Shown here piece by piece: positions 1 to 64,000 of a DNA stretch of 64,000 nucleotides. The position numbers and the translations under genes are program-made. The notes under the pieces were generated by a model. That model was given only the letters and a program-made list of their open reading frames with translations. It was not told the origin of the DNA and made no database searches. Numbering within the stretch: position 1 is the stretch's first letter; the number at the start of each line of letters is the position of its first letter. This stretch comes from an uncultured Candidatus Saccharibacteria bacterium. GTDB taxonomy: Bacteria; Patescibacteriota; Minisyncoccia; UBA6257; GWB1-50-10. Location of the stretch: assembly GCA_964449245.1 (NCBI GenBank), contig CAYUXY010000001.1, positions 66,838 to 130,837 on the forward strand, written 5' to 3'.

Positions 1-613
1 TTAACCAAGATTTTGTTTTTGCAAATTCCATAGGGTTGTTATTTTTTTGAGCAGAAGCCGTAACCTCGATTATTTTTTGATTCGAAATGTTTGAGGCGGA
101 CGAATTTAATGAAATTGTATTACTACCGCTTTTTTTGTCGTTATTGATTTGCCAAAAAAAAGATATATCTTTTAACGATGAAATATTAAAAAAGTAAGGT
201 ATTGCCGTGATTGTACTTTCATTTCCGGATGGTATGGTGTTCCCCGGAAACGGTAATTCTATTATTATTGTCTGTTGGCCAACAGGGATGATAATACTTT
301 CTTTTAATTCAGATGAATTTTGAGATATTGAGACCGACAATATATGGAAATCGCCCTTGCTTTTTTGAACATTAAACGTGGCATTTTGCATTCCCGTGCC
401 ACTCGCTAAATATTTATTATCAAGTTTCCATGATATAAGCGATTTTGATATATCTTGTATTTTGCCGTTTTCTACAAAGGATACGCTTGCCTCTACTGGA
501 CTAAACGGTGAAGCGGCGGCCTTACCCGTAAAATCAGCCGGGAAAAAATTAATAGCTCTCCACGAGAGAATAATATCGCCTTGTTTAGTTGATTGTGCAT
601 ATGACGTAGACAT
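1..613 (-). CDS. hypothetical secreted/surface protein; 5'-partial at window edge, N/S/T-rich
   Basis: Minus-strand reading frame runs from ATG (complement of 611-613) to the window edge without a stop, as I translated it. Its composition resembles the other secreted hypotheticals here. The plus-strand ORF 378-674 looks like antisense junk. Confidence 0.35.
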   Translation of the reverse strand, partial: MSTSYAQSTKQGDIILSWRAINFFPADFTGKAAASPFSPVEASVSFVENGKIQDISKSLISWKLDNKYLASGTGMQNATFNVQKSKGDFHILSVSISQNSSELKESIIIPVGQQTIIIELPFPGNTIPSGNESTITAIPYFFNISSLKDISFFWQINNDKKSGSNTISLNSSASNISNQKIIEVTASAQKNNNPMEFAKTKSWL

Positions 614-676
614 TGCCGTCAAACACAAAACTACAGAAAATATAAATAATATTCGAAAATACTTCATTAAATAAAA

Positions 677-1138
677 TTATACACCTTTTCTCGCAACTTT
701 TTTTGCCATTGATACAACTTTTTTACTGATCTTTTGGGCCGAGTCGGAATCATTTTGGGAATCAGACGCTAACTGCGCTATTTTAGGATGATTGTGTATG
801 TAGGCGTCTATCCAAAAATTTATCAATAATGTCGGGAAAAAAGGAACCGTATTCATTAAGAGCTTCTGCAATATTTTTTTTGTTTGCATAGCGTTTTTGC
901 TTTCCTTACTACTTTCCATCCATTTTTCCATTGCTATTGTCGCGAAACCTTGAAAAATAGGCGTGATTGCAACGCCAACTCCCGTAAGATCAAGAACCGC
1001 GCATGTTGTATCGGCACCTAAGAGTAGAAAACTAAAAACGATAATTTCAGACTCTGTAACTTTATTAATATTTTCATCCCCATCAACCTTCCCCGTATTA
1101 TCTTCCGTTATTTCGTCGGTGCCTATATTTGCATCCAT
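677..1138 (-). CDS. hypothetical protein (T4SS-like cluster member)
   Basis: ORF of 153 aa lying 8 nt upstream of the VirB4-like gene on the same strand. No motif recognised. Confidence 0.45.
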   Translation of the reverse strand: MDANIGTDEITEDNTGKVDGDENINKVTESEIIVFSFLLLGADTTCAVLDLTGVGVAITPIFQGFATIAMEKWMESSKESKNAMQTKKILQKLLMNTVPFFPTLLINFWIDAYIHNHPKIAQLASDSQNDSDSAQKISKKVVSMAKKVARKGV

Positions 1139-1146
1139 GATATTTA

Positions 1147-2898
1147 TTAACGATTACGCAATCCTTTAATTGCAAGCATCTGTTCCGGATCGGTCGTGAT
1201 AATTTGATCCTCCGTATAAGATGGGATTATCTTAATTGCAATATGTTTTAAACCGGCAAAAAAGAGGCCCTCCCCTACGCCACACTCAACCAAAAACGCT
1301 TTCTCGCCCTCCGTGAGATTAAATGTCGCGCCGACCGACTCTATACTTGTCGTGGACTGCTTTAAAAGAATTTGCATAGAAGAATTGGATATTATTGGTT
1401 TCCCATAATTGGATTTTAAAAAGTCATCTATATCTTGCGTGATGCAAATAACGCCAAGATAATATTTGCGAGCTCGCTTTACGAGTCCAAAAAGGAAAGA
1501 CGCGCTATCTTCGTTTTTCATCATAAGCCACGCCTCGTCTACTACGAGAACACGTTGCCTTAATTCAGAACGAATGAGATTCCAAACAAAGTTCAGAATA
1601 ATATACATTGCTATAGGTCGAAGCTCTTCTTCGAGGTCTCTTATTGAAAAAACAATAAGTCTGTTTTTTATATCTACATTAGTCGGGACATTCGTAAATC
1701 CGGCGTAAGATCCACGAGTGAATTTTTCGAGTCTTTTCGCCATCATTTCACCTCCATTTGTATTTTCAAGAACGACCTGCAAATCTTCCAAGAGCGGAGG
1801 ATTTAGATTTTCCATAGTTCCAAAATTCTCGGCGGTTATGTCTCTCGATGCATATGTTTCAATTATTACTCTATCTAATATTGCGTCTTCTTCCGGCGTA
1901 ATACCCTTTAACATTATTTTTAATAATCCCGTGAGATTCAAAACGTGGGACTTAAAGACGTCTGCCGGATCGTCGCCTTCCGGAATAATTGGAATATCAA
2001 ACGGATTAATATGATTTTCTGATGTGAGGGATATTTTAAAGTAGCTTCCTCCTATAGCATCCGCTAAATTTTTATATTCATTTTCGGGGTCTATAACTAT
2101 GATATTTGTCCCGATCATAAGAGAGCGTAGTATTTGCAGTTTTGTGGAGTATGATTTTCCGGATCCTGATTTTGCGAAAATGACGGAGTTCGCATTTTCG
2201 AGTGAAAACCTGTCGAAAATAATCAGGCTGTTATTATGCATATTAATGCCGTACAAAATACCTTTCTCCGATGTTAAATCGGGAGAAACAAACGGGAAAA
2301 ACGATGACGCTGGACCGGAGTTTAACTGATTTAAAACCATAAGCTCGTCTCTCGCAATAGGTAGCACGGAATTTAATCCCTCCATTTGTCGGAATAATGC
2401 AGGCTTGATGTAAATTAATTTACTCTCAAGCAAGGACTCAATTTTATTTTTAAGTTTTTCTAGATTAACTAAATCAGTGCTGTATATTGTGATATAAGCT
2501 CCCACCTGAAAAAGCTTTTCTCTTGATTGTTGCAAGGCGTCGCGCAAAGATTCGACATCCTCGTGGGCTGTTTCAAGTATAGGGTCTCTAACTATCCCCT
2601 TTTCTTCTTTCTCGGACATCTCAGCTTCAATTTGCGCAACCTTTTTAGTGAGTTTTCTTAAGGTTGATCCCGTATCCATCGGGTGCATAAAAATGGAAAT
2701 ATCCATCATTTCCGCGAGATTTATAATAGGAGAAAACCATCCACTTGAAACAAAGCGCGGATATGCGGATATGAAAAAAGTTTTTGCATAATAATCCCCA
2801 ATCTTCAAATGATTTGAATCTATGGAGACGCCGGCCGGAGCAAGTATGCTGGGCATATCATTTTCCGGCGGAACCGCGCTGTTTAATGGTTGTTCCAT
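1147..2898 (-). CDS. virB4: VirB4/TrbE/CagE-family type IV secretion ATPase (PrgJ/TraE-like)
   Basis: Walker A FAKSGSGKSYSTK. Downstream motifs RLIVFSIRDLEE, VLVVDEAW and GVICITQDIDDF are typical of VirB4/TraC conjugative ATPases. 583 aa. Confidence 0.8.
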   Translation of the reverse strand: MEQPLNSAVPPENDMPSILAPAGVSIDSNHLKIGDYYAKTFFISAYPRFVSSGWFSPIINLAEMMDISIFMHPMDTGSTLRKLTKKVAQIEAEMSEKEEKGIVRDPILETAHEDVESLRDALQQSREKLFQVGAYITIYSTDLVNLEKLKNKIESLLESKLIYIKPALFRQMEGLNSVLPIARDELMVLNQLNSGPASSFFPFVSPDLTSEKGILYGINMHNNSLIIFDRFSLENANSVIFAKSGSGKSYSTKLQILRSLMIGTNIIVIDPENEYKNLADAIGGSYFKISLTSENHINPFDIPIIPEGDDPADVFKSHVLNLTGLLKIMLKGITPEEDAILDRVIIETYASRDITAENFGTMENLNPPLLEDLQVVLENTNGGEMMAKRLEKFTRGSYAGFTNVPTNVDIKNRLIVFSIRDLEEELRPIAMYIILNFVWNLIRSELRQRVLVVDEAWLMMKNEDSASFLFGLVKRARKYYLGVICITQDIDDFLKSNYGKPIISNSSMQILLKQSTTSIESVGATFNLTEGEKAFLVECGVGEGLFFAGLKHIAIKIIPSYTEDQIITTDPEQMLAIKGLRNR

Positions 2899-2903
2899 AA
2901 AAA

Positions 2904-3551
2904 TTAAAATTTTTGCGTAGGAGAAACACCTTTTTTCTCTATTAATTGCGGATTATACATATTATAAAATAATTCGATAAGTTCCTCGTCTTCTAATGGA
3001 ATTGCGCGCAGGCCCATTTGACCTAAGCCGGACGTAACTTGGTCAACACGATGGCCGAGTTGTTCAATGTTGTCCTGCATTGGTGTTGTTGTAGAGTCGG
3101 ATGTTTTTTTCTGCAAGAAAGAAAAGACATTATTTTTCCCAGATAAGAAAATAGGCTCATATGGCACGACCGTGAAAAATGATTTGGTAACTATATCGTT
3201 TTGTTCGACAAACGAACGTATGAAATTGATGTATTCATCAATTTGTATTTTTAACAACTCATTCGGCTCTTTTTCATATAGGTCAGACATTTGTTTTAAA
3301 TAGGCGTCAATATTCACTTTTCTTGAGTGTATGAAAAATTGGACTGAAAAATCGAGTGTGTTTATAAAATCCTGAAAACCGGAAAGAATTAAATTTTGTT
3401 CGGCGTCCGATTTCAGGTCAAAATTTAACCCCCCGACTATAAGTATTCGGCACATTCCGCCATTTTTTAGAAAAACTACGCCGTCTTTTATTGATTTTAC
3501 GGCTACAAAATCCTGAGATGGTTTAGAAGGCGATTTTGCTGTTTGTTGCAT
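2904..3551 (-). CDS. hypothetical protein, possibly a detached VirB4 N-terminal domain
   Basis: 215-aa ORF overlaps the VirB4-like start by 7 nt. Its size plus the 583 aa of VirB4 roughly matches a full-length VirB4. Confidence 0.5.
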   Translation of the reverse strand: MQQTAKSPSKPSQDFVAVKSIKDGVVFLKNGGMCRILIVGGLNFDLKSDAEQNLILSGFQDFINTLDFSVQFFIHSRKVNIDAYLKQMSDLYEKEPNELLKIQIDEYINFIRSFVEQNDIVTKSFFTVVPYEPIFLSGKNNVFSFLQKKTSDSTTTPMQDNIEQLGHRVDQVTSGLGQMGLRAIPLEDEELIELFYNMYNPQLIEKKGVSPTQKF

Positions 3552-3592
3552 AACAATATTATTGTAGATGATTGCGCTCTGTCTTACTAATA

Positions 3593-4114
3593 CTAACTAT
3601 AATCAACACGTTTCACATCTCTGCTTTCTCCGGTTGAAAATACTGCTTTTTGATAATTTTTGCCTTTAGTGTCGCTATTTACAGTGGTGGAAGATGTTTT
3701 CTTGCCGGTAGACGCGCTAAGCATAATAGATTGTAATTTTTTTTGTATACTCAAAAGACCACGAGATTCTTCTATGGATTTTTCTGCGTCTTCTACTTGG
3801 ACTTTTTGCCATATAAAAAGACGCGGTTTCATTAAGAAAGAAAAAAGGGATTTAATAACCGCAGGCGCATCCTGCCCGTTTATTTTGCCGAAGGCAAAGA
3901 GGACGCCAATAGCTTCAATAAAAAGAGAAAAAATAATCCAAAGGAAAAATTCGAATGTATAGTATGTCAGAAAACACAAAAACGAAGCTCCGGCTATGAA
4001 GAGAAATTGCTGCAACGTTAACGGCCCGACTATCTTGGGCTTTTTTTCTATAAATTGTGGAATTTGAAATGTTGCCACGTTATAACTATAGCTTATTAGA
4101 GAGTATTCTATCAA
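3593..4114 (-). CDS. PrgI-family (VirB3-like) small membrane protein
   Basis: The N-terminal motif KPKIVGPLTLQQFLFIAGASFLCFLTYY is followed by two TM helices. This matches the PrgI/TcpE family pattern (P..I.G.FT.RQ). Confidence 0.55.
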   Translation of the reverse strand: MIEYSLISYSYNVATFQIPQFIEKKPKIVGPLTLQQFLFIAGASFLCFLTYYTFEFFLWIIFSLFIEAIGVLFAFGKINGQDAPAVIKSLFSFLMKPRLFIWQKVQVEDAEKSIEESRGLLSIQKKLQSIMLSASTGKKTSSTTVNSDTKGKNYQKAVFSTGESRDVKRVDYS

Positions 4115-4145
4115 TAAAAAACAATAAACCCGAAAAGTAATAAGC

Positions 4146-5663
4146 TTAATTTCGCAGATTTATTGTGTTTCCGTCAGTTTCCGGTCCGAGAGGCGCGCTT
4201 TTTTCTTCGGTAATTTTATTTTTTTCAACCCCCTTTTTGAAAGGAAAGAAAAATCCGGTGCCGGCGAGGTTGGGATCATTTTTCTGTTCGGTGGTTTTTT
4301 TAAGAGGTTGGTTTCCTTTTTTAACTTCCGTAGGTTGTTGTCTTTCCGCAATAAATTGGGAAATAGACGCCATAGCATTATTTATTTTTTCCCTGTCTTT
4401 GTTTTTATTTGTGATAATCTCGTGATTAATATTTATTTCTCTGGCATCTTTTTTATCTGTCGCAACGTCTTTAATTGGAGCGTTCGGGCGTGCTTGATTA
4501 TCGACAAATAACACATCTTTTTGAAACGGCGCAATGGGAGTTCTGAGTTCGCTATAGTGCACCGCCTTATCTTTTTTCTGTACTGTAGGAAATTCAATTG
4601 TCGCTTTCGTGGGATTTATAGTTTGTTTTTTACTCGCTTTTTTTGAAAACCAGAAGGATTGAGGAAATCCTTTTGATGGAGTTTGCTTGTCTCTGATATT
4701 TGGAGCAGTTTGCTTTTCTGTATGTAAAATAAGCGGCGCAGAATCGGCGCTAATATTTCCTGCATCTTGTTTAATTGAAACTCTTGATGGTGAAGTTGGG
4801 GCTGGTTGACCGAATATCTCGAGCGATATTCCTTCGTTTGGAGTGGTAACTGGCTTTTTTGTGCCCTCGAATATTTCTTTAATTTCCTGCAGGTGTTTCG
4901 AAAGGATTGAATCTTTTATTGATTTGGCAAAAAACTCCGCATCGTTGGAATCAAGCTTTGAAACAGTTTGTATTGTTTCAGGTAGATTATCGATAGAAAT
5001 TATCCCAAGTATTACGGCGCCAACGGTATGCCCTATTCCGCTTACTACATCATCCCCGAACTTTTTACCAGAGCATAAATTATATATTATATTTGCGGTG
5101 TCAAAAGAAAAAAATATTTTTTTAAGGTCTGCAGATAAAAATCCAAGCTGATAAAAAGGGTCTTTATCTTTTTTCTCCGATATTACGCTTGGGGATTCAA
5201 GCAGGTCGTTATTTATAATCTGTGAAGGACTGCTTAGAAAATATATATAAAGAGATGACGCAAATGTTTTAAGTTTAGATATTTTTTCAATCCCAGATTC
5301 TCCCGGTATAGAGTCGCTTATAAGTCCGAAGAAATATTTTGAAATAGATTTTTCGGTTCTTTCAAACACCCTTCCTGCCGACTCTCCGTCGGCGAAGTTT
5401 ACGAAAACTGCGGCAACGAGCGGTAAGAAAGAATCGCGCCACTCGTCTTCTGAAACGACTCCCCTTATAGCCGGCGCGCCTTCTATAATGCCTTTCCAGA
5501 ATATCAAACGAAGGCCGTCATTTGTGAAATATTCAAGTGTGTCTTGTAGGTTGAGCGCCGCGTCCAAAAATTTTTTATTCTGTAATGCCGTCCAAACACT
5601 TTCCTCCCAAATGGGAATCTGGATAATCATCTCTTCTAACGCTGTATTATTTTCTATATCCAT
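4146..5663 (-). CDS. hypothetical protein (505 aa, Lys/Pro/Thr-rich C-terminal half)
   Basis: Long ORF inside the T4SS-like operon. No recognisable catalytic motif and no TM. Confidence 0.5.
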   Translation of the reverse strand: MDIENNTALEEMIIQIPIWEESVWTALQNKKFLDAALNLQDTLEYFTNDGLRLIFWKGIIEGAPAIRGVVSEDEWRDSFLPLVAAVFVNFADGESAGRVFERTEKSISKYFFGLISDSIPGESGIEKISKLKTFASSLYIYFLSSPSQIINNDLLESPSVISEKKDKDPFYQLGFLSADLKKIFFSFDTANIIYNLCSGKKFGDDVVSGIGHTVGAVILGIISIDNLPETIQTVSKLDSNDAEFFAKSIKDSILSKHLQEIKEIFEGTKKPVTTPNEGISLEIFGQPAPTSPSRVSIKQDAGNISADSAPLILHTEKQTAPNIRDKQTPSKGFPQSFWFSKKASKKQTINPTKATIEFPTVQKKDKAVHYSELRTPIAPFQKDVLFVDNQARPNAPIKDVATDKKDAREININHEIITNKNKDREKINNAMASISQFIAERQQPTEVKKGNQPLKKTTEQKNDPNLAGTGFFFPFKKGVEKNKITEEKSAPLGPETDGNTINLRN

Positions 5664-5668
5664 ATTTT

Positions 5669-7714
5669 TTATTTTCCTGCCCTATGTTCAAATTTTCTGC
5701 GGCCTGTCTTTTTATCCTCGATAGTTGCAATATATCTGCGGGCTTTTTTATTTCTGTATGTCGCAATTCCATTTTCTCTTGTCACGATGTTTGCTATATC
5801 AAACGCGGATACCGGTGTAGCTAATAATTGAGCTCTCGCTTGGTCAAGCTGGTTGGTTAATCCATCTATCGTTGCTTGTGATGCATTTCTACTTCTGGCG
5901 CCGTTTAGGTGGCGCTCTATTCTTCCTACTCTTCTGCGCGCGACATCTCTATCTGTTGATTGTTGTAGAAATTCATTAATTGTTCCACCGGCAGCGGCAT
6001 TACCTCCAGCTAATCCGCTACGTACACCCGGTGGAAGATTTGCTACAGCATCCTCAAACATACTTTGTTTATCTTGAACTACAGCCTTACTTTCTATAGC
6101 TCTGTTTTTCCTTTCTTCGGCGGCATTTATAGCAACCTGATCGCCATTGGTTCTAGCGGCCAGAAGAGCTTTATTGGCTCTTGCAATTTCAACATCGGCC
6201 GAGACAAGCTCTTTTGCTATATTTTTTCCTTCTTCTGCGATGTTAGAAACTACAGCAGCTTTGCCTGCGTCGTCTAAATCGCGGTATCGCCCGGCCTGCT
6301 CGTCAATAGATTGTTTACCTAACTCATCTTTTTTCTTTTGAAAATCCGCCTTTGATTTTCCGGAGAATTTTGAAAGTATATTGCCAAGAGCATTGACTCC
6401 GGCGCCTCTCGCAATAGACTGGGACGCTCCGGGACTCAATTCATTTAGCCTATTTGCAAGCCCGGTGCCCCTAAGCCCCGGAATATTATTGAAATTAAAT
6501 CCCTTGTTGCCGGCATTTTGGAGCGCTCGTATCGCTTTTTGACCAGTGTCACTTCTAAGCGGTGCTGTTGCAGCGCGAGTCGCGGCCTCTTTCGATCGTT
6601 GTTGCATCCATTGCTTCCCCTTTCTGACATTGTCAGAGAGCATTTTATGCGCGCCGGCAGCGCCCGTGATAGACATCTGTTGGGCTACAATAAGGCCTCC
6701 AACAAGCAAACCGACTAATATAATCATTCGCACGCCCTGTTGCATAAGTGCCGCGACCATTCCGTTTTTAAAGAATGTGGTCGAGGAAACCGCCGCTGTA
6801 CCGGAGCTGACCTGTCTTATACTTACGAGCGCGAGATAGAAAAAGAAAGAAACGGCTGGAGCGAAAAATACCCACTGCATAAAGGTTTTCCACCATTTAG
6901 TAAACATTCCTTGCGCTGAAGGAATGACCCAGAAAAGCCACGATAGAGGTGCGAGAACGAGTAAAATAGAAAGATATATATATCGGATGAGCATCATAAA
7001 CGCGAATGCGAAGAGTACGAATGTCGCTATAAATATAAATATCACGACAAAAAACAAACTTGTTACTCCTAAAATCGCACTCGTCCCGAATTTTGTTAAT
7101 CCGCCGACCTCTTCTTCTGGGTCAACCGGTTCTGGTTCGGTGGGTTCCGTAAAGAGTGCTTGCGGATCGAAAGCTCCAGAGAGAGTTTGAGTAAATTCCG
7201 TAGACAAAAATCCAGCTCCGGAACTCGAACCGCTTTCTGTAACAGCTTTGAAAAAATATCGCGTGATAATATGAGAAAATCCTATAAGCGTGCCGGCTAT
7301 TGTAAGGCTGAAGTTAACGAGTATCGCGGCCCCGATTAATTTCGGAAGTAATTTTTTCGCGCCATAGCTCTGATATCTGAAAATTGTTGCAAGCGCTATA
7401 ACGATAATGATAAGTACAAAGCCGAGATTGGCGACATCGCGCGTGATTTCCCATCCGATACCAACGATAGCATTTGTCGGGTCGAGTACTTGAAAATTAA
7501 AATTCAAGGCGATGCTCACGAGATATCCCGCGAGGCTGAAGAGCAGAGACCCGATAAATTGCAGAAGATAAAGCACAACATAAACAACTACAGTAACAAC
7601 CATCGGACCTATCAATGCTATTGCATGCGCAGGTTCAGGTATGAAAAAGAAAACTGCGGATACGAGTAACGCTGCTATTAATAGATTCTTCGATTTGAGT
7701 TTTTTATTTTCCAT
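5669..7714 (-). CDS. polytopic membrane protein, VirB6/TrbL-like
   Basis: At least 8 hydrophobic helices sit in the N-terminal 330 aa. A long hydrophilic coiled C-terminal tail follows. Position is next to VirB4/PrgI-like genes. Confidence 0.55.
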   Translation of the reverse strand: MENKKLKSKNLLIAALLVSAVFFFIPEPAHAIALIGPMVVTVVVYVVLYLLQFIGSLLFSLAGYLVSIALNFNFQVLDPTNAIVGIGWEITRDVANLGFVLIIIVIALATIFRYQSYGAKKLLPKLIGAAILVNFSLTIAGTLIGFSHIITRYFFKAVTESGSSSGAGFLSTEFTQTLSGAFDPQALFTEPTEPEPVDPEEEVGGLTKFGTSAILGVTSLFFVVIFIFIATFVLFAFAFMMLIRYIYLSILLVLAPLSWLFWVIPSAQGMFTKWWKTFMQWVFFAPAVSFFFYLALVSIRQVSSGTAAVSSTTFFKNGMVAALMQQGVRMIILVGLLVGGLIVAQQMSITGAAGAHKMLSDNVRKGKQWMQQRSKEAATRAATAPLRSDTGQKAIRALQNAGNKGFNFNNIPGLRGTGLANRLNELSPGASQSIARGAGVNALGNILSKFSGKSKADFQKKKDELGKQSIDEQAGRYRDLDDAGKAAVVSNIAEEGKNIAKELVSADVEIARANKALLAARTNGDQVAINAAEERKNRAIESKAVVQDKQSMFEDAVANLPPGVRSGLAGGNAAAGGTINEFLQQSTDRDVARRRVGRIERHLNGARSRNASQATIDGLTNQLDQARAQLLATPVSAFDIANIVTRENGIATYRNKKARRYIATIEDKKTGRRKFEHRAGK

Positions 7715-9424
7715 TTATTCTCCCATATTGCACCTGTCCCTGTTTTTTTCGGCTACGCTTACAAGCGCCGTCACGTCAGAAAGTGTGCCGTCGATTATGG
7801 CTGTTTCTGTGTTGATGTCGCTCTGTATTGTAAAAAGCATAGGGCTAAGAAGCGATATATCATAAGCTTCTCCCTGTAATTTTGTCACAAGAGTAGATGT
7901 ATCGTCTCTGAGTTTTTTAAGCACTTCTATTTGTTCTGGAATCCACACATCTCGTCTCGATTCAGATTGTATAAGCGTCTGTGTTGCCGAGAATGATTCC
8001 GGATCCATAACATATGAGCTGTAAGCGGAGAGACATTGTGTAAGTCCTCTTATCGCGCCATTTTGCAGGTTTGCATTATCGAGCGCAAGTATTAATTTTT
8101 TATTAGTTGTTATAACCGAATTAAGTGTAGTTGACGCTTGATTAATCAAATTCAAAAAACCACTTGCCTGTTGTCTCATTTGACCTCTTGCTCCAGTTTC
8201 CGCACCCTCTCTTATAGTTTCCCCCTTTACCGCACTGCTGTATGAACTCTTAACATTATTAATTGCAGTTATGCGATCTGTTTCGGATTTTGTTGTGAGT
8301 CCGATTAATCCACTTACCGCGTTTTTCGTCATTCTGTTTATCGCGGCATCTAAAATAGCGCTTGCGTATGCCTCAAGTTCGTCAGCGCTTAGAATATAAT
8401 CAATGTCAGCATTTATAGCTTTCGAAACAGTATCGCCGACCGTTTTGGATGGAGTAACAGCTTTCGATCCTAATGTCTTGTCGCATTCCCAATGCGCGGT
8501 TACGCCCTCGGGTATGTTCGCAGGAAGTGCCGGAGGATCCGTTGGTTTTCGCGCCGGATCAGAAAATTCGTAAATTCGTCCGCCATCGCTTCCCTGAACT
8601 GCCCGTCCAAGCTCATCAAGCAAAACCCATGCGGTACAGACTTCCTGCGGTAAATATCCTCCACCGCCTGCAATTTTAGCTTGGGCTATTTTATCCTGCC
8701 TCTCGGCCTCGTTTATAGTTTCTTCCATCGCAAGTAGATAAATGCCGTGTCGGTTGTTTTCTGGCGCGGCGGCAGATTGTATTCCGATCCACCCGCCATT
8801 TTTAAAGTTGTCTTTAAATGCGGCAATATTACCTACTACATCGTCAAGCGTACACGATGCGGCTTTGTGAAATTTGGGCGGAGCCTGAAGATTTATTTCT
8901 ATTCGGGCTTTTACCGGACTGTCGCAAAAATCACCGAGGCCTATTTCACGGATTGTTTCGCCGACTCCGGCGTTTACCGCGTCATCAAAGAATTCTCCAA
9001 AATTTTCAACGAATTTTGGTTGTGTCCCGTCCTGTATCCATGTGATAGTTTGATCTACGATTTGATCAAGTAATTGTTTTTTTAATACCTCCCGCGCCAT
9101 TCTTACGGCAATCTCTTTTACAGAAAGCAAACATCGTTCTATGGAAGATTTTTTAACCTCCTTCTGTGTCTCTGAATCGTCGACCGGAACCTTGCCCACC
9201 CCAAGTCCAACGGCGCTTTTAGCCGAATCAAGTGCGCCATCTATTACACCCATAATTTCATCTCCTGCAATCATTTTTATAAACCCACCTACGCAGGCGG
9301 ATGCAAGTTCAGTAACAATTTGAGCCTCCGCTTTTTTGGTATTTATAGGCAAAACAACTCCCATAGCAATCGTGGATAATATGAGAATGTAGGTCGTTAA
9401 TTTTTTTATATTTTTTTGATTCAT
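7715..9424 (-). CDS. secreted hypothetical protein (569 aa)
   Basis: N-terminal signal peptide (LILSTIAMGVVLPINTKKAEA). Stop abuts the VirB6-like start and the start overlaps the next ORF by 4 nt. Confidence 0.55.
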   Translation of the reverse strand: MNQKNIKKLTTYILILSTIAMGVVLPINTKKAEAQIVTELASACVGGFIKMIAGDEIMGVIDGALDSAKSAVGLGVGKVPVDDSETQKEVKKSSIERCLLSVKEIAVRMAREVLKKQLLDQIVDQTITWIQDGTQPKFVENFGEFFDDAVNAGVGETIREIGLGDFCDSPVKARIEINLQAPPKFHKAASCTLDDVVGNIAAFKDNFKNGGWIGIQSAAAPENNRHGIYLLAMEETINEAERQDKIAQAKIAGGGGYLPQEVCTAWVLLDELGRAVQGSDGGRIYEFSDPARKPTDPPALPANIPEGVTAHWECDKTLGSKAVTPSKTVGDTVSKAINADIDYILSADELEAYASAILDAAINRMTKNAVSGLIGLTTKSETDRITAINNVKSSYSSAVKGETIREGAETGARGQMRQQASGFLNLINQASTTLNSVITTNKKLILALDNANLQNGAIRGLTQCLSAYSSYVMDPESFSATQTLIQSESRRDVWIPEQIEVLKKLRDDTSTLVTKLQGEAYDISLLSPMLFTIQSDINTETAIIDGTLSDVTALVSVAEKNRDRCNMGE

Positions 9425-10251
9425 TTTATTGTTGAATCGAGTTTTTCTTTAAGAAGTCTCGCAATCGTTTCCTCGTCGTTATTTAATTCGTTCAAAGTAT
9501 CAATTGCGGCAAGCGCCATAATTGGATCTGTTCCGATATTTAAAACGGCTTTTGCTATGGCAAGTTTTTTCTGCTGATAATTCAGGAGCGATAAATGAAA
9601 ACTTTTCCATGAGGACGGCGTTGGTATTGCAAGAAGTGACGTAATAAGTGAATTGATGCCATCGGAATATTCCGTGAGAAATGAAGGATCGTTATTTTGT
9701 ACAAGTTGATAGACGGCTCGCGTAATGTCCGCGTCAGTTTCCGAAGAAATATTTGCATTTGCGGAACGTATGGCGGCAAGATATTCAATCACCGCTTTTT
9801 CTGACGAATCGTCAATCTGCCTTATGTCACTTTCTTTTGTAGCTTCTATTTGGATACCTTTTCCTATCGCCTCTTCGATGATTGTTTCGATTGTCGCGCC
9901 GGAAGGTATGGTAACCATTTTTTCTCCATTTACATTTAACGGCCCATCCGGATTTTTTTGTACAAGCGTCAATGCATATTGGTTAAGAAATGTCTGCGTG
10001 AGGTTAGTCTCGGGCTGACCGCTATTATTCGAAACTTCCTGAGCGTCTTTCTGATAATCTATAGATGATTTTACATTGTTTTCAAGCCCGACATTCAATG
10101 CAAATCCGCCATTTCCGTGTTTTGGAGCAATGATTAAATATGATGCAAATACGCCCACAATAATGATGGCAATTGCTATTTTTTTTCTTTTAAATAGGTG
10201 CATATTGTGATACGCGGAAAAAACACTTACTCGAATATTTGTGCGTCGCAA
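9421..10251 (-). CDS. bitopic membrane protein (VirB8-like topology, speculative)
   Basis: Single N-terminal TM (IAIAIIIVGVFASYLIIAP) followed by a ~240-aa extracytoplasmic domain. Overlaps the upstream gene by 4 nt. Confidence 0.45.
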   Translation of the reverse strand: MRRTNIRVSVFSAYHNMHLFKRKKIAIAIIIVGVFASYLIIAPKHGNGGFALNVGLENNVKSSIDYQKDAQEVSNNSGQPETNLTQTFLNQYALTLVQKNPDGPLNVNGEKMVTIPSGATIETIIEEAIGKGIQIEATKESDIRQIDDSSEKAVIEYLAAIRSANANISSETDADITRAVYQLVQNNDPSFLTEYSDGINSLITSLLAIPTPSSWKSFHLSLLNYQQKKLAIAKAVLNIGTDPIMALAAIDTLNELNNDEETIARLLKEKLDSTIK

Positions 10252-10398
10252 ACCGCGATTGATTTTGTTTTATTATACAACATTATTAACCTTTTTATAT
10301 AATCATCGCGCGCAATTATATTCGACAAATGTCTTTAGAAACAAAAATATATCACAGTTTTCATTTTGTGATTCAATAATCAACAATATGACAGGCAT

Positions 10399-10782
10399 TT
10401 ATTGTATTGATGGAAGAGAAACCCCGAACATTTTTATTGGAAATGCCATAACGGGTATTGGGGCCCCCGGTGGAGGCACGGGAATCCAGCATACAGGCAC
10501 CATAATTGGAGAATAAAACCCTATTATCCAAGATTTGGGAAAGATTGACTTAAAAAGATAGCGTTGCGTCGCCGGTACCACTGCGTATGGCCCCGTGGGA
10601 GACGCGCCCGTTGGAATTAAGGTTATGGGGCCTTCACCCGGGCAAACCGTAGGAGGGGCGTATGCGGTCACCACTTTTCCAGCGAACGGGAGAAATATTG
10701 CCTCTGCTCTATCTAAGTGTACAAAATAAACAGTTAAGATGATTGAAATAATTGCAATCGTTTTTATAAGGGGAGCCTTCAT
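10399..10782 (-). CDS. small secreted Pro-rich protein
   Basis: Signal peptide followed by a PVPPPGAPIPV tract. Overlaps rsmA by 4 nt. Confidence 0.4.
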   Translation of the reverse strand: MKAPLIKTIAIISIILTVYFVHLDRAEAIFLPFAGKVVTAYAPPTVCPGEGPITLIPTGASPTGPYAVVPATQRYLFKSIFPKSWIIGFYSPIMVPVCWIPVPPPGAPIPVMAFPIKMFGVSLPSIQ

Positions 10783-11564
10783 ACGCTGTCATTATATAGT
10801 ATGTACGTCATTTTGATAATGTTTTGTACGGAGAAATCCTGCGGACGGGCATTTTCGGGCATATTAATTGATTTCAAAAGCTGGTATGCGAGGTCTTTGT
10901 TAAAATTTTCAGAAATATTATTTATAGCCATTTTTCTCGGATGGGCAAAAAGCGTTTTTGCCATTTCAAAATATTTTTGAGGTATGCAATCGCATTTCTT
11001 TTGTATAGATATTAATGCCGAATCCACTTTGGGCGGTGGCGAAAATTCATTTTTTTTAATAGTGCGCAGAATTTTTACATCTCCCCATGCCTGTACGCAG
11101 GCGGCGAGCAGATTCATTTTCGGCTCCGTGCTCGACATTCTAACGGCCACTTCTTTTTGAATTACAAGATGGACGGTGTCCGGAATCCGTCCGGCTGTTC
11201 CGATGACGCGCAATAGATGTCCCGTAATATAATAAGGAATGTTACCTACGATGATTAATTTTCCTGTGCGTTCTATTGCATCACCCAGATACTTTTGAAG
11301 ATAAGCAATTGCATCATCGTGTATTATTTTAATATTTTTGTCGGAGTATTTTTCAGACAGTTTTTTAAATAATTCAATATCTCTTTCGATAAGTATAAGG
11401 GACAAATTTTCGTTTTTCGCTCTTTCATATAAAAATTTTGTAAGCTCTCCATGCCCCGGACCTATTTCAATGACAGTATCGCCGGAAGTGGCAAAGAAAG
11501 ACGAAGATATTTCTCTTAATATCTCCTGATTTTTTAAAAAATGTTGGCCGAGCTTTTGTCTCAT
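10779..11564 (-). CDS. rsmA: 16S rRNA (adenine1518/1519-N6)-dimethyltransferase
   Basis: Carries the KsgA signature LGQHFL and the SAM motif IEIGPGHGELT. Confidence 0.9.
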   Translation of the reverse strand: MRQKLGQHFLKNQEILREISSSFFATSGDTVIEIGPGHGELTKFLYERAKNENLSLILIERDIELFKKLSEKYSDKNIKIIHDDAIAYLQKYLGDAIERTGKLIIVGNIPYYITGHLLRVIGTAGRIPDTVHLVIQKEVAVRMSSTEPKMNLLAACVQAWGDVKILRTIKKNEFSPPPKVDSALISIQKKCDCIPQKYFEMAKTLFAHPRKMAINNISENFNKDLAYQLLKSINMPENARPQDFSVQNIIKMTYILYNDSV

Positions 11565-11575
11565 ATTATTTATTT

Positions 11576-13111
11576 TTATTCCTCAACTTTCATTCTGTAA
11601 TGAAATGCCTCTGCAATATGATTTTTATTGATTTTTTCACACCCATCCAAATCTGCAATTGTACGCGCAATTTTAAGAATACGATAGTAACCACGCGGAG
11701 AAACAAAAGATTTTTCAAGTGCTTTTTTCAAGAAAGATTCAGCATCGTTATCGAATATGCAAAACAATTCCGTTTCTTTGGAATTCATTTCTGAGTTCGT
11801 ATCGAGCAGATGTTCATTTTTGGAAAACCTGATCTTTTGCACTTCCCTTGCGAGCGATATCTTTTTTTCAAGCATTTTTTTGCCTTGCGGTTGTTCGGAA
11901 TTGCGCAGTTCGTCTATGGAAATTCTTGGCACATGGATTTGAATATCCATTCTGTCCAATAATGGCCCTGATATTTTTTTCTGATATCGCAATATTTCGT
12001 TTGCTGTGCACGTACACTCTTTCGACTGATCTTCAAAATATCCACATGGGCAAGGGTTCATTGTTCCTACAAGAGTAAATCTTGCCGGAAAAGTTATCGA
12101 ATTTTTTGCTCTCGCAATCCGTATCAGTCCGTCTTCGAGCGGTTGCCTAAGACTTTCGAGCACGTCGCGATGAAATTCCGGCATTTCATCCAAAAATAGA
12201 ATACCCTTGTGGGCAAGGCTGACTTCACCCGGCTTTGGATTTGTCCCGCCACCTATAACGGCAACAGCCGATGCCGTGTGATGAGGAGATCTAAACGGTC
12301 TCGATAGAATCTGTGCGTTTGAAATGAGTCCGGCGGCGCTGTATATTCTTGCAACATCGATCATCTCGTTTTTCGACAGCGGTGGCAACAAAGAGACGAG
12401 AGCATTGGCGAGCATCGTTTTTCCTGTTCCCGGAGGACCGGACATCATTAAATTGTGTCCCCCTGCTGCGGCAATCGCGAGGGCTCTCTTTGCATTTTCT
12501 TGCCCCTTTATATCAGAAAGCGATGGGCCAAAAGTTGGATTATTGACCGAATTATCTTCATCGGCAACAAATGGCGATATTTTTGATCTGCTTTCAAGAT
12601 GCATTATCGCATCGCGTAGCGATCGTGTTGGATAAATATTTATGCCTTGCACCATCGACGCTTCGTACGCATTTTCGACCGGAACAAAAAGCTCGTCTAT
12701 CCCATTTTGTTTGCAAAAAAGCGCTATGTTTAACGCGCCGGAAACGGGACGCAAATTCCCATTTAAAGAAAGTTCGCCGACAAACATTTTTTTATACGGA
12801 TCAAATTCTGACATTTGTTTGCTTGCCAATATATAGGCGAGGGCTATTGGAAGATCAAACCTTGTACCTTCTTTTTTAATGTTTGCCGGAGCGAGATTGA
12901 TGGTAATTCTTTTATTTTCTCTTGTTGGCGGACGGACGTCCGAATTTTTAAGTGCCGAATTAACTCTTTCTTTTGCCTCGCTTATGGCCTTATCGGCTAA
13001 GCCAACAATGTTAAAAGAATGAAGGCCGACATTCAGGTCGGCCTCAATTTCCACCAATTCCGCATCAATTCCCACTACTTCCGCAGAAAATACCTTTGCA
13101 ACTGCACTCAT
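11576..13111 (-). CDS. comM: YifB/ComM family Mg-chelatase-like AAA+ ATPase
   Basis: N-terminal Lon-like domain (GIDAELVEIEADL) is followed by Walker A MSGPPGTGKTMLA. The C-terminal stretch is the ChlI-like region. Confidence 0.85.
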   Translation of the reverse strand: MSAVAKVFSAEVVGIDAELVEIEADLNVGLHSFNIVGLADKAISEAKERVNSALKNSDVRPPTRENKRITINLAPANIKKEGTRFDLPIALAYILASKQMSEFDPYKKMFVGELSLNGNLRPVSGALNIALFCKQNGIDELFVPVENAYEASMVQGINIYPTRSLRDAIMHLESRSKISPFVADEDNSVNNPTFGPSLSDIKGQENAKRALAIAAAGGHNLMMSGPPGTGKTMLANALVSLLPPLSKNEMIDVARIYSAAGLISNAQILSRPFRSPHHTASAVAVIGGGTNPKPGEVSLAHKGILFLDEMPEFHRDVLESLRQPLEDGLIRIARAKNSITFPARFTLVGTMNPCPCGYFEDQSKECTCTANEILRYQKKISGPLLDRMDIQIHVPRISIDELRNSEQPQGKKMLEKKISLAREVQKIRFSKNEHLLDTNSEMNSKETELFCIFDNDAESFLKKALEKSFVSPRGYYRILKIARTIADLDGCEKINKNHIAEAFHYRMKVEE

Positions 13112-13118
13112 CGCAAAA

Positions 13119-13487
13119 TTATCCTTTTTTACAATTTTTACAAAACTGGGATTCGGGGCTTATATCAAAAATTTCAGGTTCTATTTCTTTTCCGCATTCT
13201 ATACATATTCCATATGATCCGTCTTCTATCAATTCAAGCGCTCGCACGATTCTCTGCAGTTTATTATCAAAAGCATCTTCAAGTCCTTTTTCGCGGACAA
13301 ACTCTTCCGTTTCGTCAGCCTCTTCGTCGAGTCCATCAATATCATCGCCAAAGTCTGAAGATTTTTTTAATTCCGAAATTCTCGTGGTCATTTCATCGCG
13401 CTCTTTTTCAAGAAGAGCTTTCCATTTATTTAATTGTTCTTTTGAATATGGCATATATTTAATATCCGAGTCTTTTTGCTGCCTCAT
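13119..13487 (-). CDS. DksA/TraR C4-type zinc-finger protein
   Basis: C-terminal motif CIECGKEIEPEIF...CKNCK with an acidic coiled-coil N-terminal region. Confidence 0.7.
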   Translation of the reverse strand: MRQQKDSDIKYMPYSKEQLNKWKALLEKERDEMTTRISELKKSSDFGDDIDGLDEEADETEEFVREKGLEDAFDNKLQRIVRALELIEDGSYGICIECGKEIEPEIFDISPESQFCKNCKKG

Positions 13488-14583
13488 TTGACCCGTCTAT
13501 ATTAGAGCCTATCAAGAGATATTTATCAAACCAAGCATATCCAAAAACTGCTCCAGTGTTTGAAAAACGAACCAACGAGGCGGGCTTTCCTGCGATTTTT
13601 CCATCTTCCCATGCTCCAATTGTTCCCGGATCGGACAAAAATGCATTGATTAAGTCAGGGCTTGACTGTAAAGTAGCCATCTCATTTTGCATAGCTGATA
13701 TATCTCCCGTATCTTTGAATTTTGCAATAAACCCGAGCCATGTTCCGGCGGTATTGGTATACGCGAATATTGTTCCATCGCTCTCGAATTTATTTGTAAT
13801 TTCGTTTGTGAAGAATGACGGGAAGAAGGAATTAAGTATGTAAGAAAATGCCATCGGCTTGTTTGAGTTTGTTTTAAATACAACTTCTTTGAATACCGGC
13901 AGAGACGTTGATGTAAATGTAAGCGCGGATTTCATATCCGCATAGCTGAATCCCGGAAGAGGAACATCAAAAACTAAGTCTGCCGGAGATTGAAGGAGTG
14001 ATGAGTGAATTTCGAGCGTTGAGCCAATCGGCGGTTCGATTACTTCAGGCACCGTTTCGATCGGTTCGTTATTGACCGGTACGATTTCATTATTAAGCTC
14101 TTGGTTTATGTCGGCCGGGCTTTCTTCTGAGAGCATCGGCAAGACAAAGAAATATCCAATAGCAAGAATGCCGGCAATGATAATAATGGCGAGTATCCAC
14201 CCAAAAGCGCTTTTTTTCTTCTTCGCCGGCTTTGAACCTTCTCCCCATTCGGGAGTTTGCGGAGTAGATTTCGCGGTCACGGGCGGTATTTTTGGAATGT
14301 TTGTGTTTGGAGTTGATGAAACAGCGTTTGTTGTTTCAAACCCGTCGTTTATATTTTGTGGCGAAAAAGACGGCCCACCCGCATCTACGCGATTGTTATT
14401 GATGCCGGTCGTCGACGGATTGTATGCGTGAGGCATATTCCCGCCAGTTTCTTGCATAGACGCGATGTCGGAAGACATGGTTCTAACGTCTATTTTTTCT
14501 GTCGGCTGTTTTGCGAGAGGGACTTCTCCCTCCCCATCCCCTATTGCAGGGGGAAAATTTTGCTCTTCGTTCATTAATCCCAA
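13459..14583 (-). CDS. membrane-anchored hypothetical protein
   Basis: Internal TM (GWILAIIIIAGILAIGYFFVLP) preceded by a K-rich stretch. The C-terminal domain is extracytoplasmic. The start may be the MNEEQ Met at 14574. Confidence 0.5.
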   Translation of the reverse strand: MGLMNEEQNFPPAIGDGEGEVPLAKQPTEKIDVRTMSSDIASMQETGGNMPHAYNPSTTGINNNRVDAGGPSFSPQNINDGFETTNAVSSTPNTNIPKIPPVTAKSTPQTPEWGEGSKPAKKKKSAFGWILAIIIIAGILAIGYFFVLPMLSEESPADINQELNNEIVPVNNEPIETVPEVIEPPIGSTLEIHSSLLQSPADLVFDVPLPGFSYADMKSALTFTSTSLPVFKEVVFKTNSNKPMAFSYILNSFFPSFFTNEITNKFESDGTIFAYTNTAGTWLGFIAKFKDTGDISAMQNEMATLQSSPDLINAFLSDPGTIGAWEDGKIAGKPASLVRFSNTGAVFGYAWFDKYLLIGSNIDGSNEAAKRLGY

Positions 14584-14621
14584 TTATACACTATTTGGTT
14601 TTATGAACCAACGAATTAGTG

Positions 14622-16667
14622 CTAAATAAGCTGTTTTAGTGAAAGGCCTATTTTTCCGTCGCGGTCTGCTTTGATTACTTTTGCTATTACTTCATCGCCA
14701 ACGTGCACGACTTCTTCGACGGTTTTTACAAAACCTTCTTTTAATTCAGAGACGTGAATCATCCCATCTTTGTTCCCGCCGAGGTCTACAATAGCGCCAA
14801 ATTCCAGTATTCTTACAACTTTTCCGTTAACTATATCGCCAACCTTATATTCGCGGACAATGGCCCTTATGGCGTCACAGGCTTTTTCTACGAGAGATTG
14901 TTCGGTGCCGGCGACGTATACCGTGCCGTCATCGTCTATGTCTATCGTGACCTTATCCATGCTGGCGGCGATTATGGCGTTTATATTTTTCCCGCCTGGT
15001 CCGATAATTTCTCCAATCTTATCCTGTGGCACGGAAATTTTTACTATTTTAGGAGCATAAGGCGAAAGCTCTGGCCGTGCGGACGGAAGAGTATTTTTCA
15101 TAACATCGATAATTTGGAATCGCGCTTTTTTCGCTGAAGCAAGCGCGTCTTCAAAAATTTTCTTTGTGATTCCCTGAACCTTTACGTCCATTTGAATGGC
15201 TGTGATGCCGTCAACTGTTCCGGCAACTTTGAAATCCATATCTCCATAATGGTCTTCCGGCCCTTGGATGTCGGTAAGTATTTTATATTCACCGTTTTTA
15301 TCAAGCATTAGCCCGATAGCGATGCCTGCGACGTGTTTTTGTATCGGAACTCCGGCGTCCATTAACGATAGACACGCTGCGCACGTTGATGCCATAGAAG
15401 AAGAGCCATTTGATGACAATGTTTCGGCGACAACTCTCATCGTGTAAGGAAAGTCTTCTTTTTTCGGAATCATAGCGGACAAGGCTTTTGCGGCAAGTGT
15501 GCCGTGCCCGATTTCCCTTCTTCCCGGCCCTCTTGACCTTCCGGTTTCTCCAACGGAGAAGCTCGGGAAATTATAATGCAACATAAATCGTTTTTTGCCG
15601 GACATCTCCATAGTTTCAATCATTTGTTCGGCAGAAGAAGATGCGAGTGTTGTAACCGCGAGAACTTGAGTGGCGCCACGGGTAAAAAGTCCTGAGCCGT
15701 GTGTAAGAGAAAAGAGTCCAACTTCTGAATACAGCGGACGTATCTCGTCGAATTTTCTGTCGTCAACGCGCCTGCCTGATTCGAGCGCTTCGCGATGCAC
15801 AAAATTATCGGTTTCTTCCTCGAGAATTCCGAGAGCCTGACCGACTTTTCCGGAATATTCTTCGCTTGACGCGCAAAACTCGATTACTTTATTTTTCAAA
15901 TCGCCTTCCGTTTTGTTTTTAAGGGCGTCTTTGATTTCGGGATCTATAATATTTTTTATTTCTTTTATGAGCTGTTTGTCGGGTTCGGAAAAATCAATGG
16001 CTATTTTCGGTTTCCCGATTTCTTTGCGTATTTTGTTTTGAAATTCGACGAGCGTTTTGATTTTTTTGTGGGAATCTTCGAATATTTTTATCGCTTCATT
16101 TTCTTCTATCTCTTTTCCTTCGAGCTCGATCATATTTACGCATTCGTCCGGTCCCGCAATATATGATTTATATATAAGCGTCCCGTCTTCCGCTGTTTTT
16201 ACAAATTGGATGCCGGCAACAGGGCCGTTCCATGGTATGTCGGAAATGTGTAGCGCTGTCGAAGCGGAAAGAAGGCCTATAATATCCGGATCGTGCATTT
16301 CATCGTATGAAAGTATTGTAACGACAACCTGAACCTCTCTGCGAAGACGATTGTCAAAAAGAGGCCTGATTGTTCGGTCTATCAATCTTGCGGAAAGCGT
16401 AGCTTCGTCAGATGGGCGTCCTTCGCGCCTTATAAATCTACTGCCGATTATTTTTCCCGCCGCATAAAATCTTTCCTCATAGTCAACCGTAAGCGGGAAA
16501 AAATCACCTGATTTGTTTTCTTTCCCCATTACTACAGTTGCGAGAACTACGGTGTTTCCGTGTTTGCCGATGACGGATGCGTTTGTTTGTCCGGCGAGCT
16601 TTGATGTTTCTATAGATATTTCTTCGCCATCAAGCTCGGTTTTAAAAACTTTTCTTTCTAAGTCCAT
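14622..16667 (-). CDS. pnp: polyribonucleotide nucleotidyltransferase (PNPase)
   Basis: Two RNase PH-like domains with C-terminal KH and S1 domains. The N-terminal sequence is typical of PNPase. Confidence 0.9.
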   Translation of the reverse strand: MDLERKVFKTELDGEEISIETSKLAGQTNASVIGKHGNTVVLATVVMGKENKSGDFFPLTVDYEERFYAAGKIIGSRFIRREGRPSDEATLSARLIDRTIRPLFDNRLRREVQVVVTILSYDEMHDPDIIGLLSASTALHISDIPWNGPVAGIQFVKTAEDGTLIYKSYIAGPDECVNMIELEGKEIEENEAIKIFEDSHKKIKTLVEFQNKIRKEIGKPKIAIDFSEPDKQLIKEIKNIIDPEIKDALKNKTEGDLKNKVIEFCASSEEYSGKVGQALGILEEETDNFVHREALESGRRVDDRKFDEIRPLYSEVGLFSLTHGSGLFTRGATQVLAVTTLASSSAEQMIETMEMSGKKRFMLHYNFPSFSVGETGRSRGPGRREIGHGTLAAKALSAMIPKKEDFPYTMRVVAETLSSNGSSSMASTCAACLSLMDAGVPIQKHVAGIAIGLMLDKNGEYKILTDIQGPEDHYGDMDFKVAGTVDGITAIQMDVKVQGITKKIFEDALASAKKARFQIIDVMKNTLPSARPELSPYAPKIVKISVPQDKIGEIIGPGGKNINAIIAASMDKVTIDIDDDGTVYVAGTEQSLVEKACDAIRAIVREYKVGDIVNGKVVRILEFGAIVDLGGNKDGMIHVSELKEGFVKTVEEVVHVGDEVIAKVIKADRDGKIGLSLKQLI

Positions 16668-16676
16668 ATATTTATT

Positions 16677-17246
16677 TTATTTTTTATTTTTTGAACGACT
16701 GTCTCTTCCTTTTGGCGATGCATCGCGCATTCGGAGTAATATTTTCGGCATAGTTTCTATTTCCGAAAAAACATCAGCGACCTCCTTGAGTTTTGCCGAA
16801 GTTGTTCGCGAAAAAGCTGCGACTTCAACTTGTTTGCCGAGTCCCCACTTCAGATATTCGACGAGAGGAACGAAATCCCCGTCGCCTGTTATAAGAATAA
16901 TTGCATCAAGCGAGTTGCCCATTCGTATGGCGTCAACCGCAAGTCCTACGTCCCAATCGGCTTTTTTCGCGCCACCGGGATATATTTGCAAATCTTTAAG
17001 ACGAAGTTCAATGCCCGTTTTTCTAAGCGCGTCGAAAAACATTTCTTCTCCGCGTCCGTCCGTGTGCTCGTGAGGAACTATCCCCTCACTTTTCACTACG
17101 TAGGCTATTTTTCTTATCACCGGACGATTTCCGGCAACTATTTTTACAAGCTGTTCGAAATTAACGCGCGCTTGATAAAGATTTTTGGCGGAATGGTAAA
17201 TGTTCTGGACATCAATGAAAATTCCTACTCGTTGTTCGGGATACAT
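16677..17246 (-). CDS. NYN-domain (LabA-like) nuclease
   Basis: N-terminal sequence VGIFIDVQNIYHSAKNL follows the LabA/NYN pattern. It sits between rpsO and pnp. Confidence 0.65.
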   Translation of the reverse strand: MYPEQRVGIFIDVQNIYHSAKNLYQARVNFEQLVKIVAGNRPVIRKIAYVVKSEGIVPHEHTDGRGEEMFFDALRKTGIELRLKDLQIYPGGAKKADWDVGLAVDAIRMGNSLDAIILITGDGDFVPLVEYLKWGLGKQVEVAAFSRTTSAKLKEVADVFSEIETMPKILLRMRDASPKGRDSRSKNKK

Positions 17247-17318
17247 ATTTTAAATTTATTGTCTAAATAAAAACTTTTACTTCCCGCGCTTTTGGGGGAA
17301 GTAAAATTTGAAATACTG

Positions 17319-17579
17319 TTATAATTCAAGCTTTTTGACCAGCGCATTATATTTTTTCTCATCATTTTTCTCGAGATATTGGAGAAACCTTCTCCGTTTT
17401 CCAACCATCATGAGAAGTCCGCGTCTCGAGTGATGATCTTTCGGATTTTTCTTCAAATGACCGGCTAAAACCTTGATTTGTTTTGTCAGAAGGGCGATTT
17501 GCACCGATGCGGAGCCCGTATCGGTATCGTGTTTCTTAAAATCCTTTATCGCCGTCTGTTTTTTCTGTTTCGAAAGCAT
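17319..17579 (-). CDS. rpsO: 30S ribosomal protein S15
   Basis: 86 aa with the S15 motifs GSASVQIALLT and HSRRGLLMMVGKRRR. Confidence 0.9.
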   Translation of the reverse strand: MLSKQKKQTAIKDFKKHDTDTGSASVQIALLTKQIKVLAGHLKKNPKDHHSRRGLLMMVGKRRRFLQYLEKNDEKKYNALVKKLEL

Positions 17580-17599
17580 ATTTCGATAGTAATATATAT

Positions 17600-17876
17600 T
17601 TGGGTTTGTGTCAAAAAATACAGTTTTTAGTGGTTAGTTGTTAGTTTTTAGAGAAAATTTGTGGTGAGCGTAGTCGAACCATCTTTTAACTAACCTTATA
17701 AATAAACGACATTAAAACCCCGATGCTTTGATCGGGGCTCGCGACCCCCAAAGGAGCGTCGGAGTTAGATAATTAGAAATTATTTCTCCTATATTCTACA
17801 TACAATATTCTATATACTTCTGATCTAACAACTAATAACTAAAAACTAACAACTGCTCCTATGCTATAGTACATAT
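17600..17876. repeat. intergenic repeat element, copy 1 (GC-rich hairpin core 17714-17771 flanked by inverted TTAGTT-type short repeats)
   Basis: Core aaaaccccgatgctttgatcggggctcgcgacccccaaaggagcgtcggagttagata recurs at 25527-25584. Flanking arms cagtttttagtggttagttgttagttttt (17622-17650) and ctaacaactaataactaaaaactaacaactg (17825-17855) are inverted relative to each other. Confidence 0.7.
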
Positions 17877-18770
17877 ATGCCAAAGGATGCCACAAAATAC
17901 TTAGATCAATATCTTGACTATCTCGAGATAGAAAAAAATAAATCAAGGAAAACTCGCGAGAATTATGGTAGGTATCTTTCCTCTTTCCTTGAAAACAGGG
18001 ATATAAAAAACATTTCCGATATAAATACTGAAAATGTGCGTAAATTCAGGGTATGGCTTTCTGAAAAGAATCTTAAAAAAAATACGCAAGGGTATTATGT
18101 GATAGCCATCCGAAATTTCTTGAAATATCTAATAAAGCAGGGAGAAGAAGTCCTTTCTCCGGATATGATAGAGCTTCCAAAAGTTTCAAGACGCGACATA
18201 GAAACGCTCGACTATAAAGAGCTTGAGCGCCTTATGAGCGCGCCGGAAGGAAATGACGTAAAAACTCTTCGAGATAAAGCGATACTCGAAACTTTTTTTT
18301 CGACCGGACTTAGGCTTTCCGAGCTCTGCTCTCTTCCGCGATATATAGATTTAGAACGAGGGGAAGTTTCGGTAAGAGGCAAGGGAGACAAACTAAGAGT
18401 TGTTTTCCTTGCGGATAGTACCCGCAAATCGATTAAAGAATATCTTGCTAAGAGAACCGACCCAGAAGAAGCTCTTTTTGTAAGCGTCAGCAAATCCGGA
18501 AAAATTCTCGGGAAAATAACTCCGCGCTCCGTCGAAAGACTCGTGGATTTTTATGCGAGAAAAGCCGGAATTCCAAAAAAAATACATCCGCATCAGCTTC
18601 GCCACTCGTTTGCCACGGATCTTTTGATAAACGGCGCAGACCTGCGCTCAGTGCAGGAACTCTTAGGTCACGCAAATATATCAACAACTCAAATTTATAC
18701 GCACCTTACAAACAAAGAGCTTCGCGATGTGCACGAAGCCTTTCACGGACGCCGGAGAAAAAAAGAGTAG
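17877..18770 (+). CDS. xerD: tyrosine site-specific recombinase XerC/XerD family
   Basis: N-terminal SAM-like domain followed by catalytic motifs HQLRHSFATDLL and LLGHANISTTQIYTH. 297 aa. Confidence 0.85.
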   Translation: MPKDATKYLDQYLDYLEIEKNKSRKTRENYGRYLSSFLENRDIKNISDINTENVRKFRVWLSEKNLKKNTQGYYVIAIRNFLKYLIKQGEEVLSPDMIELPKVSRRDIETLDYKELERLMSAPEGNDVKTLRDKAILETFFSTGLRLSELCSLPRYIDLERGEVSVRGKGDKLRVVFLADSTRKSIKEYLAKRTDPEEALFVSVSKSGKILGKITPRSVERLVDFYARKAGIPKKIHPHQLRHSFATDLLINGADLRSVQELLGHANISTTQIYTHLTNKELRDVHEAFHGRRRKKE

Positions 18771-18772
18771 TG

Positions 18773-18856
18773 TGCTGGGGGGGAGACTTGAACTCCCAAG
18801 AGGTTGCCCTCACAAGGTCCTAAGCCTTGCGCGTCTGCCAATTTCGCCACCCCAGC
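18773..18856 (-). tRNA. tRNA-Leu (anticodon TAG), class II with long variable arm
   Basis: Hand-folded from the minus strand. Acceptor GCTGGGG/CCCCAGC, anticodon loop CTTAGGA and T-loop TTCAAGT. Confidence 0.8.
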
Positions 18857-18877
18857 AATAACCAAAATTCTACAAAT

Positions 18878-18908
18878 CAAAAACCCGCCTTTATAAAAGC
18901 GGGTTTTT
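18878..18908 (-). terminator. rho-independent terminator hairpin downstream of the pilin-like array
   Basis: 8-bp stem aaacccgc/gcgggttt with an A/T-rich loop and T-run on the minus strand. Confidence 0.5.
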
Positions 18909-18913
18909 GATTG

Positions 18914-19231
18914 TTATGCAAGTGCAAATTTTACTAACTCAATGATTGATTTCGCAAGTATTGCGACAGCAACCGCAATAACAGTTCCAAACAGTTGCTG
19001 TCTCGCAGTTTTCACCCTCGCTTCATCACCTCCGCTAAAAAGAAAATTATATGCGGAAAGGATGATAAATATAACTGCTAGAGCGAGAAGTATGCCGTAC
19101 ATCCAATTGCCTATTTTATCCATCAACTCCAATACCTTTGTTGGCGTGTTAATGGAGCTTTCTGCTTGGGCAATATAAGGTAAAATTAATAGTCCTATAA
19201 TTGTCCAAAAATTAGTGAAGACTTTTTTCAT
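18914..19231 (-). CDS. VirB2/TrbC-like pilin candidate (paralog 1)
   Basis: Signal peptide (..YIAQA|ES) followed by TM helix, short charged loop SGGDEARVKTARQQ and second TM helix. 105 aa. Confidence 0.55.
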   Translation of the reverse strand: MKKVFTNFWTIIGLLILPYIAQAESSINTPTKVLELMDKIGNWMYGILLALAVIFIILSAYNFLFSGGDEARVKTARQQLFGTVIAVAVAILAKSIIELVKFALA

Positions 19232-19240
19232 AGCCCAATT

Positions 19241-19594
19241 TTATCTAACTATGGAACTAATGACAATTACGATACCTTGCGCAAGAAGGCCAATTGCGAC
19301 TGCGACAATCGCGTATATCAAATAATTTTTTGCTTTTGTAACAGACTTCTCTTCCCCGCCTGATGTGAGGTAGTAGAACGCTGCCACAATTAAGAATATT
19401 ACGGCAAGAGCCAATAAAATTCCTAACATGTATTTTGCAATCAATTGAACTCTCGTCATTAATGAGCTGTAGTTTGTAATGTCAGACTCTAGGGTCGGTT
19501 CGGTGCCACTAAATGGATCGGTAATTTGCCCGATTGCAAATGCAGGAGCAAGAAGTATTGCTGCGAGTATTCCTGCTGTAATAATTTTTTTCAT
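19241..19594 (-). CDS. VirB2/TrbC-like pilin candidate (paralog 2)
   Basis: Same architecture. The motif MLGILLALAVIFLIV...TSGGEEKSVTKAKN is shared with paralog 1. Confidence 0.55.
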   Translation of the reverse strand: MKKIITAGILAAILLAPAFAIGQITDPFSGTEPTLESDITNYSSLMTRVQLIAKYMLGILLALAVIFLIVAAFYYLTSGGEEKSVTKAKNYLIYAIVAVAIGLLAQGIVIVISSIVR

Positions 19595-19643
19595 TTTTAA
19601 TAATTAATATAATACGACCTTTTCTTTTTGTGACGCATCGGAA

Positions 19644-19973
19644 TTATTCAAGAACTCCTTCAATAATGCCAACGATGCCCCATCCGATAAAAATTATACC
19701 ATAGCCCAAAGCGGCGTACAAAATGGTATTTTTGCCCGTCGTAAATTTTTTTGGGTCGCCTTGAGCGGTCATTATCTGAAATGCTCCGATTATAATCATT
19801 ATGGTTGCTATCGGCGCGCCGGCAGCTATGAGCCAGCTTATAATAGTCTGAATAAGCTCGAAAACATCGCCGGAGTTCAACGGATTTTGGAGTTCTATTG
19901 CTGCGCCTCTTGCGACAAACGGAACAGCCGTTAATGTGACACAAAGCGCCGTAACGCGTTTAAAAAATTTCAT
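19644..19973 (-). CDS. VirB2/TrbC-like pilin candidate (paralog 3)
   Basis: Signal peptide followed by TM, loop TAQGDPKKFTTGKN and second TM. 109 aa. Confidence 0.5.
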   Translation of the reverse strand: MKFFKRVTALCVTLTAVPFVARGAAIELQNPLNSGDVFELIQTIISWLIAAGAPIATIMIIIGAFQIMTAQGDPKKFTTGKNTILYAALGYGIIFIGWGIVGIIEGVLE

Positions 19974-20009
19974 ATAAATATTATACCAATTTTTACTTGA
20001 TAATGAATA

Positions 20010-20492
20010 TTATTCGCACTCTATCCTATTCCATATCCGCAAATCCCTCGTTTCGCCAGTTGTCGTACGGAAGCTCGAATTCGCGATAAGTTTAACGATC
20101 GTATTTATCATGAGCCATGATGCAAGTCCGATAGCGAGGCCGACCGCGGCGTTTGTCATAAAAGCGCGGGCGGTTTTCAGTCTCGATTCGGATCCGCCGG
20201 AAGTCATCATAATTATTGCCCCTATGATTATAAATATTACCGCAACTGGGATTGCGACTTGAAAAAGAATGGCAATCGCGTTTTGAACCACTATAAGCGC
20301 GTGGCAAAATGTGCAGGCTCCCGAAACGTTGCACGTAGACGTTGAAGAATAAAGCAGAGTTCCGCTTGTAAATGAGTTCGTCGTTTCCGTGCCTTCCCAG
20401 AGATTGAAAGAAAGCGCACTTGTCGTAAATGGCAATGCAAAAAATATAAAAGCTACGACAATCAAAGCCGTTTTCTTAAAAAATTTGTTCAT
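20010..20492 (-). CDS. VirB2/TrbC-like pilin candidate (paralog 4, with Cys-rich insert)
   Basis: Signal peptide, then Cys-rich segment CNVSGACTFC, TM, loop TSGGSESRLKTARA and second TM. 160 aa. Overlaps the SBP gene stop by 17 nt. Confidence 0.5.
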   Translation of the reverse strand: MNKFFKKTALIVVAFIFFALPFTTSALSFNLWEGTETTNSFTSGTLLYSSTSTCNVSGACTFCHALIVVQNAIAILFQVAIPVAVIFIIIGAIIMMTSGGSESRLKTARAFMTNAAVGLAIGLASWLMINTIVKLIANSSFRTTTGETRDLRIWNRIECE

Positions 20493-21804
20493 CGAATATT
20501 TTATTTATGTTGTCTTCGGCTTGTTTTATGGCAACGCGTATATCCGCGCCACGCAAGGTTATCGCGTCTATCATATCCGAAAATGATTTTGATATGGCTT
20601 CTCTGTCCGGTTGAGCCCATGATCTTGCGATTAACGCCTGACGCGCTTCAGCGCTGAAGTCGGGCGAGTTGCCGACCTTCCCGATTAATGAACGCAACGC
20701 GGGAGAATTACCCGTTTTTGTCATATACGATTCCGCGGTATTTTTTTGTGTCGTCATGGAAACGATTAAATTCCACGCAACCAATGGTAATTTGCTTTGT
20801 CTTGATACCGTATATCCGTAATAACGGGCATACGCCGCGCGACAGTCATATTCGTTCTGGCAAGTCGCTTCCGCCGGATATGGAATAGGAGCTATGCCGA
20901 CATTCAGCCATTGATTTTTGGCATGAATATTTTGAATCGTTTGTTTGTAATCGAAAATCATCGCAACTGAACCGTTGGCAAACGCATCGAGCGAGTTTGG
21001 CATAGAGCTATTCCACGTATAAGCGTCGTTTCGTGGGTTGGAAAATCCGGAATAAAAACGTACCGCCTCCTCGCCTTCAGAAGACGCAAAAGTCGCTTCG
21101 CTGTTTTTATCGTCCGTCATTTGAGTGCCGGATTGCATCATAAGGAGCTCAACTAAATTGCTCGCATTATTTATGTTGCTTCCCGATCCTCCGATTGCCG
21201 CTCCTGCGCGTATAAGCCTATCTGATGAATCGGTTTTTACGAGACGAGGAATAATTAATTTGAATTCTTCCCATGTTACCGGCACCTCCGCAATGCCCTC
21301 GGCATCAAATATGTCTTTGTTGTAGAGCATTACGAGAGTGTTTATAGAAAGGGGCAGGCCGAATATGTAACCGTCATTTACAAAATCTTTTTCAACGATG
21401 CGCGGGAAAAGATTTTGAATTTGCACAAGAGACAGGGTGTTTGTTGAAAGCGGATATATTTTATTTTTGTCCTTGATGACGCTCGCATTGTCTATCATAA
21501 AAATGTCCGGTCCTTGATTGGTCGCGAGCGCTTCCAAAAGAGCTTTTTTGTAAGTTGCTTCGTTCGTGAAACTTCGGAAATTAACTTTTACATTCGGATA
21601 TGATGCGCGGAAACTCGCAATTGCCGTGGCATAATCTTCTTCTGTATCGTATAAAACCCAAACGGACATATCCCCCTGAACGGCAGGAGCGCCGGTATTA
21701 TTTTTTTTGAGTCCGGGAATAACGCCTGTAAAAATTAAAACAATCAACAGAACGATTATCCCTATTATGGAGAAGACAATAGTTTTTGGATTGAGGCTGT
21801 TCAT
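20476..21804 (-). CDS. extracellular solute-binding protein (ABC transporter SBP family 1-like), N-terminally membrane-anchored
   Basis: N-terminal TM followed by a ~410-aa domain of size and layout typical of sugar-type SBPs. Confidence 0.6.
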   Translation of the reverse strand: MNSLNPKTIVFSIIGIIVLLIVLIFTGVIPGLKKNNTGAPAVQGDMSVWVLYDTEEDYATAIASFRASYPNVKVNFRSFTNEATYKKALLEALATNQGPDIFMIDNASVIKDKNKIYPLSTNTLSLVQIQNLFPRIVEKDFVNDGYIFGLPLSINTLVMLYNKDIFDAEGIAEVPVTWEEFKLIIPRLVKTDSSDRLIRAGAAIGGSGSNINNASNLVELLMMQSGTQMTDDKNSEATFASSEGEEAVRFYSGFSNPRNDAYTWNSSMPNSLDAFANGSVAMIFDYKQTIQNIHAKNQWLNVGIAPIPYPAEATCQNEYDCRAAYARYYGYTVSRQSKLPLVAWNLIVSMTTQKNTAESYMTKTGNSPALRSLIGKVGNSPDFSAEARQALIARSWAQPDREAISKSFSDMIDAITLRGADIRVAIKQAEDNINKIFDEQIF

Positions 21805-21822
21805 TATATATGTAGTGTACCA

Positions 21823-24294
21823 CTACAAGCACACAACTCCCATCAGCTTATCCCCGTCATCGAGATTCATAATTCGCACTCCCTGCGTCGCTCGCCCTGA
21901 AGTTCTGACGTCGCTTATTTTTGTGCGCAACGCCTGACCCTTTTTTGAGAAGGCAAGAATTTCTTCCGCATCAAGCACTACGTAGGTAGATATAACTACG
22001 CCAGTCTTATCGGTAATCTTTGCGGTCTTGATTCCAGAGCCTCCCCTTTTCTGTGTTTTGTATTCGGCAATGGGAGTTTGTTTTGCAAACCCCTTGTCCA
22101 TCACGGCGAGCAATCTCGTATCTTTCATAGCCGTACCTCCTTTTATTATATCAAGTCCGGCGACGGAATCTCCCTTTTTAAGCGCTATTCCCTTTACTCC
22201 GGCGGCGGACCTTCCCATAGGTCTTATGTCTTTTTCTTTAAACCTTATAGCCTGTCCGTTGGACGTGGAAAGGACTATCTCGTCATTGCCGGATGATATT
22301 TGCACCCAGCGAAGCAAATCGTTTTTGAGTTTTAACGCAATAATTCCGGTTCTTCGAACGTTTGCGAAATCCTTGAGGGCTGTTTTTTTGATGATGCCGT
22401 TCTTTGTTGCCATTACTAAATATTGTTTTATGTCCTCCGAGTCAGGGTACGCGATTATTGCGCTCACATTTTCATCTTGCGGAATTTCGAGATAGTTATG
22501 AATTAATTTTCCTTTTGATGTGCGCGAAGCCGCCGGAATTTCGTACACTTTTGTTTGAAACACTTTGCCTTTGTCGGTAAAGAACAAAATATTATCGTGC
22601 GTACTCGAGGAAATGATCTGGTCTATAAAATCCTCTTCTTTCAGGTCGAACCCTATTAACCCTTTTCCTCCGCGTCTTTGCGCGCGAAAATCGGTTGGCG
22701 GCAATCTCTTTATGTATCCGCCGAGAGTAAATGTGATAACCGCTTCTTCGTTAGGAATCAGATCTTCCTCTCTGAATTCTTTTAAGCTCGCCGCCACAAC
22801 TTTTGTGCGTCTTCCTTCCGGAAAATTCTTTTTTAATGTTTCGAGCTCGTCGTTTATGATATCAACCATTCTCTTTGGATTTTTGAGGATGAGTGTGAGC
22901 TCTTTTATTAATTTCCTTTTTTCTTCGAGCTCGTCTTCGAGTTTTTGTCTTTCGAGCGCGGCGAGGGTTTGAAGTTTCATTTCCAAAATAGCCTGCGCTT
23001 GTATGGGAGTAAGTTTGAAATTTTTAATGAGGTTTACGGCTGCGGCGTCCTTATCTTTTGATTTTTTGATTGTCGCGATAATTTTATCAATCACATCAAG
23101 CGCTTTGACGAGCCCTTCGAGTATGTGTGCACGCTCCTCGGCTTTTTTGAGATCGAATTCGGTGCGTCTGCGCACGATTGTTTTCCTGTGGGCTATATAT
23201 ATGAGAAGTATTTCTCGTAGCGAAAGTATTTGCGGTTGGATACCGTCGACCAACGCAAGCATGTTGAAATAAAAGTTTTTCTGAAGCTCCGTATACTGAT
23301 ACAGCTGATTTAAAATCTTTTGAGGGGATGCATCGTTTTTAAGTTCGACAACAATGCGCAAACCTTCCCTGTCTGATTCATCGCGCAAGTCTTTTATGCC
23401 CTCTATTCTTTTTTCTTGGACAAGCTCGGCGATTTTTTCAAGTAGGGTGGATTTGTTAACTTGATACGGAATCTCGGTGATGATGATATGAAAGCTCCCG
23501 CTTTTCTTTTCTTCTATTTGGGCCACAGCGCGCATAGTTACAGCACCCTTGCCCGTTGAATAAGCGTCCTCAACAGCTTTTTTGTCGTAAATGATTCCTC
23601 CTGTTGGAAAATCAGGACCCGGAATAAATTTCATCAAATCTTTTGTTCCGGCATCGGGGAATGAATTCAAATGGATTATCGCATCAGCGAGTTCGCATAA
23701 ATTGTGCGGAGGAATGTTTGTCGCCATTCCTACGGCTATACCTACTGTTCCGTTTAATAGGAGGTTCGGCAATTTTGCCGGCAGGAATTTTGGCTCCGTA
23801 CGCGAATTGTCATAGTTGGGATCCCAGTCAACGGTTTCTTTTTCTATGTCTATGATGAGCTCCTCGGAAATTTTAGAAAGTCTGGCTTCCGTATAACGCA
23901 TGGCGGCTGGCGCATCTCCGTCAATGGAGCCCCAGTTTCCTTGCCCTTGTACTAATGGATAACGGAGAGAAAAGTCTTGTGCCATGCGCGCAATGGAATC
24001 GTAAATCGCGGAATCTCCGTGAGGATGGTAGTGAGCCATAACTCCTCCGACAACGTTTGCGGACTTTCTAAATTTCGTAGTGTGCTTTAATCCCGCTTCC
24101 CACATACTCCAGAGGATTCGTCTTTGTACGGGTTTCAGTCCGTCTCTTGCATCGGGAAGCGCGCGCGCAACAATAACAGACATCGCATAATTTAAATACG
24201 AGTCTTTTAGCTCTTGCGTAATTTCTTGTGGTCTTATTTTTCCTCCTACTGGAGTTGGCTCTTCTTCAATTTTTTTATCAGTTTCTTTTTTCAT
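21823..24294 (-). CDS. gyrA: DNA gyrase subunit A
   Basis: Carries [26 protein letters not shown] and the active-site Tyr region. The C-terminal beta-pinwheel contains a GyrA box QRRGGKG, which argues for GyrA rather than ParC. Confidence 0.9.
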
Positions 24295-24309
24295 ATCGGT
24301 GGTCCTGTC

Positions 24310-24702
24310 TTATGGTAGCGGAGTCGGGGGTATGTTTTCAAGGCTTTGAGTCGAAAACTCAGGAGACTCGCCTTCTATATTAATGACATTTGGTTCCGTA
24401 ATTTGTTCTTTTATCACTCCTATATTTTGATCAATGCTTTTTTTCAGCACCTCGTATCGCTTGCCGAGGTCGTTCGAAAGATTGTCTATTCCACGTTTGA
24501 ACGTTTCACTAAATGAGTTTTCGTCTTTTTGTTTATTAGAGGAAAAAAATAGAGGTTCGGCGGTTATATTATTGATATAAATTATCCAAAGTCCGATTAC
24601 TAACGCCATTATGACTATCGTACTCCCTATAAACCATCTTCGCTTTGTACTCTCGTCCGACCTGCGAAGTTTATTTAAATATTGTTTAAATTGCAGACTC
24701 AT
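24310..24702 (-). CDS. hypothetical membrane protein
   Basis: 130 aa with a single TM (STIVIMALVIGLWIIYI). Confidence 0.45.
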   Translation of the reverse strand: MSLQFKQYLNKLRRSDESTKRRWFIGSTIVIMALVIGLWIIYINNITAEPLFFSSNKQKDENSFSETFKRGIDNLSNDLGKRYEVLKKSIDQNIGVIKEQITEPNVINIEGESPEFSTQSLENIPPTPLP

Positions 24703-24729
24703 ATTAGATTGTAACGCTAAACCAAAAAA

Positions 24730-25311
24730 TTATTTTTTTTCTTCGAGACACCTTATCTGCATGGCATTCTGAACAATATCCTTTTTCTTGAACACAAGTT
24801 TTTCTTCTTTGGCGCAGTCGGCATTGTTAAATTCTTTTAAGAATAGCGACAAATTTTTTGAAGAAGACGGAACTACCATCCCCGGTTCAATTTGCCGGAC
24901 GAGTCTCGCGATGTTTTCCGGCGAAACAAGAGGCTTTCCGCCAGCCGGAACTATTGCCACGTCAACTTCTTCGAAGTATTCAATGAAATCTTTGGAAAAT
25001 TCTTCCGGCAAATCTCCAAAAACGGCAAATTTAATTTCGTCAAAATCTATGAGATAAACTGTTTTTTCGACGCCATCAACGTTTCCTACGCTCCATCCGC
25101 GAATATGTATATCTTTTATTTCAAATTCTCCTTGATGGTCTATCCAAAAGCACTCGCTATCGTTTGAGGCCTTTTCTGTTGAGGATGGCCTCGATGTGTT
25201 TATTGCCGCAATCGCGCCTTTGAAAGAGCGCTGGTTTGTCGGGTCGATTAAGAGAGTCGCATCGCCAGATTGTAATTTAAAATAATTTTCGCCGTAAAAT
25301 GTAATTATCAT
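24730..25311 (-). CDS. hypothetical protein, MBL-fold-like hydrolase resemblance (degenerate)
   Basis: N-terminal sequence MIITFYGENYFKLQSGDATLLIDP resembles UPF0173-type MBL-fold proteins. No HxHxDH motif was seen. Confidence 0.35.
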   Translation of the reverse strand: MIITFYGENYFKLQSGDATLLIDPTNQRSFKGAIAAINTSRPSSTEKASNDSECFWIDHQGEFEIKDIHIRGWSVGNVDGVEKTVYLIDFDEIKFAVFGDLPEEFSKDFIEYFEEVDVAIVPAGGKPLVSPENIARLVRQIEPGMVVPSSSKNLSLFLKEFNNADCAKEEKLVFKKKDIVQNAMQIRCLEEKK

Positions 25312-25439
25312 ATATGTGTGAGTATATGCGATTTTCGCCTTTTTTTCAATTTATTAAGCGTTTTCAGAAGAATGCAATGTATGCCGGTTGTAGAGGAAGA
25401 TAACAGGGAAATGTGGAATACGGCACAGAAGAGTTTATT

Positions 25440-25700
25440 CGGGCATTTGATCGTTCAGTAATTTATTCGAAATTCCCGCCCGAACGACTGATTCGTTCAG
25501 TCGGGCAGGCGAAACAGGACGAGGTCAAAACCCCGATGCTTTGATCGGGGCTCGCGACCCCCAAAGGGGCGTCGGAGTTAGATAAATCGAAATTTGCGTT
25601 ACTTTCTACTTTTATCTTTCGTCTTTTAACTTATTCCCTACATACTATATACAATATTCTATATACCTTTTGCTTTTCGCTACTGTTAATGGTTGTTTTT
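25440..25700. repeat. intergenic repeat element, copy 2 (core 25527-25584)
   Basis: A 58-nt core near-identical to 17714-17771 (one mismatch). The 17-mer tacaatattctatatac recurs downstream, as in copy 1. Confidence 0.7.
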
Positions 25701-25718
25701 TTGTTAATTTACGCAGGG

Positions 25719-25747
25719 TTGACACAATCAGCCATTTTCCATATCTT
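25719..25747 (+). promoter_or_regulatory. candidate sigma70-type promoter for the S1 gene
   Basis: TTGACA at 25719-25724, 17-nt spacer and TATCTT at 25742-25747. Recognised by eye only. Confidence 0.3.
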
Positions 25748-25808
25748 TAGTATTGTCTTCTCTGCCGTCTCGGTTTTTATGAGACGGACCGAAAGTAGGC
25801 TTATATAT

Positions 25809-26906
25809 ATGGAAACAACTCAAATACAAAATAAAGAGGAAGAGCAAAATCTCGCATCGCTTATAAAAACAGAAATTAGCTCGCTCGCGCTTATGCGTGT
25901 TGGTGATTTAGTTGAAGGAACTGTGCTCGAAAAAGGAAGCAGGATGATAACGGTAGACTTGGGAGCTAATGGTACCGGAGTCATATATCGCACGGAGATA
26001 CAAAATGCTCGGGAAATTGTACGTGGATTATTGCCCGGCTCTAAGGTAAATGGAAAAATTATAGACGTAGATAATGACGAGGGGCTTATAGAGCTCTCGC
26101 TCTCTCACGCCGATAAGCAGAAATCGTGGGAAATTGTTCAGGAATTGAAGGAGCAGGAAGAGATTATAAAAATAAAGCCATCCGGATTTAATAAAGGCGG
26201 ATTGGTTGCCGATTTACACGGACTCTCGGCATTTTTGCCGATTTCTCAAGTTCTTCAGGGTTTTGAAGGGAAAGATGATGTAAACAACAAAGAAGAAATT
26301 CCGGGTATTCTTGAAAAGTTAGTTGGCGTGGAAATTGATGTGAGAATTATAGATGCAAATCCACGGACTACGAAATTAATAGTATCTGAAAGAGCGGCCA
26401 AAGCGGAAAGTATGAAAGAAATTGTTCAGAAATATTCCGTTGGGCAGACAATAGAGGGTGTTGTGTCCGGCATTGCCGATTTTGGAGTGTTCGTTAAATT
26501 TACCGACAATCCGGCAGTTGAGGGTTTAATACACATTTCCGAGCTCGGATATAAGGTAGTTGAAAATCCAAAGGATATCGTGAAATTAGACGATGTCATA
26601 AAAGTAAAGATTACCGAAATTAAAGATGGGAAAATTTCTCTTTCTCTTAAGGCGCTAAAGCCGGATCCATGGGCGCGTGTTAATGAAATATACAAAGAAG
26701 GTCAAGGCGTCAAAGGCACTGTTCATAGCTTTCATCCTTTCGGCGCGATTATAAATCTTGACGCCGATATTCAAGGGCAGGTTCACGTTGCCTCTTTCGG
26801 CGGAGTTGACGAGATGAAAAAGGCGCTGACTCAAGGAGAGGAATATTCGTTTGAAATAGAATCATTGAACGCAGACGAAAGAAAGATTCTTTTGAAATTA
26901 AAATAA
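25809..26906 (+). CDS. rpsA: S1 RNA-binding domain repeat protein (reduced ribosomal protein S1-like)
   Basis: Four S1-like domains (GDLVEGTV, GGLVADLHG, GQTIEGVV, GQGVKGTV). Start moved to METTQ at 25809 because the upstream part of the listed ORF overlaps the repeat element and promoter. Confidence 0.75.
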   Translation: METTQIQNKEEEQNLASLIKTEISSLALMRVGDLVEGTVLEKGSRMITVDLGANGTGVIYRTEIQNAREIVRGLLPGSKVNGKIIDVDNDEGLIELSLSHADKQKSWEIVQELKEQEEIIKIKPSGFNKGGLVADLHGLSAFLPISQVLQGFEGKDDVNNKEEIPGILEKLVGVEIDVRIIDANPRTTKLIVSERAAKAESMKEIVQKYSVGQTIEGVVSGIADFGVFVKFTDNPAVEGLIHISELGYKVVENPKDIVKLDDVIKVKITEIKDGKISLSLKALKPDPWARVNEIYKEGQGVKGTVHSFHPFGAIINLDADIQGQVHVASFGGVDEMKKALTQGEEYSFEIESLNADERKILLKLK

Positions 26907-26922
26907 TCTTGAATTACATACC

Positions 26923-26956
26923 AAAACGCCCGAATTTCTTCGGGCGTTTTGATTTT
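26923..26956. terminator. bidirectional rho-independent terminator
   Basis: Perfect 12-bp stem aaaacgcccgaa/ttcgggcgtttt with loop tttc. An A-run lies on one side and a T-run on the other. Confidence 0.65.
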
Positions 26957-26964
26957 ATTATTAG

Positions 26965-27057
26965 TTAATCGTCTTCTTTGTTGTTGCCGTAGACGCAGAA
27001 AGCTATGGCAACTAATACGACAACAATCACGATGATAATCACCACGAATGTTCCCAT
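26965..27057 (-). CDS. small hydrophobic peptide (30 aa, single TM, acidic C-terminus)
   Basis: Hand-translated as MGTFVVIIIVIVVVLVAIAFCVYGNNKEDD. An extended -10 TGTGATATAAT lies 6 nt upstream (27064-27074, minus). Sits between the terminator and repeat copy 3. Confidence 0.3.
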   Translation of the reverse strand: MGTFVVIIIVIVVVLVAIAFCVYGNNKEDD

Positions 27058-27063
27058 ATCTAT

Positions 27064-27074
27064 ATTATATCACA
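27064..27074 (-). promoter_or_regulatory. extended -10 element (TGnTATAAT) upstream of small peptide ORF
   Basis: Minus-strand tgtgatataat 6 nt upstream of the ATG. Would give a leaderless or near-leaderless transcript. Confidence 0.3.
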
Positions 27075-27084
27075 ATAAAGGCGG

Positions 27085-27270
27085 TATGGTAATGGTAGTT
27101 TTTAGTAGATAGTTGTTAGGGCAAAAAGTATATAGGAAAAATAATTTCTAATTATCTAATTTCGATTTAATGAATCAATGATTGAATGGATGAAGTATAA
27201 AGTCGAAAGACGAAAGTTTAAAGTAAAAATACAAGTATTTTTCTCTATTTCTTTATTCTTTCAGCTTTTT
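27085..27270. repeat. intergenic repeat element, copy 3 (inverted, AT-rich modules only)
   Basis: tagtttttagtagatagttgttag (27097-27120) matches the copy-1 left arm. aataatttctaattatctaa (27140-27159) is the reverse complement of 17766-17785. cgaaagacgaaagtttaaagt resembles the reverse complement of 25615-25640. Confidence 0.55.
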
Positions 27271-27281
27271 ACTTTTGTCTT

Positions 27282-27698
27282 TTATTTAATCGCTTCTTTA
27301 ATCTGTTTCAGATGATGCTCATAGTGTCCCTCGTGGCCATCTTTACTTTCATCGAATACCCACTCCATATCCGGTCGCGCCCGTAATATGTCCTCCCCTA
27401 TATTTTTTATTAACATTTCTAACTCATTTTGTAGCTTTTCCCATTCGGCGAGCAGTTGTTCTGGTGAATACTCGCTGTAAAAAAGAACGGCGCCGTCATT
27501 AAACTCCGTATAGTCGGCGTCTTTTTTCATAAACCACGGATTGTCCGTGCCGTTTTCTTTAAATTCCCGAAGTGTTTTTACGCTTTCCTTTTCCCAACCA
27601 ACCATATGAGCGACCACATCTTTCACCGTCCACTTTGATGTGGCTCGTACACCCCACATCTCCGGTTCAATTTTTCTCAAAAATTCAATAAAATCCAT
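27282..27698 (-). CDS. DinB/YfiT-like (DinB_2 superfamily) metal-dependent protein
   Basis: Carries WTVKDVVAHMVGWE and the C-terminal HEGHYEHHLKQI histidine cluster. Start set to MDFIEF at 27698 because the longer ORF would overlap tRNA-His. Confidence 0.55.
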   Translation of the reverse strand: MDFIEFLRKIEPEMWGVRATSKWTVKDVVAHMVGWEKESVKTLREFKENGTDNPWFMKKDADYTEFNDGAVLFYSEYSPEQLLAEWEKLQNELEMLIKNIGEDILRARPDMEWVFDESKDGHEGHYEHHLKQIKEAIK

Positions 27699-27767
27699 AA
27701 TTAAATTATACCAAAAAATACAAGAAGTGCTTTTGTATACACATCTCGTCCCTCGACGCGCTCGGGA

Positions 27768-27805
27768 CAAAACACAAAAAGCCCAAAAGGGCTCTTTGTG
27801 TTTTG
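27768..27805 (-). terminator. hairpin immediately 3' of tRNA-His
   Basis: Imperfect palindrome aaacacaaaaagccc-aaaa-gggctctttgtgttt with a stem of about 14 bp. Confidence 0.4.
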
Positions 27806-27877
27806 GGTGCCTAACGGGAGTCGGACCCGTATCAAGGGCTCCACAGGCCCTTGTGTTACCGTTACACCATAGGCACC
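27806..27877 (-). tRNA. tRNA-His (anticodon GTG) with encoded G-1
   Basis: Hand-folded from the minus strand. G-1 pairs with C73, acceptor GTGCCTA/TAGGCAC and anticodon loop CTGTGGA. The T-loop TCCGACT has C at position 55. Confidence 0.75.
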
Positions 27878-27920
27878 ATACTGTGCTAAAAACTACATTG
27901 AGAGGATACAATTATTTTTC

Positions 27921-28340
27921 TTATTCTTCAACTTTTGACACGCCATTATTTCTCCTCGATTGTTTTTTCTGATATCGCATTCGTTTATGGCGCAATCTTT
28001 CCTCATCCGACCCTCGGCTTGGCTCTGTCGGAATTCGAGGCGGATTTTTCTTTAATGCTTCCGCAATTAACTCGTTTATCTTTTGAATCGCATTTTCTTT
28101 GTTGTATATCTGATTACGTTCTTCTTCGTTTTCAACTACGAGTTCATCTTCTTGATTGATGCGATTCGCGAGTTTTTCTCGAATTAATTTTTTATCTTTT
28201 TCCGCATAGGGAAGAGATCCGATTTTAACCCACGCTTGGATTTTTGTTGATCGCCTATTTACGCGCTGTCCTCCGGGGCCGCCTGCGCGAGATGCCTTAA
28301 AGGTAATATATTCTTCCCCAATTTGTATTATTTTCGTCAC
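27921..28340 (-). CDS. arfB: peptidyl-tRNA hydrolase ArfB (alternative ribosome-rescue factor B, RF-1 domain)
   Basis: GGQ motif SRAGGPGGQRVNRRSTK and a basic C-terminal tail. Confidence 0.75.
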   Translation of the reverse strand: MTKIIQIGEEYITFKASRAGGPGGQRVNRRSTKIQAWVKIGSLPYAEKDKKLIREKLANRINQEDELVVENEEERNQIYNKENAIQKINELIAEALKKNPPRIPTEPSRGSDEERLRHKRMRYQKKQSRRNNGVSKVEE

Positions 28341-28370
28341 AATATATAAATTTTACGGTATAATAAGAAA

Positions 28371-29057
28371 ATGGACAATGAATTATTGCGAACAATAGGA
28401 AGCTGGATAATAGAACACCAAGCATGGACCGACGTTATACTTGCCGGAGGCATAATTTTACAAGGTAGCATTACGATTCTCGTAGCAGTTTATCTCGCCA
28501 TTAATGACAACATAGAATGGACGAGGTTTTTTGTGGTTACACTCGGGGCTCTTATTATAGAAGATTTTACCGTATATGCCGTTGGTAAAATGTTTCGCAT
28601 GGGACGGAGCGGATGGAAATTTCATAGAAAAAACAAATCCAATAAAAAAATACAAATGTACCTCTTCTATTTGAAGAAAAATATGGGTAAGCTCGCTATT
28701 GTTTCGCGTTTTATACCGTGGGCTACGATGACCGTCATGTTTTTAATCGGATGGTCAAAGACAAAGCTGAATACTTTTGCAAAAGTATACTTCCCATCCC
28801 TATTTATATGGTTTGGAAGTATGACAATCGTTGCGTATTTGCTTATGTCGGGTTTGCACTATTTGCATTCTACGCATGCGTTCCGGAATGCGGAAATAAG
28901 TATAGCCGTAGTTGTTGTAATTTTCTTATTCGGCGGGCAGATTATAAGGAAGCTCTTTGGAAAGTATGCGGCTTTTGATAAAAAGGCTACCGAAATTGGC
29001 GAAGTTGTAGAGGAGTTAAGCTTAGAAGATAAAAAAGACGCAGAGCAAAAAATATGA
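28371..29057 (+). CDS. integral membrane protein, DedA/TVP38-like
   Basis: Multiple TM helices. The SRFIPWATMTV segment resembles the DedA R(F/Y)IP..RT motif. Confidence 0.45.
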   Translation: MDNELLRTIGSWIIEHQAWTDVILAGGIILQGSITILVAVYLAINDNIEWTRFFVVTLGALIIEDFTVYAVGKMFRMGRSGWKFHRKNKSNKKIQMYLFYLKKNMGKLAIVSRFIPWATMTVMFLIGWSKTKLNTFAKVYFPSLFIWFGSMTIVAYLLMSGLHYLHSTHAFRNAEISIAVVVVIFLFGGQIIRKLFGKYAAFDKKATEIGEVVEELSLEDKKDAEQKI

Positions 29058-29112
29058 AGCCTTTGCATTCCGAGCTTTTTTTGGTAGGATAATTGCGTTA
29101 TTTATTTGACGC

Positions 29113-29184
29113 GCCTGGATAGCTCAGTGGTAGAGCGAAGGTCTGAAGAACCTTGCGTCGGGGGTCCAATTCCCTCTCCAGGCA
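29113..29184 (+). tRNA. tRNA-Phe (anticodon GAA)
   Basis: Hand-folded. Acceptor GCCTGGA/TCCAGGC, D-arm GCTC-AGTGGTA-GAGC, anticodon stem AAGGT/ACCTT with loop CTGAAGA, T-arm GGGGG-TCCAATT-CCCTC and discriminator A. No encoded CCA. Confidence 0.7.
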
Positions 29185-29582
29185 CACGAATGTGTGCATG
29201 AGAGCGAGCAAATCTACTTTGCTCGCGTAGGGAATTGGACGCCGGAGCATGTGTGAGTCAGTAGACGAGCACGCGAGGCGGTGACCAGTTCTATCTGCCG
29301 AAGGCAGACCCGAAAGTGAGCGTCGGCGAGCTTGAGAGGCGAGGGATATTCCCTCTCCAGGCACACGAATGTGTGCATGAGAGCGAGCAAATCTACTTTG
29401 CTCGCGTAGGGAATTGGACGCCGGAGCATGTGTGAGTCAGTAGACGAGCACGCGAGGCGGTGACCAGTTCTATCTGCCGAAGGCAGACCCGAAAGTGAGC
29501 GTCGGCGAGCTTGAGAGGCGAGGGATATTCCCTCTCCAGGCACACGAATGTGTGCATGAGAGCGCTTGTCTCGCCGAAGCTT
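29172..29582 (+). repeat. GC-rich tandem repeat: two identical 180-bp units (29172-29351, 29352-29531) plus a ~50-bp partial third, beginning inside the tRNA-Phe T-arm
   Basis: Exact duplication is visible in the sequence. Each unit ends gagggatatt|ccctctccaggcaca, the same 15 nt as the tRNA-Phe 3' end. Units carry multiple perfect hairpins (gcacac-gaat-gtgtgc, gcgagcaaa-tctac-tttgctcgc, tctgcc-gaa-ggcaga). Confidence 0.9.
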
Positions 29583-29630
29583 ATTGTTTTCAATAAGCGT
29601 AGGCGGAAGATGGATATTTGCTCGCGTGAA

Positions 29631-30200
29631 CTAATACGACGGATTTTTCTCTTCTACTTTGTTTATAAAGTTTGAATATCGAGCGAGAGCGAATAACGCT
29701 CCAGAAAGTCGATTCAAAAACTGAAGCATAGCGGAGGAAATTTCAAGCTCTTTAGCCGTTTCAACAGCGAGCCGTTCAACTCTTCTCGCGAATGAACGAG
29801 CTATGTCTATTCTCGAAGATATTTCAGAACCACCGGGTATTATAAATTTTTTGAGTGGCGGTAATATTTCATCTATTTTAAAAACCATTTTTTCAAGTTG
29901 TTCGGTGTGAGAATGCGTGATGGCATTTTTTATTTCTTGTTTGAACGCTATAGCCCCGAATTCTGCTTGAGCCACAAAAAGCATTTCTTGGATTTCTAAT
30001 AGCATTTCAGAAATACCGATTATGTTGCTCTCGTTAATCCTTTTGTCTCGCTCGGCTTCGCTACGGCACCACCCGAGAGTAGAATTCAACTCATCTATAG
30101 TTCCGAGGAGTCGTATAATTGGATGGTCTTTTGATATTTTTGTACTTCCGATTGTGCATTCTCCGTTGTCTCCATTTCCAGTGAAAAAAGGTGTATTCAT
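29631..30200 (-). CDS. PduO-type ATP:cob(I)alamin adenosyltransferase-like protein
   Basis: N-terminal motifs FFTGNGDNGECTIGS and IIRLLGTIDELNSTLGW match the TG-GD.G.T and R..A.G..DEL.S..G pattern. 189 aa. Confidence 0.7.
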   Translation of the reverse strand: MNTPFFTGNGDNGECTIGSTKISKDHPIIRLLGTIDELNSTLGWCRSEAERDKRINESNIIGISEMLLEIQEMLFVAQAEFGAIAFKQEIKNAITHSHTEQLEKMVFKIDEILPPLKKFIIPGGSEISSRIDIARSFARRVERLAVETAKELEISSAMLQFLNRLSGALFALARYSNFINKVEEKNPSY

Positions 30201-30237
30201 ACATTCATAATATCATTTTTTTGCTTTTAAAAAACAA

Positions 30238-30265
30238 GTCCCGCCCATTTTAAAATGGGCGGGAC
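30238..30265 (-). terminator. rho-independent terminator (perfect 28-nt palindrome)
   Basis: gtcccgcccatttt|aaaatgggcgggac followed by a T-run on the minus strand. Lies downstream of the 30290-30580 gene. Confidence 0.6.
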
Positions 30266-30289
30266 AACATGCAAAATTACGAAGTGTTA

Positions 30290-30580
30290 TTAAAGATTTT
30301 CTATATCTTTATCAAGGTTTTTGAACTCCTGTTCTAAATCGTTGATGTTTATGCTATCGATTTCTTCGTTTATGACTGGTGTAGTGTCTTCCAAGGAATC
30401 TGTGGGCACATCCCCAATTTCGTTAGTATCCGCGCTCTCCTCTTTGAATGGTGTTTTGGCATTTTGCCATACGGATACCGCGATGATTATCGCAAGAATA
30501 ATTATTGCTGAAATAATCCACGCAACACTCTTCTTTTGCTTTGATGGAGACGATGCGGTCATTTGTGATTGTTCGTCCAT
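30290..30580 (-). CDS. small membrane protein, hypothetical
   Basis: 96 aa with one TM (VAWIISAIIILAIIIAV) and an acidic C-terminus. Confidence 0.45.
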   Translation of the reverse strand: MDEQSQMTASSPSKQKKSVAWIISAIIILAIIIAVSVWQNAKTPFKEESADTNEIGDVPTDSLEDTTPVINEEIDSININDLEQEFKNLDKDIENL

Positions 30581-30617
30581 ATTTCTAAACCAAAATTTAT
30601 GTGTCGACTTTTTATAA

Positions 30618-31550
30618 TTAATACTCGTTTATGTTCGGAATAGTTGCGAGCTCATCCGCGATCTCTTTAATTGCCTGCTTGATTGTTTGGATAGATTCAC
30701 GTATTTTCTGGAGGTCGTCAACGAGCTGATTTTTTACAACCTGAATATTAGATTTCGCCGTATCTTCCGATTCGATTGTAATCCCATATGTTTTGCCGGT
30801 TTGTATACGAAGCGCTTCTCTGGCTGAAGAGATTAGGTCCGTGACCGTTTGGATTTTTGCTCTTATTTCGCTCGTATTTGCGCCTGTTATGGAAACTTTG
30901 TCGGCTCGAGTGGCAATGTTTGCGAGTATCACTTCCATTTTTTCAATCGCAGTCGCAAAATTGCTTGTAATGCGCTCGTTCAAGGAGTTCATATTTTCAT
31001 CTATTCTGGTTATTATCTGTTGTTTCTTTTCGTCTTTGATGTTTTGCAACTTTGTTTGAAGCTCTTCTCTTTTGCGTTCGCGAATTACGGCCGCCTCCTC
31101 TTTGGTGGCACTAATGGCACTCGCAAACTGCGCACGCTTTTCTTTGATTTCCATCGCAAACTCTTGTCGCATCGTTTGTAGGATAGCTTTATTATCATCT
31201 GTAACCGATGCTTCATTTTCATTAACATTTCCGTTCGACACCGAGTCGTCATTTGCGGACGATGTTCCGTCTTCGTTAAGTTTACCGGAATATGATGAGG
31301 AATCGCTTGTCATTTCCGATCCGTCCTCATTTTTAATGAAATTTTGTATTTTGCGTACGGTTGCACGCTGTTTTAAAAATTCATTACCTGTAGAAATCGC
31401 TTTATCTTCGGAAGGTGCAATGGAATAATTTTGCATCATAGCTTGTTCTTGCGCTCGCAAAATATCCATCTCACTCGGTTGCTCTTTGGCGGAAGAAATC
31501 GAAGTCAGCATAAAACAAAAAATTATAGTTAAGATTAATTTATTTTTCAT
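30618..31550 (-). CDS. secreted coiled-coil hypothetical protein
   Basis: Signal peptide (LTSISSA) followed by long heptad-like charged regions. Confidence 0.5.
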   Translation of the reverse strand: MKNKLILTIIFCFMLTSISSAKEQPSEMDILRAQEQAMMQNYSIAPSEDKAISTGNEFLKQRATVRKIQNFIKNEDGSEMTSDSSSYSGKLNEDGTSSANDDSVSNGNVNENEASVTDDNKAILQTMRQEFAMEIKEKRAQFASAISATKEEAAVIRERKREELQTKLQNIKDEKKQQIITRIDENMNSLNERITSNFATAIEKMEVILANIATRADKVSITGANTSEIRAKIQTVTDLISSAREALRIQTGKTYGITIESEDTAKSNIQVVKNQLVDDLQKIRESIQTIKQAIKEIADELATIPNINEY

Positions 31551-31676
31551 ATATGTTATATATTGGTATCGCGACCTTTTGCTTATATTATATCAGAAAC
31601 TGAACGAATTTTATTTTCAATCAAGTTTTTACATATTAAGTCCAATGGGATAATATGATATGTAATAAATATTTTT

Positions 31677-33515
31677 ATGAAACACCTAAGCAAAAATCTG
31701 ATTATTACAATACTTCTTTTGTTTTTGATAACGATGGCATTTTCAACCATCTTGGGAGATGGAACAAATACCACTCAAGCGTTCACTCTGAACGAGCTTG
31801 CGTCCAAAATAACAAACAACGAAGTTTCCGGAATAATTGTTAGCGGAGAAAAATTGGATATTTCTATGATTGATGGGACAAAAGCGACAACGAGAAAAGA
31901 AAGCGAAACAAGTGTTTCTCAAACTTTGTCTAACTATGGAGTGTCAGAGGAAGCTTTGAGGTCCGTGAAACTCGAAATAAAAGAGCCGAGCGGGTTATCA
32001 TATTGGATGAGTATTTTATTGCCGGCATTTTTGCCGGTCGTTCTGATGTTATTTGTCTTTTGGTTTATTTTCAGGCAGGCAAAAACTGGCGCAAACCAAG
32101 CGTTAAGTTTTGGCAAGGTAAATTTGAGAATCTTTAGCGGAAAAAAGAATAAAGTGACCTTTAAAGATGTTGCCGGATTAAAGGAGGCGAAAGAAGAATT
32201 GGAAGAGGTGGTGGATTTTCTTAAAAATCCGAAAAAATTTCTCGATATGGGGGCGAAGATTCCGAGAGGAGTTTTGCTTATGGGCCAACCGGGAACGGGA
32301 AAGACCCTTCTCGCTCGCGCGGTTGCCGGCGAAGGAAATGTGCCGTTTTTTCATCTTTCCGCCTCCGAGTTTGTTGAAATGTTCGTCGGTGTAGGGGCTT
32401 CCAGAGTTCGCGATCTTTTTGAAACTGCGAAGAAAGCATCGCCATCAATAATATTTATAGATGAAATCGACGCTGTTGGTCGCGAGAGAGGAACGGGGCT
32501 TGGCGGTGGCCACGACGAAAGAGAACAGACGCTTAATCAGATTCTTGTTGAAATGGACGGATTTGAACGTGATACGAATGTGATAGTGATGGCGGCAACA
32601 AATAGGCCCGACGTACTTGATCAGGCGTTGCTTCGTCCGGGAAGATTCGACAGACGCGTCGTGCTTGATATGCCGGATATGAATGACAGAGAAGAAATTT
32701 TGAAAATTCATTCAGATGGTAAACCGCTCGATAATGTAGATTTGAAGCCTATCGCGGTCAGAACGCCGGGATTTGCGGGTGCCGATTTGGCCAATCTTGC
32801 AAACGAAGCGGCAATACTTGCCGCAAGATCAAACAGGAAAAAAATAACACAGGAAGATTTTTTCAACTCAATAGAAAAAGTGCTTCTTGGTCCGGCACGC
32901 AAGTCGCGTCTTATTTCCGATAATGAAAAACGGATAACGGCGTATCACGAAGCCGGACACGCGCTCGTAGCCGCAGGACTTAAAGAAAGCGATCCGGTAC
33001 ATAAGGTTACGATAATAAGTCGCGGACTAGCCGGAGGATATACACTTAAGCTTCCAATAGAAGAAAGGAGGCTTCATACAAAAGCGCAATTTATCGCCGA
33101 CTTGGCGGTTTCTCTGGGCGGATATGTTGCTGAATCAACTGTATGCGGAGATGTGAGCACGGGGTCATCGAGTGATTTGAAATATGCGACTGAAATAGCG
33201 AATAGGATTGTAACTCAATACGGAATGAGCGAAAAGTTAGGAGCTCGCACACTCGGGAAAACACACGAAATGGTCTTTTTGGGGAGAGAAATGACCTCAG
33301 AAAAAGATTATTCGGAAAAAACCGGAGAAATTATAGACGAAGAAATATCGCGGTTTATAAAAAAAGCGCTTGATGCCGCGAAAAAAATTATTGTTTCGAA
33401 TAAGGCAGCTCTGGATGCGATTGCAAAAGAACTAATTGAAAAAGAATCCATAGAGCAGGAGGCATTTAACGCGCTTATAAAATCTTTCGGAGTTAAACAA
33501 ATAAAAATAGCGTAA
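31677..33515 (+). CDS. ftsH: ATP-dependent zinc metalloprotease FtsH
   Basis: N-terminal TMs followed by AAA+ Walker [14 protein letters not shown]. The SRH region is present and the zinc-binding motif is HEAGHAL. Confidence 0.9.
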
Positions 33516-33524
33516 AAAAACTAT

Positions 33525-35369
33525 TTATTCGTATCCCTTTGCCTGCATTTTGAACAATCGCGCGTATGTTTTTCCGTTTTTGAGCAAATTTTTGTGTGAA
33601 TCGAATTCCCTCAATTCCCCGTTTTCTATGACGCCGATTTTATCAGCTCTTCTCACGGTTGAAAATCTGTGCGATATAAGTATAACAGTACGATCTTCCG
33701 GCAATTTTTCTAATTTTTCAAAAATTTTTGTTTCAGCTTCCGCGTCTATGGATGAAGTCGGCTCATCCAATATAAATATATTGGGCTCTCTATAGAACGT
33801 TCTCGCGAGAGCAAGTTTTTGCCATTGGCCTATTGATGGCTCCACCCCTTCAGAAAATTCTTTCCCGAGCATTTGTTCATATTTTTTGTCCCAATCGTTA
33901 ATAAAAGTCTCCGCCTCGCTGTTTTTAGCCGCGTCCTCTATTTTTTTCTTCGTTGATTTTTGGTTTGTATTGCCAAGCGCGATAGCCTCTTTTACGAGAA
34001 TGTGATATTTTGCGTAATCCTGAAATAGAGCTCCTATTTTTGAATACCAGCTTTCTATGTCGACTTCTTTTAAGTCTCTCCCGTCGATAAGAATGCGTCC
34101 TTTGTCTGGATCATAAAAGCGACACAAAAGCTTTACCAGCGTTGTTTTGCCGGCGCCATTTACCCCTACAAGAGCTATTTTTTCTCCAGGCGATATTTTC
34201 ATCGAAAAATTTTTTAGTACGCATTTTTTAGTGTCCGGATAAGCAAATGAAACATTCTCGAAAATTATTTCCGGCGTCTTTTTTGGAGCGAGTATCATTC
34301 CGTTTGCCGGTTGTTTTACCGCGGTTTCGAGTTCAAGAAGACGGAACATGTCGGAAACGAACAGACTGTCCTGATATTGATGCCCTATGTTTGAAAAAAG
34401 TCCTGATAGGGCCTGCCTCAAATCCCCTATGGAGGCCAATACGAAAGTAAGTGTTCCTATAAGGAGGTTTCCGTGAATGACTTGCATCGTAAAATATACA
34501 ATAGCGAACGCTATTACGAATTGTGAGAAGCATAACGATAAAAGATTGTATGCAAGTCGTTTTTTCTCGTTCTTTTTTTCTTCCGTCTGAAATTCTTTGA
34601 ACAGGTCTTTTATGGATAAAAAGAAATATTTGAGATTTTGAAATAGTTTAAGTTCTATAAGCGAAGATGTTGTATTGAAATGACCCTGAAATTCCCAGAA
34701 TTTTCTACGAGTTTGTGATCTTCCAAAATGTATACTCCACGTATCTTGTCCATAAATAATCTCTATAATAAGTTCAGGAAATGTTCCGACGAGTATTATT
34801 AAAAACACCCACCACTCCGAGAAAATAAGTATGATGGAAGCTATAATGACTTCTATTATGTTTTGAAATACGAAATATTGTCTGTCTACGAAATTTCTTG
34901 TCCGCCACGTTCCGTTTTCGTTTACTCTGTTAAATAAATCTTGATATTGCGGATTTTCGTGAGTCGCTATATCCAGATCGCCCTTCTTTTTTGTTACAAG
35001 AGTTTCAAATTTTTCTTCAAGAAAAAATCCAAATATTTTTGAAAGATATCCTTGTATGGAATATAAAAAAGAAGGTATGAAAGTTGCGGCAATAAGTCCG
35101 CCTATTATTAGAAATAATTCAATATTCGGGGAATATCCGTCAGATATCGGTATTAGTTTATTAATAAGAAGTCCGCGAAAACCGGACTGCAAAAAAGGAG
35201 CGCCCGACACTATAAGAAATATGATTCCCAAAAGAATCATGGAATTTCTTTTTTCTCTCCATAGTAATTTACTTAGTTTCAGACTGTTTTTGAACATATC
35301 AAAAAACAATGAAGTCGAAAAACTTCTGATATCCGAAGCATTATTTTGTTCGTCATTTATAGTGCTCAT
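33525..35369 (-). CDS. ABC transporter, fused permease/ATP-binding subunit (exporter type)
   Basis: Six N-terminal TMs, Walker A GVNGAGKTTL and ABC signature LSEGQWQ. A Walker B motif ILDEPTSSID is also present. Confidence 0.85.
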   Translation of the reverse strand: MSTINDEQNNASDIRSFSTSLFFDMFKNSLKLSKLLWREKRNSMILLGIIFLIVSGAPFLQSGFRGLLINKLIPISDGYSPNIELFLIIGGLIAATFIPSFLYSIQGYLSKIFGFFLEEKFETLVTKKKGDLDIATHENPQYQDLFNRVNENGTWRTRNFVDRQYFVFQNIIEVIIASIILIFSEWWVFLIILVGTFPELIIEIIYGQDTWSIHFGRSQTRRKFWEFQGHFNTTSSLIELKLFQNLKYFFLSIKDLFKEFQTEEKKNEKKRLAYNLLSLCFSQFVIAFAIVYFTMQVIHGNLLIGTLTFVLASIGDLRQALSGLFSNIGHQYQDSLFVSDMFRLLELETAVKQPANGMILAPKKTPEIIFENVSFAYPDTKKCVLKNFSMKISPGEKIALVGVNGAGKTTLVKLLCRFYDPDKGRILIDGRDLKEVDIESWYSKIGALFQDYAKYHILVKEAIALGNTNQKSTKKKIEDAAKNSEAETFINDWDKKYEQMLGKEFSEGVEPSIGQWQKLALARTFYREPNIFILDEPTSSIDAEAETKIFEKLEKLPEDRTVILISHRFSTVRRADKIGVIENGELREFDSHKNLLKNGKTYARLFKMQAKGYE

Positions 35370-35427
35370 TTTTTATAAATATTAAAAACGACTATTTTAA
35401 TGTCGATCGGCAAGAAAAGAATCTTTG

Positions 35428-35499
35428 TGCGCGTGCCAGGACTCGAACCTGGAACCGACCGTGTATAAGACGGTTGCTCTACCATTGAGCTACACGCGC
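35428..35499 (-). tRNA. tRNA-Ile (anticodon TAT)
   Basis: Hand-folded from the minus strand. Acceptor GCGCGTG/CACGCGC, D-arm GCTC-AATGGTA-GAGC, anticodon stem ACCGT/ACGGT with loop CTTATAC and T-loop TTCGAGT. Confidence 0.65.
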
Positions 35500-35627
35500 C
35501 CCCGCATTTTTAGAGTGTATCACTGATATTGCGTGAGTGACAAGATGCGCGAGACGGTACTTTATTTACGCATATTTTTATTATAGGATTATACGCGGTA
35601 TTTAATATGTGAAAGTTTGCGGGTAAT

Positions 35628-35701
35628 GGGCGGTTAGCTCAGTTGGTTAGAGCGACTCGTTTACACCGAGTAGGCCCGGGGTTCGAATCCTCGACCGCCC
35701 A
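35628..35701 (+). tRNA. tRNA-Val (anticodon TAC)
   Basis: Hand-folded. Acceptor GGGCGGT/ACCGCCC, anticodon stem ACTCG/CGAGT with loop TTTACAC and T-loop TTCGAAT. Confidence 0.8.
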
Positions 35702-35803
35702 CTAAAATCTTTTATATTTAAACGACAATATTCGTTGTTTAAATATATTTGACAGCGTCGGTATATAATCGTACCGTGAAAAAATGCGCTTACCGCATAC
35801 ATT

Positions 35804-36373
35804 ATGGATAAAATAGTATTCGATATAGAAACGCAAAATACATTCGCCGATGTCGGAGGAGAGGAAAATATGGATAAATTCAAGATATCCGTAGTCTGCG
35901 CGTATTCTTATGACAATAATAAATATTATTGTTTTGAAGAGAACGAATTAGAGGGGCTTGGAGAAATGATGAAAAACGCCGGACTCATCGTTGGTTTTTG
36001 GAGTAAGCGTTTTGATGTGCCTATTTTAAACAATTATTTCAAATTTAATCTTGCCGCGATTCCTCATTACGATATTTTAGACGAAATAGTAAAAGCTTGG
36101 GGCAGACGCATCAGTTTAGATTTACTTGGCGAAGCAAATCTTGGAATACGAAAAACAGGACACGGCCTCGATGCGATTGATTGGTATAAAAATGGCGAGA
36201 TGCAGAAGTTAAAAGATTATTGTACCCAAGATGTAAAAATTACCAAACAGATATTCGATCTTATCAGAACGCAAAAATATTTATGGATACCTCAGAGAAA
36301 TACGCCGGAAATGGCTAAAGTTGAACTCGAATATCAAGAACCGGAAGTTCCTCCGCAGACGACCCTTTTTTAA
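35804..36373 (+). CDS. RNase H-fold 3'-5' exonuclease (PolB-exonuclease-like / DnaQ-like)
   Basis: Exo motifs FDIET, FWSKRFDVPIL and YCTQDV. 189 aa. Confidence 0.5.
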   Translation: MDKIVFDIETQNTFADVGGEENMDKFKISVVCAYSYDNNKYYCFEENELEGLGEMMKNAGLIVGFWSKRFDVPILNNYFKFNLAAIPHYDILDEIVKAWGRRISLDLLGEANLGIRKTGHGLDAIDWYKNGEMQKLKDYCTQDVKITKQIFDLIRTQKYLWIPQRNTPEMAKVELEYQEPEVPPQTTLF

Positions 36374-36594
36374 TTAAGGCAAAAAGTTTGTATAGTAAAT
36401 ATATGTTTATGAATCCAAAAAAACATAAAATACTTGTCTCAATTGTGGTTGCGTTTTTGGCCCTGATGCTCGTATTAATGTATATGCCGATGTTCTTTTA
36501 GTTATTGGCAAGCGCGTTTAAGTTGACCGGTGTCTTTATAAAAATATAGTTACTGTCTGTGGCGGTTTTTTTGTTTTTGCGATACATTATTCAT

Positions 36595-37818
36595 ATGAAG
36601 GATAAAGAGATTTCAGCGTTAATTAAGCAGGAAGAAAAAAGACAATCGGAAACGATTGATTTGATTGCCTCTGAAAACTTTGTATCTCCGGATGTGCGCG
36701 AAGCTCTTGGTAGCGTATTTACCAATAAATATTCCGAGGGATACCCGCATTCCCGATATTATGCCGGAAATGAGAATGTCGATAAGGTAGAAGAATTGGC
36801 CCAGTCGAGAGCTCTCAAGTTGTTCAAATTATCAAAAAAAGACTGGAGCGTGAATGTTCAGCCGTATTCCGGATCGCCGGCAAATCTCGCAATACTTCTG
36901 GGGCTCATTCCGATAGGCGAAAAAATAATGGGAATGTCTCTTAATATGGGAGGTCATTTAACGCACGGGCATCCCGTTAGTGCGACAGGAAAATTATGGA
37001 ATCAGGTTCCTTACGGAGTAGATAGAATAACAGGCGAAATTGATTACGGAGAACTATTAAATATTGCGCTTATTGAACGGCCAAAATGCATAATAGGAGG
37101 AGGGACCGCGTATTCGCGTATAGTAAGTTGGAAAAAGCTTAGAACTGTCGCTGATGAAGTAGGCGCAATTCTCTGTGCTGATATGTCTCATTTTTCAGGA
37201 TTGGTAGCTGGAGGCGTATATCCGTCACCGTTTCAATATGCGGATGTTGTAATGACAACAATGCACAAGACTCTTCGTGGCCCGAGAGCCGGAATTATTT
37301 TTTCGAAATCGGATTTGTCGGTAAATATAAATAAGGCGGTATTCCCCGGACTTCAGGGCGGTCCGCACATCAATCAGATTGCCGCTATCGCAGTTGCGCT
37401 CAAGGAGGCTATGGAACCGTCTTTTAAAAAATATACGGAGCAGGTTGTAAAAAATGCTAAATCTTTATCAGAAGAACTGGAAAAATTCGGATTTCGAATA
37501 ATTTCCGGAGGTACCGATACTCATTTGTTTTTGGTGGATACAATGGCTCTTGGCGCATCTGGAAAAACGGCGAGTGAAAAACTTGAAAAAATAGGAATTA
37601 TCACAAATAAAAATGCCATACCATTTGACGAAAGAAAGCCGGCAGACCCATCCGGAATTCGTATAGGTACTCCTTCCGTAACAACGAGAGGCATGAAGGA
37701 AAAAGAAATGAAACAGATTGCTGATATTATAATGTGTGCGATACTTCATAAAAATACGATTTCGGCGCTCTCTGATCGCGTCAAAAAATTGACCGCAAAA
37801 TTTAAGGTTAAATTATGA
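36595..37818 (+). CDS. glyA: serine hydroxymethyltransferase
   Basis: Carries DLIASENFVSPDVREALGSVFTNKYSEGYP and the PLP-site region TTMHKTLRGPR. Start set to MKDKEIS at 36595. Confidence 0.9.
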   Translation: MKDKEISALIKQEEKRQSETIDLIASENFVSPDVREALGSVFTNKYSEGYPHSRYYAGNENVDKVEELAQSRALKLFKLSKKDWSVNVQPYSGSPANLAILLGLIPIGEKIMGMSLNMGGHLTHGHPVSATGKLWNQVPYGVDRITGEIDYGELLNIALIERPKCIIGGGTAYSRIVSWKKLRTVADEVGAILCADMSHFSGLVAGGVYPSPFQYADVVMTTMHKTLRGPRAGIIFSKSDLSVNINKAVFPGLQGGPHINQIAAIAVALKEAMEPSFKKYTEQVVKNAKSLSEELEKFGFRIISGGTDTHLFLVDTMALGASGKTASEKLEKIGIITNKNAIPFDERKPADPSGIRIGTPSVTTRGMKEKEMKQIADIIMCAILHKNTISALSDRVKKLTAKFKVKL

Positions 37819-38645
37819 AAATTGATGGAAGGCAAATAGCGGGAGAAATAATAGAAAGAGTTTTGACGAATGCAAAACATTCCGGAAGCAGGAAATTTTT
37901 TGCTGTATTTTATGTTGGAAACGATAAATCTACGGAAAGTTTTTTAAATCAAAAAGAAAAAACGGCGAAACAGATGCTCGTTGATTTTCGCCGTTATCAT
38001 TTTTTATCTTCAATAAGTCAGGACGAACTTCGTAAGGAAATATATAAAATTACGAAACATAGTAATTGCGGAGGCGCCATTGTTCAGTTGCCTTTGCCGG
38101 AGCATATCGATTTTCAATATGTGATGAACGTAATACCTCGTGAAAAAGATGCAGACGTTTTGGGAGAAAGATCCATCGGAGCTTTCTCTGCGGGGAGAAA
38201 TTCAGTTATTCCTCCGGCTGCGGGAGTGTGTGAAGAAATATGTTTACGCCACAATATTAACATTGAAAAATCCGTCGTTCTTATAATTGGGCGAGGGAGC
38301 TTAGTCGGGAAACCCGTTGCTATTTGGCTTTTGAATCGCGCGAAAGAATTAATTGTTTTAGGGAGAGAGAGCGATAAATCAATTTTGAAAGATGCGGATA
38401 TTGTGATTTGCGGAGCCGGCGCGCCGAAAATCGTTTCTCCGGAAATGTTGAAAAATGGAGCGTGTGTCATAGATTTCGGATATGGAGAAAAGGATGGAAA
38501 AATGCACGGAGATTTTGATTCGACAGACGAAGCAACCATCGAGCAAAAAAATATTATCTTTACGCCGACGCCCGGAGGAACTGGGCCGATTCTCGTGGCA
38601 AAAGTTTTCGAAAATTTTTTCAATTTAATTGAATTGCAAAAGTAA
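37815..38645 (+). CDS. folD: bifunctional methylenetetrahydrofolate dehydrogenase/cyclohydrolase
   Basis: N-terminal sequence MKIDGRQIAGEI is followed by an NAD(P)-binding region GRGSLVGKP. Overlaps glyA by 4 nt, consistent with an operon. Confidence 0.85.
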   Translation: MKIDGRQIAGEIIERVLTNAKHSGSRKFFAVFYVGNDKSTESFLNQKEKTAKQMLVDFRRYHFLSSISQDELRKEIYKITKHSNCGGAIVQLPLPEHIDFQYVMNVIPREKDADVLGERSIGAFSAGRNSVIPPAAGVCEEICLRHNINIEKSVVLIIGRGSLVGKPVAIWLLNRAKELIVLGRESDKSILKDADIVICGAGAPKIVSPEMLKNGACVIDFGYGEKDGKMHGDFDSTDEATIEQKNIIFTPTPGGTGPILVAKVFENFFNLIELQK

Positions 38646-38647
38646 AC

Positions 38648-38684
38648 AAAAATCCCGCCTCTCTATAGAGAGGCGGGATTTTCT
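38648..38684. terminator. bidirectional rho-independent terminator between folD and recA
   Basis: Perfect 14-bp stem aatcccgcctctc/gagaggcgggatt with loop tata. A-run and T-run flank it. Confidence 0.7.
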
Positions 38685-38687
38685 AAT

Positions 38688-39719
38688 TTATTCTTCGCTT
38701 GATATCGAGCCCTGCTCTTCAGACGCGATTTGGGTTTTCTTGCGTATTTCTGCGGTAAGTTTTTTGTCTTCTTTCATTTTTAATCTCACGTTGTCAAAAC
38801 CAACCCCGAGCTTTTCTTCTCCGAACGAAAAACTTGCTCCGGATTTTTTAACAACATTATATTTAAGAGCGGTATTTAAAATGTCCGCCTCATAAGAGAT
38901 TCCTTCGCCGTACATAATATCAAACTCGGCAATTTTAAACGGAGGAGCAACTTTGTTTTTTACAACTTTTGCTTTTGTTCTGTTTCCGACTATGTCCTCG
39001 CCTTTTTTGACTTGCGCAATTCTTCGAACATCAATTCTGACAGACGCATAAAATTTTAGAGCCATTCCGCCGGGGGTTGTTTCCGGATTGCCAAACATTA
39101 TTCCGATTTTCATTCGTAACTGATTTATAAAAATAATTATTGTTCCGGTTTTTGCCGCAATAGCGGTAAGTTTTCTTAATGCTTGCGAAAGTAATCGTGC
39201 CTGAAGTCCTATATGCATTGAGCCCATTTCCCCTTCTATTTCCGCTCGAGGAGTAAGGGCTGCGACAGAATCAACAACAACAATATTAATTATTCCGGAG
39301 CGAACAAGGCTTTCTAAAATATTTAATGCCTCTTCGCCGTTATCTGGTTGCGAAATAATTAAATCTTTTACTCGAACGCCGATTTTCGCGGCATATTCGG
39401 GATCAAGCGCGTGTTCTGCGTCGATGAACGCAGCTCTTCCTCCGTGTTTTTGTATTTCAGAAACCGCATGCAGGGCAAGGGTTGTTTTTCCGGAACTTTC
39501 CGGACCGAATATTTCTATTATTCTTCCTTTTGGAAATCCGCCACCAAGAGCGATATCAAGCGAGAATGAACCCGAAGGGATTGTTTCAACTTTTGCGCGG
39601 GAATGTTCGCCCAATGTCATAACCGAACCTTCTCCAAAACGAGACTGTAAAGATTCCATTAAAGAATCAATGTCGCTAATTGTACCGACGTCTTCTTTTG
39701 TTTTCTTTTTTGTTGTCAT
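38688..39719 (-). CDS. recA: recombinase RecA
   Basis: Walker [21 protein letters not shown] with the L1/L2 regions. 343 aa. Confidence 0.95.
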
Positions 39720-39728
39720 ATGCGGATA

Positions 39729-40442
39729 TTATAATCCCTCCGGAGTGCCTGTGCTATATATGCTTTCCGGAATCGTTTGCCCGCTCTGCGCAGGATTGGT
39801 TACGACAGGCTCAAAAAATATTTGTTTTTCTATGGTATATTTTTTACCAAGAAATTTTTTAATTTCGAATTTTAATGTGTTGAATCCCGGCGAAAGAGTT
39901 AGTTCTTTTTCAAACGTTCCGTCCTCTGACGGATATATTTGTTCGCCGTTTAAGATAAGGGAATCTTTGACTTCTATTTTCCCGTTTAATTTAAACAGTG
40001 GCTCCGACACGACGGTGTTATCCCCTATTCCGCGAATAGAGAGTTCGGGAGTTTTAAAATATTCATAAAGACGAAAAAGAATATATATTGCAATTATTGT
40101 CGCGACAATTAAAAGCAATGATATTTTTTTATATTTTTTTATGCCGGCGAGAGATTTTCCGGGAAGTGAATCGTTCGCTCCGGATTTTCTTACCACGTTA
40201 GCTTCCTTGAAAAATTCTTTCCACACATTTTCTCCGTCAAAATCCAAAGTTTCGGAAATCTTAACGATGTATCCGTGTAGATATGGCGCCGGAGGAAGTT
40301 TTTCAAATTGTTCTTCCAAGAGAAGCAAGATAAACCGATCTGAAATACCGGTCGCGTTTGCCAGTTGTTCTATGGAAATTCCCTTGATTTTCATACCCTC
40401 CCTAAGAAGATCTGAAAATCTTTTATTGTTTTCTGATGGCAT
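39729..40442 (-). CDS. HTH (XRE-type) domain membrane protein, RodZ-like
   Basis: N-terminal HTH (GISIEQLANATGISDRFI) followed by TM (LLLIVATIIAIYILF) and an extracytoplasmic C-terminal domain. Confidence 0.5.
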   Translation of the reverse strand: MPSENNKRFSDLLREGMKIKGISIEQLANATGISDRFILLLLEEQFEKLPPAPYLHGYIVKISETLDFDGENVWKEFFKEANVVRKSGANDSLPGKSLAGIKKYKKISLLLIVATIIAIYILFRLYEYFKTPELSIRGIGDNTVVSEPLFKLNGKIEVKDSLILNGEQIYPSEDGTFEKELTLSPGFNTLKFEIKKFLGKKYTIEKQIFFEPVVTNPAQSGQTIPESIYSTGTPEGL

Positions 40443-40485
40443 CGGTTTTATATTACCGCGTCACCGATTGTTCCACAAGAAAGAA

Positions 40486-42579
40486 TTAAAGAAGAATTTC
40501 TCTCGGTTTTGCTCCATCTCCGGGACCTACGACACCGCGTTCTTCCATAATATCCAAAAGTCTGGCTGCGCGGGCGTAGCCGACTTTGAGTCTTCTTTGA
40601 AGCAGAGATGCCGATGCTTTACCAGCCGATCGTACGGTTTCTACAGCGTCCTCATATAAATCATCATCATCGGCCTTATCTTCAAATTCGTCGATATTTA
40701 AAGACGGGCGGTCATTAGCCTCCTCTATTGAGGCGGTGTTGATGTGTTCTGACGAGAGCGACGTATTATTGTCTTTAATAAAATTCACCACAGATTTTAT
40801 TTCTTCCTCGGTTATAAACGCTCCTTGTACACGTCGCGGTTTTGAAAGTTCTGAAGAAAGGAAAAGTAAATCTCCGCGTCCAAGCAATTTTTCTGCTCCG
40901 GCGGAATCAAGTATTGTACGCGAATCAATCTGACTCGCAACTTGTAGTGCGATGCGTGTAGTTATGTTTGCTTTTATAAGTCCGGTAATAACTTCAACGG
41001 ACGGTCGTTGAGTTGAAACAATCAAATGGATGCCGGTCGCGCGCGCCATTTGGGCAAGACGTATAATTGCACCTTCAACTTCTCGGCCGAATGAAGACAT
41101 AAGATCAGCGAGCTCGTCTATAACGATAATAATATACGGCAGGTCGTTGTGGTCTTTGTGATAACTCTTAATGTCTCGACATCCGGAATCGAGAAGCAAC
41201 TGATATCTTCTGTCCATTTCTTCTATCGCCCATCGAAGAGCTCCGAGCGCCTTTTTGTTTTCGGTAATGACGGGAGTTAAAAGATGCGGAATGCCACTAT
41301 ATATTGAAAGCTCAACGCGTTTTGGATCAACCATAATAAAACGAAGCATATCCGGAGAATTTTTAAAAAGCATTGAAAGAAGAATGGCGTGAAGCGTAAT
41401 TGATTTTCCGCTACCCGTAGCTCCGGCGACGAGAAGATGGGGCATCTTACTTATATCCTGAAACACCGGTTCACCGCTCACGTTTCTTCCGAGTCCGAAA
41501 GAAAGCGCGCCGGATTTCTGAAACTCTGGATATAAAAGAATGCTTCCGAGTCTGACTGTTGCCGCGGAGCGATTAGGAACTTCAATGCCAACGAGCGACT
41601 TGCCCGGAATCGGAGCCTCTATTCGTATTGGATGCGCGGCTAACGAAAGAGCAAGGTCTTGTCCCAATGCTGTAATTCGAGATAGTCGGACTCCCTCCGC
41701 AGGCTTAAGCGTATATCTCGTTACCGTTGGACCTACATTTACTTCGCCCATCTCGACAGAAATACCAAAACTCTCAAGAGTTCTTTTGATAACGTTTGCG
41801 TTTGCGCGTAAATCTCCGATTGTCGGTTTTTCAACAACGGATGACAGTAAAGAAATCGGAGGGGCTATATAATTTTTTATTGGTTTAAATTTCGGTTCGG
41901 GCATATTTGTGTCCATCGAAGAAGCTGCCGCGACCACATCGGTTTTTTCGCGCGTATCTTTTTTGTCGTTCTTCTTTTTTTCTTGAGTCGCTTGAACGGG
42001 TTCTGAAATCACAACTTCATTTTCGACTGCTTCGCCCTCAACTTTCTCTGTTCGTTTTTTAAGAAAATTAAATTCAGGCAAACGAAGATTTAGCGGTTTA
42101 TTAAGTATGATGAGAAAAGAGATTGTCAGAATTACAAGCATAATGACAAGCGCCGCGGGAATTCCAAACGGGATTTTTAGCGACCCTATGAGATGCCCTA
42201 CAAGCCCTCCCCTGCCACCGGCGATAATATCAATACATCCAAGCCCCGATAAAAATATTAAAATACTCGTTACGACTGTAATGCCAACCGTTCTCCTTCT
42301 TTCCTGTTCTTCTTCTGATATGAAAGAAAATGCGATTATAAAAAATATAAGAGGAAATAAAAAATATCCGAGTCCAAAAAGTTTTGAGAGACCGTGATAG
42401 ATTGATTTGCCGAGTGGACCGGCTTGACCTATTCCGGCTAAGAGAAAAATAATTGCTATGCCCAAGAAAAAAACAACGAGAACGGTTTTCAAAATATCTG
42501 GATGTAAAACTTCGGAGAGTTTCAGTTTGGTATTTTCAATTGTAGCAGGTGCGAATTTTTTCTTTTTGGTGCGTGACAT
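40486..42579 (-). CDS. ftsK: DNA translocase FtsK/SpoIIIE
   Basis: N-terminal TMs with Walker A LVAGATGSGKS. The C-terminal region is a gamma domain (RLKVGYARAARLLD). Confidence 0.9.
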   Translation of the reverse strand: MSRTKKKKFAPATIENTKLKLSEVLHPDILKTVLVVFFLGIAIIFLLAGIGQAGPLGKSIYHGLSKLFGLGYFLFPLIFFIIAFSFISEEEQERRRTVGITVVTSILIFLSGLGCIDIIAGGRGGLVGHLIGSLKIPFGIPAALVIMLVILTISFLIILNKPLNLRLPEFNFLKKRTEKVEGEAVENEVVISEPVQATQEKKKNDKKDTREKTDVVAAASSMDTNMPEPKFKPIKNYIAPPISLLSSVVEKPTIGDLRANANVIKRTLESFGISVEMGEVNVGPTVTRYTLKPAEGVRLSRITALGQDLALSLAAHPIRIEAPIPGKSLVGIEVPNRSAATVRLGSILLYPEFQKSGALSFGLGRNVSGEPVFQDISKMPHLLVAGATGSGKSITLHAILLSMLFKNSPDMLRFIMVDPKRVELSIYSGIPHLLTPVITENKKALGALRWAIEEMDRRYQLLLDSGCRDIKSYHKDHNDLPYIIIVIDELADLMSSFGREVEGAIIRLAQMARATGIHLIVSTQRPSVEVITGLIKANITTRIALQVASQIDSRTILDSAGAEKLLGRGDLLFLSSELSKPRRVQGAFITEEEIKSVVNFIKDNNTSLSSEHINTASIEEANDRPSLNIDEFEDKADDDDLYEDAVETVRSAGKASASLLQRRLKVGYARAARLLDIMEERGVVGPGDGAKPREILL

Positions 42580-42631
42580 AAATAAATTTTATACCATTTC
42601 ATTAAAGTTCAATTCGGAATAAAATTCAATT

Positions 42632-43951
42632 ATGGACTACAGCATCTTTAAGCCGTATGACATTCGCGGTATTTATCCAAGCTCTATTAATGAAGAAGTC
42701 GCGGCTATTGTGGCGAGAGCGGCGCTAAAGCTTTTCCCCAAGGGTAAGGTTGTTATAGCAAGAGATTCTCGCTTGAGCTCATTGGCTCTGTTTAATGCGC
42801 TAAAAAACGAGGCGGAAAGAATAGGCACGCATACTATTTTGGATATAGGAGAATCAACCACTCCGATGTTTTATTTTGCGGTCAGTCATTTACGGGCTAC
42901 AGGAGGCGTTATTGTGACCGCATCTCATAATCCAAAAGAATGGAATGGATTTAAAGTTGTCCGCGAAAATGCGCGTATGGTACAGGGGTTAGAAGTTGGA
43001 AATGCAGTTAAGCATATTCTTAGCGAAAAGGCATCGAATAAAATTGAAAAAACAAAAAGAAAAGAAGCCAAAAAAACAACGATTCTGGAAGAATACGCGA
43101 CTTTTTTAAGTAAAAATGCAGATTTTAAAAAACCTATGAAGGTCGTGTTTGATGGGTCAAACGGTCCGGCGGGTATAGTGCTTTCAAAATTATTGCCAAA
43201 TCTTATAAATCTAAAAGCTAATTCAATTTTTACAAAATCGGACGGTAACTTTCCGGGGCATGGGCCAAATCCGCTTGTAAGCGATGCGTTCAGTATATTG
43301 GCAAAAGAAGTGGTACGCCGAAAAGCGGATATCGGAATAGTCTTTGATGCCGATGCGGACAGGGCATTCTTTGTTGATGAAAAAGGAAGGGCAGTCCCCT
43401 TTTATGCAATATTAAAACTTTTCTCCATATTATATAAAGGAGCGTGCGTTGCAGATATTCATGCGTTTTATTCTCTTAGGGCTATAGGTGTAACAAAAAA
43501 TATTTGGGAAGCGCCGGTGGGCACTTATTTTATGAAAGCCGAAATGATTAAAAGAAATGCTGATTTTGCCGGAGAATATTCCGGACACTATTATTTCAAG
43601 GATTTCTTTTTTACGGACTCCGGAATACTTGCCGCAATTAATGTAATAAACGCGGTTTCAATGCTCCCCTACTCGTTGGGCGTGTTCTTAGATATGTTAC
43701 CTGCTGTCTATACTAATATGACAAATATAGAGACATCGTCCCCAATTAAACAACTTCTTGTCATAGAAAAATTTTACAAAGATAAGTGCCTATTGGTAGA
43801 TCGTACGGATGGAATCACAATAGTGTTCAAAAATATTGTTGTGACCGCACGTGCCTCCAACACAGAGCCATTGATACGTATATTTGTAATAGCTGGTACA
43901 GAGAAAGAGGGAAAAGCTTTAACACAGGAAATTAGATCTCTTATATCGTAA
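42632..43951 (+). CDS. phosphomannomutase/phosphoglucomutase family protein
   Basis: Active-site motif TASHNPKEWNGFK with metal-binding FDADADR. Confidence 0.8.
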   Translation: MDYSIFKPYDIRGIYPSSINEEVAAIVARAALKLFPKGKVVIARDSRLSSLALFNALKNEAERIGTHTILDIGESTTPMFYFAVSHLRATGGVIVTASHNPKEWNGFKVVRENARMVQGLEVGNAVKHILSEKASNKIEKTKRKEAKKTTILEEYATFLSKNADFKKPMKVVFDGSNGPAGIVLSKLLPNLINLKANSIFTKSDGNFPGHGPNPLVSDAFSILAKEVVRRKADIGIVFDADADRAFFVDEKGRAVPFYAILKLFSILYKGACVADIHAFYSLRAIGVTKNIWEAPVGTYFMKAEMIKRNADFAGEYSGHYYFKDFFFTDSGILAAINVINAVSMLPYSLGVFLDMLPAVYTNMTNIETSSPIKQLLVIEKFYKDKCLLVDRTDGITIVFKNIVVTARASNTEPLIRIFVIAGTEKEGKALTQEIRSLIS

Positions 43952-44159
43952 TGATTCCTCTTGCTGCTGGCATTGCGATTAATCGTTGAGAGTGAGTATA
44001 AGCCAGTTTAATCTCTATATTAAAACTGGCGATGCGTCTTTTAAAAGAGCTTAACTAAGAAAATCAGTTTTTATTGAAAAATCAAAAAAACCAGCTTCAA
44101 AATGTCACGGAAGCTGATAATGCGATGAAACCTACATTTTTCAAAAAATATGCAAAAAG

Positions 44160-44175
44160 TGTTTGTCGACAAACA
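44160..44175. promoter_or_regulatory. candidate operator palindrome TGTTTGTCGACAAACA (distal copy)
   Basis: Perfect 16-bp inverted repeat. Confidence 0.4.
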
Positions 44176-44237
44176 TTTTTATTAGAGAAGCGAGTAGTGC
44201 GATGAAACCTACATTTTTGCCAAAAACGCAAAAAAAG

Positions 44238-44253
44238 TGTTTGTCGACAAACA
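44238..44253. promoter_or_regulatory. candidate operator palindrome TGTTTGTCGACAAACA (proximal copy, ~20 bp upstream of yraN ATG)
   Basis: Perfect 16-bp inverted repeat that extends to 18 bp as GTGTTTGTCGACAAACAC. Confidence 0.4.
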
Positions 44254-44269
44254 CTTTATAACAAAAAAA

Positions 44270-44638
44270 ATGAGTAAAAAAGAATTAGGAAAAATTGGAG
44301 AAAAATATGCCTGTGATTTTTTAATAAAAGAAGGGTATAACATTTTGGAGAAAAACATCCGACTTTGTATTGGGGAAATAGATATAGTGGCTAAAGAAAA
44401 GAATAATATGATAGTTTTTGTAGAAGTTAAAACGTTAAGCGGATTTTATCCGAATGGTTTCTGTCCGGAAGATCATATGACCACTGCAAAAATGAATAAA
44501 TATTCAAAAATGGCATTGTTGTATGCAAATATGCATCCGGAGCTAATTATGAACGAGGTTGGTTATAGAATAGATTTAATTGCGCTGTCCGCGGTTGGGA
44601 ATGATTTTATCGCGCACCATTATAAAAATATTTGTTGA
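44270..44638 (+). CDS. yraN: YraN/UPF0102 family endonuclease
   Basis: Carries LGKIGEKYACDFLIKEGYNIL and IDIVAKEKNNMIVFVEVK. Start moved to the ATG at 44270 because the listed ORF begins at a GTG inside the palindrome. Confidence 0.7.
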   Translation: MSKKELGKIGEKYACDFLIKEGYNILEKNIRLCIGEIDIVAKEKNNMIVFVEVKTLSGFYPNGFCPEDHMTTAKMNKYSKMALLYANMHPELIMNEVGYRIDLIALSAVGNDFIAHHYKNIC

Positions 44639-44745
44639 CAGCAAGGTTTGTGCATAGTAAAATATATATGTTAATGACCGCTCCTTCGTGAGCGGAAATT
44701 TATTAAAGGTCATCTAATAATAAAAGGTCAATAAAAATTAATATT

Positions 44746-45945
44746 ATGGATATAAAGTCATTAGGTGCGGCGATTGAACAAATTGCTGCAGAAAAAGGTA
44801 TTTCTCCGGACAGGGTGAAAGAAGCGGTTGAGTCGGCTATAGCGGTAGCATACAAAAGAGAGTATCGAAAAAAAGCGGAAGTCATTCGATCAAAATTTGA
44901 TTTTAAAACAGGAGAGATAAAATTCTGGCAGGTTAAAACCGTAGTTAGTCCTGACGAGGTTCGTATTGTAGAGGAAGAAGAAATGGAACCGGATCAAACT
45001 TTAAACGTAGATCAGGAAGGCGATGAAAATATTTTACCAAGATATAACGAAGATCGGCACATTTTTATTGAAGATGCAAAAAAAATAAAAAAAGACGCAA
45101 AGTCTGGTGATGAATTGGAATTTCCATTGGAGGCGCACGCAGACTTTGGAAGAATCGCGGCGCAAACCGCGAAGCAGGTAATATTGCAAAGTATTCGTGA
45201 GGCGGAAAGGAAATCTATTCAACAAGAATTTGCAGACAAGGAAGGGGAAATCGTAAGCGGTGTTATACAAAGATTTGAAAGGGGAAATGTGTTTGTTGAT
45301 TTAGGTCGAGCAGTCGGAATAATTTTTCCAAACGAATGTATTCCAAGTGAGCACTATCGGGTCGGACAGAGAATGAGATTTTATGTACTCGCGGTTCAAG
45401 ACGATCCGCGTCGTCCGGGCATTGTTTTATCGCGCGCGCATCCGAATTTTGTATTGAAACTTTTTGAGCTTGAAATTCCGGAAATGATTGACGGGATAGT
45501 TGAAATTAAAAACATTGCGCGAGAACCAGGGAGCAGAACCAAAATATCTGTCGCATCAAATCAAGAAGGTGTTGACCCCGTAGGATCTGCGGTTGGCCAG
45601 AGAGGAATGCGTGTTATGGCGGTTACTAACGAACTCGGAAATGAAAAGATAGATATTGTGGAATGGTCTGAGGATGTAGAAAAATTTATTGCGAATTCTC
45701 TTTCTCCTGCAAAAGTAAAACTTGTTGAGATACTCCCGCGTAGAGAAGCGAGAGTGCTCGTTGCGGAAGATCAGTTGTCGCTCGCTATAGGAAAGGGAGG
45801 ACAAAACGTTCGTCTTGCGGCAAAACTTACCGGATGGAAAATAGATGTTCGTTCGCAATCCAATCCGGATGAAGTGCAGGAGGGAGGAATAGCTACGGTT
45901 GAAGTCGATGCGACAACCGATAATAAAAACGTCGAAGATAAATAA
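44746..45945 (+). CDS. nusA: transcription termination/antitermination factor NusA
   Basis: N-terminal domain followed by S1 and two KH domains (GQRGMRVMAV, IGKGGQNVRLA). Confidence 0.85.
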   Translation: MDIKSLGAAIEQIAAEKGISPDRVKEAVESAIAVAYKREYRKKAEVIRSKFDFKTGEIKFWQVKTVVSPDEVRIVEEEEMEPDQTLNVDQEGDENILPRYNEDRHIFIEDAKKIKKDAKSGDELEFPLEAHADFGRIAAQTAKQVILQSIREAERKSIQQEFADKEGEIVSGVIQRFERGNVFVDLGRAVGIIFPNECIPSEHYRVGQRMRFYVLAVQDDPRRPGIVLSRAHPNFVLKLFELEIPEMIDGIVEIKNIAREPGSRTKISVASNQEGVDPVGSAVGQRGMRVMAVTNELGNEKIDIVEWSEDVEKFIANSLSPAKVKLVEILPRREARVLVAEDQLSLAIGKGGQNVRLAAKLTGWKIDVRSQSNPDEVQEGGIATVEVDATTDNKNVEDK

Positions 45946-45978
45946 CAACACAAAAATATCAATTAGTCAATTATATAT

Positions 45979-47955
45979 ATGTATTACGCAATTTTTATTC
46001 CAATAGCATTAGCATTAGCTTATGCAGCATATCTCATCGGATGGCTTTCAAAACAACCGTCCGGAAATGAGAAAATGGTTTCTATATCAAAAGCAATTCA
46101 AGACGGATCAAAAGCGTATTTGAATCGCCAATATAAAACAGTGGGAATAGTTTCAGTTATAGTATTTTTTGTTATAGGTTTTTCTTTGGGTTGGTTAACC
46201 GCGCTCGGGTTTTTAATAGGTGCTTTTATTTCCGCGCTTGCGGGATACATCGGAATGAATGTGTCGGTAAGAGCAAATACGAAAACGGCCGAAGCCGCAA
46301 GAAAAGGATTGAGTCCCGCGTTGTCTTTGGCTTTTAAAGCCGGATCCGTAACCGGATTACTTGTCGTAGCACTTGGTTTACTTGCGGTTGCCGGATTTTA
46401 TATGTTGTCGGGAATGGATGTGAGATCACTTATAGGGCTCGGTTTTGGCGCGAGTTTGATTTCGATATTCGCGAGACTTGGAGGAGGAATTTTTACGAAA
46501 GCCGCTGACGTTGGAACGGATTTGGTTGGTAAAGTTGAAGCGGGAATTCCGGAAGATGATCCGAGAAACCCCGGCGTGATAGCCGACAACGTTGGAGATA
46601 ACGTAGGGGATTGCGCAGGTATGGCGGCCGATCTTTTTGAAACATACGCGGTTACTTTAACTGCGGCTGTAATATTGGGAACCGCGCTTGCATATTCCGG
46701 AGTACAATTACTCTTTCCTTTCGTGCTCGGAGGACTGGCCATAATCGCATCTATTATAGGAGCGTTTTTTGTTAAGATAGGTAAGAGTCAAAATATAATG
46801 AACGCTCTATATAAAGGTTTGACTGCCGCATTGATAGCATCGGCGATTTTATTTTTCGGAGCGTCAAAAATTTATTTTGGTAATCACTATCTTCTCGCTT
46901 TCGTTCCGGCATTAATAGGATTGGCCGTGACAGCATTAATGGTTGTAATAACAGACTATTATACTGCGAAGAAATATAGGCCGGTAAAAAGTATCGCAGA
47001 AGCGTCAAAGTCGGGACATGGCACGAATATTATTATTGGACTGTCTGTAGGAATGGAAGCGACTTTTCTTCCTATCGTTGTAATCGTTCTTGGAATACTT
47101 GGCGCGTATGCAATTTCAGGCATCTACGGAATTTCGATTGCCGCAGTTTCCATGCTTTCTGTCGCCGGTATTGTTGTCGCGATCGATTCTTTTGGTCCTG
47201 TAACTGATAACGCCGGAGGAATTGCAGAAATGAGCGAAGCTCCGGAGGAAGTCAGAAAAATTACGGACGCGCTTGATTCAGTTGGAAATACGACAAAAGC
47301 TGTAACAAAAGGATATGCAATAGCATCGGCCGGATTAGCGGCACTCGTACTTTTCGCCGGATATGCGGAAGAAATTGCCGCGAGAACCGGCAACGCGGTA
47401 AGCTTTGATATTCAGAACCACTTAGTAATCGTTGGACTGTTTATCGGCGGAGCCATCCCGTATCTCTTTGGTTCTATCGCAATGAAGTCTGTAGGAAAAG
47501 CGGCTGGCGCGATAGTCGAAGAAATTCGCAGGCAGTTCCGCGAAATCAAAGGTATTATGGATGGCACAGGAAAGCCGGAATACGGCAAGGCTGTTGACAT
47601 AGTAACGCGCGCCGCATTGAAAGAAATGATTGTTCCGGCAATATTGCCAATAGTCGCGGTTCTGATTGTGGGATTTGCGCTCGGCGAGCAAGCGCTCGGC
47701 GGAATGTTGATAGGCGCTATAATTTCCGGACTTTTTATAGCGTTGTCTATGACGTCGGGTGGAGCTGCTTGGGATAACGCAAAGAAATATATTGAAGATG
47801 GAAATTTTGGAGGTAAGGGGTCTGATGCTCACAAGGCAGCCGTGACGGGGGATACTGTAGGAGATCCATATAAAGATACGGCGGGTCCGGCGATTAATCC
47901 TCTTATTAAGGTTATGAATATTGTCGCTTTGCTTATTATTCCGTTTCTTCTTTAG
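45979..47955 (+). CDS. hppA: membrane-bound H+/Na+-translocating pyrophosphatase
   Basis: Sixteen-TM-type protein with motifs [16 protein letters not shown] and [13 protein letters not shown]. Confidence 0.9.
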
Positions 47956-47974
47956 TCACGAACGTTGTTATTGT

Positions 47975-48025
47975 CTCCCCAGCCGTTTTTTGTGAGAAAA
48001 CGGCTGGGGAGAATTGTTTTATTTG
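47975..48025 (+). terminator. rho-independent terminator after hppA
   Basis: Perfect 15-bp stem ctccccagccgtttt/aaaacggctggggag with loop ttgtgag followed by a T-rich tail. Confidence 0.7.
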
Positions 48026-48060
48026 CGACTCTTTGTTATTGTTGTCGTAAAGTTGGTATT

Positions 48061-48531
48061 ATGACAAAAGAAAAAATCAGAGAAAAAATTATTGCGAAAC
48101 TCTCAAAAGAAATTGCGGATTTGGAAGACGCGCAAAAGAACATAACTAACGATGATTCAGATTCGGGAAAATCAAGAGAGAAGAATTTAAAATTCGCCGA
48201 CAGAGTTGCCGAAGAAAGAATAGGTTCAATTTTAAACGAGAGGAAAAGTTTTCTGGATGAAGCAAAAAAGGTTTTACTTCCTGAAAAATTAGAAAGCATA
48301 CAGGTTGGAGCTTGTTTTGTTGTCTCAGAGAATGACGTAGATAAGAAATACATAATGTTTGCCACTGGTTTTGGCGTAGAGATATGGGACGATGAAACGC
48401 TCGATTCATATACCATAGCAATTCCAGAGAGCACGCTCGGACGGATTCTTGTTGGCAAAAAGAGGGGACAGTCCGCTGTTCTCCGCATAGGTCAAAAAAC
48501 CAAAAACCTCCTTGTGAAGGAGGTTTGGTAA
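48061..48531 (+). CDS. GreA/GreB-family transcription elongation factor-like protein
   Basis: Coiled-coil N-terminal region. The C-terminal ESTLGRILVGKKRGQSAVL resembles the GreA FKBP-like domain. Start set at MTKEK. Confidence 0.55.
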   Translation: MTKEKIREKIIAKLSKEIADLEDAQKNITNDDSDSGKSREKNLKFADRVAEERIGSILNERKSFLDEAKKVLLPEKLESIQVGACFVVSENDVDKKYIMFATGFGVEIWDDETLDSYTIAIPESTLGRILVGKKRGQSAVLRIGQKTKNLLVKEVW

Positions 48532-48549
48532 ATTTCCGCGCGTATCTGA

Positions 48550-48996
48550 TTAATCCATTTTAACTTTCAACTTTTTGGCTTTCTTTCTGTCGAGTTTTGG
48601 CATAATAACGGTTAACACCCCGTTCTTTAATGATGCGGTCGATTGTTCCGGATCAACTTCTGCAGGCAGGATAATTGATCTGGAAAATTTTCCCCAAAAG
48701 CATTCCTGATAAAAATAATCTTTCTCTTCCACTTCTTCCGTTCTTTCTCTCCGTCCATGTATGGTGATTGATTCATTTGTGATATTCACCTCTAAATCGT
48801 TCGAATCGACTCCGGCGACGGTAGATTGTACGATGATACTATCTTCGTTTTGATACACATCAACAGTCAGCTGTCCTTCCGCTTCTTCTTCAGCGTCAAA
48901 AGAATTTTCTTCTGACAAAACGGACACCGGCATCGGTTTTGTTTTTGCTTTCGCAAGCTCCATAAAAATATTATTGTTGTTTTCTTCGTTAATCAT
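48550..48996 (-). CDS. Hsp20/alpha-crystallin family small heat-shock protein
   Basis: Alpha-crystallin domain with LTVDVYQNEDSIIV, ITIHGRRE and ASLKNGVLTVIMPK. Confidence 0.8.
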   Translation of the reverse strand: MINEENNNNIFMELAKAKTKPMPVSVLSEENSFDAEEEAEGQLTVDVYQNEDSIIVQSTVAGVDSNDLEVNITNESITIHGRRERTEEVEEKDYFYQECFWGKFSRSIILPAEVDPEQSTASLKNGVLTVIMPKLDRKKAKKLKVKMD

Positions 48997-49014
48997 ACTT
49001 TTAGTATATCATAA

Positions 49015-49728
49015 TTATTTTTGAGAGAACGGTATTTTCATTGACCTAAGTTTTTCAAATTCGATTAAGACTATAAGTGCAACTGCAATTAAGAAAAGAC
49101 TCGGATATATGAGTAGATTTTGATTTTGAAAAATTACTATAAGTCTGTTAAACGCGGTATGAATCAATGTCGCGGTAATAATTCCAATCGGAATAAAAAT
49201 AATGTTTTTCTTCGATATGTGTCCTTTTGCCCAATAATATCCGACAAGCGCGGAAGCGAGGGTGTGTAAAAGCGAGGCCCCTATGAATCTGATTACTGCG
49301 AGTTCAAATATTTCCGATACCGAAATGACGGAATAAATATCGAGAAAAAAGTTTGCAAATACAAAAATGTTTTCAACCGTCGCAAAGCCAAGCGCCGCAA
49401 CTACCATATAAATCATAGCGTCTACGGGTTCATCAAACGACGCATCTTTTCTGACGGATGCATATGTCGCAATGAATTTAAACAACTCTTCTATAAAAGC
49501 AAAAGAGACGAGGGCAATAAGCCCGTTTTTCTGCGATACGAAAGCGGAATTTTGCAGTATGAATTGCAAAAGCAGTACTATCGCGCTTATGAATACGCCG
49601 GAACTGAATATATAAATGAGGAGCCTTCTTGGCTCTGGGTTGGCGTCTTCTTTTAAAAAAAACGTAAGCCATACAATGGCAGGAATACACGCAATTATGA
49701 GAGCTACAAAGATCGTTAGTATGTCCAT
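49015..49728 (-). CDS. PrsW-like intramembrane metalloprotease
   Basis: Multi-TM protein with FAFIEELFKF (EExxK), a FATVEN motif and an LLHTLASALVGYYW histidine motif. Confidence 0.5.
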   Translation of the reverse strand: MDILTIFVALIIACIPAIVWLTFFLKEDANPEPRRLLIYIFSSGVFISAIVLLLQFILQNSAFVSQKNGLIALVSFAFIEELFKFIATYASVRKDASFDEPVDAMIYMVVAALGFATVENIFVFANFFLDIYSVISVSEIFELAVIRFIGASLLHTLASALVGYYWAKGHISKKNIIFIPIGIITATLIHTAFNRLIVIFQNQNLLIYPSLFLIAVALIVLIEFEKLRSMKIPFSQK

Positions 49729-49737
49729 ATATATCGG

Positions 49738-51903
49738 TTACTCTATATTTTCAATCATCAGAAATTCAGCTTTATTTTCAAAGGGGAACCTGGAATAAAT
49801 TTCTTCAGTAACAAATGGCATAAAAGGATGAAGCAGTTTAAGCGACTCGCGTAAAACGTTGGTTAAAATTTCGATTGTAGAGCCGACGCTTGTTTCGTTG
49901 TCCATCTGTTTCTTTGATGCTTCGAGGTATATGTCGCAAAAATCATGCCAGAAGAAATCATATAAATTGTGCAGTGCTCTGCTGAATTCAAACGCAGTTA
50001 TATCTTCTTCCGTACCTTTTTTAATTTTTGCCAACGCTGTTAGTATATTTGCATCAGCCTCCGTCTTCGGGGCAGAAACGCTTTTACCATTAGGATATTT
50101 TTCAATTTGCATTTCGATATACTTTCCGGCATTCCATATTTTATTTGCAAACTTTTTTCCCGCTTGAACCGCAGACTCATCCCATCTGATGTCCTGTCCT
50201 GTCGCTTGCCAGACAATTCCAAACCTTGTTGCGTCGGCGCCGAATTCATCGACATATTTTAAAGGATCAATTCCGGTGCCGAGGCTTTTAGACATTCTTT
50301 TGCCGTCTTTAGTAAGGATTGTTCCGTGAATCAATACCTTTTGGAATGGTTCTGTTTTATGAAATTCAATTCCGGAATATATCATCCTTGCCACCCAAAG
50401 ATTTAAAATGTCGCGAGCAGTTATAAGCGCAGTCCCAGGGTAATATTTTTCTATATCTTTTTCCGATAGTCCCGCAAAAGGCCAAAGAGCGGAGGAAAAC
50501 CACGTATCTAAAACGTCAGGCGATTGTTCCATTTCGCATTTTTTACAGAACGGACACGTATCCGGTTTTTCCGTAGCAACGACAAAATTGTCGGAGTATG
50601 AAGAATCTATTTCCGGATTATTTTTACAAAAATACACAGGGAGCCGGTGTCCCCACCATATTTGTCTTGATATCGTCCAATCGCGTATGTTTTCGAGCCA
50701 TGCCGAATAAGTTTTTTCAAAATTGTCCGGCGTTATGCTGATTCTATTTTCTTTTACTGATTCCAATGCTCTTTTTGCTAATGCATCCATTTTTAAAAAC
50801 CACTGTACGGACGGGATTGGTTCTATCGTTTGTCCGCATCTGTAACATACGGCAACGTTGTGATTATAATCTTCAATTTTTTCTAATAAGTGAACGGCAG
50901 ATAAGTCCTCAATTATTTTTTCTCTCGCTTCCTTTGTTTTCATTCCGGCATATTTTCCGGCAAGGTCATTCATTACTCCACGCGCGTCGATAACCTGAAC
51001 AGTCGGAAGATTGTGTCTTTGCCCGATTTCAAAGTCGAGTATGTCGTGAGCCGGCGTAACTTTAACTGCTCCGGTGCCAAAGTCCCGATCTACGGATTCG
51101 TCTCCAACAACGTGGATTACGGTATGTTTTTTTTGCGGAACATCCAAAGTTCCCTCTGTAGAGAGGCCCTCAATCTCAATTTCTTTGCCTATCAAGTGTT
51201 TATATCGCGTATCGTCCGGATGAACGGCGATTCCCGTATCTCCAAATTTTGTTTCCGGTCTTGTTGTCGCGAGTGTAAACGGCCCGTACTTTATGTAATA
51301 CAATTTCCCTTCTTCTTCTTTGTATTCGAGTTCGAGATCGGAAAGGCTCGTCGCGCATCTCGGACACCAGTTTATCGTTCTTTGCCCGCGGTACAGAAAA
51401 CCTTTTTCATAATAGTGAATGAACGCTTTTTCTACATCTTTCGCATAATTAGGGTCCATTGTGAACCGCGTGCGCGACCAATCGCACGAAACCCCGATTT
51501 TTTTAAGCTGGTCGTAAATTATATTGCCGTACTCATTTTTCCATTTCCAAACCTCTTCAATAAATTTTTCTCGTCCAAGGTCAAACCGCGTCTTGCCCTC
51601 CTTTTTCAGTTTTTTCTCGACCACATATTGCGTCGCTATGCCCGCATGATCTGTGCCCGGAAGATATAAAGTTTTATATCCGCGCATTCTGTGGAATCGA
51701 ATGACTATATCCTGAAAGGAGTTGTTTAATGTGTGTCCCATATGCAGTGTGCCGGTTACGTTTGGAAGAGGCATATATACCACGTAATTTTTGTCACGCT
51801 TGCCCGGAAGGTTGTCCGGATTAAAATATCCGGATTTTTCCCAATTGGCGTATATTTTACCCTCGGTTTCAAGCGGATTATATGCTCCATCAATTTTATT
51901 CAT
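49738..51903 (-). CDS. valS: valyl-tRNA synthetase (short form)
   Basis: HIGH region PLPNVTGTLHMGH and KMSKS region GKRMSKSLG. The editing-domain region is present. 721 aa, so it lacks the C-terminal coiled coil. Confidence 0.8.
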   Translation of the reverse strand: MNKIDGAYNPLETEGKIYANWEKSGYFNPDNLPGKRDKNYVVYMPLPNVTGTLHMGHTLNNSFQDIVIRFHRMRGYKTLYLPGTDHAGIATQYVVEKKLKKEGKTRFDLGREKFIEEVWKWKNEYGNIIYDQLKKIGVSCDWSRTRFTMDPNYAKDVEKAFIHYYEKGFLYRGQRTINWCPRCATSLSDLELEYKEEEGKLYYIKYGPFTLATTRPETKFGDTGIAVHPDDTRYKHLIGKEIEIEGLSTEGTLDVPQKKHTVIHVVGDESVDRDFGTGAVKVTPAHDILDFEIGQRHNLPTVQVIDARGVMNDLAGKYAGMKTKEAREKIIEDLSAVHLLEKIEDYNHNVAVCYRCGQTIEPIPSVQWFLKMDALAKRALESVKENRISITPDNFEKTYSAWLENIRDWTISRQIWWGHRLPVYFCKNNPEIDSSYSDNFVVATEKPDTCPFCKKCEMEQSPDVLDTWFSSALWPFAGLSEKDIEKYYPGTALITARDILNLWVARMIYSGIEFHKTEPFQKVLIHGTILTKDGKRMSKSLGTGIDPLKYVDEFGADATRFGIVWQATGQDIRWDESAVQAGKKFANKIWNAGKYIEMQIEKYPNGKSVSAPKTEADANILTALAKIKKGTEEDITAFEFSRALHNLYDFFWHDFCDIYLEASKKQMDNETSVGSTIEILTNVLRESLKLLHPFMPFVTEEIYSRFPFENKAEFLMIENIE

Positions 51904-51931
51904 AATGTTTTGATTATACAGATTTTTCTGA

Positions 51932-52987
51932 TTAAATTCCCAGCCCCGCCTTTGCTACGAGCTTACGATTTTTTTTCTTTAAAAAAGATATATATCCGGC
52001 GATTCCTATCATAACAGCATTATCCATATTGTTGTTAATTGGCGGGACAAAAAAATCAATCGCATTAAGTTTCGCCAGTTGTTTTATTTTTGATCGGAGT
52101 AATGCATTTGATGCGACTCCGCCGGAAACGAGTATTGATTTCGCATTATATCTGTCAATCGCCATCTTGGTTTTTTTGATGAGAACATCTATGGCGGCCT
52201 GTTCAAAAGAAGCGGCTATGTCAGCTTTATTGGTGTTAGGATTGTTACGCAAATAATAAAGCACGGAAGTTTTGAGTCCGGAATAGCTAAAATCGAAATT
52301 GTCCGAATGTATCATAGGTCTTGGAAACTCTATTGCTTGAGAGTTGCCTTTTTTTGCTAATTTTTGTATTTCGGGTCCTCCCGGATATGGAAGTCCGAGC
52401 ATTTTCGCCACTTTATCAAATGACTCGCCAACGGCGTCATCCCGAGTTTCTCCAAGTATCCGCCATTTTGAAAGAGATGTCATTAATAATAGAATCGTGT
52501 GCCCCCCGCTTACTATAAGAGCAATTGCGGGAAAAATGTTTTTTAAATTTTTTGCCCCAATCTTTTTGTCGAGAAAGAAACTCATTAAGTGTCCTTCAAG
52601 ATGGTTGACTCCAATTGTTTTCAGTTTCGGATTTTTTTGTCTTAATTTCTTTTTCAGTTCAAGCGCGAAATTTATGCCGGTCCATAAAGAAGGTTCGAGT
52701 CCTGGGCCCACTGTTACGCAAAGCATATCTATCTTGGAAACGGCCTTTTTTTTGTCGTCTATTATTTGCTCGAGAACAATAGGGAGATTTGCCATATGCT
52801 CTCTTTTGGCAAGATTAGGGACAACTCCTCCCCAAGGGCGGTGAATCTCATTTTGGGACGATATACGGCTTTTCAGTACTTTAAAGACTGGCTTGTTTAT
52901 TGTGCCGGACGCCTCTAATAGAGCAATTGCCGTATCGTCGCAGGATGTTTCTATAGAAAGAATTTTCATACAGTCTAAATATTTCAT
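51932..52987 (-). CDS. tsaD: tRNA N6-adenosine threonylcarbamoyltransferase TsaD (Kae1/YgjD)
   Basis: N-terminal motif MKILSIETSCDDTAIAL and an HxxGH-like metal site region. Confidence 0.9.
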   Translation of the reverse strand: MKYLDCMKILSIETSCDDTAIALLEASGTINKPVFKVLKSRISSQNEIHRPWGGVVPNLAKREHMANLPIVLEQIIDDKKKAVSKIDMLCVTVGPGLEPSLWTGINFALELKKKLRQKNPKLKTIGVNHLEGHLMSFFLDKKIGAKNLKNIFPAIALIVSGGHTILLLMTSLSKWRILGETRDDAVGESFDKVAKMLGLPYPGGPEIQKLAKKGNSQAIEFPRPMIHSDNFDFSYSGLKTSVLYYLRNNPNTNKADIAASFEQAAIDVLIKKTKMAIDRYNAKSILVSGGVASNALLRSKIKQLAKLNAIDFFVPPINNNMDNAVMIGIAGYISFLKKKNRKLVAKAGLGI

Positions 52988-53040
52988 TTCCGGCGATTCT
53001 TTGCAATTCGTACGGTTATCGTTATAGTGAAGGTAATTTT

Positions 53041-53409
53041 ATGATTCAACCTTTTTTCATATTCAGTGATTTGGCATTTTTTGCCTTGAGGCTTGTTCTT
53101 GGAATTGTTGGAATAAGGCACGGTATATCGAATTTGTCTGATCACGAAAGGCAAAACGCAAAAATATGTAAAGCGCTTGCTTACGCGGATATTGTTTTTG
53201 GTTTGTGTTTGCTCACAGGATTTTTAACGCAAATAACTTCGCTTTTTTTTATTTTCCGTTTTGCGGGCGACATAATTTCAGGATACAAAAAAAATAATTT
53301 AGAGCGGAAAGAATTTTTTATCCTTGCTATTACGGGGATGTTTGTGCTTCTAACAGTTGGAGGAGGATTGTTTTCCGCGGATAAGATATTTCGAATTTTG
53401 GTTTATTAA
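53041..53409 (+). CDS. DoxX-family small membrane protein
   Basis: 122 aa with 3-4 TMs. The N-terminal layout is DoxX-like. Confidence 0.5.
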   Translation: MIQPFFIFSDLAFFALRLVLGIVGIRHGISNLSDHERQNAKICKALAYADIVFGLCLLTGFLTQITSLFFIFRFAGDIISGYKKNNLERKEFFILAITGMFVLLTVGGGLFSADKIFRILVY

Positions 53410-54923
53410 TGAAAAAAGTTTTTAGAAAAATTGTTGAAAGGTGTACGAGTCGCCGATTTTTTGAGGCCATACCCGGAATATTCGCATGGATTATTTTAGC
53501 AAGCCTCATTTTTTTCTCTTGGAGACTGCCCATCTGGGTAGTCTTTTTTATGGTGCTCTATGACTTATATTGGCTTTTGAAAACCATATATCTTTCTTTT
53601 TATCTTAGGCACACATTTCAGAAAATGAGACGTTATCTAAAAATCGACTGGCTTGAAAAACTAAAGACGGAACACAAGGAAAAATGGGAAGACGTTTATC
53701 ATTTAATAATTATTCCCGTATATCATGAGCCGTATGCCGTCGTACGAAGATGTATAAAAAATCTTTCGGAAATGCAGTATCCTCTTGAAAAATTTTTAAT
53801 AACTTTTGCAATCGAAGAAAGAGGAGGGGAGAAAGATCGTGAAATAAGCGAACGGATGTATGAAGAATTCAAAAACGTTTTTGGCGGAATGATTGTCACA
53901 GTCCATCCGCACGGAATTTCAGGGGAATTGCCGGGGAAGGGTTCAAACACCGCTTGGAGCGCAAAAAGAGCGCAAGAACAATTTATCGATGCGCGCAAAA
54001 TCCCGCACGAAGATGTGCTCGTCTCTGTTTTTGATGTGGACACTCTTCCGGCGCGCGGATATTTTGCAACTCTTGCGCATTCATTTCTGTCTAATTGCGA
54101 TGGGCATAAGCGGAGTTATCAGCCGATTCCTGTATATACTAACAATTTTCACAAAGTTTCTGCTTTTTCGAGACTGGTTGGATTCTCGGCGACGTTTTGG
54201 CAGATGATGCAACAGTCGAGGCCGGAGCAAAATGTTTCTTTTTCTTCGCACACAACTCCGCTTAAGGCGCTGATAGACGTCGGATACTGGCACACGGATA
54301 TAGTGTCCGAAGATTCACGCATCTTTTTTCAATGCCTCGTGCATTATAAAGGCGATTGGAAGGTAGAGCCTCTTTTTTACCCTGTATATATGGACGCTGT
54401 TGATGGAAATGGATTTTGGGATTCTCTTAAAAATTTATACAAACAACAAAGGCGATGGGCTTGGGGTGTCGAAAATTTCGGATACATCATGGAAGAGTTT
54501 TTAAAAAGAAAGAAAATTCCTCTCAAAACAAAATTATTTTGGATATGGCAGAATCTCGACGGAAAAGTTTCTTGGGCGACAAGCTCATTTATCATATTTC
54601 TTTTCGGATGGATGCCAAATGCGCTTGGCGGAGATGCGTTCAATATGACCGTTTTTTCATATAATCTTCCCCGCGTCACGGAGTTGCTTATCCGTGTTGC
54701 GACGATCGGTATTGCCTCATCGGCGTTTTTAAGCACATTTTTAATTCCGGCTAATTCGACAGAAAAGAAAAAAACACCGATGATCCTCTATTTATTGCAG
54801 TGGATATTAACCCCTTTTACTTTGATAGTGTTTAGCAGTCTTCCTGCGCTTGATGCATTGACGAGGGCCATAATCGGAGGTAAATATCGTCTCGGTTTTT
54901 GGAGAACGCCGAAAGTAGGATAA
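53409..54923 (+). CDS. family 2 glycosyltransferase, membrane-embedded processive type (cellulose-synthase-like)
   Basis: N-terminal TMs with D/DxD (VSVFDVDT) and QxxRW (QQRRWAWG) motifs. C-terminal TMs follow. Confidence 0.7.
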   Translation: MKKVFRKIVERCTSRRFFEAIPGIFAWIILASLIFFSWRLPIWVVFFMVLYDLYWLLKTIYLSFYLRHTFQKMRRYLKIDWLEKLKTEHKEKWEDVYHLIIIPVYHEPYAVVRRCIKNLSEMQYPLEKFLITFAIEERGGEKDREISERMYEEFKNVFGGMIVTVHPHGISGELPGKGSNTAWSAKRAQEQFIDARKIPHEDVLVSVFDVDTLPARGYFATLAHSFLSNCDGHKRSYQPIPVYTNNFHKVSAFSRLVGFSATFWQMMQQSRPEQNVSFSSHTTPLKALIDVGYWHTDIVSEDSRIFFQCLVHYKGDWKVEPLFYPVYMDAVDGNGFWDSLKNLYKQQRRWAWGVENFGYIMEEFLKRKKIPLKTKLFWIWQNLDGKVSWATSSFIIFLFGWMPNALGGDAFNMTVFSYNLPRVTELLIRVATIGIASSAFLSTFLIPANSTEKKKTPMILYLLQWILTPFTLIVFSSLPALDALTRAIIGGKYRLGFWRTPKVG

Positions 54924-54974
54924 ACGCGTTGTCGTAGTGCTTGAGGATGTTTATTTTGGGTTTGTCGAAGAAAA

Positions 54975-55002
54975 ATAGCCTTGTGGATAACAGGCTATTT
55001 TA
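54975..55002 (+). terminator. hairpin after the GT2 gene
   Basis: 8-bp stem aatagcct/aggctatt. The loop tgtggataac contains a DnaA-box-like 9-mer. Followed by ttttat. Confidence 0.35.
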
Positions 55003-55202
55003 TATAGCTTGTTATGATATAATACAAATGTAAGGTCTTGTGTGTGAGCAAGACTTTATAAGCGGAAGTCCGGCCGACTTCCACCAAATAGAACCTTAAA
55101 ATACTAGAGCCCTTATGGGCCATAATATATGTAAAGGGCGTCTTCTTGTAAGACGCTCTAACCTTTTTTATTTCCGCAACAATGGCGTGTATTATGTAAT
55201 AA

Positions 55203-55739
55203 ATGAAAGAATTTGTAACAGATGTATTTATTCTCGCCGTCTATCCGCGAGGGGAGTATGACACGGAGGCGGTATTTTTTTCTCCGGATTTTGGTAAATT
55301 TCACGCAGTGCTTGTGAGCGGAAGAAAACCGACGTCAAAATTTTCTCCGCATTGTGTTCTCGGAAATTTTGCGATAGTCCGCGCAGTTTATAAAAACAGA
55401 TTTACGGTTACCGATATAGTGTCTAAAAAGCCCTTATTTCAAAATGCGAAAGATGCCCAGTTTTTGAAACGTATGTTCCTTCTTACGGATTTTCTAAATA
55501 AAAATTTACCGGACTTAGAGCCAAACACAGAGTTATGGGAAAAAATAAACGAAGATTTTTCAAAGGGTGCGATAGAATTTTTTCCGTATTTGTCTCAGCT
55601 CGGGTACGATTCGTCGCTTTCCGCGTGCGCATTCTGCGGAAACAAAAATATATATGCGTTTATGTTTAAAAATCAGGAATTTTTATGCAAGAGTTGTCTT
55701 TCCAAAACAGGCAAAAATGAATTATCATTAATTATATAA
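55203..55739 (+). CDS. recO: DNA repair protein RecO (short form)
   Basis: N-terminal OB-fold region followed by a C-terminal Cys4 finger CAFCGN...CKSC. 178 aa. Confidence 0.65.
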   Translation: MKEFVTDVFILAVYPRGEYDTEAVFFSPDFGKFHAVLVSGRKPTSKFSPHCVLGNFAIVRAVYKNRFTVTDIVSKKPLFQNAKDAQFLKRMFLLTDFLNKNLPDLEPNTELWEKINEDFSKGAIEFFPYLSQLGYDSSLSACAFCGNKNIYAFMFKNQEFLCKSCLSKTGKNELSLII

Positions 55740-55749
55740 AATATAAATT

Positions 55750-57624
55750 ATGTCACTCGACGATTTGGAAAAAGAATTATATGAATTTAACGAAAGCAAA
55801 AAACCGGAGAAAGATGCCGATAAAAACGCCGACGTTTCAACTAAAAAACCGCAAGAATTCGGTGGATGGGAAAACGACGACGATGCGATAGCGAACAAAA
55901 AATCCGGAAAAGCGAAAAATGCCATAAAAATAGCTTATGCTATTTTAGGTATCGCGATAATTGCTACGGTAAGTGTGGTTTTTTTGAGATATGGAGGAGA
56001 TTCGAGCGGAATAGTGGTAGAGATACAATCGCCAGATTCGGTGAGTAGAGGAGTGCCGTTTGAGGTTGTAGTGCAGATTGCAAACGGAATAGATAATTTT
56101 ACAGAAGAGGGCGTTGTATCTATTAACACTACGAGCGGTCTTCTAAATGCGGAAAATCTTTCAGGTAAAACGATTATAACCGAAGAAGTTGGCGACTTAG
56201 GAGGCGGAAGCCTTGTCAGAAAAACGTTTAAACTGTTTCCTCTGGGAGACATAAATTCAGCGCAAAAAATAAATGTTAGATTCTCTTTTGTTTCGTCAAA
56301 AACAAAATACGAAATCGAAAAAGACAAAAGTATTTCAATAGGCGATCCCGCCATAAAATTAACGGTGGAAAAACCGGAACAGGTTATGTCAGGCTCGGAT
56401 TTCAAAATGATTATAGGTTACGAAAATGGTTCGGATTCGGATTTCTCCGATATGGCACTGAAGATTGAATATCCGTCCGGATACACATTTAAAGAAGCGA
56501 CGTACAATCCGGCATCGCTCAATAATTATTGGAAGCTCGGAGAAGTGAAAGCCGGAACAAAAGGAAGTATACAAATAACGGGCTCGATTGACGCAACTGA
56601 CGCGAGTTCGTTCGATTTTCCTGTCTCGGCGTTCGTGGCTTTTTTGGGAGAAGACAGACTCGTCGCGGAGAAGACTGTAAATGTATTTATTGCGCCGTCC
56701 CCGATTGCTATGAGAATTATTGCAAACGGGAATGAAAACTTTATAGCTCATGCAGGGAGTCAGATAAAATATTCAATAAGGTATGAAAACAAAAGCGGAA
56801 TATCACTTGCGGATGCCGTCATTAAGGCGGAACTTGATGGAGATATGTTTGATTTGAAAACTCTCGTATCAAACGGAAGCTTTGACTCGCGGACGAATAC
56901 GATTACGTGGACCGCTTCAAAGGTTTCGGAACTGACACTGCTTGATCCGGGTGCGACGGGGGAAGTAAATTTCACGGTTAAATTATTATCAGAATTACCG
57001 GTTAAGCGATCCAGCGATAAGAATTTTATTTTAAAAGTAAATTCGTCTATGGAATCTCCCTCCGTACCGTATTATATTTCCGGAGATAAAACTACGGGTT
57101 TTGCGTTACTCGAAACAAAAGTTGCCGGAACGGTGTCGTTTGACGCAAAGGCTTTTTATCGCGATTCGCTCGCGCAAATAATTAATTCGGGAGTTCTTCC
57201 TCCGAAGGTCAATCAAGCAGTTCAATATACTATACATTGGAACATTTCTAACTATGGAAGCGAGCTCCGCGATGTTACCGTGAAAGCTTCGCTTGAATCA
57301 GGCGTCAGATGGACGGGAGTTGTAAAAAGCAATATGAGCGTACTGCCTACGTATGATTCAAGAACGAATGAAGTGACGTGGAAAGTTGAAAAAATACAGG
57401 CAAATAGGGGTCTTTTTGATGATCCAGCGGAAGCCGTCTTTCAGGTAGAAGTTATTCCGAATATAACGCAAGTCGGACGGGCGATACCAATTTTAAGCAC
57501 ATCCGTTTTCTCGGGTACGGATAACTTCACAGACTCTTCCGTATCCGATACGGACACCGCAATTACGACTCTTTTGCCGGATGACAAAACTGTTGGCAGA
57601 AACGATGGAATCGTGGTTCAATAG
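55750..57624 (+). CDS. large membrane-anchored surface protein with internal repeat domains
   Basis: N-terminal TM (AIKIAYAILGIAIIATVSVVFL). Repeated ~100-aa modules share NTITW/NEVTW and EVNFTV/QVEVIP segments. Confidence 0.5.
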   Translation: MSLDDLEKELYEFNESKKPEKDADKNADVSTKKPQEFGGWENDDDAIANKKSGKAKNAIKIAYAILGIAIIATVSVVFLRYGGDSSGIVVEIQSPDSVSRGVPFEVVVQIANGIDNFTEEGVVSINTTSGLLNAENLSGKTIITEEVGDLGGGSLVRKTFKLFPLGDINSAQKINVRFSFVSSKTKYEIEKDKSISIGDPAIKLTVEKPEQVMSGSDFKMIIGYENGSDSDFSDMALKIEYPSGYTFKEATYNPASLNNYWKLGEVKAGTKGSIQITGSIDATDASSFDFPVSAFVAFLGEDRLVAEKTVNVFIAPSPIAMRIIANGNENFIAHAGSQIKYSIRYENKSGISLADAVIKAELDGDMFDLKTLVSNGSFDSRTNTITWTASKVSELTLLDPGATGEVNFTVKLLSELPVKRSSDKNFILKVNSSMESPSVPYYISGDKTTGFALLETKVAGTVSFDAKAFYRDSLAQIINSGVLPPKVNQAVQYTIHWNISNYGSELRDVTVKASLESGVRWTGVVKSNMSVLPTYDSRTNEVTWKVEKIQANRGLFDDPAEAVFQVEVIPNITQVGRAIPILSTSVFSGTDNFTDSSVSDTDTAITTLLPDDKTVGRNDGIVVQ

Positions 57625-58949
57625 TGGATATGGATATTTTTGAAAAAGTTTACAGTCTCGCAAAAAGAAGGGGATTCGTATATCCAGGATCGGAAATATA
57701 CGGAGGGATATCCGGAATGTGGGACTACGGTCCTCTCGGGGTTGAGCTAAAACGAAATATAAAAGAAGCATTTTGGAATTTTGCCGTGCGTGGGCACGAT
57801 AATGTAGTTGGTATCGATTCGGCGATTATTATGCATTCCAAAGTGTGGGAGGCGTCAGGCCATCTCGATTCATTTTCCGATCCGCTAGTGGAGTGTAAAA
57901 AATGTCACCACAGATTTCGCGCGGACAAAATCGAAACAAGCGTGTGTCCGGATTGTGGCGGAGAATTTACCGAGGCAAAACAATTTAATCTTATGGTTGA
58001 AACATATCTCGGCGTCGTTGAAGGCGAAAAACAGAAGGCGTACCTTCGCGGAGAAATTACGCAGGGAGTTCATATAAATTTTAAAAATGTTTTGTCTTCA
58101 ACGAGGGTTCAATTGCCATTTGGAATCGCGCAAGTCGGAAAGGCGTTTAGAAATGAAATTACTCCCGGTCAATTTACATTTCGCTCACGCGAATTCGAGC
58201 AAATGGAAATTCAGTTTTATGTGAAACCCGAAGAAAAAGAATCGGAGAAGTGGTTTGAATATTGGAAAGAAGCTCGGAGAGATTGGTATGTCTCTCTTGG
58301 AATTAAAAAAGATAATCTTCATTTTAAAGAGCACGAAAAAGACGAACTGGCGCACTATGCCAGAAAAGCTTTTGACATCGAATATAATACCGGACGGGAT
58401 GGCAATGAAGATTGGAAAGAAGTCGAGGGCATTCATCATAGGGGAGATTGGGATTTAAGACGTCATAGCGAATATTCAAAAGAAGATTTCACATATTTTG
58501 ACGAAGAGACAAAAGAACGCTATCTACCGTGGATAATAGAAACATCGGGCGGAGTTGACCGCGCAGCGCTCTTTTTCTTGATGGATGCGTATACCGAAGA
58601 AACTACGGAAGGTGGCGATGAACGCGTTGTGTTGAAATTACATCCAAAAATAGCTCCGTTTAAAGCGGCTGTTTTCCCACTTCTTGCAAATAAACCGGAA
58701 CTCGTCTCGAAAGCAAGGGAAATATATAACGAACTCAAGCGCGATATGATGATCGCGTGGGATGACAGAGGAAATATAGGAAAGCGGTATCGCGCGCAAG
58801 ATGAGGCGGGAACGCCATATTGTATTACGGTTGATTTTGATAGTTTGGAAAAAGGAGATGTCACAGTCCGCGACCGCGACACGATGAAGCAAGAGAGAGT
58901 CAAAATCAGTGAAATCGGCGAATTTTTGAAAAGAAAAACAAATACATAA
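57624..58949 (+). CDS. glyQS: glycyl-tRNA synthetase (class II, dimeric GlyQS type)
   Basis: N-terminal sequence FVYPGSEIYGGISGMWDYGPLG with class II motifs and a C-terminal anticodon-binding domain. Confidence 0.9.
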   Translation: MDMDIFEKVYSLAKRRGFVYPGSEIYGGISGMWDYGPLGVELKRNIKEAFWNFAVRGHDNVVGIDSAIIMHSKVWEASGHLDSFSDPLVECKKCHHRFRADKIETSVCPDCGGEFTEAKQFNLMVETYLGVVEGEKQKAYLRGEITQGVHINFKNVLSSTRVQLPFGIAQVGKAFRNEITPGQFTFRSREFEQMEIQFYVKPEEKESEKWFEYWKEARRDWYVSLGIKKDNLHFKEHEKDELAHYARKAFDIEYNTGRDGNEDWKEVEGIHHRGDWDLRRHSEYSKEDFTYFDEETKERYLPWIIETSGGVDRAALFFLMDAYTEETTEGGDERVVLKLHPKIAPFKAAVFPLLANKPELVSKAREIYNELKRDMMIAWDDRGNIGKRYRAQDEAGTPYCITVDFDSLEKGDVTVRDRDTMKQERVKISEIGEFLKRKTNT

Positions 58950-58990
58950 AATTTGCCGTTCAAGTATTCGAGTAGTATTGTTGAATACAA

Positions 58991-60259
58991 ATGGCAAAGA
59001 TAACGAGAGTAAAATTTAAAAACGGACTTAGACTCATAATTATTCCGGAAAAAGAAGCGCTGACGACAACGGTGGCTATTTTGGTTTCAGCAGGTTCCAA
59101 ATACGAATCTAAAAATATAAGTGGTGTATCTCATTTTCTTGAACACATATGTTTTAAGGGAACTTCAAAATATCCGAATCCGGAGGATATATCAGGTGAG
59201 CTTGACGGGCTTGGCGCGCATTATAATGCGATGACCGGATACGAACATACGTCGTATTATGCGAAAGTTAGGAACAAAACCTTTAAGGAAGTTTTTGATG
59301 TTGTATCAGATATCTATTTAAATCCGATTATTAGAGATAAAGATGTTGATACTGAGCGAGGAGTGATTATTGAAGAAATAAATATGTATGAGGACGTGCC
59401 GAGACAAAAAGTATCCGACGTGTTTATGGAGTTGCTTTACGGAAATCAGCCCGCAGGTCGTAATATTTTGGGAACAAAGGATACTGTCGGTAAATTAAAA
59501 AAGGAAGATATAGTAGCGTATAGAAATGCTAATTATCTTCCGGAATCAACGGTAGTTGTCGTATCCGGCGGTATTCAAGCTCCAACCGCGCTCTCGTCCG
59601 TAAGTAAAAGTTTTTCTAAATTGCAAAGCGGAGCGAAAATGAAAAAGGAGAGGGTAGAAGAATTTCAAACATCTCCCGCAGAAAAATGTTTGTATCAAAA
59701 ATCAGAACAAACGCATGTTATACTCGGCGTCCGTACGTTCGGCATAAATGATAAGAGGAAATATGCGCTTGAGGTGCTATCGGAAATTCTGGGAGGTGGA
59801 ATGAGTTCAAGACTTTTTATAAAAGTCAGAGAAAAGTTAGGCGCGGCGTATTATATCGATGCATCTTCAGATATGCTTTCCGACCACGGGATGCTGACTG
59901 TTTCTGCGGGCATAGATCACAAAAAAATTGATATTGTGATAGGCGCAATAGTCGATGAATTTAAAAGAATGAAGAAGGAAAAAGTGGGGGCAAAGGAGCT
60001 GGAAAAAGCTAAAGAGCATTTAATAGGAAATCTGTTTATGTCTATTGAAACTACGGACGCACTCGGATATTTTTATGGGCTTCAGGAAATAATGGATGAG
60101 AAGCTGGTTTCTCCTAATGAAATGGCAAAAAAGATAAAAGCCGTAACGGCAGACGATATTATAAAAGTTGCCAAAGACGTGATTAAAAACAATAATTTAA
60201 ACCTTGCTCTCGTTGGTCCTTTCAAAAACAGAAGTTTTCTTGATATATTAAAGGTATAG
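58991..60259 (+). CDS. M16-family (insulinase-like) zinc peptidase
   Basis: Inverted zinc motif HFLEHICFKG (HxxEH) with a downstream E. Confidence 0.8.
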   Translation: MAKITRVKFKNGLRLIIIPEKEALTTTVAILVSAGSKYESKNISGVSHFLEHICFKGTSKYPNPEDISGELDGLGAHYNAMTGYEHTSYYAKVRNKTFKEVFDVVSDIYLNPIIRDKDVDTERGVIIEEINMYEDVPRQKVSDVFMELLYGNQPAGRNILGTKDTVGKLKKEDIVAYRNANYLPESTVVVVSGGIQAPTALSSVSKSFSKLQSGAKMKKERVEEFQTSPAEKCLYQKSEQTHVILGVRTFGINDKRKYALEVLSEILGGGMSSRLFIKVREKLGAAYYIDASSDMLSDHGMLTVSAGIDHKKIDIVIGAIVDEFKRMKKEKVGAKELEKAKEHLIGNLFMSIETTDALGYFYGLQEIMDEKLVSPNEMAKKIKAVTADDIIKVAKDVIKNNNLNLALVGPFKNRSFLDILKV

Positions 60260-60264
60260 AGATT

Positions 60265-61287
60265 ATGCTAAAAAATACTTTTAACTTAGAAGTCAGCTGG
60301 CACACCCTTTGGAGAGTGTTGATTTTTGGCGCCGTAGTCTCTGTTTTATATCTCGCGAGAGGAGTTCTCGGAGTATTATTCGCATCAGTCGTGATATCTC
60401 TCGGGATAGACCCGATTGTTTCATATCTCGAAAAGAAGAGAGTGCATAGAATATTAGGCACGTTAATAGTTTTCATCATGGCATTTTTAATACTCGGAAT
60501 CGGAATATATTTTATAATTCCTATATTTGCCGTAGAAATGAGCTCTTTTCTTGAGCATTTCCATGAATTTATGTCCGCAACGTTTGGCATAGGTTTTCCG
60601 GATAATGTAGTTGATGCCCTTACTTTCGGGAAAGAAAAATTATTTGATTATCTTTCTGTCGCGGACATTTCGGTTGCGGCTACGTTTTCTAAATTTTTGG
60701 AAACAGCCATATATTTAGTCGTAACGGTGCTTACTACGTTTTATCTCTCGGTGGAGAAAAACGGCACAGAAAGATTATTCCGCGTAGTATTGCCGGATGT
60801 ATATGAAGCGCCGGTTTTAAAAGTATTTAACAGATTTAAATTAAAGATAAGGCGATGGATGGCTGCTCAGCTTAGCCTGAGCATAATTGTCGGAATTATT
60901 TCCGGAATAGGGCTTATGGCGCTCGGTGTCCGCTACGGTTTTATATTGGGAATTTTAGCGGCAATATTTGAAATCGTTCCGATTATAGGGCCGATTATGG
61001 TTGGCATCATAGCGTTTCTCGTCGCCGTATCTGATTCGTTGTTGCTCGGAGTGTACGCGCTCTTGTTTTGCTTTATCGTTCAACAGCTCGAAAATAATAT
61101 TTTGACTCCGCTTATAATGGGGAAAAGTATGAAGATTCATCCTGTAGTTGTGCTTATGGCCCTTCTTGCCGGAGGCAAACTTGCCGGATTCGTCGGAATC
61201 GTACTTGCTGTGCCAATCGCCGTTATCGCGCAAGAAATTTTCAATTATCTCGCGGAGGCAAAAGATCGACGCACATATCTCGTATAA
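60265..61287 (+). CDS. AI-2E family transporter (PerM/UPF0118)
   Basis: Eight-TM layout with a conserved C-terminal region LGILAAIFEIVPIIGPIM. Confidence 0.75.
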   Translation: MLKNTFNLEVSWHTLWRVLIFGAVVSVLYLARGVLGVLFASVVISLGIDPIVSYLEKKRVHRILGTLIVFIMAFLILGIGIYFIIPIFAVEMSSFLEHFHEFMSATFGIGFPDNVVDALTFGKEKLFDYLSVADISVAATFSKFLETAIYLVVTVLTTFYLSVEKNGTERLFRVVLPDVYEAPVLKVFNRFKLKIRRWMAAQLSLSIIVGIISGIGLMALGVRYGFILGILAAIFEIVPIIGPIMVGIIAFLVAVSDSLLLGVYALLFCFIVQQLENNILTPLIMGKSMKIHPVVVLMALLAGGKLAGFVGIVLAVPIAVIAQEIFNYLAEAKDRRTYLV

Positions 61288-61294
61288 TTGAATT

Positions 61295-62776
61295 ATGGAA
61301 AAGAAAAAGTGTTACGTAACAACGACTCTGCCGTACGTTAACGCCGTGCCTCATATGGGCCACGCGCTCGAATGTGTAGAGGCCGATGCGTTCGCACGCG
61401 CTCGTAAAATATTCGGCGATGAAGTTTTTTTCAACGTTGGGACCGACGAACACGGGCTGAAGATTTATAGGCGCGCGCTGGAAGACGGGCTTTCGCCGAA
61501 AGAATATACCGACAGCTATGCAGAAAAATTTAAAGATTTTTTCAGGTTGTTAAATATAGAATATACGGCGTTTGTACGGACGACAGACGAGTACCACATA
61601 AAAGCCGCGCAAGGATTTTGGAAAAGATGCGCGGAGAACGGCGATATTTATAAAGGTACATATAAAGCGAAGTATTGTGTCGGTTGCGAACTTGAAAAAA
61701 CAGATTCGGAGTTGGAAAACGGGAAATGCCCGTTTCATATAAATCAGAACATAGAAGAAATAGAAGAAGAAAATTATTTTTTCAGATATTCAAAATATAC
61801 GGAACGTCTGTCGGAGTTATACGAAAAAAATCCTGAATTTGTCGTACCGGCGCATAGACTGAAAGAAATAAAAACATTTGTATTGAGTGGGCTTAAAGAT
61901 TTCAGTATTTCTCGTTTAAAATCAAAAATGCCATGGGGAATTCCTGTTCCGGAAGATGAAGATCACGTTATGTATGTCTGGTTTGATGCTCTCGTAAATT
62001 ATATTTCAACATTAGGATGGGGAACCGACGATGGCAAAAAATTTTCAGACTTCTGGGGCACTAAAGATACGCCCAACGCAATTCAATTTGCCGGCAAGGA
62101 CAATTTGAGACAGCAATCGGCGATGTGGCAGGCAATGCTTATGTCGGCCGATTTGCCGTTATCAAAGCAGATTTTTATACACGGATATATAAACGGCAAA
62201 GGCGGACAAAAAATGTCAAAAAGTCTCGGTAATGTTGTCGATCCCGTTTTAATCGCGCAAAAATTTGGAACTGACGCCCTAAGATATTTTCTGCTTCGCG
62301 AAATAAGGCCGTTCGAGGACGGAGAATTTTCGTTGGAAAGGTTTACGGAGTCGTATAATGCAGGGCTATCCAAGGGATTGGGAAATATGGTAAGCAGGGT
62401 TTTGAAAATGGCGAGGAACGCGGGAGTCGAATTTATTTCAGAAGGGAAAGATATTCAAAATATAGGCAGGATAAAAGAATATGAATCGGCAATTTTAAAC
62501 TTTGAATTCCAAGTCGCAATGGATATGATTTGGGAAAAAATACAAATTGCGGACAGATTTATAGAGGAAAAAGAGCCGTTTAAGCTTATCAAAACAGACG
62601 AAGTTTCTGCAAAAAAAGACATATCTGAACTCCTTGAGTCTGTGTGGGAAATTGCGGAGTTACTGCGACCATTTATGCCCGAAACAAGTAAAAAGATATT
62701 AAGTCTTTTGTTTTCCAAAGAACAAGAAATAGCGCCATTATTTCCGAGAATTGAAACATTGCCCGCAGAAAAATAA
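61295..62776 (+). CDS. metG: methionyl-tRNA synthetase (minimal form)
   Basis: HIGH region PYVNAVPHMGH, Zn knuckle CxxC...CPFH and KMSKS. 493 aa, so no C-terminal tRNA-binding domain. Confidence 0.9.
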   Translation: MEKKKCYVTTTLPYVNAVPHMGHALECVEADAFARARKIFGDEVFFNVGTDEHGLKIYRRALEDGLSPKEYTDSYAEKFKDFFRLLNIEYTAFVRTTDEYHIKAAQGFWKRCAENGDIYKGTYKAKYCVGCELEKTDSELENGKCPFHINQNIEEIEEENYFFRYSKYTERLSELYEKNPEFVVPAHRLKEIKTFVLSGLKDFSISRLKSKMPWGIPVPEDEDHVMYVWFDALVNYISTLGWGTDDGKKFSDFWGTKDTPNAIQFAGKDNLRQQSAMWQAMLMSADLPLSKQIFIHGYINGKGGQKMSKSLGNVVDPVLIAQKFGTDALRYFLLREIRPFEDGEFSLERFTESYNAGLSKGLGNMVSRVLKMARNAGVEFISEGKDIQNIGRIKEYESAILNFEFQVAMDMIWEKIQIADRFIEEKEPFKLIKTDEVSAKKDISELLESVWEIAELLRPFMPETSKKILSLLFSKEQEIAPLFPRIETLPAEK

Positions 62777-63648
62777 TGTCGGAATATAAAATAAAATATT
62801 TTGATTCTCATACGCATCCGAATTTTAAAGCGTATGAAGAAGATTTAGATATTGTTATGGAAAGAACGCTTATAAATGGCGTTGGTTTTGTAGTTGCGGG
62901 CTCCAAAGCGACGACATCGGAAAGCGCCGTCAGACTTGCGGAAAAATATGCCGATTTGCCGATCTTCGCCGCAGTGGGTCTCCATCCGATTCATACGGCG
63001 CCATCGTTTCACGATGACGACGAAGATGGCGTCGCGGATAATTCAGGAGAGAAATTCGACGAAAGTTTTTATGGCAATCTACTAAAATCAAAAAAAGTCA
63101 TTGCAATAGGTGAGTGCGGACTCGATTATTTTCATTTGCCGGATGACGAAAAGGATGCGGAACACAGAAAAAAAATACAGATGGAAGAATTTATGCATCA
63201 AATCGAGTTTGCGAAAAAAAATAAAAAACCGCTCGTTATTCATTGTAGGGATGCATATAAAGATCTCGCCGAAATTCTTTCAAAATTTCCTCCGTCTTCG
63301 GATAACTCGCATTACATAATTCACTGCTTTTGCGGAACAGTTTCCGAAGCCGATATGTTTATGGAGATGAATTGTTTTTTCACTTTTGGCGGGGCGATAA
63401 CATACGCTCCAAAAAAAGGCGGAGCGGATTATGCGGAGACGATAAAGCACGTTCCGTTTAACCGAATTTTAAGCGAAACCGACGCTCCGTATCTTGCTCC
63501 AATTCCGTATAGAGGAAAGAGGAATGAACCTGTTTTTATGTCTGAAACGGTTAAAAAAATGGCGGAAATAAGGGGTGTGAGTTTGGAAGAAATGCGAGTG
63601 CAGATATTAAAAAATTCCGAAGAGGCGTTTCATATCAATCTCTCATAA
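62776..63648 (+). CDS. tatD: TatD-family metal-dependent hydrolase/DNase
   Basis: Carries FDSHTHPNF, GECGLDY and the VIHCRDA metal ligands. Start overlaps the metG stop. Confidence 0.85.
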   Translation: MSEYKIKYFDSHTHPNFKAYEEDLDIVMERTLINGVGFVVAGSKATTSESAVRLAEKYADLPIFAAVGLHPIHTAPSFHDDDEDGVADNSGEKFDESFYGNLLKSKKVIAIGECGLDYFHLPDDEKDAEHRKKIQMEEFMHQIEFAKKNKKPLVIHCRDAYKDLAEILSKFPPSSDNSHYIIHCFCGTVSEADMFMEMNCFFTFGGAITYAPKKGGADYAETIKHVPFNRILSETDAPYLAPIPYRGKRNEPVFMSETVKKMAEIRGVSLEEMRVQILKNSEEAFHINLS

Positions 63649-63698
63649 TTTGAGAAAAAGAGAGGCTCGCTGTAGAATTGAATTCATACGCATCGAGT

Positions 63699-64000
63699 AT
63701 GAAAAAATATGATTTTTCCGGCATAGAGAAAAAATGGAGTAGGGTCTGGAGCGAACGCAAGACATACGAACCGGAATTTAACGGTGAAAAAACGAAAAAA
63801 TTTTATAATTTAATGATGTTCCCGTATCCTTCTGCGGAGGGTCTTCATGTCGGGAATATGTATGCATTTACGGGTACGGATATATTCGGAAGATACAAAA
63901 GAATGCACGGTTATGACGTATTTGAACCAATAGGGCTTGATGGATTCGGTATTCATTCGGAAAACTATGCGATGAAAATAGGGACGCATCCGGTAAAGCA
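63699..64000 (+). CDS. leuS: leucyl-tRNA synthetase, N-terminal fragment (continues beyond window)
   Basis: Carries FPYPSAEGLHVGNMYAFTGTDIFGRYKRMHGYDV (HIGH-type region). No stop codon before the window end. Confidence 0.8.
   Translation, partial: MKKYDFSGIEKKWSRVWSERKTYEPEFNGEKTKKFYNLMMFPYPSAEGLHVGNMYAFTGTDIFGRYKRMHGYDVFEPIGLDGFGIHSENYAMKIGTHPVK

Follow-up and report, generated by a model that had tools for sequence, protein, structure and literature searches.

What kind of machine is encoded by the tightly packed genes at the start of this DNA, and is it a conjugation system? We analysed the whole 64-kb stretch (the window), which comes from a contig with a recorded length of 142 kb, together with about 1 kb past the window's left edge. 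The first-pass annotation had described ten co-directional, packed or overlapping minus-strand genes at positions 1-10782 as a candidate type IV secretion system (T4SS), and our ORF listing agrees with that layout (Table 1).

Table 1. Features of the T4SS locus and its flanks
Feature	Length (aa)	Position	Strand	Remarks
Secreted or signal-anchored beta-rich protein	225	2-667	-	Last cluster gene in window
Small membrane protein	153	677-1138	-	Directly downstream of virB4; hydrophobic segment 31-49
VirB4 ATPase, C-terminal part	583	1147-2898	-	Walker A AKSGSGKS, Walker B VLVVDE; NCBIfam NF045971
TrsD-like protein	215	2904-3551	-	Equivalent of detached VirB4 N-terminal domain
PrgI/VirB3-like two-TM protein	173 (ORF)	3593-4114	-	PF12666; probable start 4078, giving 161 aa
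505-aa protein	505	4146-5663	-	Helical N-terminal domain, no signal peptide; long low-complexity tail
VirB6/TrbL-like polytopic membrane protein	681	5669-7714	-	Seven hydrophobic segments; PF19590; Foldseek
Secreted protein	569	7715-9424	-	Signal-peptide-like N-terminus; immediately upstream of virB6
Bitopic protein	276	9421-10251	-	N-terminal TM segment 25-43, extracytoplasmic domain
Pro-rich secreted protein	127	10399-10782	-	First cluster gene; signal-like N-terminus; start overlaps rsmA stop by 4 nt
rsmA/ksgA		10779-11564	-	Pfam RrnaAD 1.1e-41; housekeeping, not T4SS part
comM		11576-13111	-	Pfam Mg_chelatase/ChlI 2.4e-94; housekeeping, not T4SS part
Four VirB2-like T4SS pilin paralogues	105, 117, 109, 160	18914-20492	-	PF18895 T4SS_pilin

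Gene order and chromosomal setting

The genes of the cluster are separated by 0-41 nt or overlap by 4 nt, with a single 147-nt gap (10252-10398) as the exception. None of the ten ORFs is disrupted, and they are closely coupled. The gene for the 225-aa protein, previously labelled a partial 5' gene, is in fact promoter-distal and merely cut at its 3' end by the window edge; it is complete in an overlapping contig (L001:4868-5545), and the window misses just its final three codons. Upstream, comM precedes rsmA, and both genes occupy this place in relatives too. In close relatives a LysM-M23 gene lies between comM and rsmA, a gene that is absent from the window genome. The GC content of the cluster is about that of the remainder of the window.

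The order comM-rsmA-127-276-569-VirB6-505-PrgI-TrsD-VirB4-153-225-~400 (proteins without a family name given by length in aa) recurs in related Paceibacteria, with dnaA some 5.5 kb past the cluster; in loci L083 and L084 the same order is followed by jag-yidC-rnpA, dnaA and dnaN. Scanning all ORFs of at least 400 aa across the 64 kb, we found no relaxase or coupling protein, and those outside the cluster are housekeeping or non-T4SS genes. The sole tyrosine recombinase in the window is Xer-type, and we identified neither a VirB1-like hydrolase nor a VirB8-like protein there. The earlier view of the system as chromosomal rather than part of an ICE, with no relaxase or coupling protein, is supported by the conserved housekeeping synteny and by the scan of every ORF of at least 400 aa; as judged from the sequence, the cluster is apparently chromosomal and vertically inherited.

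The membrane core and a distant pilin array

The 583-aa protein, assigned to VirB4 at first pass (FAKSGSGKS), scores 368.6 bits against NCBIfam NF045971 ("VirB4-like conjugal transfer ATPase, CD1110 family"; cutoff 325), matches Pfam P-loop_TraG (5.5e-28) and aligns with residues 226-772 of PrgJ from Enterococcus pCF10 (26% identity over 558 residues, E 9e-46). A HerA/FtsK-type identity is rejected; the genuine FtsK of the window lies elsewhere (40486-42579). Homologues number more than 8000; the top 120 of them are 73-84% identical, and the named ones all belong to Patescibacteria. Identity is 64-82% in relatives sharing the gene order and 46-50% in Saccharimonadia, and in a search of 72,556 plasmids the best matches had 29-34.5% identity (maximum 34.5%).

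The 215-aa protein, formerly listed as an unknown, resembles the N-terminal domain of VirB4. It matches the NCBIfam TrsD/TraD family (E 5.5e-9; 36 bits, far under the cutoff of 200) and the N-terminal regions of VirB4 models NF045975 (the Mycoplasma ICE model; 6.6e-11, below cutoff), NF045971 and TIGR00929, and its precomputed database match is PF26593 (TraC-like). A separate TrsD-like ORF occupies the corresponding position in 72 of 80 loci, and a survey of the Patescibacteria-clade T4SS counted 2,272 TrsD homologues (PMC12102498). VirB4 is, on these matches, evidently split into two genes, one for a TrsD-like N-domain and one for a CD1110-type ATPase.

The 173-aa protein, which contains KPKIVGPLTLQQFLF, falls just below the cutoff for Pfam PF12666 (E 2e-5; 25.4 bits against 27), but all 23 tested orthologues match this family (best E 1.9e-15), bearing out its original assignment to PrgI. 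Its two hydrophobic segments lie within 32-74, its position upstream of trsD-virB4 is conserved, and the gene call in contig L001 places its start at 4078 (161 aa).

For the 681-aa protein, direct HMM matches to VirB6/TrbL families are weak. The proposed VirB6/TrbL identity is nonetheless sustained by a precomputed match of the protein itself to PF19590 (TrbL_3), by two homologues (P0150 and P0152, 43-44% identical) that exceed the Pfam TrbL cutoff, and by structure. The AlphaFold2 model of residues 1-400 is confident (pLDDT 86.1), and its top PDB matches in a Foldseek search of 350,542 chains are TrwI/VirB6 chains of plasmid R388 (probability 1.00, TM 0.41-0.53). The predicted fold thus resembles the stalk protein of the R388 Trw system (MPF-T), although identity to TrwI is only 14-17% and the sequence-profile match is not significant. 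The protein is a VirB6/TrbL-like channel protein, and its hydrophilic, coiled-coil-like C-terminal tail of about 300 aa makes it an "extended VirB6". The cytoplasmic-membrane core of a T4SS is present: a split VirB4, PrgI/VirB3 and an extended VirB6/TrbL-like protein.

While the ten genes stand as first described, the boundary drawn around the system does not: a four-pilin array about 8 kb from the cluster had been overlooked, and relatives carry one or two further genes beyond position 1. One such gene, for a protein of about 400 aa, lies beyond the window edge next to the 225-aa gene. Three of the pilins pass the PF18895 cutoff of 26.6 bits (38.7, 32.3 and 42.3), and the fourth reaches 21 bits (E 3.5e-4); the pilins also weakly match the NCBIfam Mbov_0395 pilin-like family, below its cutoff. 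Compared with the first, the paralogues show 22-37% identity, and all four carry a signal peptide, an SGG(D/E) loop and a pair of TM helices. The array is putatively linked to the T4SS cluster by family membership only.

Known relatives and probable role

The locus most resembles the Patescibacteria-clade T4SS (PMC12102498), including SEML1_0006-0019 of Southlakia epibionticum (PMC10633639). Both pair an MPF-FATA-type VirB4 gene with a neighbouring TrsD-like one and encode PrgI/VirB3, VirB6 and arrayed VirB2-like pilins that diverge from one another; in both, a relaxase and coupling protein are absent nearby, and the genes are chromosomal, next to ksgA (rsmA) and near rnpA, dnaA and dnaN (the latter three seen, for the window cluster, in relatives). 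The window differs in its Paceibacteria-type arrangement, with the pilins 8 kb from virB4 instead of inside the cluster, and in having no peptidase or lysozyme gene adjoining virB4. Quinonero-Coronel et al. (2025, PMC12102498) found this clade, with TrsD, PrgI, VirB6 and VirB2 arrays, in 2,407 assemblies, where relaxases are rare and the genes lie near ksgA, rnpA and dnaA. A review describes the Patescibacteria system as a pilus-capable monoderm T4SS (PMC12857230).

Other systems share fewer features. The Staphylococcus pGO1/pSK41 Trs system (TrsC-TrsD-TrsE; an MPF-FATA subclass) also has a VirB3-like gene before a small TrsD that resembles the VirB4 N-terminus and lies just upstream of VirB4; however, this subclass lacks VirB2-like pilins and a recognised VirB6 homologue, and pGO1, itself a conjugative plasmid, encodes a relaxase, a coupling protein and the TrsG hydrolase. 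pCF10 Prg/Pcf (PrgH-PrgI-PrgJ-PrgK-PrgL, PcfC) has the same VirB6-like, VirB3-like, VirB4 order and a VirB4 likewise in NCBIfam CD1110. By contrast, its full-length VirB4, PrgK hydrolase, VirB8-like PrgL, coupling protein PcfC, relaxase PcfG and adhesins PrgA, PrgB and PrgC have no counterparts detected in the window, and hhalign comparisons of cluster proteins with PrgH, PrgK and PrgL were not significant. The Mycoplasma ICE offers the weak pilin match (Mbov_0395) and the second-best VirB4 model for both the 583-aa protein (Mbov_0397, 2.8e-90) and the 215-aa protein, but all these scores are below family cutoffs, its genes are on an excising ICE, and its VirB4 is one polypeptide. In R388 Trw a secreted-protein gene likewise directly precedes virB6 (trwJ/virB5 before trwI/virB6), whereas the window cluster lacks both VirB11 and the diderm outer-membrane core of R388 Trw (VirB7, VirB9, VirB10).

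There is little doubt that this is a Patescibacteria-type T4SS, a clade that derives from monoderm (MPF-FATA) conjugation machinery, and we think it probable that the locus is a chromosomal, non-conjugative member of that clade, common to most ultra-small CPR/Patescibacteria. The cluster may serve in host interaction or DNA uptake, as originally suggested. We lean, somewhat, towards a non-conjugative role at the host interface, mainly by analogy with genetics in the distant Southlakia (class Saccharimonadia), a cultivated Saccharibacterium that cannot grow epibiotically without the T4SS and its pilins and has neither coupling protein nor relaxase in this system (Wang et al. 2023, PMC10633639). 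Essentiality was tested there only; its VirB4 class is about 47-50% identical, and its accessory genes differ.

Could the machine instead import nucleic acids, like H. pylori ComB or archaeal Ced, with the pilus and VirB6 channel taking up DNA or RNA from the host or the environment, either to recombine it (ComM, RecA) or to obtain nucleotides? comM lies directly upstream here and in relatives, the window also carries recA and the PNPase gene (14622-16667), and the coupling protein and relaxase needed for DNA export were not found among ORFs of at least 400 aa. In class ABY1, comF, recG and radA adjoin the T4SS (PMC12102498), Patescibacteria lack nucleotide synthesis (PMC10633639), and a preprint reports host-RNA feeding with possible T4SS pili at the interface, as well as monophyly of PNPase and of VirB4 in the phylum (10.64898/2026.06.21.733656). 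We nevertheless consider import unlikely: as neighbours, comM and rsmA are ordinary housekeeping genes, and their adjacency is weak evidence; the cluster matches the model of the archaeal importer CedB marginally (43.7 bits, cutoff 700); and RNA import is known for no T4SS. Moreover, deletion of comEC in Southlakia abolished competence and left viability intact, with the T4SS still essential (PMC12857230), so the essential T4SS role is not exerted via ComEC.

A conjugative element, whether an ICE or a domesticated plasmid, might still move DNA, using a relaxase and a coupling protein whose genes lie beyond the window. Every recognisable part descends from monoderm conjugation systems, the DNA examined is part of a contig, and VirD4-like coupling-protein genes are common in Patescibacteria and can sit far from virB4 (PMC12102498). 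This is very improbable, however, given that the order with comM and rsmA (in relatives, rnpA, dnaA and dnaN) is kept across VirB4 identities of 64 to 82%, that there is no compositional anomaly and no integrase except the Xer-type recombinase, that between-class VirB4 exchange is rare, and that 3,035 Patescibacteria genomes yielded only 109 relaxases, of which only 15 lie near virB4. Still harder to credit is a decaying remnant in which VirB4 has broken in two, VirB1, VirB8 and VirD4 have been lost and the machine no longer works. VirB4 does occupy two ORFs, and several canonical components went undetected by family and profile searches, but the two-gene VirB4 is the family norm by the counts given above and is also found in pGO1 Trs, a functional system; VirB4 is among the region's best-conserved proteins (up to 84% identity), with intact Walker motifs, the ten ORFs are intact, and the homologous Southlakia system is essential. 

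Rather than conjugating, the chromosomal T4SS probably acts at the host interface as a conduit that forms a pilus. VirB3-anchored VirB4 hexamers would power the building of a channel based on VirB6 and of a VirB2-type pilus or conduit across the monoderm envelope, fast-evolving surface proteins and pilin paralogues would touch the host bacterium, and the machine would carry macromolecules (proteins or nucleic acids) between epibiont and host instead of conjugating DNA.

Lineage-specific accessory genes

The system having been described in 2023 and 2025, this cluster is an ordinary further example, and the remaining interest lies in its unannotated accessory genes, above all the 569-aa family. 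Secreted, bitopic and cytoplasmic lineage-specific proteins (127, 276, 569, 505, 153, 225 and ~400 aa) are co-transcribed or syntenic with the core, and the first six have no match to a known family. BLASTP matches of the 569-, 505-, 276-, 225- and ~400-aa proteins fall mainly among the closest Paceibacteria-type loci, with none among Saccharimonadia loci.

The 127-aa protein has orthologues in L002 and L003, and unannotated genes of 172-175 aa take its position in L083 and L084. The 276-aa protein has orthologues of 250-270 aa in five loci, and relatives suggest that it probably starts at ATG 10203 (about 260 aa). It had been called VirB8-like from topology alone, a label that is not supported: hhalign against the VirB8-like PrgL was negative, and Pfam and NCBIfam searches gave no match. 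The same searches were negative for the 153-aa protein, whose orthologues (127-161 aa) hold the equivalent position in L005, L006 and L008 (genes of 128-129 aa in L083 and L084). The 225-aa protein, with a hydrophobic N-terminal segment (residues 6-24), has orthologues at the same position in nine loci (21-53% identity) and matched nothing in Pfam or in a PDB sequence search. The 505-aa protein, likewise unmatched in Pfam and NCBIfam, has orthologues in seven loci (23-38% identity) that align on the conserved motifs APLxLHxE, KGFxxxFxFFK, VKIExP and HYSEL and a C-terminal GNxxxLK.

For the 569-aa protein, relatives sought in Pfam and PDB were not found, its AlphaFold2 model was poor (pLDDT 57.6) and Foldseek gave no significant match. 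Despite its position upstream of virB6, similarity to VirB5 was not detectable. Its family, which comprises at least 4,900 clusters at 50% identity (E<=1e-3), is marked by a conserved core, LKKxLLDxxVDQTIxWI...NN, and by near-invariant Cys residues.

Components of the secretion cluster

Ten minus-strand ORFs occupy window positions 1-10782, separated by 0-41 nt or overlapping by 4 nt, with a single 147-nt gap. This tight packing, together with the rsmA/comM context and a GC content of 37-44% that matches the remainder of the window, indicates that the cluster is real. The first cluster gene shares a 4-nt overlap with rsmA, which is itself preceded by comM. At the other end, the 225-aa gene lacks just three codons, as judged from L001, a 6.5-kb public Logan contig that is identical to the window here and in which the gene for another bitopic protein, of at least 328 aa, comes next. 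A promoter scan returned 36 sites against 36.3 expected by chance, giving no excess.

Genes of the cluster in order of transcription, named by the length of their products
Gene	Window position	Strand	Order	Remark
127-aa	10399-10782	minus	1	
276-aa	9421-10251	minus	2	
569-aa	7715-9424	minus	3	
681-aa	5669-7714	minus	4	
505-aa	4146-5663	minus	5	
173-aa	3593-4114	minus	6	
215-aa	2904-3551	minus	7	
583-aa	1147-2898	minus	8	
153-aa	677-1138	minus	9	
225-aa	2-667	minus	10	cut by window edge

The 583-aa protein is the predicted VirB4 ATPase of the cluster, of the monoderm (CD1110/MPF-FATA) type: it scores 368.6 bits against NCBIfam NF045971 (VirB4-like conjugal transfer ATPase, CD1110 family), above the curated cutoff of 325, and also matches Pfam P-loop_TraG, AAA_10 and DUF87. 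Its alignment to PrgJ of pCF10 (26% identity, E 9e-46) is confined to PrgJ residues 226-772, indicating that the VirB4 N-terminal domain is missing from this protein. As predicted from sequence, that domain is supplied by the preceding gene, which ends 5 nt ahead of virB4 and encodes a 215-aa protein with matches to the NCBIfam TrsD/TraD family (E 5.5e-9), to the N-terminal parts of three VirB4 models (6.6e-11) and, in precomputed annotation, to Pfam PF26593 (TraC-like). We ruled out that the two-gene arrangement is a lesion, since 72 of 80 related loci have a separate TrsD-like ORF ahead of virB4.

We found two further membrane components. The 173-aa protein, with two TM segments and a position near virB4, falls 1.6 bits short of the cutoff for Pfam PF12666 (25.4 against 27 bits), although all 23 orthologues tested match this family (best E 1.9e-15), and it is a predicted PrgI/VirB3 protein. 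The 681-aa protein combines seven hydrophobic segments with a hydrophilic tail of ~300 aa. Direct HMM searches with it gave weak results; its assignment as a VirB6/TrbL-like polytopic protein is supported by a precomputed match to Pfam PF19590 (TrbL_3), by two homologues (43-44% identical) that clear the Pfam TrbL cutoff, and by a TrwI-like predicted fold. AlphaFold2 modelled residues 1-400 confidently from 113 sequences (pLDDT 86.1, pTM 0.77), and when this model was compared by Foldseek with 350,542 PDB chains, seven of the nine best matches were chains of TrwI, the VirB6 protein of R388 (E 2e-3 to 4e-2, probability 1.00, target-normalised TM 0.41-0.53). Comparison of the family profiles with PrgH, PrgI, PrgK, PrgL, TrwJ and TrwI by hhalign produced nothing significant, the single-sequence templates probably being too weak, and PDB-sequence profile searches with the VirB6-like, 569-aa, 225-aa and ~400-aa families (the last encoded beyond window position 1) returned nothing or coiled-coil noise only.

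Four tandem genes for VirB2-like pilins lie 8 kb from the cluster, at 18914-20492. Three of them exceed the Pfam PF18895 (T4SS_pilin) cutoff and the fourth matches at E 3.5e-4; the paralogues are 22-37% identical to the first, and the window pilins also weakly match the "Mbov_0395 pilin-like" family of Mycoplasma ICE. A pilin-domain protein is likewise found at the cluster end in two of the loci compared (L005 and L084), and pilin arrays adjoin the cluster in Saccharimonadia loci. The interval between cluster and array (13119-17579) encodes a DksA/YteA-like zinc-finger protein, a 374-aa unannotated membrane protein, PNPase, an NYN-domain RNase-like protein and, judging by sequence, a probable rpsO.

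The first-pass annotation had proposed a ten-gene candidate type IV secretion system (T4SS) here, and both the ORFs and the identified components agree with it, including its VirB4-family, PrgI/VirB3 and VirB6/TrbL-like calls. It was right about the cluster itself but overlooked the pilin array, and it had listed as an unknown the 215-aa protein that we now assign as a putative TrsD-like VirB4 N-domain.

Chromosomal setting and relation to described systems

Paceibacteria relatives show the gene order comM-rsmA-127-276-569-VirB6-505-PrgI-TrsD-VirB4-153-225-~400 as well, and in two long contigs from close relatives (L083 and L084) the cluster then continues into jag-yidC-rnpA, dnaA and dnaN. 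The locus thus occupies a stable chromosomal site, which rsmA adjoins in the window and rnpA, dnaA and dnaN mark in those two relatives; here dnaA would be expected past the window edge. All ORFs of at least 400 aa across the 64-kb window were identified (FtsK, PNPase, GyrA, FtsH and aminoacyl-tRNA synthetases among them), and none is a relaxase or coupling protein; a relaxase domain was absent from every window ORF scanned. A single FtsK-like ATPase is encoded, a genuine FtsK that has the alpha and gamma domains, and the one recombinase is Xer-type. The housekeeping synteny of relatives, the Xer-type-only recombinase and the uniform GC all argue against mobile-element carriage. This agrees with the first-pass annotation, which saw no relaxase or coupling protein in the window and suggested that the system may be chromosomal rather than part of an ICE. 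We also asked whether the integrase gene adjacent to tRNA-Leu and to the pilin array marks an island, and dropped this idea because the integrase is Xer-type and lies between the probable rpsO and pnp.

No hydrolase domain was detected in any cluster protein, and none was identified as a VirB1-like cell-wall hydrolase of the PrgK or TrsG kind. In the two relatives, comM and rsmA are separated by an oppositely oriented gene that encodes a LysM and Peptidase_M23 hydrolase (L083:1-854, L084:389-1399), which is a plausible VirB1 substitute there; the comM-rsmA interval of the window is 11 nt and does not contain this gene.

In a similarity comparison (not a tree), VirB4 groups with its Patescibacteria homologues, at 46-84% identity, and stands away from mobile-element VirB4s. 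The best homologues in the database are up to 84% identical; identity is 64-82% in relatives with the common gene order and 46-50% in Saccharimonadia loci, which have VirB4, TrsD, PrgI and VirB6 in common with the window cluster. Against 72,556 plasmids, the best match was only 34.5% identical, and the top plasmid matches among those listed were all from Firmicutes or Actinobacteria.

Patescibacteria VirB4s have been reported to form a monophyletic clade within MPF-FATA, found in 2,407 of 3,035 assemblies, with TrsD as the most frequent partner alongside PrgI/VirB3, VirB6 and VirB2-like pilin arrays, with VirB8, VirB1 and relaxases rare, and with the locus near ksgA, rnpA, dnaA and dnaN (Quinonero-Coronel et al. 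2025, PMC12102498). The window shows traits of this clade: CD1110-type VirB4, TrsD, PrgI, VirB6, a VirB2-like array and the ksgA/rsmA neighbourhood. By contrast, the relaxase, VirD4/TcpA coupling protein, mobile carriage and VirB1 hydrolase of conjugative MPF-FATA systems (pCF10, pGO1, ICE) were not found in the window. Nor is the cluster a member of the archaeal Ced importers (CedB 43.7 bits, cutoff 700; CedD 22 bits, cutoff 600), and no VirB7-, VirB9- or VirB10-like protein of an H. pylori ComB core was detected. The window cluster is therefore an ordinary member of the already described Patescibacteria T4SS and, as such, holds little novelty.

The system is important as a class. About 80% of Patescibacteria genomes carry it, no T4SS before it had been shown to be indispensable to the cell that has it, and it is the only known monoderm T4SS whose pilins are of the VirB2 type. 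Epibiotic growth of Southlakia requires the T4SS and its pilins, which come without a recognisable coupling protein or relaxase (Wang et al. 2023, PMC10633639); the evidence for this requirement comes solely from Tn-seq of Southlakia epibionticum. A 2025 review regards this as the first T4SS known to be essential and as the one monoderm system that probably builds pili of the conjugative type (PMC12857230). The window locus adds no new principle but is a clean Paceibacteria example, useful for its two-gene VirB4, its structurally supported VirB6 and its defined set of conserved unannotated partners.

Accessory proteins and direction of transport

The 127-, 276-, 569-, 505-, 153-, 225- and ~400-aa proteins showed no Pfam, NCBIfam or PDB-sequence relatives. 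Accessory proteins are just 21-53% identical among relatives, compared with 64-82% for VirB4, indicating a strongly constrained motor and fast-evolving surface parts. The secreted 569-aa family is very large, with at least 4,900 clusters (50% identity) at E<=1e-3 and a cysteine-containing conserved core. Structural and genetic study of this family would be a sensible way to learn how the epibionts connect to their hosts. An fn3 domain in one of ten long members scanned for fusions (otherwise none) and a weak galactose-binding-like domain in one 1010-aa orthologue suggest that the family may be surface-located. The AlphaFold and Foldseek check proposed earlier for this protein was uninformative: the model, built from 13 sequences, was poor (pLDDT 57.6) and had no match at E<=0.001. 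TraC/VirB5 (1r8i) appeared at rank 10 (E 0.18) amid generic helical bundles, a lead rather than evidence, and hhalign of the family against PrgK, a single-sequence template, was negative.

The 276-aa protein is bitopic, as the first-pass annotation had stated in calling its topology VirB8-like, but no sequence comparison tied it to VirB8: it has no family match and, by hhalign against a single-sequence template, no similarity to PrgL. Other candidates for a VirB8-like (NTF2-fold) protein are the products of 225 aa and ~400 aa. The 505-aa protein is cytoplasmic and has no signal peptide, and its low-complexity tail (residues ~300-505) carries motifs kept across orthologues (APLxLHxE, KGFxxxFxFFK, VKIExP, HYSEL and a C-terminal GNxxxLK) that look like docking peptides.

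The window encodes pilins and a membrane core of VirB3, split VirB4 and VirB6, and none of the parts specific to conjugation was detected in its 64 kb. In such a machine, the ATPase would drive the building of a VirB6-based channel and a pilus through the monoderm envelope, pilin paralogues and variable surface proteins would engage the host, and macromolecules would move between epibiont and host. A live alternative is that the machine instead imports nucleic acids. The nearby comM and PNPase genes speak for import, as does a 2026 preprint that connects host-RNA feeding in the Patescibacteria phylum with PNPase and VirB4 (10.64898/2026.06.21.733656); against it, ComEC competence is dispensable while the T4SS is not (PMC12857230). 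In a further reading, import would be joined to an undescribed, Paceibacteria-specific envelope module replacing VirB1, VirB5, VirB8 and adhesins, made up of the 569-aa and 225-aa secreted proteins, the 276-aa and ~400-aa bitopic proteins and the cytoplasmic 505-aa protein with its motif-bearing tail. The 569-aa protein would be a VirB5-analogous stalk or pilus tip, its gene lying immediately upstream of virB6 as virB5 does in diderm systems, and the machine would pull host nucleic acids in rather than push effectors out. We regard this combined proposal as improbable, and retain macromolecule movement between epibiont and host as the preferred reading.

Other features of the window

The GC skew changes sign near 25 kb, coinciding with a switch of coding strand. 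A replication origin at this point was rejected: DnaA boxes are not enriched and the skew follows the coding-strand switch, giving no evidence for an origin in the window, and dnaA of the relatives lies past the opposite end of the cluster. The 624-aa protein encoded at 55750-57624 has repeat domains of the DUF11 and DUF7619 types, is probably a surface protein and has no positional tie to the T4SS. The tRNA-Ile at 35427-35499 has a UAU anticodon, which is unusual in bacteria: there, AUA is normally read by a CAU anticodon modified with lysidine. Finally, a perfect 179-bp tandem repeat (29169-29564; 2.2 copies, 100% identical) starts in the 3' end of tRNA-Phe (29113-29185), and every unit closes with a copy of that 3' end. 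The unit folds strongly (z = -7.5) and had no Rfam match. Possible explanations are an att-like duplication, a structured RNA and an artefact of assembly.

Follow-up and report, generated by a model that had tools for sequence, protein, structure and literature searches.

The three loci and their modules

We consider three intergenic loci in a 64,000-nt stretch of DNA (the window) from Jorgensenbacteria, a lineage of the Candidate Phyla Radiation with a small genome. Locus 1 lies between the divergent genes for ribosomal protein S15 (rpsO) and a XerD-like recombinase, and locus 2 lies upstream of an S1-domain protein, all three proteins being as named in the initial annotation. Locus 3 stands next to the tiny hydrophobic ORF noted there, which we place at 26965-27057 on the minus strand (30 aa). 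The most likely start of the S1 gene is 25779 rather than 25689. These three loci are seen directly, and others are inferred from where contigs end. At 233 nt (17622-17854), the locus 1 copy is the most complete and has heptad arrays as inverted arms; loci 2 (about 25477-25666) and 3 (27093-27165) contain different partial assortments of the same modules (Table 1).

Table 1. Coordinates of the repeat modules in the window
Feature	Position	Strand	Description
Left arm	17622-17651	+	heptad array AGTTTTT AGTGGTT AGTTGTT AGTTTTT AG; 23-nt motif at 17622-17644
Segment between left arm and core	17652-17713		no second window copy
Core, copy 1	17714-17764	+	GC-rich; from repeat search and folding
Core copy 1, hairpin P1	17718-17737	+	7 bp, loop GCTTTG
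Core copy 1, hairpin P2	17738-17764	+	3+4+4 bp, two bulges, loop AAA, one C.A mismatch
AT module 1	17765-17797	+	TTAGATAATTAGAAATTATTTCTCCTATATTCT; common to locus 3 (inverted)
AT module 2, copy 1	17788-17817	+	exact 18-mer ATACAATATTCTATATAC
Right arm	17825-17854	-	heptad array; left-arm reverse complement (23 nt, 91%); 23-nt motif at 17825-17847
Hairpin 3	25475-25509		extra GC-rich hairpin CCCGCCCGAACGACTGATTCGTTCAGTCGGGCAGG; locus 2 only
Core, copy 2	25527-25577	+	GC-rich; P1 25531-25550, P2 25551-25577
Partial AT module 1 and extra stretch	25578-25636	+	TTAGATAAATCGAAATT, then ~40 nt without locus 1 counterpart
AT module 2, copy 2	25637-25666	+	90% to copy 1
Locus 3 arm	27093-27126	+	23-nt motif at 27097-27119
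Locus 3 AT module 1 copy	27127-27165	-	90% to 17759-17797

The GC-rich core had been reported as near-identical in the regions 17600-17876 and 25440-25700, and this similarity is real. The core and the start of AT module 1 match over 68 nt at 95.6% identity, with 41 nt exact (17714-17781 versus 25527-25594, blastn-short), the repeat search returns a 76-nt pair at 92% (17706-17781 / 25519-25594), and the 37-mer CCCCGATGCTTTGATCGGGGCTCGCGACCCCCAAAGG occurs exactly twice where 100 shuffles give an expectation of 0. The hairpin first described in the core is present, with its extent corrected to 7 bp (CCCCGAT/ATCGGGG) around a 6-nt loop, and a second hairpin directly adjoins it, with the pattern CTC-g-CGACCCCC aaa GGrG-c-GTCG-GAG. 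In copy 2 this second hairpin is fully paired, position 25568 being G instead of A. The same bases of copy 1 can alternatively fold into one long hairpin, and the core is near-palindromic (its covariance model weakly matches its own reverse complement). A link between the core and a tRNA-Phe tandem repeat, also suggested initially, is marginal: the 18-column gapped alignment CCC(C/G)AAAG(-/T)GAGCGTCGG has p ~0.007 in mononucleotide shuffles and 0/1037 other window segments score as high, but blastn-short does not report the match at E<=1.

The AT-rich module claimed downstream of both cores is confirmed as AT module 2, CCTAyATwCTAyATACAATATTCTATATAC (30 nt, 90%, 17788-17817 / 25637-25666), whose 18-mer is exact at loci 1 and 2; the module is missing at locus 3. 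Its first copy has TACAAT on the plus strand and TAGAAT on the minus strand, and its second is overlapped by a plus-strand promoter-like TTAACT-18-TACAAT (25626-25655). Only the first ~17 nt of AT module 1 are common to locus 2, and in the MAFFT alignment locus 1 is gapped over 36 columns opposite the ~40-nt stretch that follows there. Locus 3 copies part of locus 1 in inverted orientation: the repeat search aligns 17818-17851 with 27093-27126 at 79%, the 21-mer TTAGATAATTAGAAATTATTT is exact at both loci, and neither the core nor module 2 is found in 27093-27165. From the original description of locus 3, the arm and one AT-rich module stand; loci 2 and 3 share no significant cgaaagacgaaag similarity (20 nt, 90%, E=0.69).

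The inverted TTAGTT/AACTAA arms described at the outset are borne out in sharper form, as three copies of the motif AGTTTTTAGTnnnTAGTTGTTAG (17622+, 17847-, 27097+) with all 20 specified bases identical and 0 copies expected. The motif has an internal 7-nt period, and TTAG...TTAG...TTAG occurs four times in the window versus a shuffle mean of 0.02.

Empty sites and copies elsewhere

The gene order from ~11.6 to 26.9 kb is colinear with that of two relatives (L004 and L007), whose XerD is 80-81% identical. The rpsO-xerD spacer, however, is 297 nt here versus 112 nt in L004 and 200 nt in L007, and the spacer between the MBL and S1 genes is ~470 nt (25312-25778) versus 114 nt in L004. There are no matches to the core or arm motif in these syntenic relatives, and the element is missing from both conserved spacers. 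Pieces of the element have been added to spacers that are short in the relatives, and since the loci are near-identical to one another, the copies are recent. Locus 3 is at a synteny breakpoint, on the margin of a block (26.93-31.66 kb) whose 4.7 kb stand in place of ~0.4 kb in L004.

The core is also found in a Jorgensen/Brennerbacteria-like metagenome contig (L012, with a T4SS coupling protein 90% identical to named-MAG proteins), where it is 45/50 identical, has entirely different flanks and is accompanied by neither AT modules nor arms. It begins exactly at the break in the native 5' end of a zinc-ribbon gene that is intact in L028, L029, L030 and L031, which represent the empty sites. The core travels on its own, separate from the other modules. 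The initial annotation had considered that the copies might be confined to these loci and lack any counterpart in relatives, a pattern found only by half: the relatives' sites are empty, but another lineage has the core too, and the contig break points imply additional copies. A true core copy was absent from one scan of 185,579 species genomes, and the JGI metagenome scan yielded just one, so either the family is rare or its members have diverged too far to be caught by an exact-pattern scan. No further member was found by a covariance model over ~300 kb of relatives and phage loci, no further copy by blastn-short in the other ~54 kb of the window, and no Rfam family matches the repeat.

Independent Logan short-read contigs of the same strain, 100% identical to the window, stop where a k=31 graph is expected to break at repeat edges, a rule verified on two known repeats (17743 = 17714+29; 29198 = 29169+29). 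Three contig ends are left without explanation from the window copies, in two samples each at 17825 and 25506 and in one sample at 25637. By the same rule, the two independent contigs that begin exactly at 17825 imply that a repeat ends at 17854 or that an insertion ends at 17824. The two that end at 25506 imply that either a repeat starts at 25477 or an insertion at 25507, and the one that starts exactly at 25637 (L036) implies that a repeat ends at 25666. Of the implied edges, 17854 matches the end of the arm, 25477 the start of hairpin 3, and 25666 the point where homology between loci 1 and 2 stops. The unexplained ends imply more copies or empty alleles elsewhere, with strain polymorphism as an alternative. 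Another contig (L014) crosses 17652-17713 unbroken, so that this segment is single-copy in its sample.

Among IMG/VR contigs, 11 carry the arm motif; they represent four or more unrelated phage backgrounds (GC 40-59%). In L020 and L023, the spacers that separate tail genes hold it as inverted (foldback) pairs. The phage contigs L018 and L027, in which the motif is present, also carry CCCTAAC- and GTGGTCA-type heptad arrays. The term "iteron-like" does not suit the arms, which are short heptanucleotide arrays seen also in unrelated phage contigs and have no replication gene nearby. They belong to a general class of intergenic heptanucleotide tandem repeats, and such arrays can arise and change through replication slippage.

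The close spacing of the three loci, all within 9.6 kb, raises the question of a plain local segmental duplication, in which replication or repair errors copied spacer pieces into two nearby spacers with neither mobility nor function, and the L012 match and the contig ends are strain variation. The patchiness of the pieces, the lack of further copies in the window and the failure to find a transposase or target-site duplication all agree with it. We nevertheless consider it very improbable, because the core is found in another lineage with different flanks and a gene-disrupting junction, because the unexplained contig ends fall exactly on module boundaries, two of them in two samples each, and because the arm motif recurs in unrelated phages.

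Promoters and RNA folds

The promoters of rpsO (TTGACA-17-TACTAT) and S1 (TTGACA-17-TATCTT) and the extended -10 of xerD (TGcTATAGT, 6 nt before the ATG) are no part of the element but stand on its gene-proximal side, and all three are positionally matched in relatives without it. The structured 5' leader once proposed for xerD and rpsA finds no support, given these matched, gene-proximal promoters. At all three loci the modules stand just upstream of promoters, an arrangement that suits a regulatory reading too.

Such a reading would make the element a portable promoter or upstream-regulatory cassette, with the AT-rich modules and heptad array as UP-element-like or factor-binding DNA or, in a variant, an extra outward-facing promoter giving the downstream gene a G-free 5' leader. 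The cassette would owe its existence to effects on how rpsO, xerD, the S1 gene and the small peptide gene are expressed. In each of the three copies of the 23-nt motif, CTAACAACTAnnnACTAAAAACT reads towards the start of the nearest gene (the left arm as CTAACAAC...AAAAACT in the direction of rpsO), an orientation that is, however, automatic for inverted arm pairs between divergent genes and counts only n = 3 in the window. The motif ends 7 nt (rpsO) and 4 nt (tiny peptide, TTACCA-17-TGaTATAAT at 27092-27064, which the arm directly precedes) before a -35-like box and 17 nt before the xerD extended -10; its distances to the ATG are 42 nt for rpsO, 39 nt for the hydrophobic ORF and 29 nt for xerD, and 16-35 nt in the phage contigs. 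Module 2 conserves TACAAT, with a reasonable -35 at locus 2, but promoter-like sites are no commoner than in shuffles (25 vs 27.8). Repeats of the heptamer TAACTGA have been described immediately before start codons, with the proposal that a post-transcriptional regulator binds them (PMC4679880). Still, the relatives have position-matched promoters for the same genes and no modules, so the modules are not required, and the cassette gives no role to the GC core. We regard it as unlikely.

The core could instead be the structured body of an 85-120-nt RNA from a small RNA gene family, either a minus-strand transcript that starts from the TAGAAT of module 2 and is ended by P1 and UUUU, or a plus-strand RNA alternating between the two-hairpin and long-hairpin folds. 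The folds are moderately better than those of shuffles on both strands (z -2.4 to -3.4), and the core with the extra hairpin at locus 2 reaches z = -4.2. The six substitutions among the three core copies keep both alternative folds ~98% paired, with a U-A to C-G double change in P1 as the sole compensatory pair, but this retention is not significant in the shuffle control, where 163-183 of 500 shuffles are equally good for three sequences only. P1 is followed by TTTT on the minus strand in both window copies, yet this U-run is only 4 nt, is missing in L012, and goes with no good -35 box on either strand at locus 1. In L012 a terminator-like hairpin and a TAGAAT box precede the core, and the 3' GGAG is 10 nt before an ATG. 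A near-palindromic core suits a DNA-level site equally, however, and a housekeeping small RNA would not be missing at the same sites in close relatives. With no Rfam match and no further covariance-model member, the small RNA family entertained initially is quite unlikely.

Relation to known repeats

The Correia/NEMIS, RUP and enterobacterial RU/ERIC elements resemble the present repeat, which is small (233 nt), non-coding, AT-rich and intergenic, has 23-30-nt inverted termini at locus 1, occurs in near-identical copies missing from the relatives' orthologous sites, and has promoter-like and hairpin content. Unlike them, it has no target-site duplication visible at 17622 / 17854, lacks one or both arms in 2/3 copies, has arms of tandem heptads with an ambiguous pairing register, and has no parent IS or transposase found for it. 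Among the ~45 window ORFs scanned there is no transposase, RAYT or other mobilising enzyme, and XerD, whose synteny is conserved, is the sole tyrosine recombinase.

The BIMEs/REPs of enterobacteria and pseudomonads are mosaics of GC-rich imperfect palindromes and short motifs that RAYT transposases mobilise, and REPs are usually at gene 3' ends or between convergent genes. Our repeat is likewise extragenic, with GC-rich imperfect palindromes against an AT-rich genome, motif combinations that differ by locus, and two adjoining hairpins of which the second resembles the first inverted. It differs in that no RAYT was found in the window, the copy number appears low, the core (~50 nt) hardly varies between two lineages, and the element's position is between divergent promoters. 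Heterocystous cyanobacteria have small dispersed repeats and STRR heptamer arrays, with very small repeats inserted into hairpins or arrays. Presence or absence between orthologous regions and the other heptad arrays of L018 and L027 recall these, although the phylum and the sequences are different and the likeness is by description only.

Intergenic direct repeats of the heptamer TAACTGA occur in Beggiatoaceae, Cyanobacteria and Bacteroidetes (MacGregor 2015, PMC4679880), a paper that cites Mrazek 2007 for heptanucleotide long simple-sequence repeats. The arms share with them tandem 7-nt units containing TAA (3-4 units here versus two to six per set), an intergenic position oriented to a downstream start codon, and a patchy phylogeny suggesting horizontal spread without an obvious vehicle. 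The unit here, however, is CTAAnAA / TTAGTTn, the arrays are 29-42 nt from the ATG, upstream of predicted core promoters, rather than a few nt from the start codon, and they form inverted pairs linked to other repeat modules.

The reading that we prefer, with about even confidence, is a lineage-specific, dispersed, non-coding mosaic of the MITE/BIME kind, mobile or spread by recombination. "MITE-like" was the best of the three options first offered, but it applies loosely: both arms are present at only one of the three loci, there is no target-site duplication, and the modules are combined differently. With no coding capacity, the element would consist of separable modules (a GC-rich double-hairpin core, two AT-rich modules and a short TTAG-heptad array). 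Its spread might be due to an enzyme that acts in trans from a gene elsewhere, or to exchange between spacers through illegitimate recombination or gene conversion, with the hairpins and arms as recognised or recombinogenic ends. Its recent copying, its non-coding nature and its absence from the same sites in close relatives give it the look of small selfish or mobile DNA, and not that of a conserved regulator or known RNA gene. Its promoter-like, terminator-like and stop-codon content would then be incidental to the host, and may now influence the neighbouring genes.

Modules of the repeat and their setting

We consider the repeat together with the genes that surround it. The gene setting is as the initial annotation gave it, with S15, a XerD-like recombinase and an S1-domain protein; an MBL-fold protein is a further neighbour. 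The window has ~41% GC, and XerD homologues assign it to Candidatus Jorgensenbacteria (Patescibacteria/CPR). The repeats are real, as was also claimed, and far beyond chance: 68 nt at 95.6% identity connect 17714-17781 with 25527-25594 (the core and the start of AT module 1), and a 37-mer from the core region occurs exactly twice in the window where the expected number is 0. AT module 2, a segment of 30 nt with the exact 18-mer ATACAATATTCTATATAC, lies downstream of the core at loci 1 and 2; at locus 2 it is preceded by ~40 nt that have no counterpart in locus 1, and the alignment has a gap of 36 columns there. Locus 3 repeats part of locus 1 in inverted orientation: AT module 1 (21-mer exact) and the right arm are retained, and the core and AT module 2 are both missing. 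The arm motif AGTTTTTAGTnnnTAGTTGTTAG occurs three times in the window with all 20 specified bases identical. Locus 1, with its inverted heptad arms around a GC-rich double hairpin and two AT modules, is the most complete copy, and loci 2 and 3 are different assortments of its modules. The three partial copies fall within 9.6 kb, and no further copy of any module is found in the rest of the 64-kb window (the other ~54 kb). The repeat is non-coding; the two overlapping ORFs of at least 40 aa look spurious and are unsupported.

Coordinates of the repeat loci, their neighbours and other features of the window
Feature	Position	Strand	Size or content
S15	17319-17579	(-)	
ORF overlapping locus 1	17478-17630		at least 40 aa
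Locus 1, rpsO-xerD spacer	17622-17854		233 nt
XerD-like recombinase	17877-18770	(+)	
Small genes adjoining xerD	18914-20492		four, in tandem
MBL-fold protein	24730-25311	(-)	
ORF overlapping locus 2	25413-25544		at least 40 aa
Third GC-rich hairpin	25475-25509		
Locus 2, MBL-S1 spacer	25477-25666		about 190 nt
S1-domain protein	end at 26906	(+)	
Block with locus 3 at its left edge	26930-31660 (26.93-31.66 kb)		4.7 kb; tiny peptide ORF, DinB-like, tRNA-His, ArfB-like (RF-1 domain), DedA/VTT, tRNA-Phe + repeat, PduO-type cobalamin adenosyltransferase, two unknown ORFs
Locus 3, inverted	27093-27165		about 73 nt
tRNA-Phe	29113-29185		
tRNA-Phe tandem repeat	29169-29347 (region 29113-29564)		179-nt unit, 2.2 copies
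Duplicated palindromic unit	44110-44260		~70 nt, twice

The core consists of two abutting hairpins, P1 (CCCCGAT-GCTTTG-ATCGGGG) and P2 (CTC-g-CGAC-CCCC-AAA-GGrG-c-GTCG-GAG), and the same bases can alternatively fold into one long hairpin with a GGGG/CCCC tip. It is also a near-dyad, and its covariance model gives a weak match (13.7-15.4 bits) to the core's reverse complement. Its GC content is 58-63% vs 41% for the window, and the third GC-rich hairpin lies upstream of it at locus 2. The folding energy of the core is moderately better than that of shuffled sequences on both strands (z -2.4 to -3.4). An sRNA gene, as such folding might suggest, is a rather improbable explanation. The comparison with Rfam proposed in the initial annotation shows that the core matches no known RNA family, both in the whole window and in permissive scans. 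At gathering thresholds the whole window gives five tRNAs and nothing else; permissive scans of loci 1 and 2 give chance-level matches (E at least 1, far under the gathering scores), and those of the tRNA-Phe repeat and one phage locus give only tRNAs or chance matches. The covariance model finds no new member in ~300 kb of relatives and phage loci, and a six-frame peptide query, aimed at spurious ORFs annotated over the core, finds nothing in a protein set of 5.8 billion clusters.

Orthologous sites in relatives and copies elsewhere

In relatives whose XerD is 80-81% identical, the gene order is kept from ~11.6 to 26.9 kb and the element is missing. The rpsO-xerD spacer measures 297 nt in the window vs 112 nt and 200 nt in two relatives' contigs (L004 and L007), and the MBL-S1 spacer about 470 nt vs 114 nt (L004); all six relatives' contigs (L004-L009) are without the element at the first site, and L004 is without it at the second. 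Window and relatives have the flanking genes' promoters at corresponding positions: the rpsO promoter is TTGACA-17-TACTAT vs TTGACG...TACCAT and TTGACT...TACGAT, the xerD extended -10 is TGcTATAGT vs TGaTATAGT and TGgTACAAT, and the TTGACA of the S1 promoter lies 54 nt before the ATG at 25779 vs 51 nt in L004. With the element absent and the promoters matched, the copies are lineage-specific additions to short divergent-promoter spacers. The suggestion that the element forms a structured 5' leader of xerD and rpsA fails, because the repeat is placed between the flanking promoters, with conserved promoters downstream of it, and not in the transcribed leaders.

The same genes have further features. 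An extended -10 ends exactly 6 nt before the ATG of xerD (TGcTATAGT, 17862-17879) and of a 30-aa hydrophobic ORF (TGaTATAAT, 27057-27072), which suggests leaderless mRNAs; in relatives the xerD -10-to-ATG distance is 9-11 nt. The likely S1 start codon at 25779 is inside a hairpin (GCCGTCTC...GAGACGGA, 25760-25790), and in L004 a hairpin (CGCCCCTCGGGCG, 18312-18331) stands immediately before the S1 ATG; the two may represent a conserved leader structure for S1 autoregulation. The cluster of small genes adjoining xerD is kept in every relative examined, with T4SS-pilin (PF18895) domains in the two scanned and in the orthologues of all four in relatives.

The block that begins with locus 3 is non-colinear with L004 and replaces ~0.4 kb there, which is all that this relative has between its S1 and FtsH genes. 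An integrated island with an integrase is ruled out for the block, which holds ordinary genes and two tRNAs and no recombinase.

The core pattern CCCCGAN8TCGGGGCTCGCGACC was scanned as an exact pattern in public collections. Its single match among species genomes (one per species) is a chance one in a Pseudonocardia MAG, and in viral contigs neither this pattern nor the core-centre 18-mer is found. JGI metagenomes contain one true homologue, the contig Ga0194126_10097444 (L012), and two other matches that are due to chance in GC-rich coding DNA. In the same vein, AT module 1 and the extra hairpin are absent from viral contigs, the three viral matches to the AT module 2 18-mer seem to be chance with flanks otherwise unlike the window, and blastn of locus 1 against plasmids and phages returns only short AT-rich chance matches.

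L012 is a GC-rich, Jorgensen/Brennerbacteria-like contig that has nothing in common with the window beyond the core. The two cores are identical at 45 of 50 positions; all five differences are AT-to-GC, and one pair of them is a compensatory U-A to C-G change in P1. The site in L012 is a zinc-ribbon gene, of which each of four relatives of this contig (L028-L031) has one intact copy, starting with MT(A/P/S)ET(R/K)(A/T)CRNC... in L028-L030 and MNAETRTCRNC... in L031. L012 keeps the native upstream region and the gene's first 30 nt (ATGcctgccgaaacccgttcttgccgaac), which run directly into the core, and 10 nt after the core comes a second 5' fragment of the gene (MTKSQTKVCQNCHGSFVVEPD), AT-rich and diverged, that breaks off. 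The two truncated fragments, the first of them native and GC-rich (MPAETRSCR...), are 60 nt apart at 2205-2402 with the core in between, and the contig ends 112 nt past the core. Replacement of a gene 5' end, an integration scar or a chimeric assembly could account for this layout. For the core by itself, L012 has a filled site and L028-L031 have empty ones, and the layout together with the empty sites puts the core at an insertion or rearrangement junction. The core moves independently of the AT modules and the arms.

Short-read contigs bear on the question of further copies. Logan contigs of two runs match the window at 100% identity (L036 save for a 1-nt indel) and end at particular positions. 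In a graph that we take to have k = 31, a unique contig extends 30 nt into a repeat. This holds for L014, whose end at 17743 = 17714+29 is counted from 17714, the first position of the exact core repeat, and for L036, whose end at 29198 = 29169+29 falls exactly 30 nt inside the tRNA-Phe tandem repeat. No copy in the window accounts for three further ends (17825, 25506 and 25637). By the same rule, the start of L001 and L002 at 17825 gives a repeat end at 17854, the outer end of the right arm; the end of L015 and L016 at 25506 gives a repeat start at 25477, the start of the third hairpin; and the start of L036 at 25637 gives a repeat end at 25666, the exact end of the homology between loci 1 and 2. 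Alternatively, the ends may come from co-occurring strains without the insert, and the edges would then be 17824/5, 25506/7 and 25636/7. Both interpretations indicate DNA that is dispersed or polymorphic and whose modules have sharp boundaries, and from these three ends, which are indirect evidence, we infer copies outside the window. A plain local duplication, which the close spacing of the three loci would allow, is quite unlikely beside these contig ends and the core in L012.

The tandem repeat that follows tRNA-Phe is perfect, and each unit starts with the last 17 nt of the tRNA (ATTCCCTCTCCAGGCAC...). It has a GC content of 56-57% vs 41% for the genome and no Rfam match, and it looks like a serial att-site-type duplication or a tRNA-linked structured repeat. 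Its proposed kinship with the core holds in one comparison, an 18-column gapped alignment with a shuffle p of about 0.007 that is reached by 0 of 1037 other window segments, and fails in another, being unreported by blastn-short at E<=1. A string resembling the shared one, CCAAAGCGGAGCGTG, lies downstream of the core in L012. We treat this link as a lead, not a finding. Another duplication precedes a UPF0102 (YraN-like) gene and nusA; in their upstream spacer, two units 77-78 nt apart each end in the palindrome AAAGTGTTTGTCGACAAACAyTTT; it looks like a duplicated operator or terminator.

The heptad arms

The arms have a 7-nt period. With TTAG every 7 nt, one strand has TAG in each of its three frames and the other strand has TAA in each, and the 23-nt motif has no G when read towards the nearest gene. 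Outside the window, this motif is found in 11 IMG/VR contigs (GC 40-59%), seven of which represent a single myovirus-like phage; the remaining four comprise a Mu-like baseplate contig, a contig of 43% GC and two that are rich in other heptad arrays (CCCTAAC, GTGGTCA). In the phage contigs L020 and L023, the spacers that separate tail genes of the same direction contain the arrays as inverted pairs, with the following ATG 16-35 nt away. These occurrences make the window arms a local case of wider intergenic heptanucleotide arrays. The initial annotation had called the arms iteron-like, which does not stand: plasmid and phage iterons are directly repeated 17-22-bp sites by a replication initiator gene or origin, and here the units measure 7 nt, the neighbourhood has no rep or dnaA gene and arrays also lie between phage tail genes.

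The phage arrays have details of their own. At L020 9537-9663 and L023 6050-6213, both GC-rich, TTAG-type pairs fold back between baseplate/tail genes and each precede the same 16-mer GCGAGCAT(A/C)GCGAGCT, which lies directly ahead of the next ATG. L023 has a GC-rich segment of ~85 nt between AGTTTTGAGT and ACTCAAAACT repeats, an architecture like that of locus 1. Two viral contigs of GC 40-42%, L018 (60-140, 2650-2700, 4210-4260) and L027 (4260-4310, 8960-9000), carry many different heptad arrays, TTAGTTG, TTAGTGG, CCCTAAC and GTGGTCA among them, which suggest that phages carry such arrays between hosts; they resemble the cyanobacterial STRR repeats.

In the window, three of three arrays read towards the nearest gene. 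Those at the tiny peptide and rpsO stop 4-7 nt short of a -35-like box, and the one at xerD stops 17 nt short of the extended -10. This placement could mean an upstream promoter element, and could equally be the automatic outcome of inverted arms between divergent genes. That the whole repeat is a portable promoter or upstream cassette, for which the placement would speak, we regard as unlikely; the flanking genes of relatives have their promoters at matched positions with no element beside them.

The closest description in the literature is that of the TAACTGA repeats (PMC4679880), which in Beggiatoaceae, Cyanobacteria and Bacteroidetes lie immediately before start codons, with a patchy distribution and no known vehicle, and whose binding by a translational regulator is a proposal made without a test (PMC4679880). 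According to a finding cited there, no class of long simple-sequence repeat is commoner in prokaryotes than heptamers, with polymerase slippage as a possible cause (PMC4679880). The window arms are the same in kind but not in heptamer, with units TTAGTTT, TTAGTTG, TTAGTGG and TTAGTTA (CTAAnAA in the gene sense). Their orientation is forward in all three copies. The TAACTGA repeats stand a few nt upstream of start codons, whereas the window arms are 29-42 nt away and upstream of predicted promoters; the phage-contig arrays are 16-35 nt from the ATG.

Comparison with known elements and significance

The MITE-like character proposed in the initial annotation stands in part: the element is small, non-coding and missing at orthologous sites. 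As candidate terminal inverted repeats, locus 1 has 23-nt arms (17622-17644 / 17825-17847) of 91% complementarity, and a second pairing register exists because the arms are heptad arrays; locus 2 has no arm and locus 3 has one. The part that does not stand concerns target sites and enzymes. Between the flanks (...aaaaaatac / element / gctcctatg...) no direct repeat of at least 2 nt is present at either candidate boundary, and a scan of ~45 window ORFs finds no transposase domain of a related autonomous IS. With REP/BIME sequences, GC-rich imperfect palindromes in extragenic DNA that often form inverted pairs, the core agrees in its two abutting hairpins and pseudo-dyad. Among the same ~45 window ORFs there is no cognate RAYT (IS200/IS605-like Y1 transposase). 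REP/BIME sequences number tens to hundreds in a genome; the 64 kb covered here contain the three partial loci, and the species-genome scan gave no true copy. An integron attC site (R'' RYYYAAC and R' GTTRRRY at the hairpin base) is excluded by reading the sequences directly: the window copies have a 3' GTTAGAT with a non-complementary 5' TTAAAAC or TCAAAAC, and L012 has a 5' GCCGAAC and no GTT on the 3' side. A dif-like reading is likewise rejected on sequence grounds.

The best-supported reading, to which we give about an even chance, takes the repeat as MITE/BIME-like: built of modules, non-coding and copied recently. It would spread by an enzyme encoded elsewhere or by recombination between spacers. 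The absence of a target-site duplication, and of a transposase or RAYT among the ~45 ORFs scanned, counts against it, as does the number of directly seen loci, which is three. A bolder proposal has a minor chance of being right. Under it, the ~50-nt GC-rich double hairpin would be an independent small element, new and either mobile or recombinogenic, of CPR bacteria of the Jorgensenbacteria type, landing inside gene 5' ends as in L012, or a new structured RNA riding on such DNA; separately, the TTAG-heptad arrays, with stops in all six frames, would be a cross-phylum, phage-carried functional intergenic module (translation/transcription insulator, RNase III site or factor-binding site) and not slippage debris.

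To our knowledge, little is published on dispersed repeats in CPR/Patescibacteria genomes. A limited literature search gave nothing specific on CPR repeats or the window heptad, and no paper that describes repeats of Patescibacteria as MITE-like or intergenic. As far as searched, the sequences have no earlier description, and their kind, small mosaic intergenic repeats and heptamer arrays, is already known.

We see the repeat as moderately important for CPR genome biology and MAG assembly; it would matter more only if the core turned out to be a new RNA or a hairpin that is mobile on its own, or the heptad arrays to have a function. If it is inert repeat DNA, its practical value would be limited to annotation and assembly. 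The near-invariant GC hairpin, in two lineages of unlike base composition, is a target for finding the enzyme that moves the DNA. CPR/Patescibacteria genomes are small and streamlined. If the preferred reading is true, a recently active repeat between the promoters of essential genes (rpsO, xerD, S1) would mean that they still tolerate and propagate selfish DNA, and the repeat would be a marker of strain-level variation and of assembly breaks in CPR MAGs.

What the first reader, a model, noticed from the sequence alone, without database searches (positions are those of the whole stretch)
18914..20492. Tandem array of four divergent VirB2/TrbC-like pilin paralogs, separate from the T4SS-like cluster and adjacent to xerD-tRNA-Leu
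Four consecutive small ORFs (105, 117, 109 and 160 aa) share one architecture. Each has a signal-peptidase-I-type signal peptide, a hydrophobic helix, a short charged loop with the motif SGG(D/E)E...K(T/A)(A/K) and a second hydrophobic helix. This is the layout of conjugative or T4SS pilins (VirB2/TrbC/TraA).

The paralogs are strongly diverged outside the core. One carries a Cys-rich insert (CNVSGACTFC). This is suggestive of antigenic or host-range diversification, or of multiple pilin isoforms.

They are co-directional with gyrA and an ABC SBP gene and overlap the SBP stop. A terminator hairpin and a XerC/D-type recombinase plus tRNA-Leu follow immediately downstream. The array lies about 8 kb from the VirB4 cluster.
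Basis: partly seen in the sequence, partly recalled or inferred. Interest (0 to 1): 0.65.

Follow-up and report, generated by a model that had tools for sequence, protein, structure and literature searches.

The report
Patescibacterial VirB2-like pilin gene array
Four neighbouring small genes encode diverged copies of a type IV secretion pilin, a gene arrangement already described in many ultra-small Patescibacteria, so the finding is real but not new.

Summary
Four tandem minus-strand ORFs (18914-20492; 105, 117, 109 and 160 aa) share one layout: signal peptide, helix, short basic loop, helix. They are mutually homologous at 21-40% identity.

Three ORFs pass the gathering score of Pfam PF18895 (T4SS_pilin). 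The fourth falls below it (21.0 against 26.6 bits), but all 77 of its relatives match PF18895. A family profile aligns in register with genuine plasmid VirB2/TrbC pilins (hhalign E 4.6e-6; shuffled controls much weaker).

The genome is a Paceibacteria-type Patescibacterium near Jorgensenbacteria. Such arrays are published: 441 arrays of 2-11 pilin genes in 383 assemblies (PMC12102498), and essential in Southlakia (PMC10633639).

The antigenic-variation idea is not supported:
- The four paralog types keep the same order in related genomes.
- In a close relative, mature pilin D is 82/82 identical at dS about 1.07.
- No gene-conversion tracts link the paralogs.

xerD and tRNA-Leu are conserved chromosomal neighbours, not an island border.

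Two modest extras:
- A membrane-anchored sugar-type solute-binding protein gene directly precedes the array in 14 of the 16 related array loci checked.
- The first pilin type carries a conserved 3+1 cysteine pattern.

Interest is low to moderate.

The parts
20010..20492 (-). Pilin A (160 aa). It is the first and longest pilin. Layout: signal peptide, a beta-hairpin head carrying three Cys (C54, C60, C63), the two-helix hairpin, and a C-terminal tail ending W..I.C (C159).
   Evidence: - ORF.
- PF18895 at 21.0 bits, below the 26.6 cut-off. All 77 of 77 relatives match PF18895.
- AlphaFold2 pLDDT 81 with E36-53, H62-97 and H102-140.
- Positional orthologs in L003, L005 and L006 at 36-44% identity.
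- 64 of 77 relatives carry a 3+0+1 Cys pattern.
19644..19973 (-). Pilin B (109 aa), with a conserved NPL motif just after the signal peptide and an AQGD loop.
   Evidence: - PF18895 at 42.3 bits; PF04956 TrbC at 23.4 bits, below the 27.9 cut-off.
- AlphaFold2 pLDDT 82.6 with H37-68 and H74-108.
- Orthologs at 55-62% identity occupy the second position of related arrays.
19241..19594 (-). Pilin C (117 aa), with an SGGEE loop.
   Evidence: - PF18895 at 32.3 bits.
- Orthologs at 44-46% identity.
- Hairpin dN/dS 0.02 against L049.
18914..19231 (-). Pilin D (105 aa), the last gene of the array, with an SGGDE loop.
   Evidence: - PF18895 at 38.7 bits.
- The mature part (residues 24-105) is 82/82 identical to L049 at dS 1.07. 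All 11 substitutions lie in the signal peptide.
18875..18912 (-). Intrinsic-terminator-like hairpin followed by a T-run, directly after pilin D.
   Evidence: - 19-nt inverted repeat arms, 95% complementary.
- RNA fold -23.9 kcal/mol, z -6.5.
20476..21804 (-). N-terminally membrane-anchored solute-binding protein (SBP, family 1/8). Its stop overlaps the pilin A start by 17 nt. It is a conserved upstream partner of the array.
   Evidence: - PF13416 at 93.5 bits and PF01547 at 75 bits.
- Nearest solved relatives are sugar or oligosaccharide SBPs, best E 2e-11.
- It directly precedes pilin arrays in L001, L003-L012, L047, L048 and L050.
1147..2898 (-). VirB4-type ATPase (C-terminal ATPase part) of the chromosomal T4SS. 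It is the presumed motor that would act on the pilins.
   Evidence: - NCBIfam CD1110-family VirB4 at 368.6 bits, cut-off 325.
- PF19044 TraG P-loop at 98 bits.
2904..3551 (-). TrsD-like protein corresponding to the VirB4 N-terminal domain, encoded as a separate ORF.
   Evidence: - NCBIfam TrsD and VirB4 N-terminal matches, both sub-threshold.
- A stop codon separates it from the ATPase ORF.
3593..4114 (-). PrgI/VirB3-like protein.
   Evidence: PF12666 PrgI at 25.4 bits, just under the 27 cut-off.
4146..10251 (-). Four large uncharacterised ORFs of the T4SS-like cluster: 4146-5663, 5669-7714, 7715-9424 and 9421-10251. ORF 5669-7714 has a weak VirB6-like (CD3337/EF1877) match.
   Evidence: - No Pfam hits.
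- NCBIfam CD3337_EF1877 at E 0.002, sub-threshold.

Best explanation
The four ORFs are Sec-exported, signal-peptidase-I-processed VirB2-like pilins of family PF18895. They belong to the chromosomal, monoderm-type (MPF-FATA-like) type IV secretion system of a Paceibacteria-class Patescibacterium. The machine genes (TrsD/VirB4, PrgI/VirB3 and a VirB6-like candidate) lie 8.7 kb away.

Shown here:
- family membership;
- remote homology to genuine VirB2;
- the hairpin architecture with a basic loop;
- co-orientation with a single strong terminator after the last gene;
- conservation of four distinct paralog types in a fixed order, under strong purifying selection.

Inferred mechanism:
1. Each pilin inserts into the membrane as a helical hairpin, with the basic loop inside and both termini outside.
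2. The VirB4 ATPase complex extracts the pilins.
3. They assemble into a pilus or conduit that contacts the host cell.

The four types are most likely specialised subunits of one structure, for example a major pilin plus minor or tip pilins, with the Cys-stapled type A as a candidate cap. They are unlikely to be interchangeable antigenic variants. The array is co-transcribed with, or at least tightly coupled to, a membrane-anchored sugar-type solute-binding protein.
For: - **Pfam.** PF18895 above cut-off for three of four ORFs; the fourth has E 3.5e-4. All relatives match PF18895: 76 of 76 and 77 of 77. Of these, 27 and 9 also match PF04956 TrbC.
- **Homology to VirB2.** hhalign to eight annotated VirB2/TrbC pilins gives 86.5% probability, E 4.6e-6 and score 37.4. 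Reversed control scored 11.6; block-shuffled controls scored 13.4 +/- 3.1. ATP-synthase c and lambda holin controls were negative.
- **Structure.** AlphaFold2 predicts hairpins.
- **Machine genes.** A VirB4/TrsD/PrgI cluster is in the same window.
- **Conserved paralog types.** Positional orthology and conserved order hold across L003, L005, L006, L007-L012 and L047.
- **Selection.** Purifying selection: pD dN = 0 at dS 1.07.
- **Transcription unit.** Terminator after pD.
- **Literature.** Published Patescibacterial VirB2 arrays, essential in S. epibionticum.
Against: - No T4SS pilus has been seen in any Patescibacterium, and monoderm T4SSs normally lack pilins.
- Foldseek against the PDB gave nothing significant. 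The best hit had E 0.45, and an archaeal conjugation pilin appeared only at E about 3.
- Family profiles find no solved pilin by sequence.
- pA is below the Pfam cut-off, and its hhalign match to VirB2 has only 32.8% probability.
- The array is not inside the T4SS cluster.
- Nothing here shows expression, processing or assembly.
Confidence: 0.7

Rival explanations
1. Antigenic or host-range variation. Under this reading the paralogs are interchangeable variants of one pilin, diversified under positive selection or recombination so that the cell can switch or broaden host specificity. Models are the VirB2 paralogs of Bartonella and Anaplasma.
For: - Paralogs are only 21-40% identical.
- Pilins diverge faster between genera than their neighbours do: 44-62% against 72-80% identity to L003.
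- The published survey speculates along these lines.
Against: - Each paralog has its own ortholog at the same array position in distant genomes.
- Mature pD is invariant at dS about 1.07, and the pC hairpin has dN/dS 0.02, lower than xerD.
- No shared DNA tract longer than 21 nt exists between paralogs.
- There are no silent cassettes or inversion sites. xerD is a conserved housekeeping neighbour.
Confidence: 0.08
2. A membrane-resident role without a pilus. Under this reading the hairpin proteins stay in the cytoplasmic membrane. They would be channel or stator-like subunits of the T4SS, or a membrane partner of the co-encoded solute-binding protein, and would never polymerise into an extracellular filament.
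For: - Monoderm T4SSs work without pili, and no Patescibacterial T4SS pilus has been imaged.
- The SBP gene precedes the array in 14 of the 16 related array loci checked, with no ABC permease next to it.
- The fold search cannot separate pilins from other helical hairpins.
Against: - Sequence-profile homology is specifically to VirB2/TrbC pilins and not to control hairpins.
- Extracellular decorations fit surface exposure better than a buried membrane subunit: a Cys-rich head on type A, and C-terminal Cys knots on some relatives.
- Arrays lacking the SBP exist (L051, L052).
Confidence: 0.17
3. An unrelated small two-TM family, such as holins or DUF membrane proteins, or secreted toxin-like subunits as first proposed for the TM7x array.
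For: - The architecture is simple and hydrophobic, so chance similarity is a real concern.
- McLean et al. 2020 compared such arrays to pertussis-toxin subunits.
Against: - No holin or other family reaches significance in Pfam or NCBIfam. The only recurring hits are PF18895, PF04956 and the Mycoplasma ICE pilin-like family.
- Composition-preserving controls score far below the VirB2 match.
- Two predicted TM helices are incompatible with a soluble toxin subunit.
Confidence: 0.03

Closest known systems
Patescibacterial VirB2-like pilin arrays (Quinonero-Coronel et al. 2025, PMC12102498; Wang et al. 2023, PMC10633639; McLean et al. 2020, PMC7427843)
   Same: - Tandem PF18895 pilin genes with low mutual identity. 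The published mean is 25% with a maximum of 54%; here it is 21-40%.
- Chromosomal location near a relaxase-less MPF-FATA-like T4SS with TrsD, VirB4, PrgI and ksgA in the vicinity.
- Signal peptides on each copy.
   Different: - Here the array lies outside the T4SS cluster, about 14 genes from virB4. In Southlakia and TM7x it lies inside the cluster.
- It is preceded by a solute-binding protein gene, which those papers do not mention.
- The published survey found arrays most abundant in Microgenomatia and Saccharimonadia; this one is of Paceibacteria type.
VirB2/TrbC conjugative pilins of Gram-negative MPF-T systems (Pfam PF04956; A. tumefaciens T-pilin, RP4 TrbC)
   Same: - Signal peptide, two hydrophobic helices and a short loop.
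- Profile-profile match in register over the mature protein.
- Encoded near virB3 and virB4 homologues.
   Different: - Below the PF04956 gathering score.
- The loop is about 7 residues longer and rich in K/R.
- Four paralogs instead of one gene.
- No VirB1, VirB5 or TraF-type cyclase is nearby.
- The host is a monoderm.
- Type A has cysteines that could tie its N- and C-terminal ends, where T-pilin and TrbC are joined head-to-tail by a peptide bond. That comparison rests on established knowledge of those pilins and is an inference.
Mbov_0395 family pilin-like conjugal transfer protein of Mycoplasma ICEs (NCBIfam NF045849)
   Same: A small two-helix pilin-like protein of a wall-less or monoderm T4SS. 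All of pB, pC and pD give sub-threshold matches over the full model.
   Different: - Scores of 19.7-30.2 bits fall under the 40-bit cut-off.
- It is ICE-borne and single-copy, not a chromosomal array.
Multi-copy VirB2 paralogs of Bartonella and Anaplasma phagocytophilum T4SSs
   Same: Tandem, sequence-divergent VirB2 paralogs next to a non-conjugative T4SS.
   Different: Those are interpreted as variation or immune-evasion devices. Here the paralogs are fixed, ordered and under strong purifying selection.

Membership tests
Pfam PF18895 T4SS_pilin | Whole-protein score at or above the gathering score of 26.6 bits | tested here: met
   pB 42.3, pD 38.7 and pC 32.3 bits. The same families are precomputed for the identical proteins.
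Pfam PF18895 T4SS_pilin (pilin A only) | Whole-protein score at or above the gathering score of 26.6 bits | tested here: inconclusive
   pA scores 21.0 bits (E 3.5e-4), below the cut-off. All 77 of 77 relatives in its alignment match PF18895 at E <= 1e-3. pA also detects pB, pC and pD with phmmer at E 2e-8 to 7e-7.
Pfam PF04956 TrbC/VirB2 pilin | Whole-protein score at or above the gathering score of 27.9 bits | tested here: not met
   Only pB matches, at 23.4 bits. 27 of 76 and 9 of 77 relatives match at E <= 1e-3, best 4.8e-9.
VirB2 superfamily (remote homology) | Profile-profile similarity to bona fide VirB2/TrbC over the mature hairpin, above composition-matched controls | tested here: met
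   The pB/pC/pD family against eight annotated plasmid VirB2/TrbC gives 86.5% probability, E 4.6e-6 and score 37.4. The reversed control scores 11.6. Sixty block-shuffles give 13.4 +/- 3.1 with a maximum of 23.5. The type A family is weaker at 32.8% probability and E 4.6e-4.
VirB2-type pilin | Architecture: cleavable signal peptide, two hydrophobic helices, short polar or basic connecting loop | tested here: met
   Supported by hydropathy segments, the alignment and AlphaFold2 secondary structure. The substitution pattern places the pD cleavage at A23|E24. No dedicated signal-peptide predictor was available.
VirB2-type pilin | Three-dimensional similarity to solved conjugative pilins | tested here: inconclusive
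VirB2-type pilin | Genetic association with a VirB4-containing T4SS | tested here: met
   VirB4 (CD1110 family, 368.6 bits), a TrsD-like ORF and a PrgI-like ORF lie at 1147-4114. The cluster ends 8.7 kb from the array.
VirB2-type pilin | Polymerises into an extracellular pilus; processed or cyclised | not testable with these tools
   Requires microscopy, biochemistry or mass spectrometry.
Patescibacterial VirB2 array (as defined in PMC12102498) | Two or more VirB2-like genes in tandem in a Patescibacterial genome that has VirB4, with low identity between copies | tested here: met
   Four adjacent genes at 21-40% identity. VirB4 is in the window. Closest relatives are Jorgensen-, Brenner-, Harrison- and Colwellbacteria MAGs.
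Antigenic-variation pilin locus | Rapid change between close strains, recombination tracts between copies | tested here: not met
   pD dN = 0 at dS 1.07, and pC hairpin dN/dS 0.02. No repeat longer than 21 nt links the paralogs. Positional orthology is conserved.
Genomic island at tRNA/integrase | Variable presence, atypical composition, integrase specific to the element | tested here: not met
   The same gyrA-SBP-pilins-xerD-rpsO-NYN-pnp order occurs in L003, L004, L005, L006 and L047. GC of 39-45% matches the surroundings.

The most novel reading that the evidence does not exclude
The conserved module of a membrane-anchored sugar-type solute-binding protein plus four or five ordered VirB2-like pilins is a nutrient-capture device. 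The SBP would dock on or cap a T4SS pilus, possibly through the Cys-stapled type A pilin, and hand host-derived glycans or other small molecules to the T4SS conduit in place of an ABC permease. That would give the first concrete component for the proposed 'uptake from the host' role of the Patescibacterial T4SS.
Probability: 0.08. Interest if true: 0.8.

Novelty: new member of a known kind. Interest (0 to 1): 0.28.

Why it matters
VirB2-like pilin arrays are one of the few handles on how ultra-small, host-dependent Patescibacteria interact with their hosts. In the one genetically tractable species they are essential. This window adds no new kind of system.

The comparative data do sharpen the picture for the Paceibacteria lineage:
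- The paralogs are old, ordered and strongly constrained. This argues for a multi-subunit structure rather than antigenic variation.
- They travel with an orphan solute-binding protein gene, which gives a testable lead for the proposed uptake function.

Tried and rejected
- **Sequence search of the PDB.** Family profiles against PDB sequences found no pilin.
- **Single-sequence hhalign.** One Ti VirB2 sequence against the family profile was weak (E 0.035). Only the eight-sequence VirB2 profile gave a clear match, so reversed and block-shuffled controls were added.
- **Homolog search with pA alone.** It found only one relative because of the word index. An alignment query was needed.
- **R388 and RP4 accessions.** They were not in the plasmid collection.
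- **Promoter scan.** Not above the shuffled expectation. The simple terminator scan also missed the real hairpin after pD.
- **The 428-aa ORF before the L052 array.** Tested as a possible divergent SBP; it is not one. It is a pilin-like protein with a large N-terminal domain.
- **Lipoprotein (signal peptidase II) processing.** Rejected by inspection: no lipobox cysteine sits at the end of any signal peptide.
- **Genomic-island reading of xerD and tRNA-Leu.** Rejected because of conserved synteny.
- **Source identification.** The NCBI accession of the source contig could not be recovered.
Full report
**Observation**

Four minus-strand ORFs lie head to tail:
- pA, 20010-20492, 160 aa
- pB, 19644-19973, 109 aa
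- pC, 19241-19594, 117 aa
- pD, 18914-19231, 105 aa

Each begins with a basic N-terminus and a hydrophobic signal-peptide core ending in a small-residue motif. Two long hydrophobic segments follow, joined by a short loop rich in G, D/E and K/R. The four find each other with phmmer at E 2e-15 to 8e-6. A profile built from them finds nothing else among the 376 window ORFs of at least 40 aa. Pairwise identities are 21-40%.

- pA overlaps the stop of a solute-binding protein (SBP) gene by 17 nt.
- gyrA lies upstream on the same strand.
- A strong hairpin with a T-run follows pD (-23.9 kcal/mol, z -6.5).
- tRNA-Leu and a convergent XerC/D-type recombinase come next.
- A T4SS-like cluster ends 8.7 kb away.

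The quoted loop motif fits only pC and pD exactly.

**What the proteins are**

Pfam places pB, pD and pC in PF18895 T4SS_pilin above the gathering score: 42.3, 38.7 and 32.3 bits against a cut-off of 26.6. pA scores 21.0 bits, below it. pB also touches PF04956 TrbC/VirB2, at 23.4 bits against a cut-off of 27.9. NCBIfam gives only sub-threshold matches, to the Mycoplasma ICE pilin-like family.

All 76 relatives of pB/pC/pD and all 77 relatives of pA match PF18895. Of these, 27 and 9 also match PF04956.

For a test independent of Pfam's family boundaries, I collected eight annotated VirB2/TrbC genes from MPF-T conjugative plasmids. I compared their profile with the window's family profile using hhalign.
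- The pB/pC/pD family matched over the whole mature hairpin, in register: 86.5% probability, E 4.6e-6, score 37.4.
- The reversed VirB2 alignment scored 11.6. Sixty block-shuffled versions scored 13.4 +/- 3.1, with a maximum of 23.5.
- An ATP-synthase c subunit and the lambda S holin did not match.
- The pA family matched VirB2 more weakly: 32.8% probability, E 4.6e-4.

AlphaFold2 predicts a signal-peptide helix plus a helix-loop-helix hairpin for pB (pLDDT 82.6). For pA it predicts the same preceded by a beta-hairpin head (pLDDT 81.1).

Fold comparison was uninformative. No PDB match reached significance, and an archaeal conjugation pilin appeared only among many generic hairpins.

**Genomic and taxonomic context**

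The window is ordinary chromosome. It carries pnp, rpsO, gyrA, ftsH, recA, ftsK, nusA, several tRNA synthetases and a proton-pumping pyrophosphatase.

The T4SS-like cluster contains:
- a CD1110-family VirB4 ATPase (368.6 bits, cut-off 325);
- a separate TrsD-like N-terminal ORF;
- a PrgI/VirB3-like protein;
- a weak VirB6-like candidate;
- ksgA next to the cluster.

This matches the published description of the Patescibacterial T4SS. No relaxase or coupling protein was seen. The FtsK in the window carries a gamma domain and is the chromosomal one.

The closest relatives of the pilins and their neighbours come from MAGs labelled Candidatus Jorgensenbacteria, Brennerbacteria, Harrisonbacteria and Colwellbacteria. 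The published dataset places Jorgensenbacteria in class Paceibacteria.

**Comparison with related loci**

The block Lactamase_B_3-gyrA-SBP-pilins-(variable genes)-xerD-rpsO-NYN-pnp recurs in L003, L004, L005, L006 and L047, with three to five pilin genes. The other gyrA-linked loci keep only part of the block:
- L048 keeps the part from Lactamase_B_3 through xerD.
- L050 lacks xerD.
- L007 and L009 keep gyrA-SBP-pilins with the rpsO, NYN and pnp genes upstream instead.

xerD and tRNA-Leu are therefore conserved neighbours, not the edge of a mobile element. Base composition is also unremarkable.

Each window pilin has its best match at the same array position in the other genomes:
- pA with the first gene, 36-44% identity;
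- pB with the second, 55-62%;
- pC with the third, 44-46%;
- pD with the last, 47-55%.

The same pattern holds in more distant arrays. The first gene is the longest and carries cysteines, and the second carries an NPL motif after its signal peptide.

The pilins diverge faster between genera than GyrA, XerD, S15 or PNPase: 44-62% against 72-80% identity to L003. At short range they are very constrained. Against contig L049 (83% nucleotide identity):
- Mature pD is 82/82 identical at dS 1.07. All 11 replacements fall in the signal peptide.
- The pC hairpin has dN/dS 0.02.
- xerD has dN/dS 0.044.

No DNA repeat longer than 21 nt connects the paralogs.

Together these results argue against antigenic or cassette-type variation. 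They favour four old, non-redundant subunit types.

**Mechanism**

Shown:
- pilin-family membership;
- hairpin architecture with a basic loop;
- linkage to a VirB4 machine;
- a shared orientation with one terminator;
- fixed paralog order under purifying selection.

Inferred from established knowledge of VirB2-type pilins:
1. Sec export and signal-peptidase I cleavage.
2. Insertion with the loop in the cytoplasm and both ends outside.
3. Extraction by the VirB4 complex.
4. Assembly into a pilus or conduit towards the host cell.

I rate the family assignment at about 0.9 and the full pilus mechanism at about 0.6. No Patescibacterial T4SS pilus has been observed, and monoderm T4SSs normally lack pilins.

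**What is already known**

- McLean et al. 2020 noted arrays of four to six small Sec-signal proteins beside the Saccharibacterial T4SS.
- Wang et al. 2023 identified them as pilin subunits and showed that they are essential in Southlakia epibionticum.
- Quinonero-Coronel et al. 2025 catalogued 441 arrays of 2-11 VirB2-like genes in 383 Patescibacterial assemblies. Mean identity between copies was 25% and the maximum 54%.
- A 2025 review highlights the six 'structurally conserved but sequence-divergent' pilins.

The present array fits that description and is a further member of a known kind.

**Side observations that may be new**

First, an N-terminally anchored family-1/8 solute-binding protein gene directly precedes the pilin array in many loci. 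Its nearest solved relatives are sugar or oligosaccharide binders.
- It precedes the array in every locus found through the SBP (L007-L012, 29-39% identity).
- It precedes the array in eight of ten loci found through the pilins (L001, L003-L006, L047, L048, L050). The exceptions are L051 and L052.
- Two of the SBP-derived loci, L008 and L011, have a different upstream neighbour, an NTP_transferase gene instead of gyrA.
- No ABC permease lies nearby in the window.
- The two key papers do not mention this linkage. A full-text search for the combination of terms found nothing.

Second, the type A pilin family has a conserved cysteine pattern.
- 64 of 77 members have three Cys on the N-terminal outer side, none in the hairpin and one at the C-terminal tail.
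- 65 of 77 end in W..[IVLM].C.
- Both ends lie on the same side of the membrane, so one disulfide would have to tie the C-terminal tail to the N-terminal head. This is an inference.

Third, in L005 the type A gene has an in-frame stop just upstream of its ATG, so it has no signal peptide. The L006 type A protein starts at the same point and likewise lacks one.

**Verdict**

The diversification idea is not supported. The array is an instance of a published phenomenon, so interest is low to moderate. The SBP linkage is the one lead worth a wider survey.

Noticed in passing
window 20476-21804 (-); L003-L012, L047, L048, L050: A membrane-anchored family-1/8 solute-binding protein gene sits directly upstream of the pilin array. 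Here it overlaps pilin A by 17 nt. This holds in 14 of the 16 related array loci checked, including two (L008, L011) with a different upstream neighbour (an NTP_transferase gene). No ABC permease is adjacent. The T4SS papers read do not mention it.
   Followed up: partly
window 20010-20492 (-); alignment A3: The type A pilin family has a conserved 3+0+1 cysteine pattern in 64 of 77 members and a C-terminal W..[IVLM].C motif in 65 of 77. This implies a disulfide linking the C-terminal tail to the N-terminal head on the outer face.
   Followed up: partly
L005 4336-4344; L006 6621-6983: In two Jorgensenbacteria MAGs the type A pilin lacks a signal peptide and starts at M(A/S)(V/I)IANIWEG. In L005 an in-frame stop lies just upstream of the ATG. 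The window's ortholog has a classical signal peptide. How the N-terminal head would be exported there is unclear.
   Followed up: partly
window 1147-3551 (-): VirB4 is encoded as two ORFs separated by a stop codon: a TrsD-like N-terminal part (2904-3551) and a CD1110-family ATPase (1147-2898). This resembles the TrsD/TrsE arrangement of Gram-positive systems and is not an obvious sequencing error.
   Followed up: partly
window 4146-10251 (-) and 13459-14583 (-): Five large ORFs (505, 681, 569, 276 and 374 aa) have no Pfam or NCBIfam assignment. The only hint is a weak VirB6-like match in 5669-7714. The 374-aa ORF next to pnp is conserved in position in L003-L006.
   Followed up: no
window about 22000-28000: Cumulative GC skew reaches its minimum near 24-25 kb. 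Gene orientation changes from mostly minus (1-25 kb) to mostly plus (beyond about 36 kb). This suggests a replication-origin-like switch close to the pilin array and T4SS cluster, as reported for other Patescibacteria. No dnaA was identified among the ORFs scanned.
   Followed up: no
L052 2255-4447: In a 1.24-Mb scaffold, an array of six pilins beside TrbL/VirB6 is preceded by two large proteins (282 and 428 aa). Their C-termini carry a sub-threshold PF18895 hairpin, so they look like pilin-anchored proteins with large extracellular domains. They occupy the position that type A occupies here.
   Followed up: partly
P0025, P0027, P0031, P0034, P0036, P0039, P0049 (relatives; e.g. L006 8001-8435): In five-gene arrays, an extra pilin type carries a C-terminal extension with four cysteines (a small knot-like domain). 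It is absent from the window's four-gene array.
   Followed up: no
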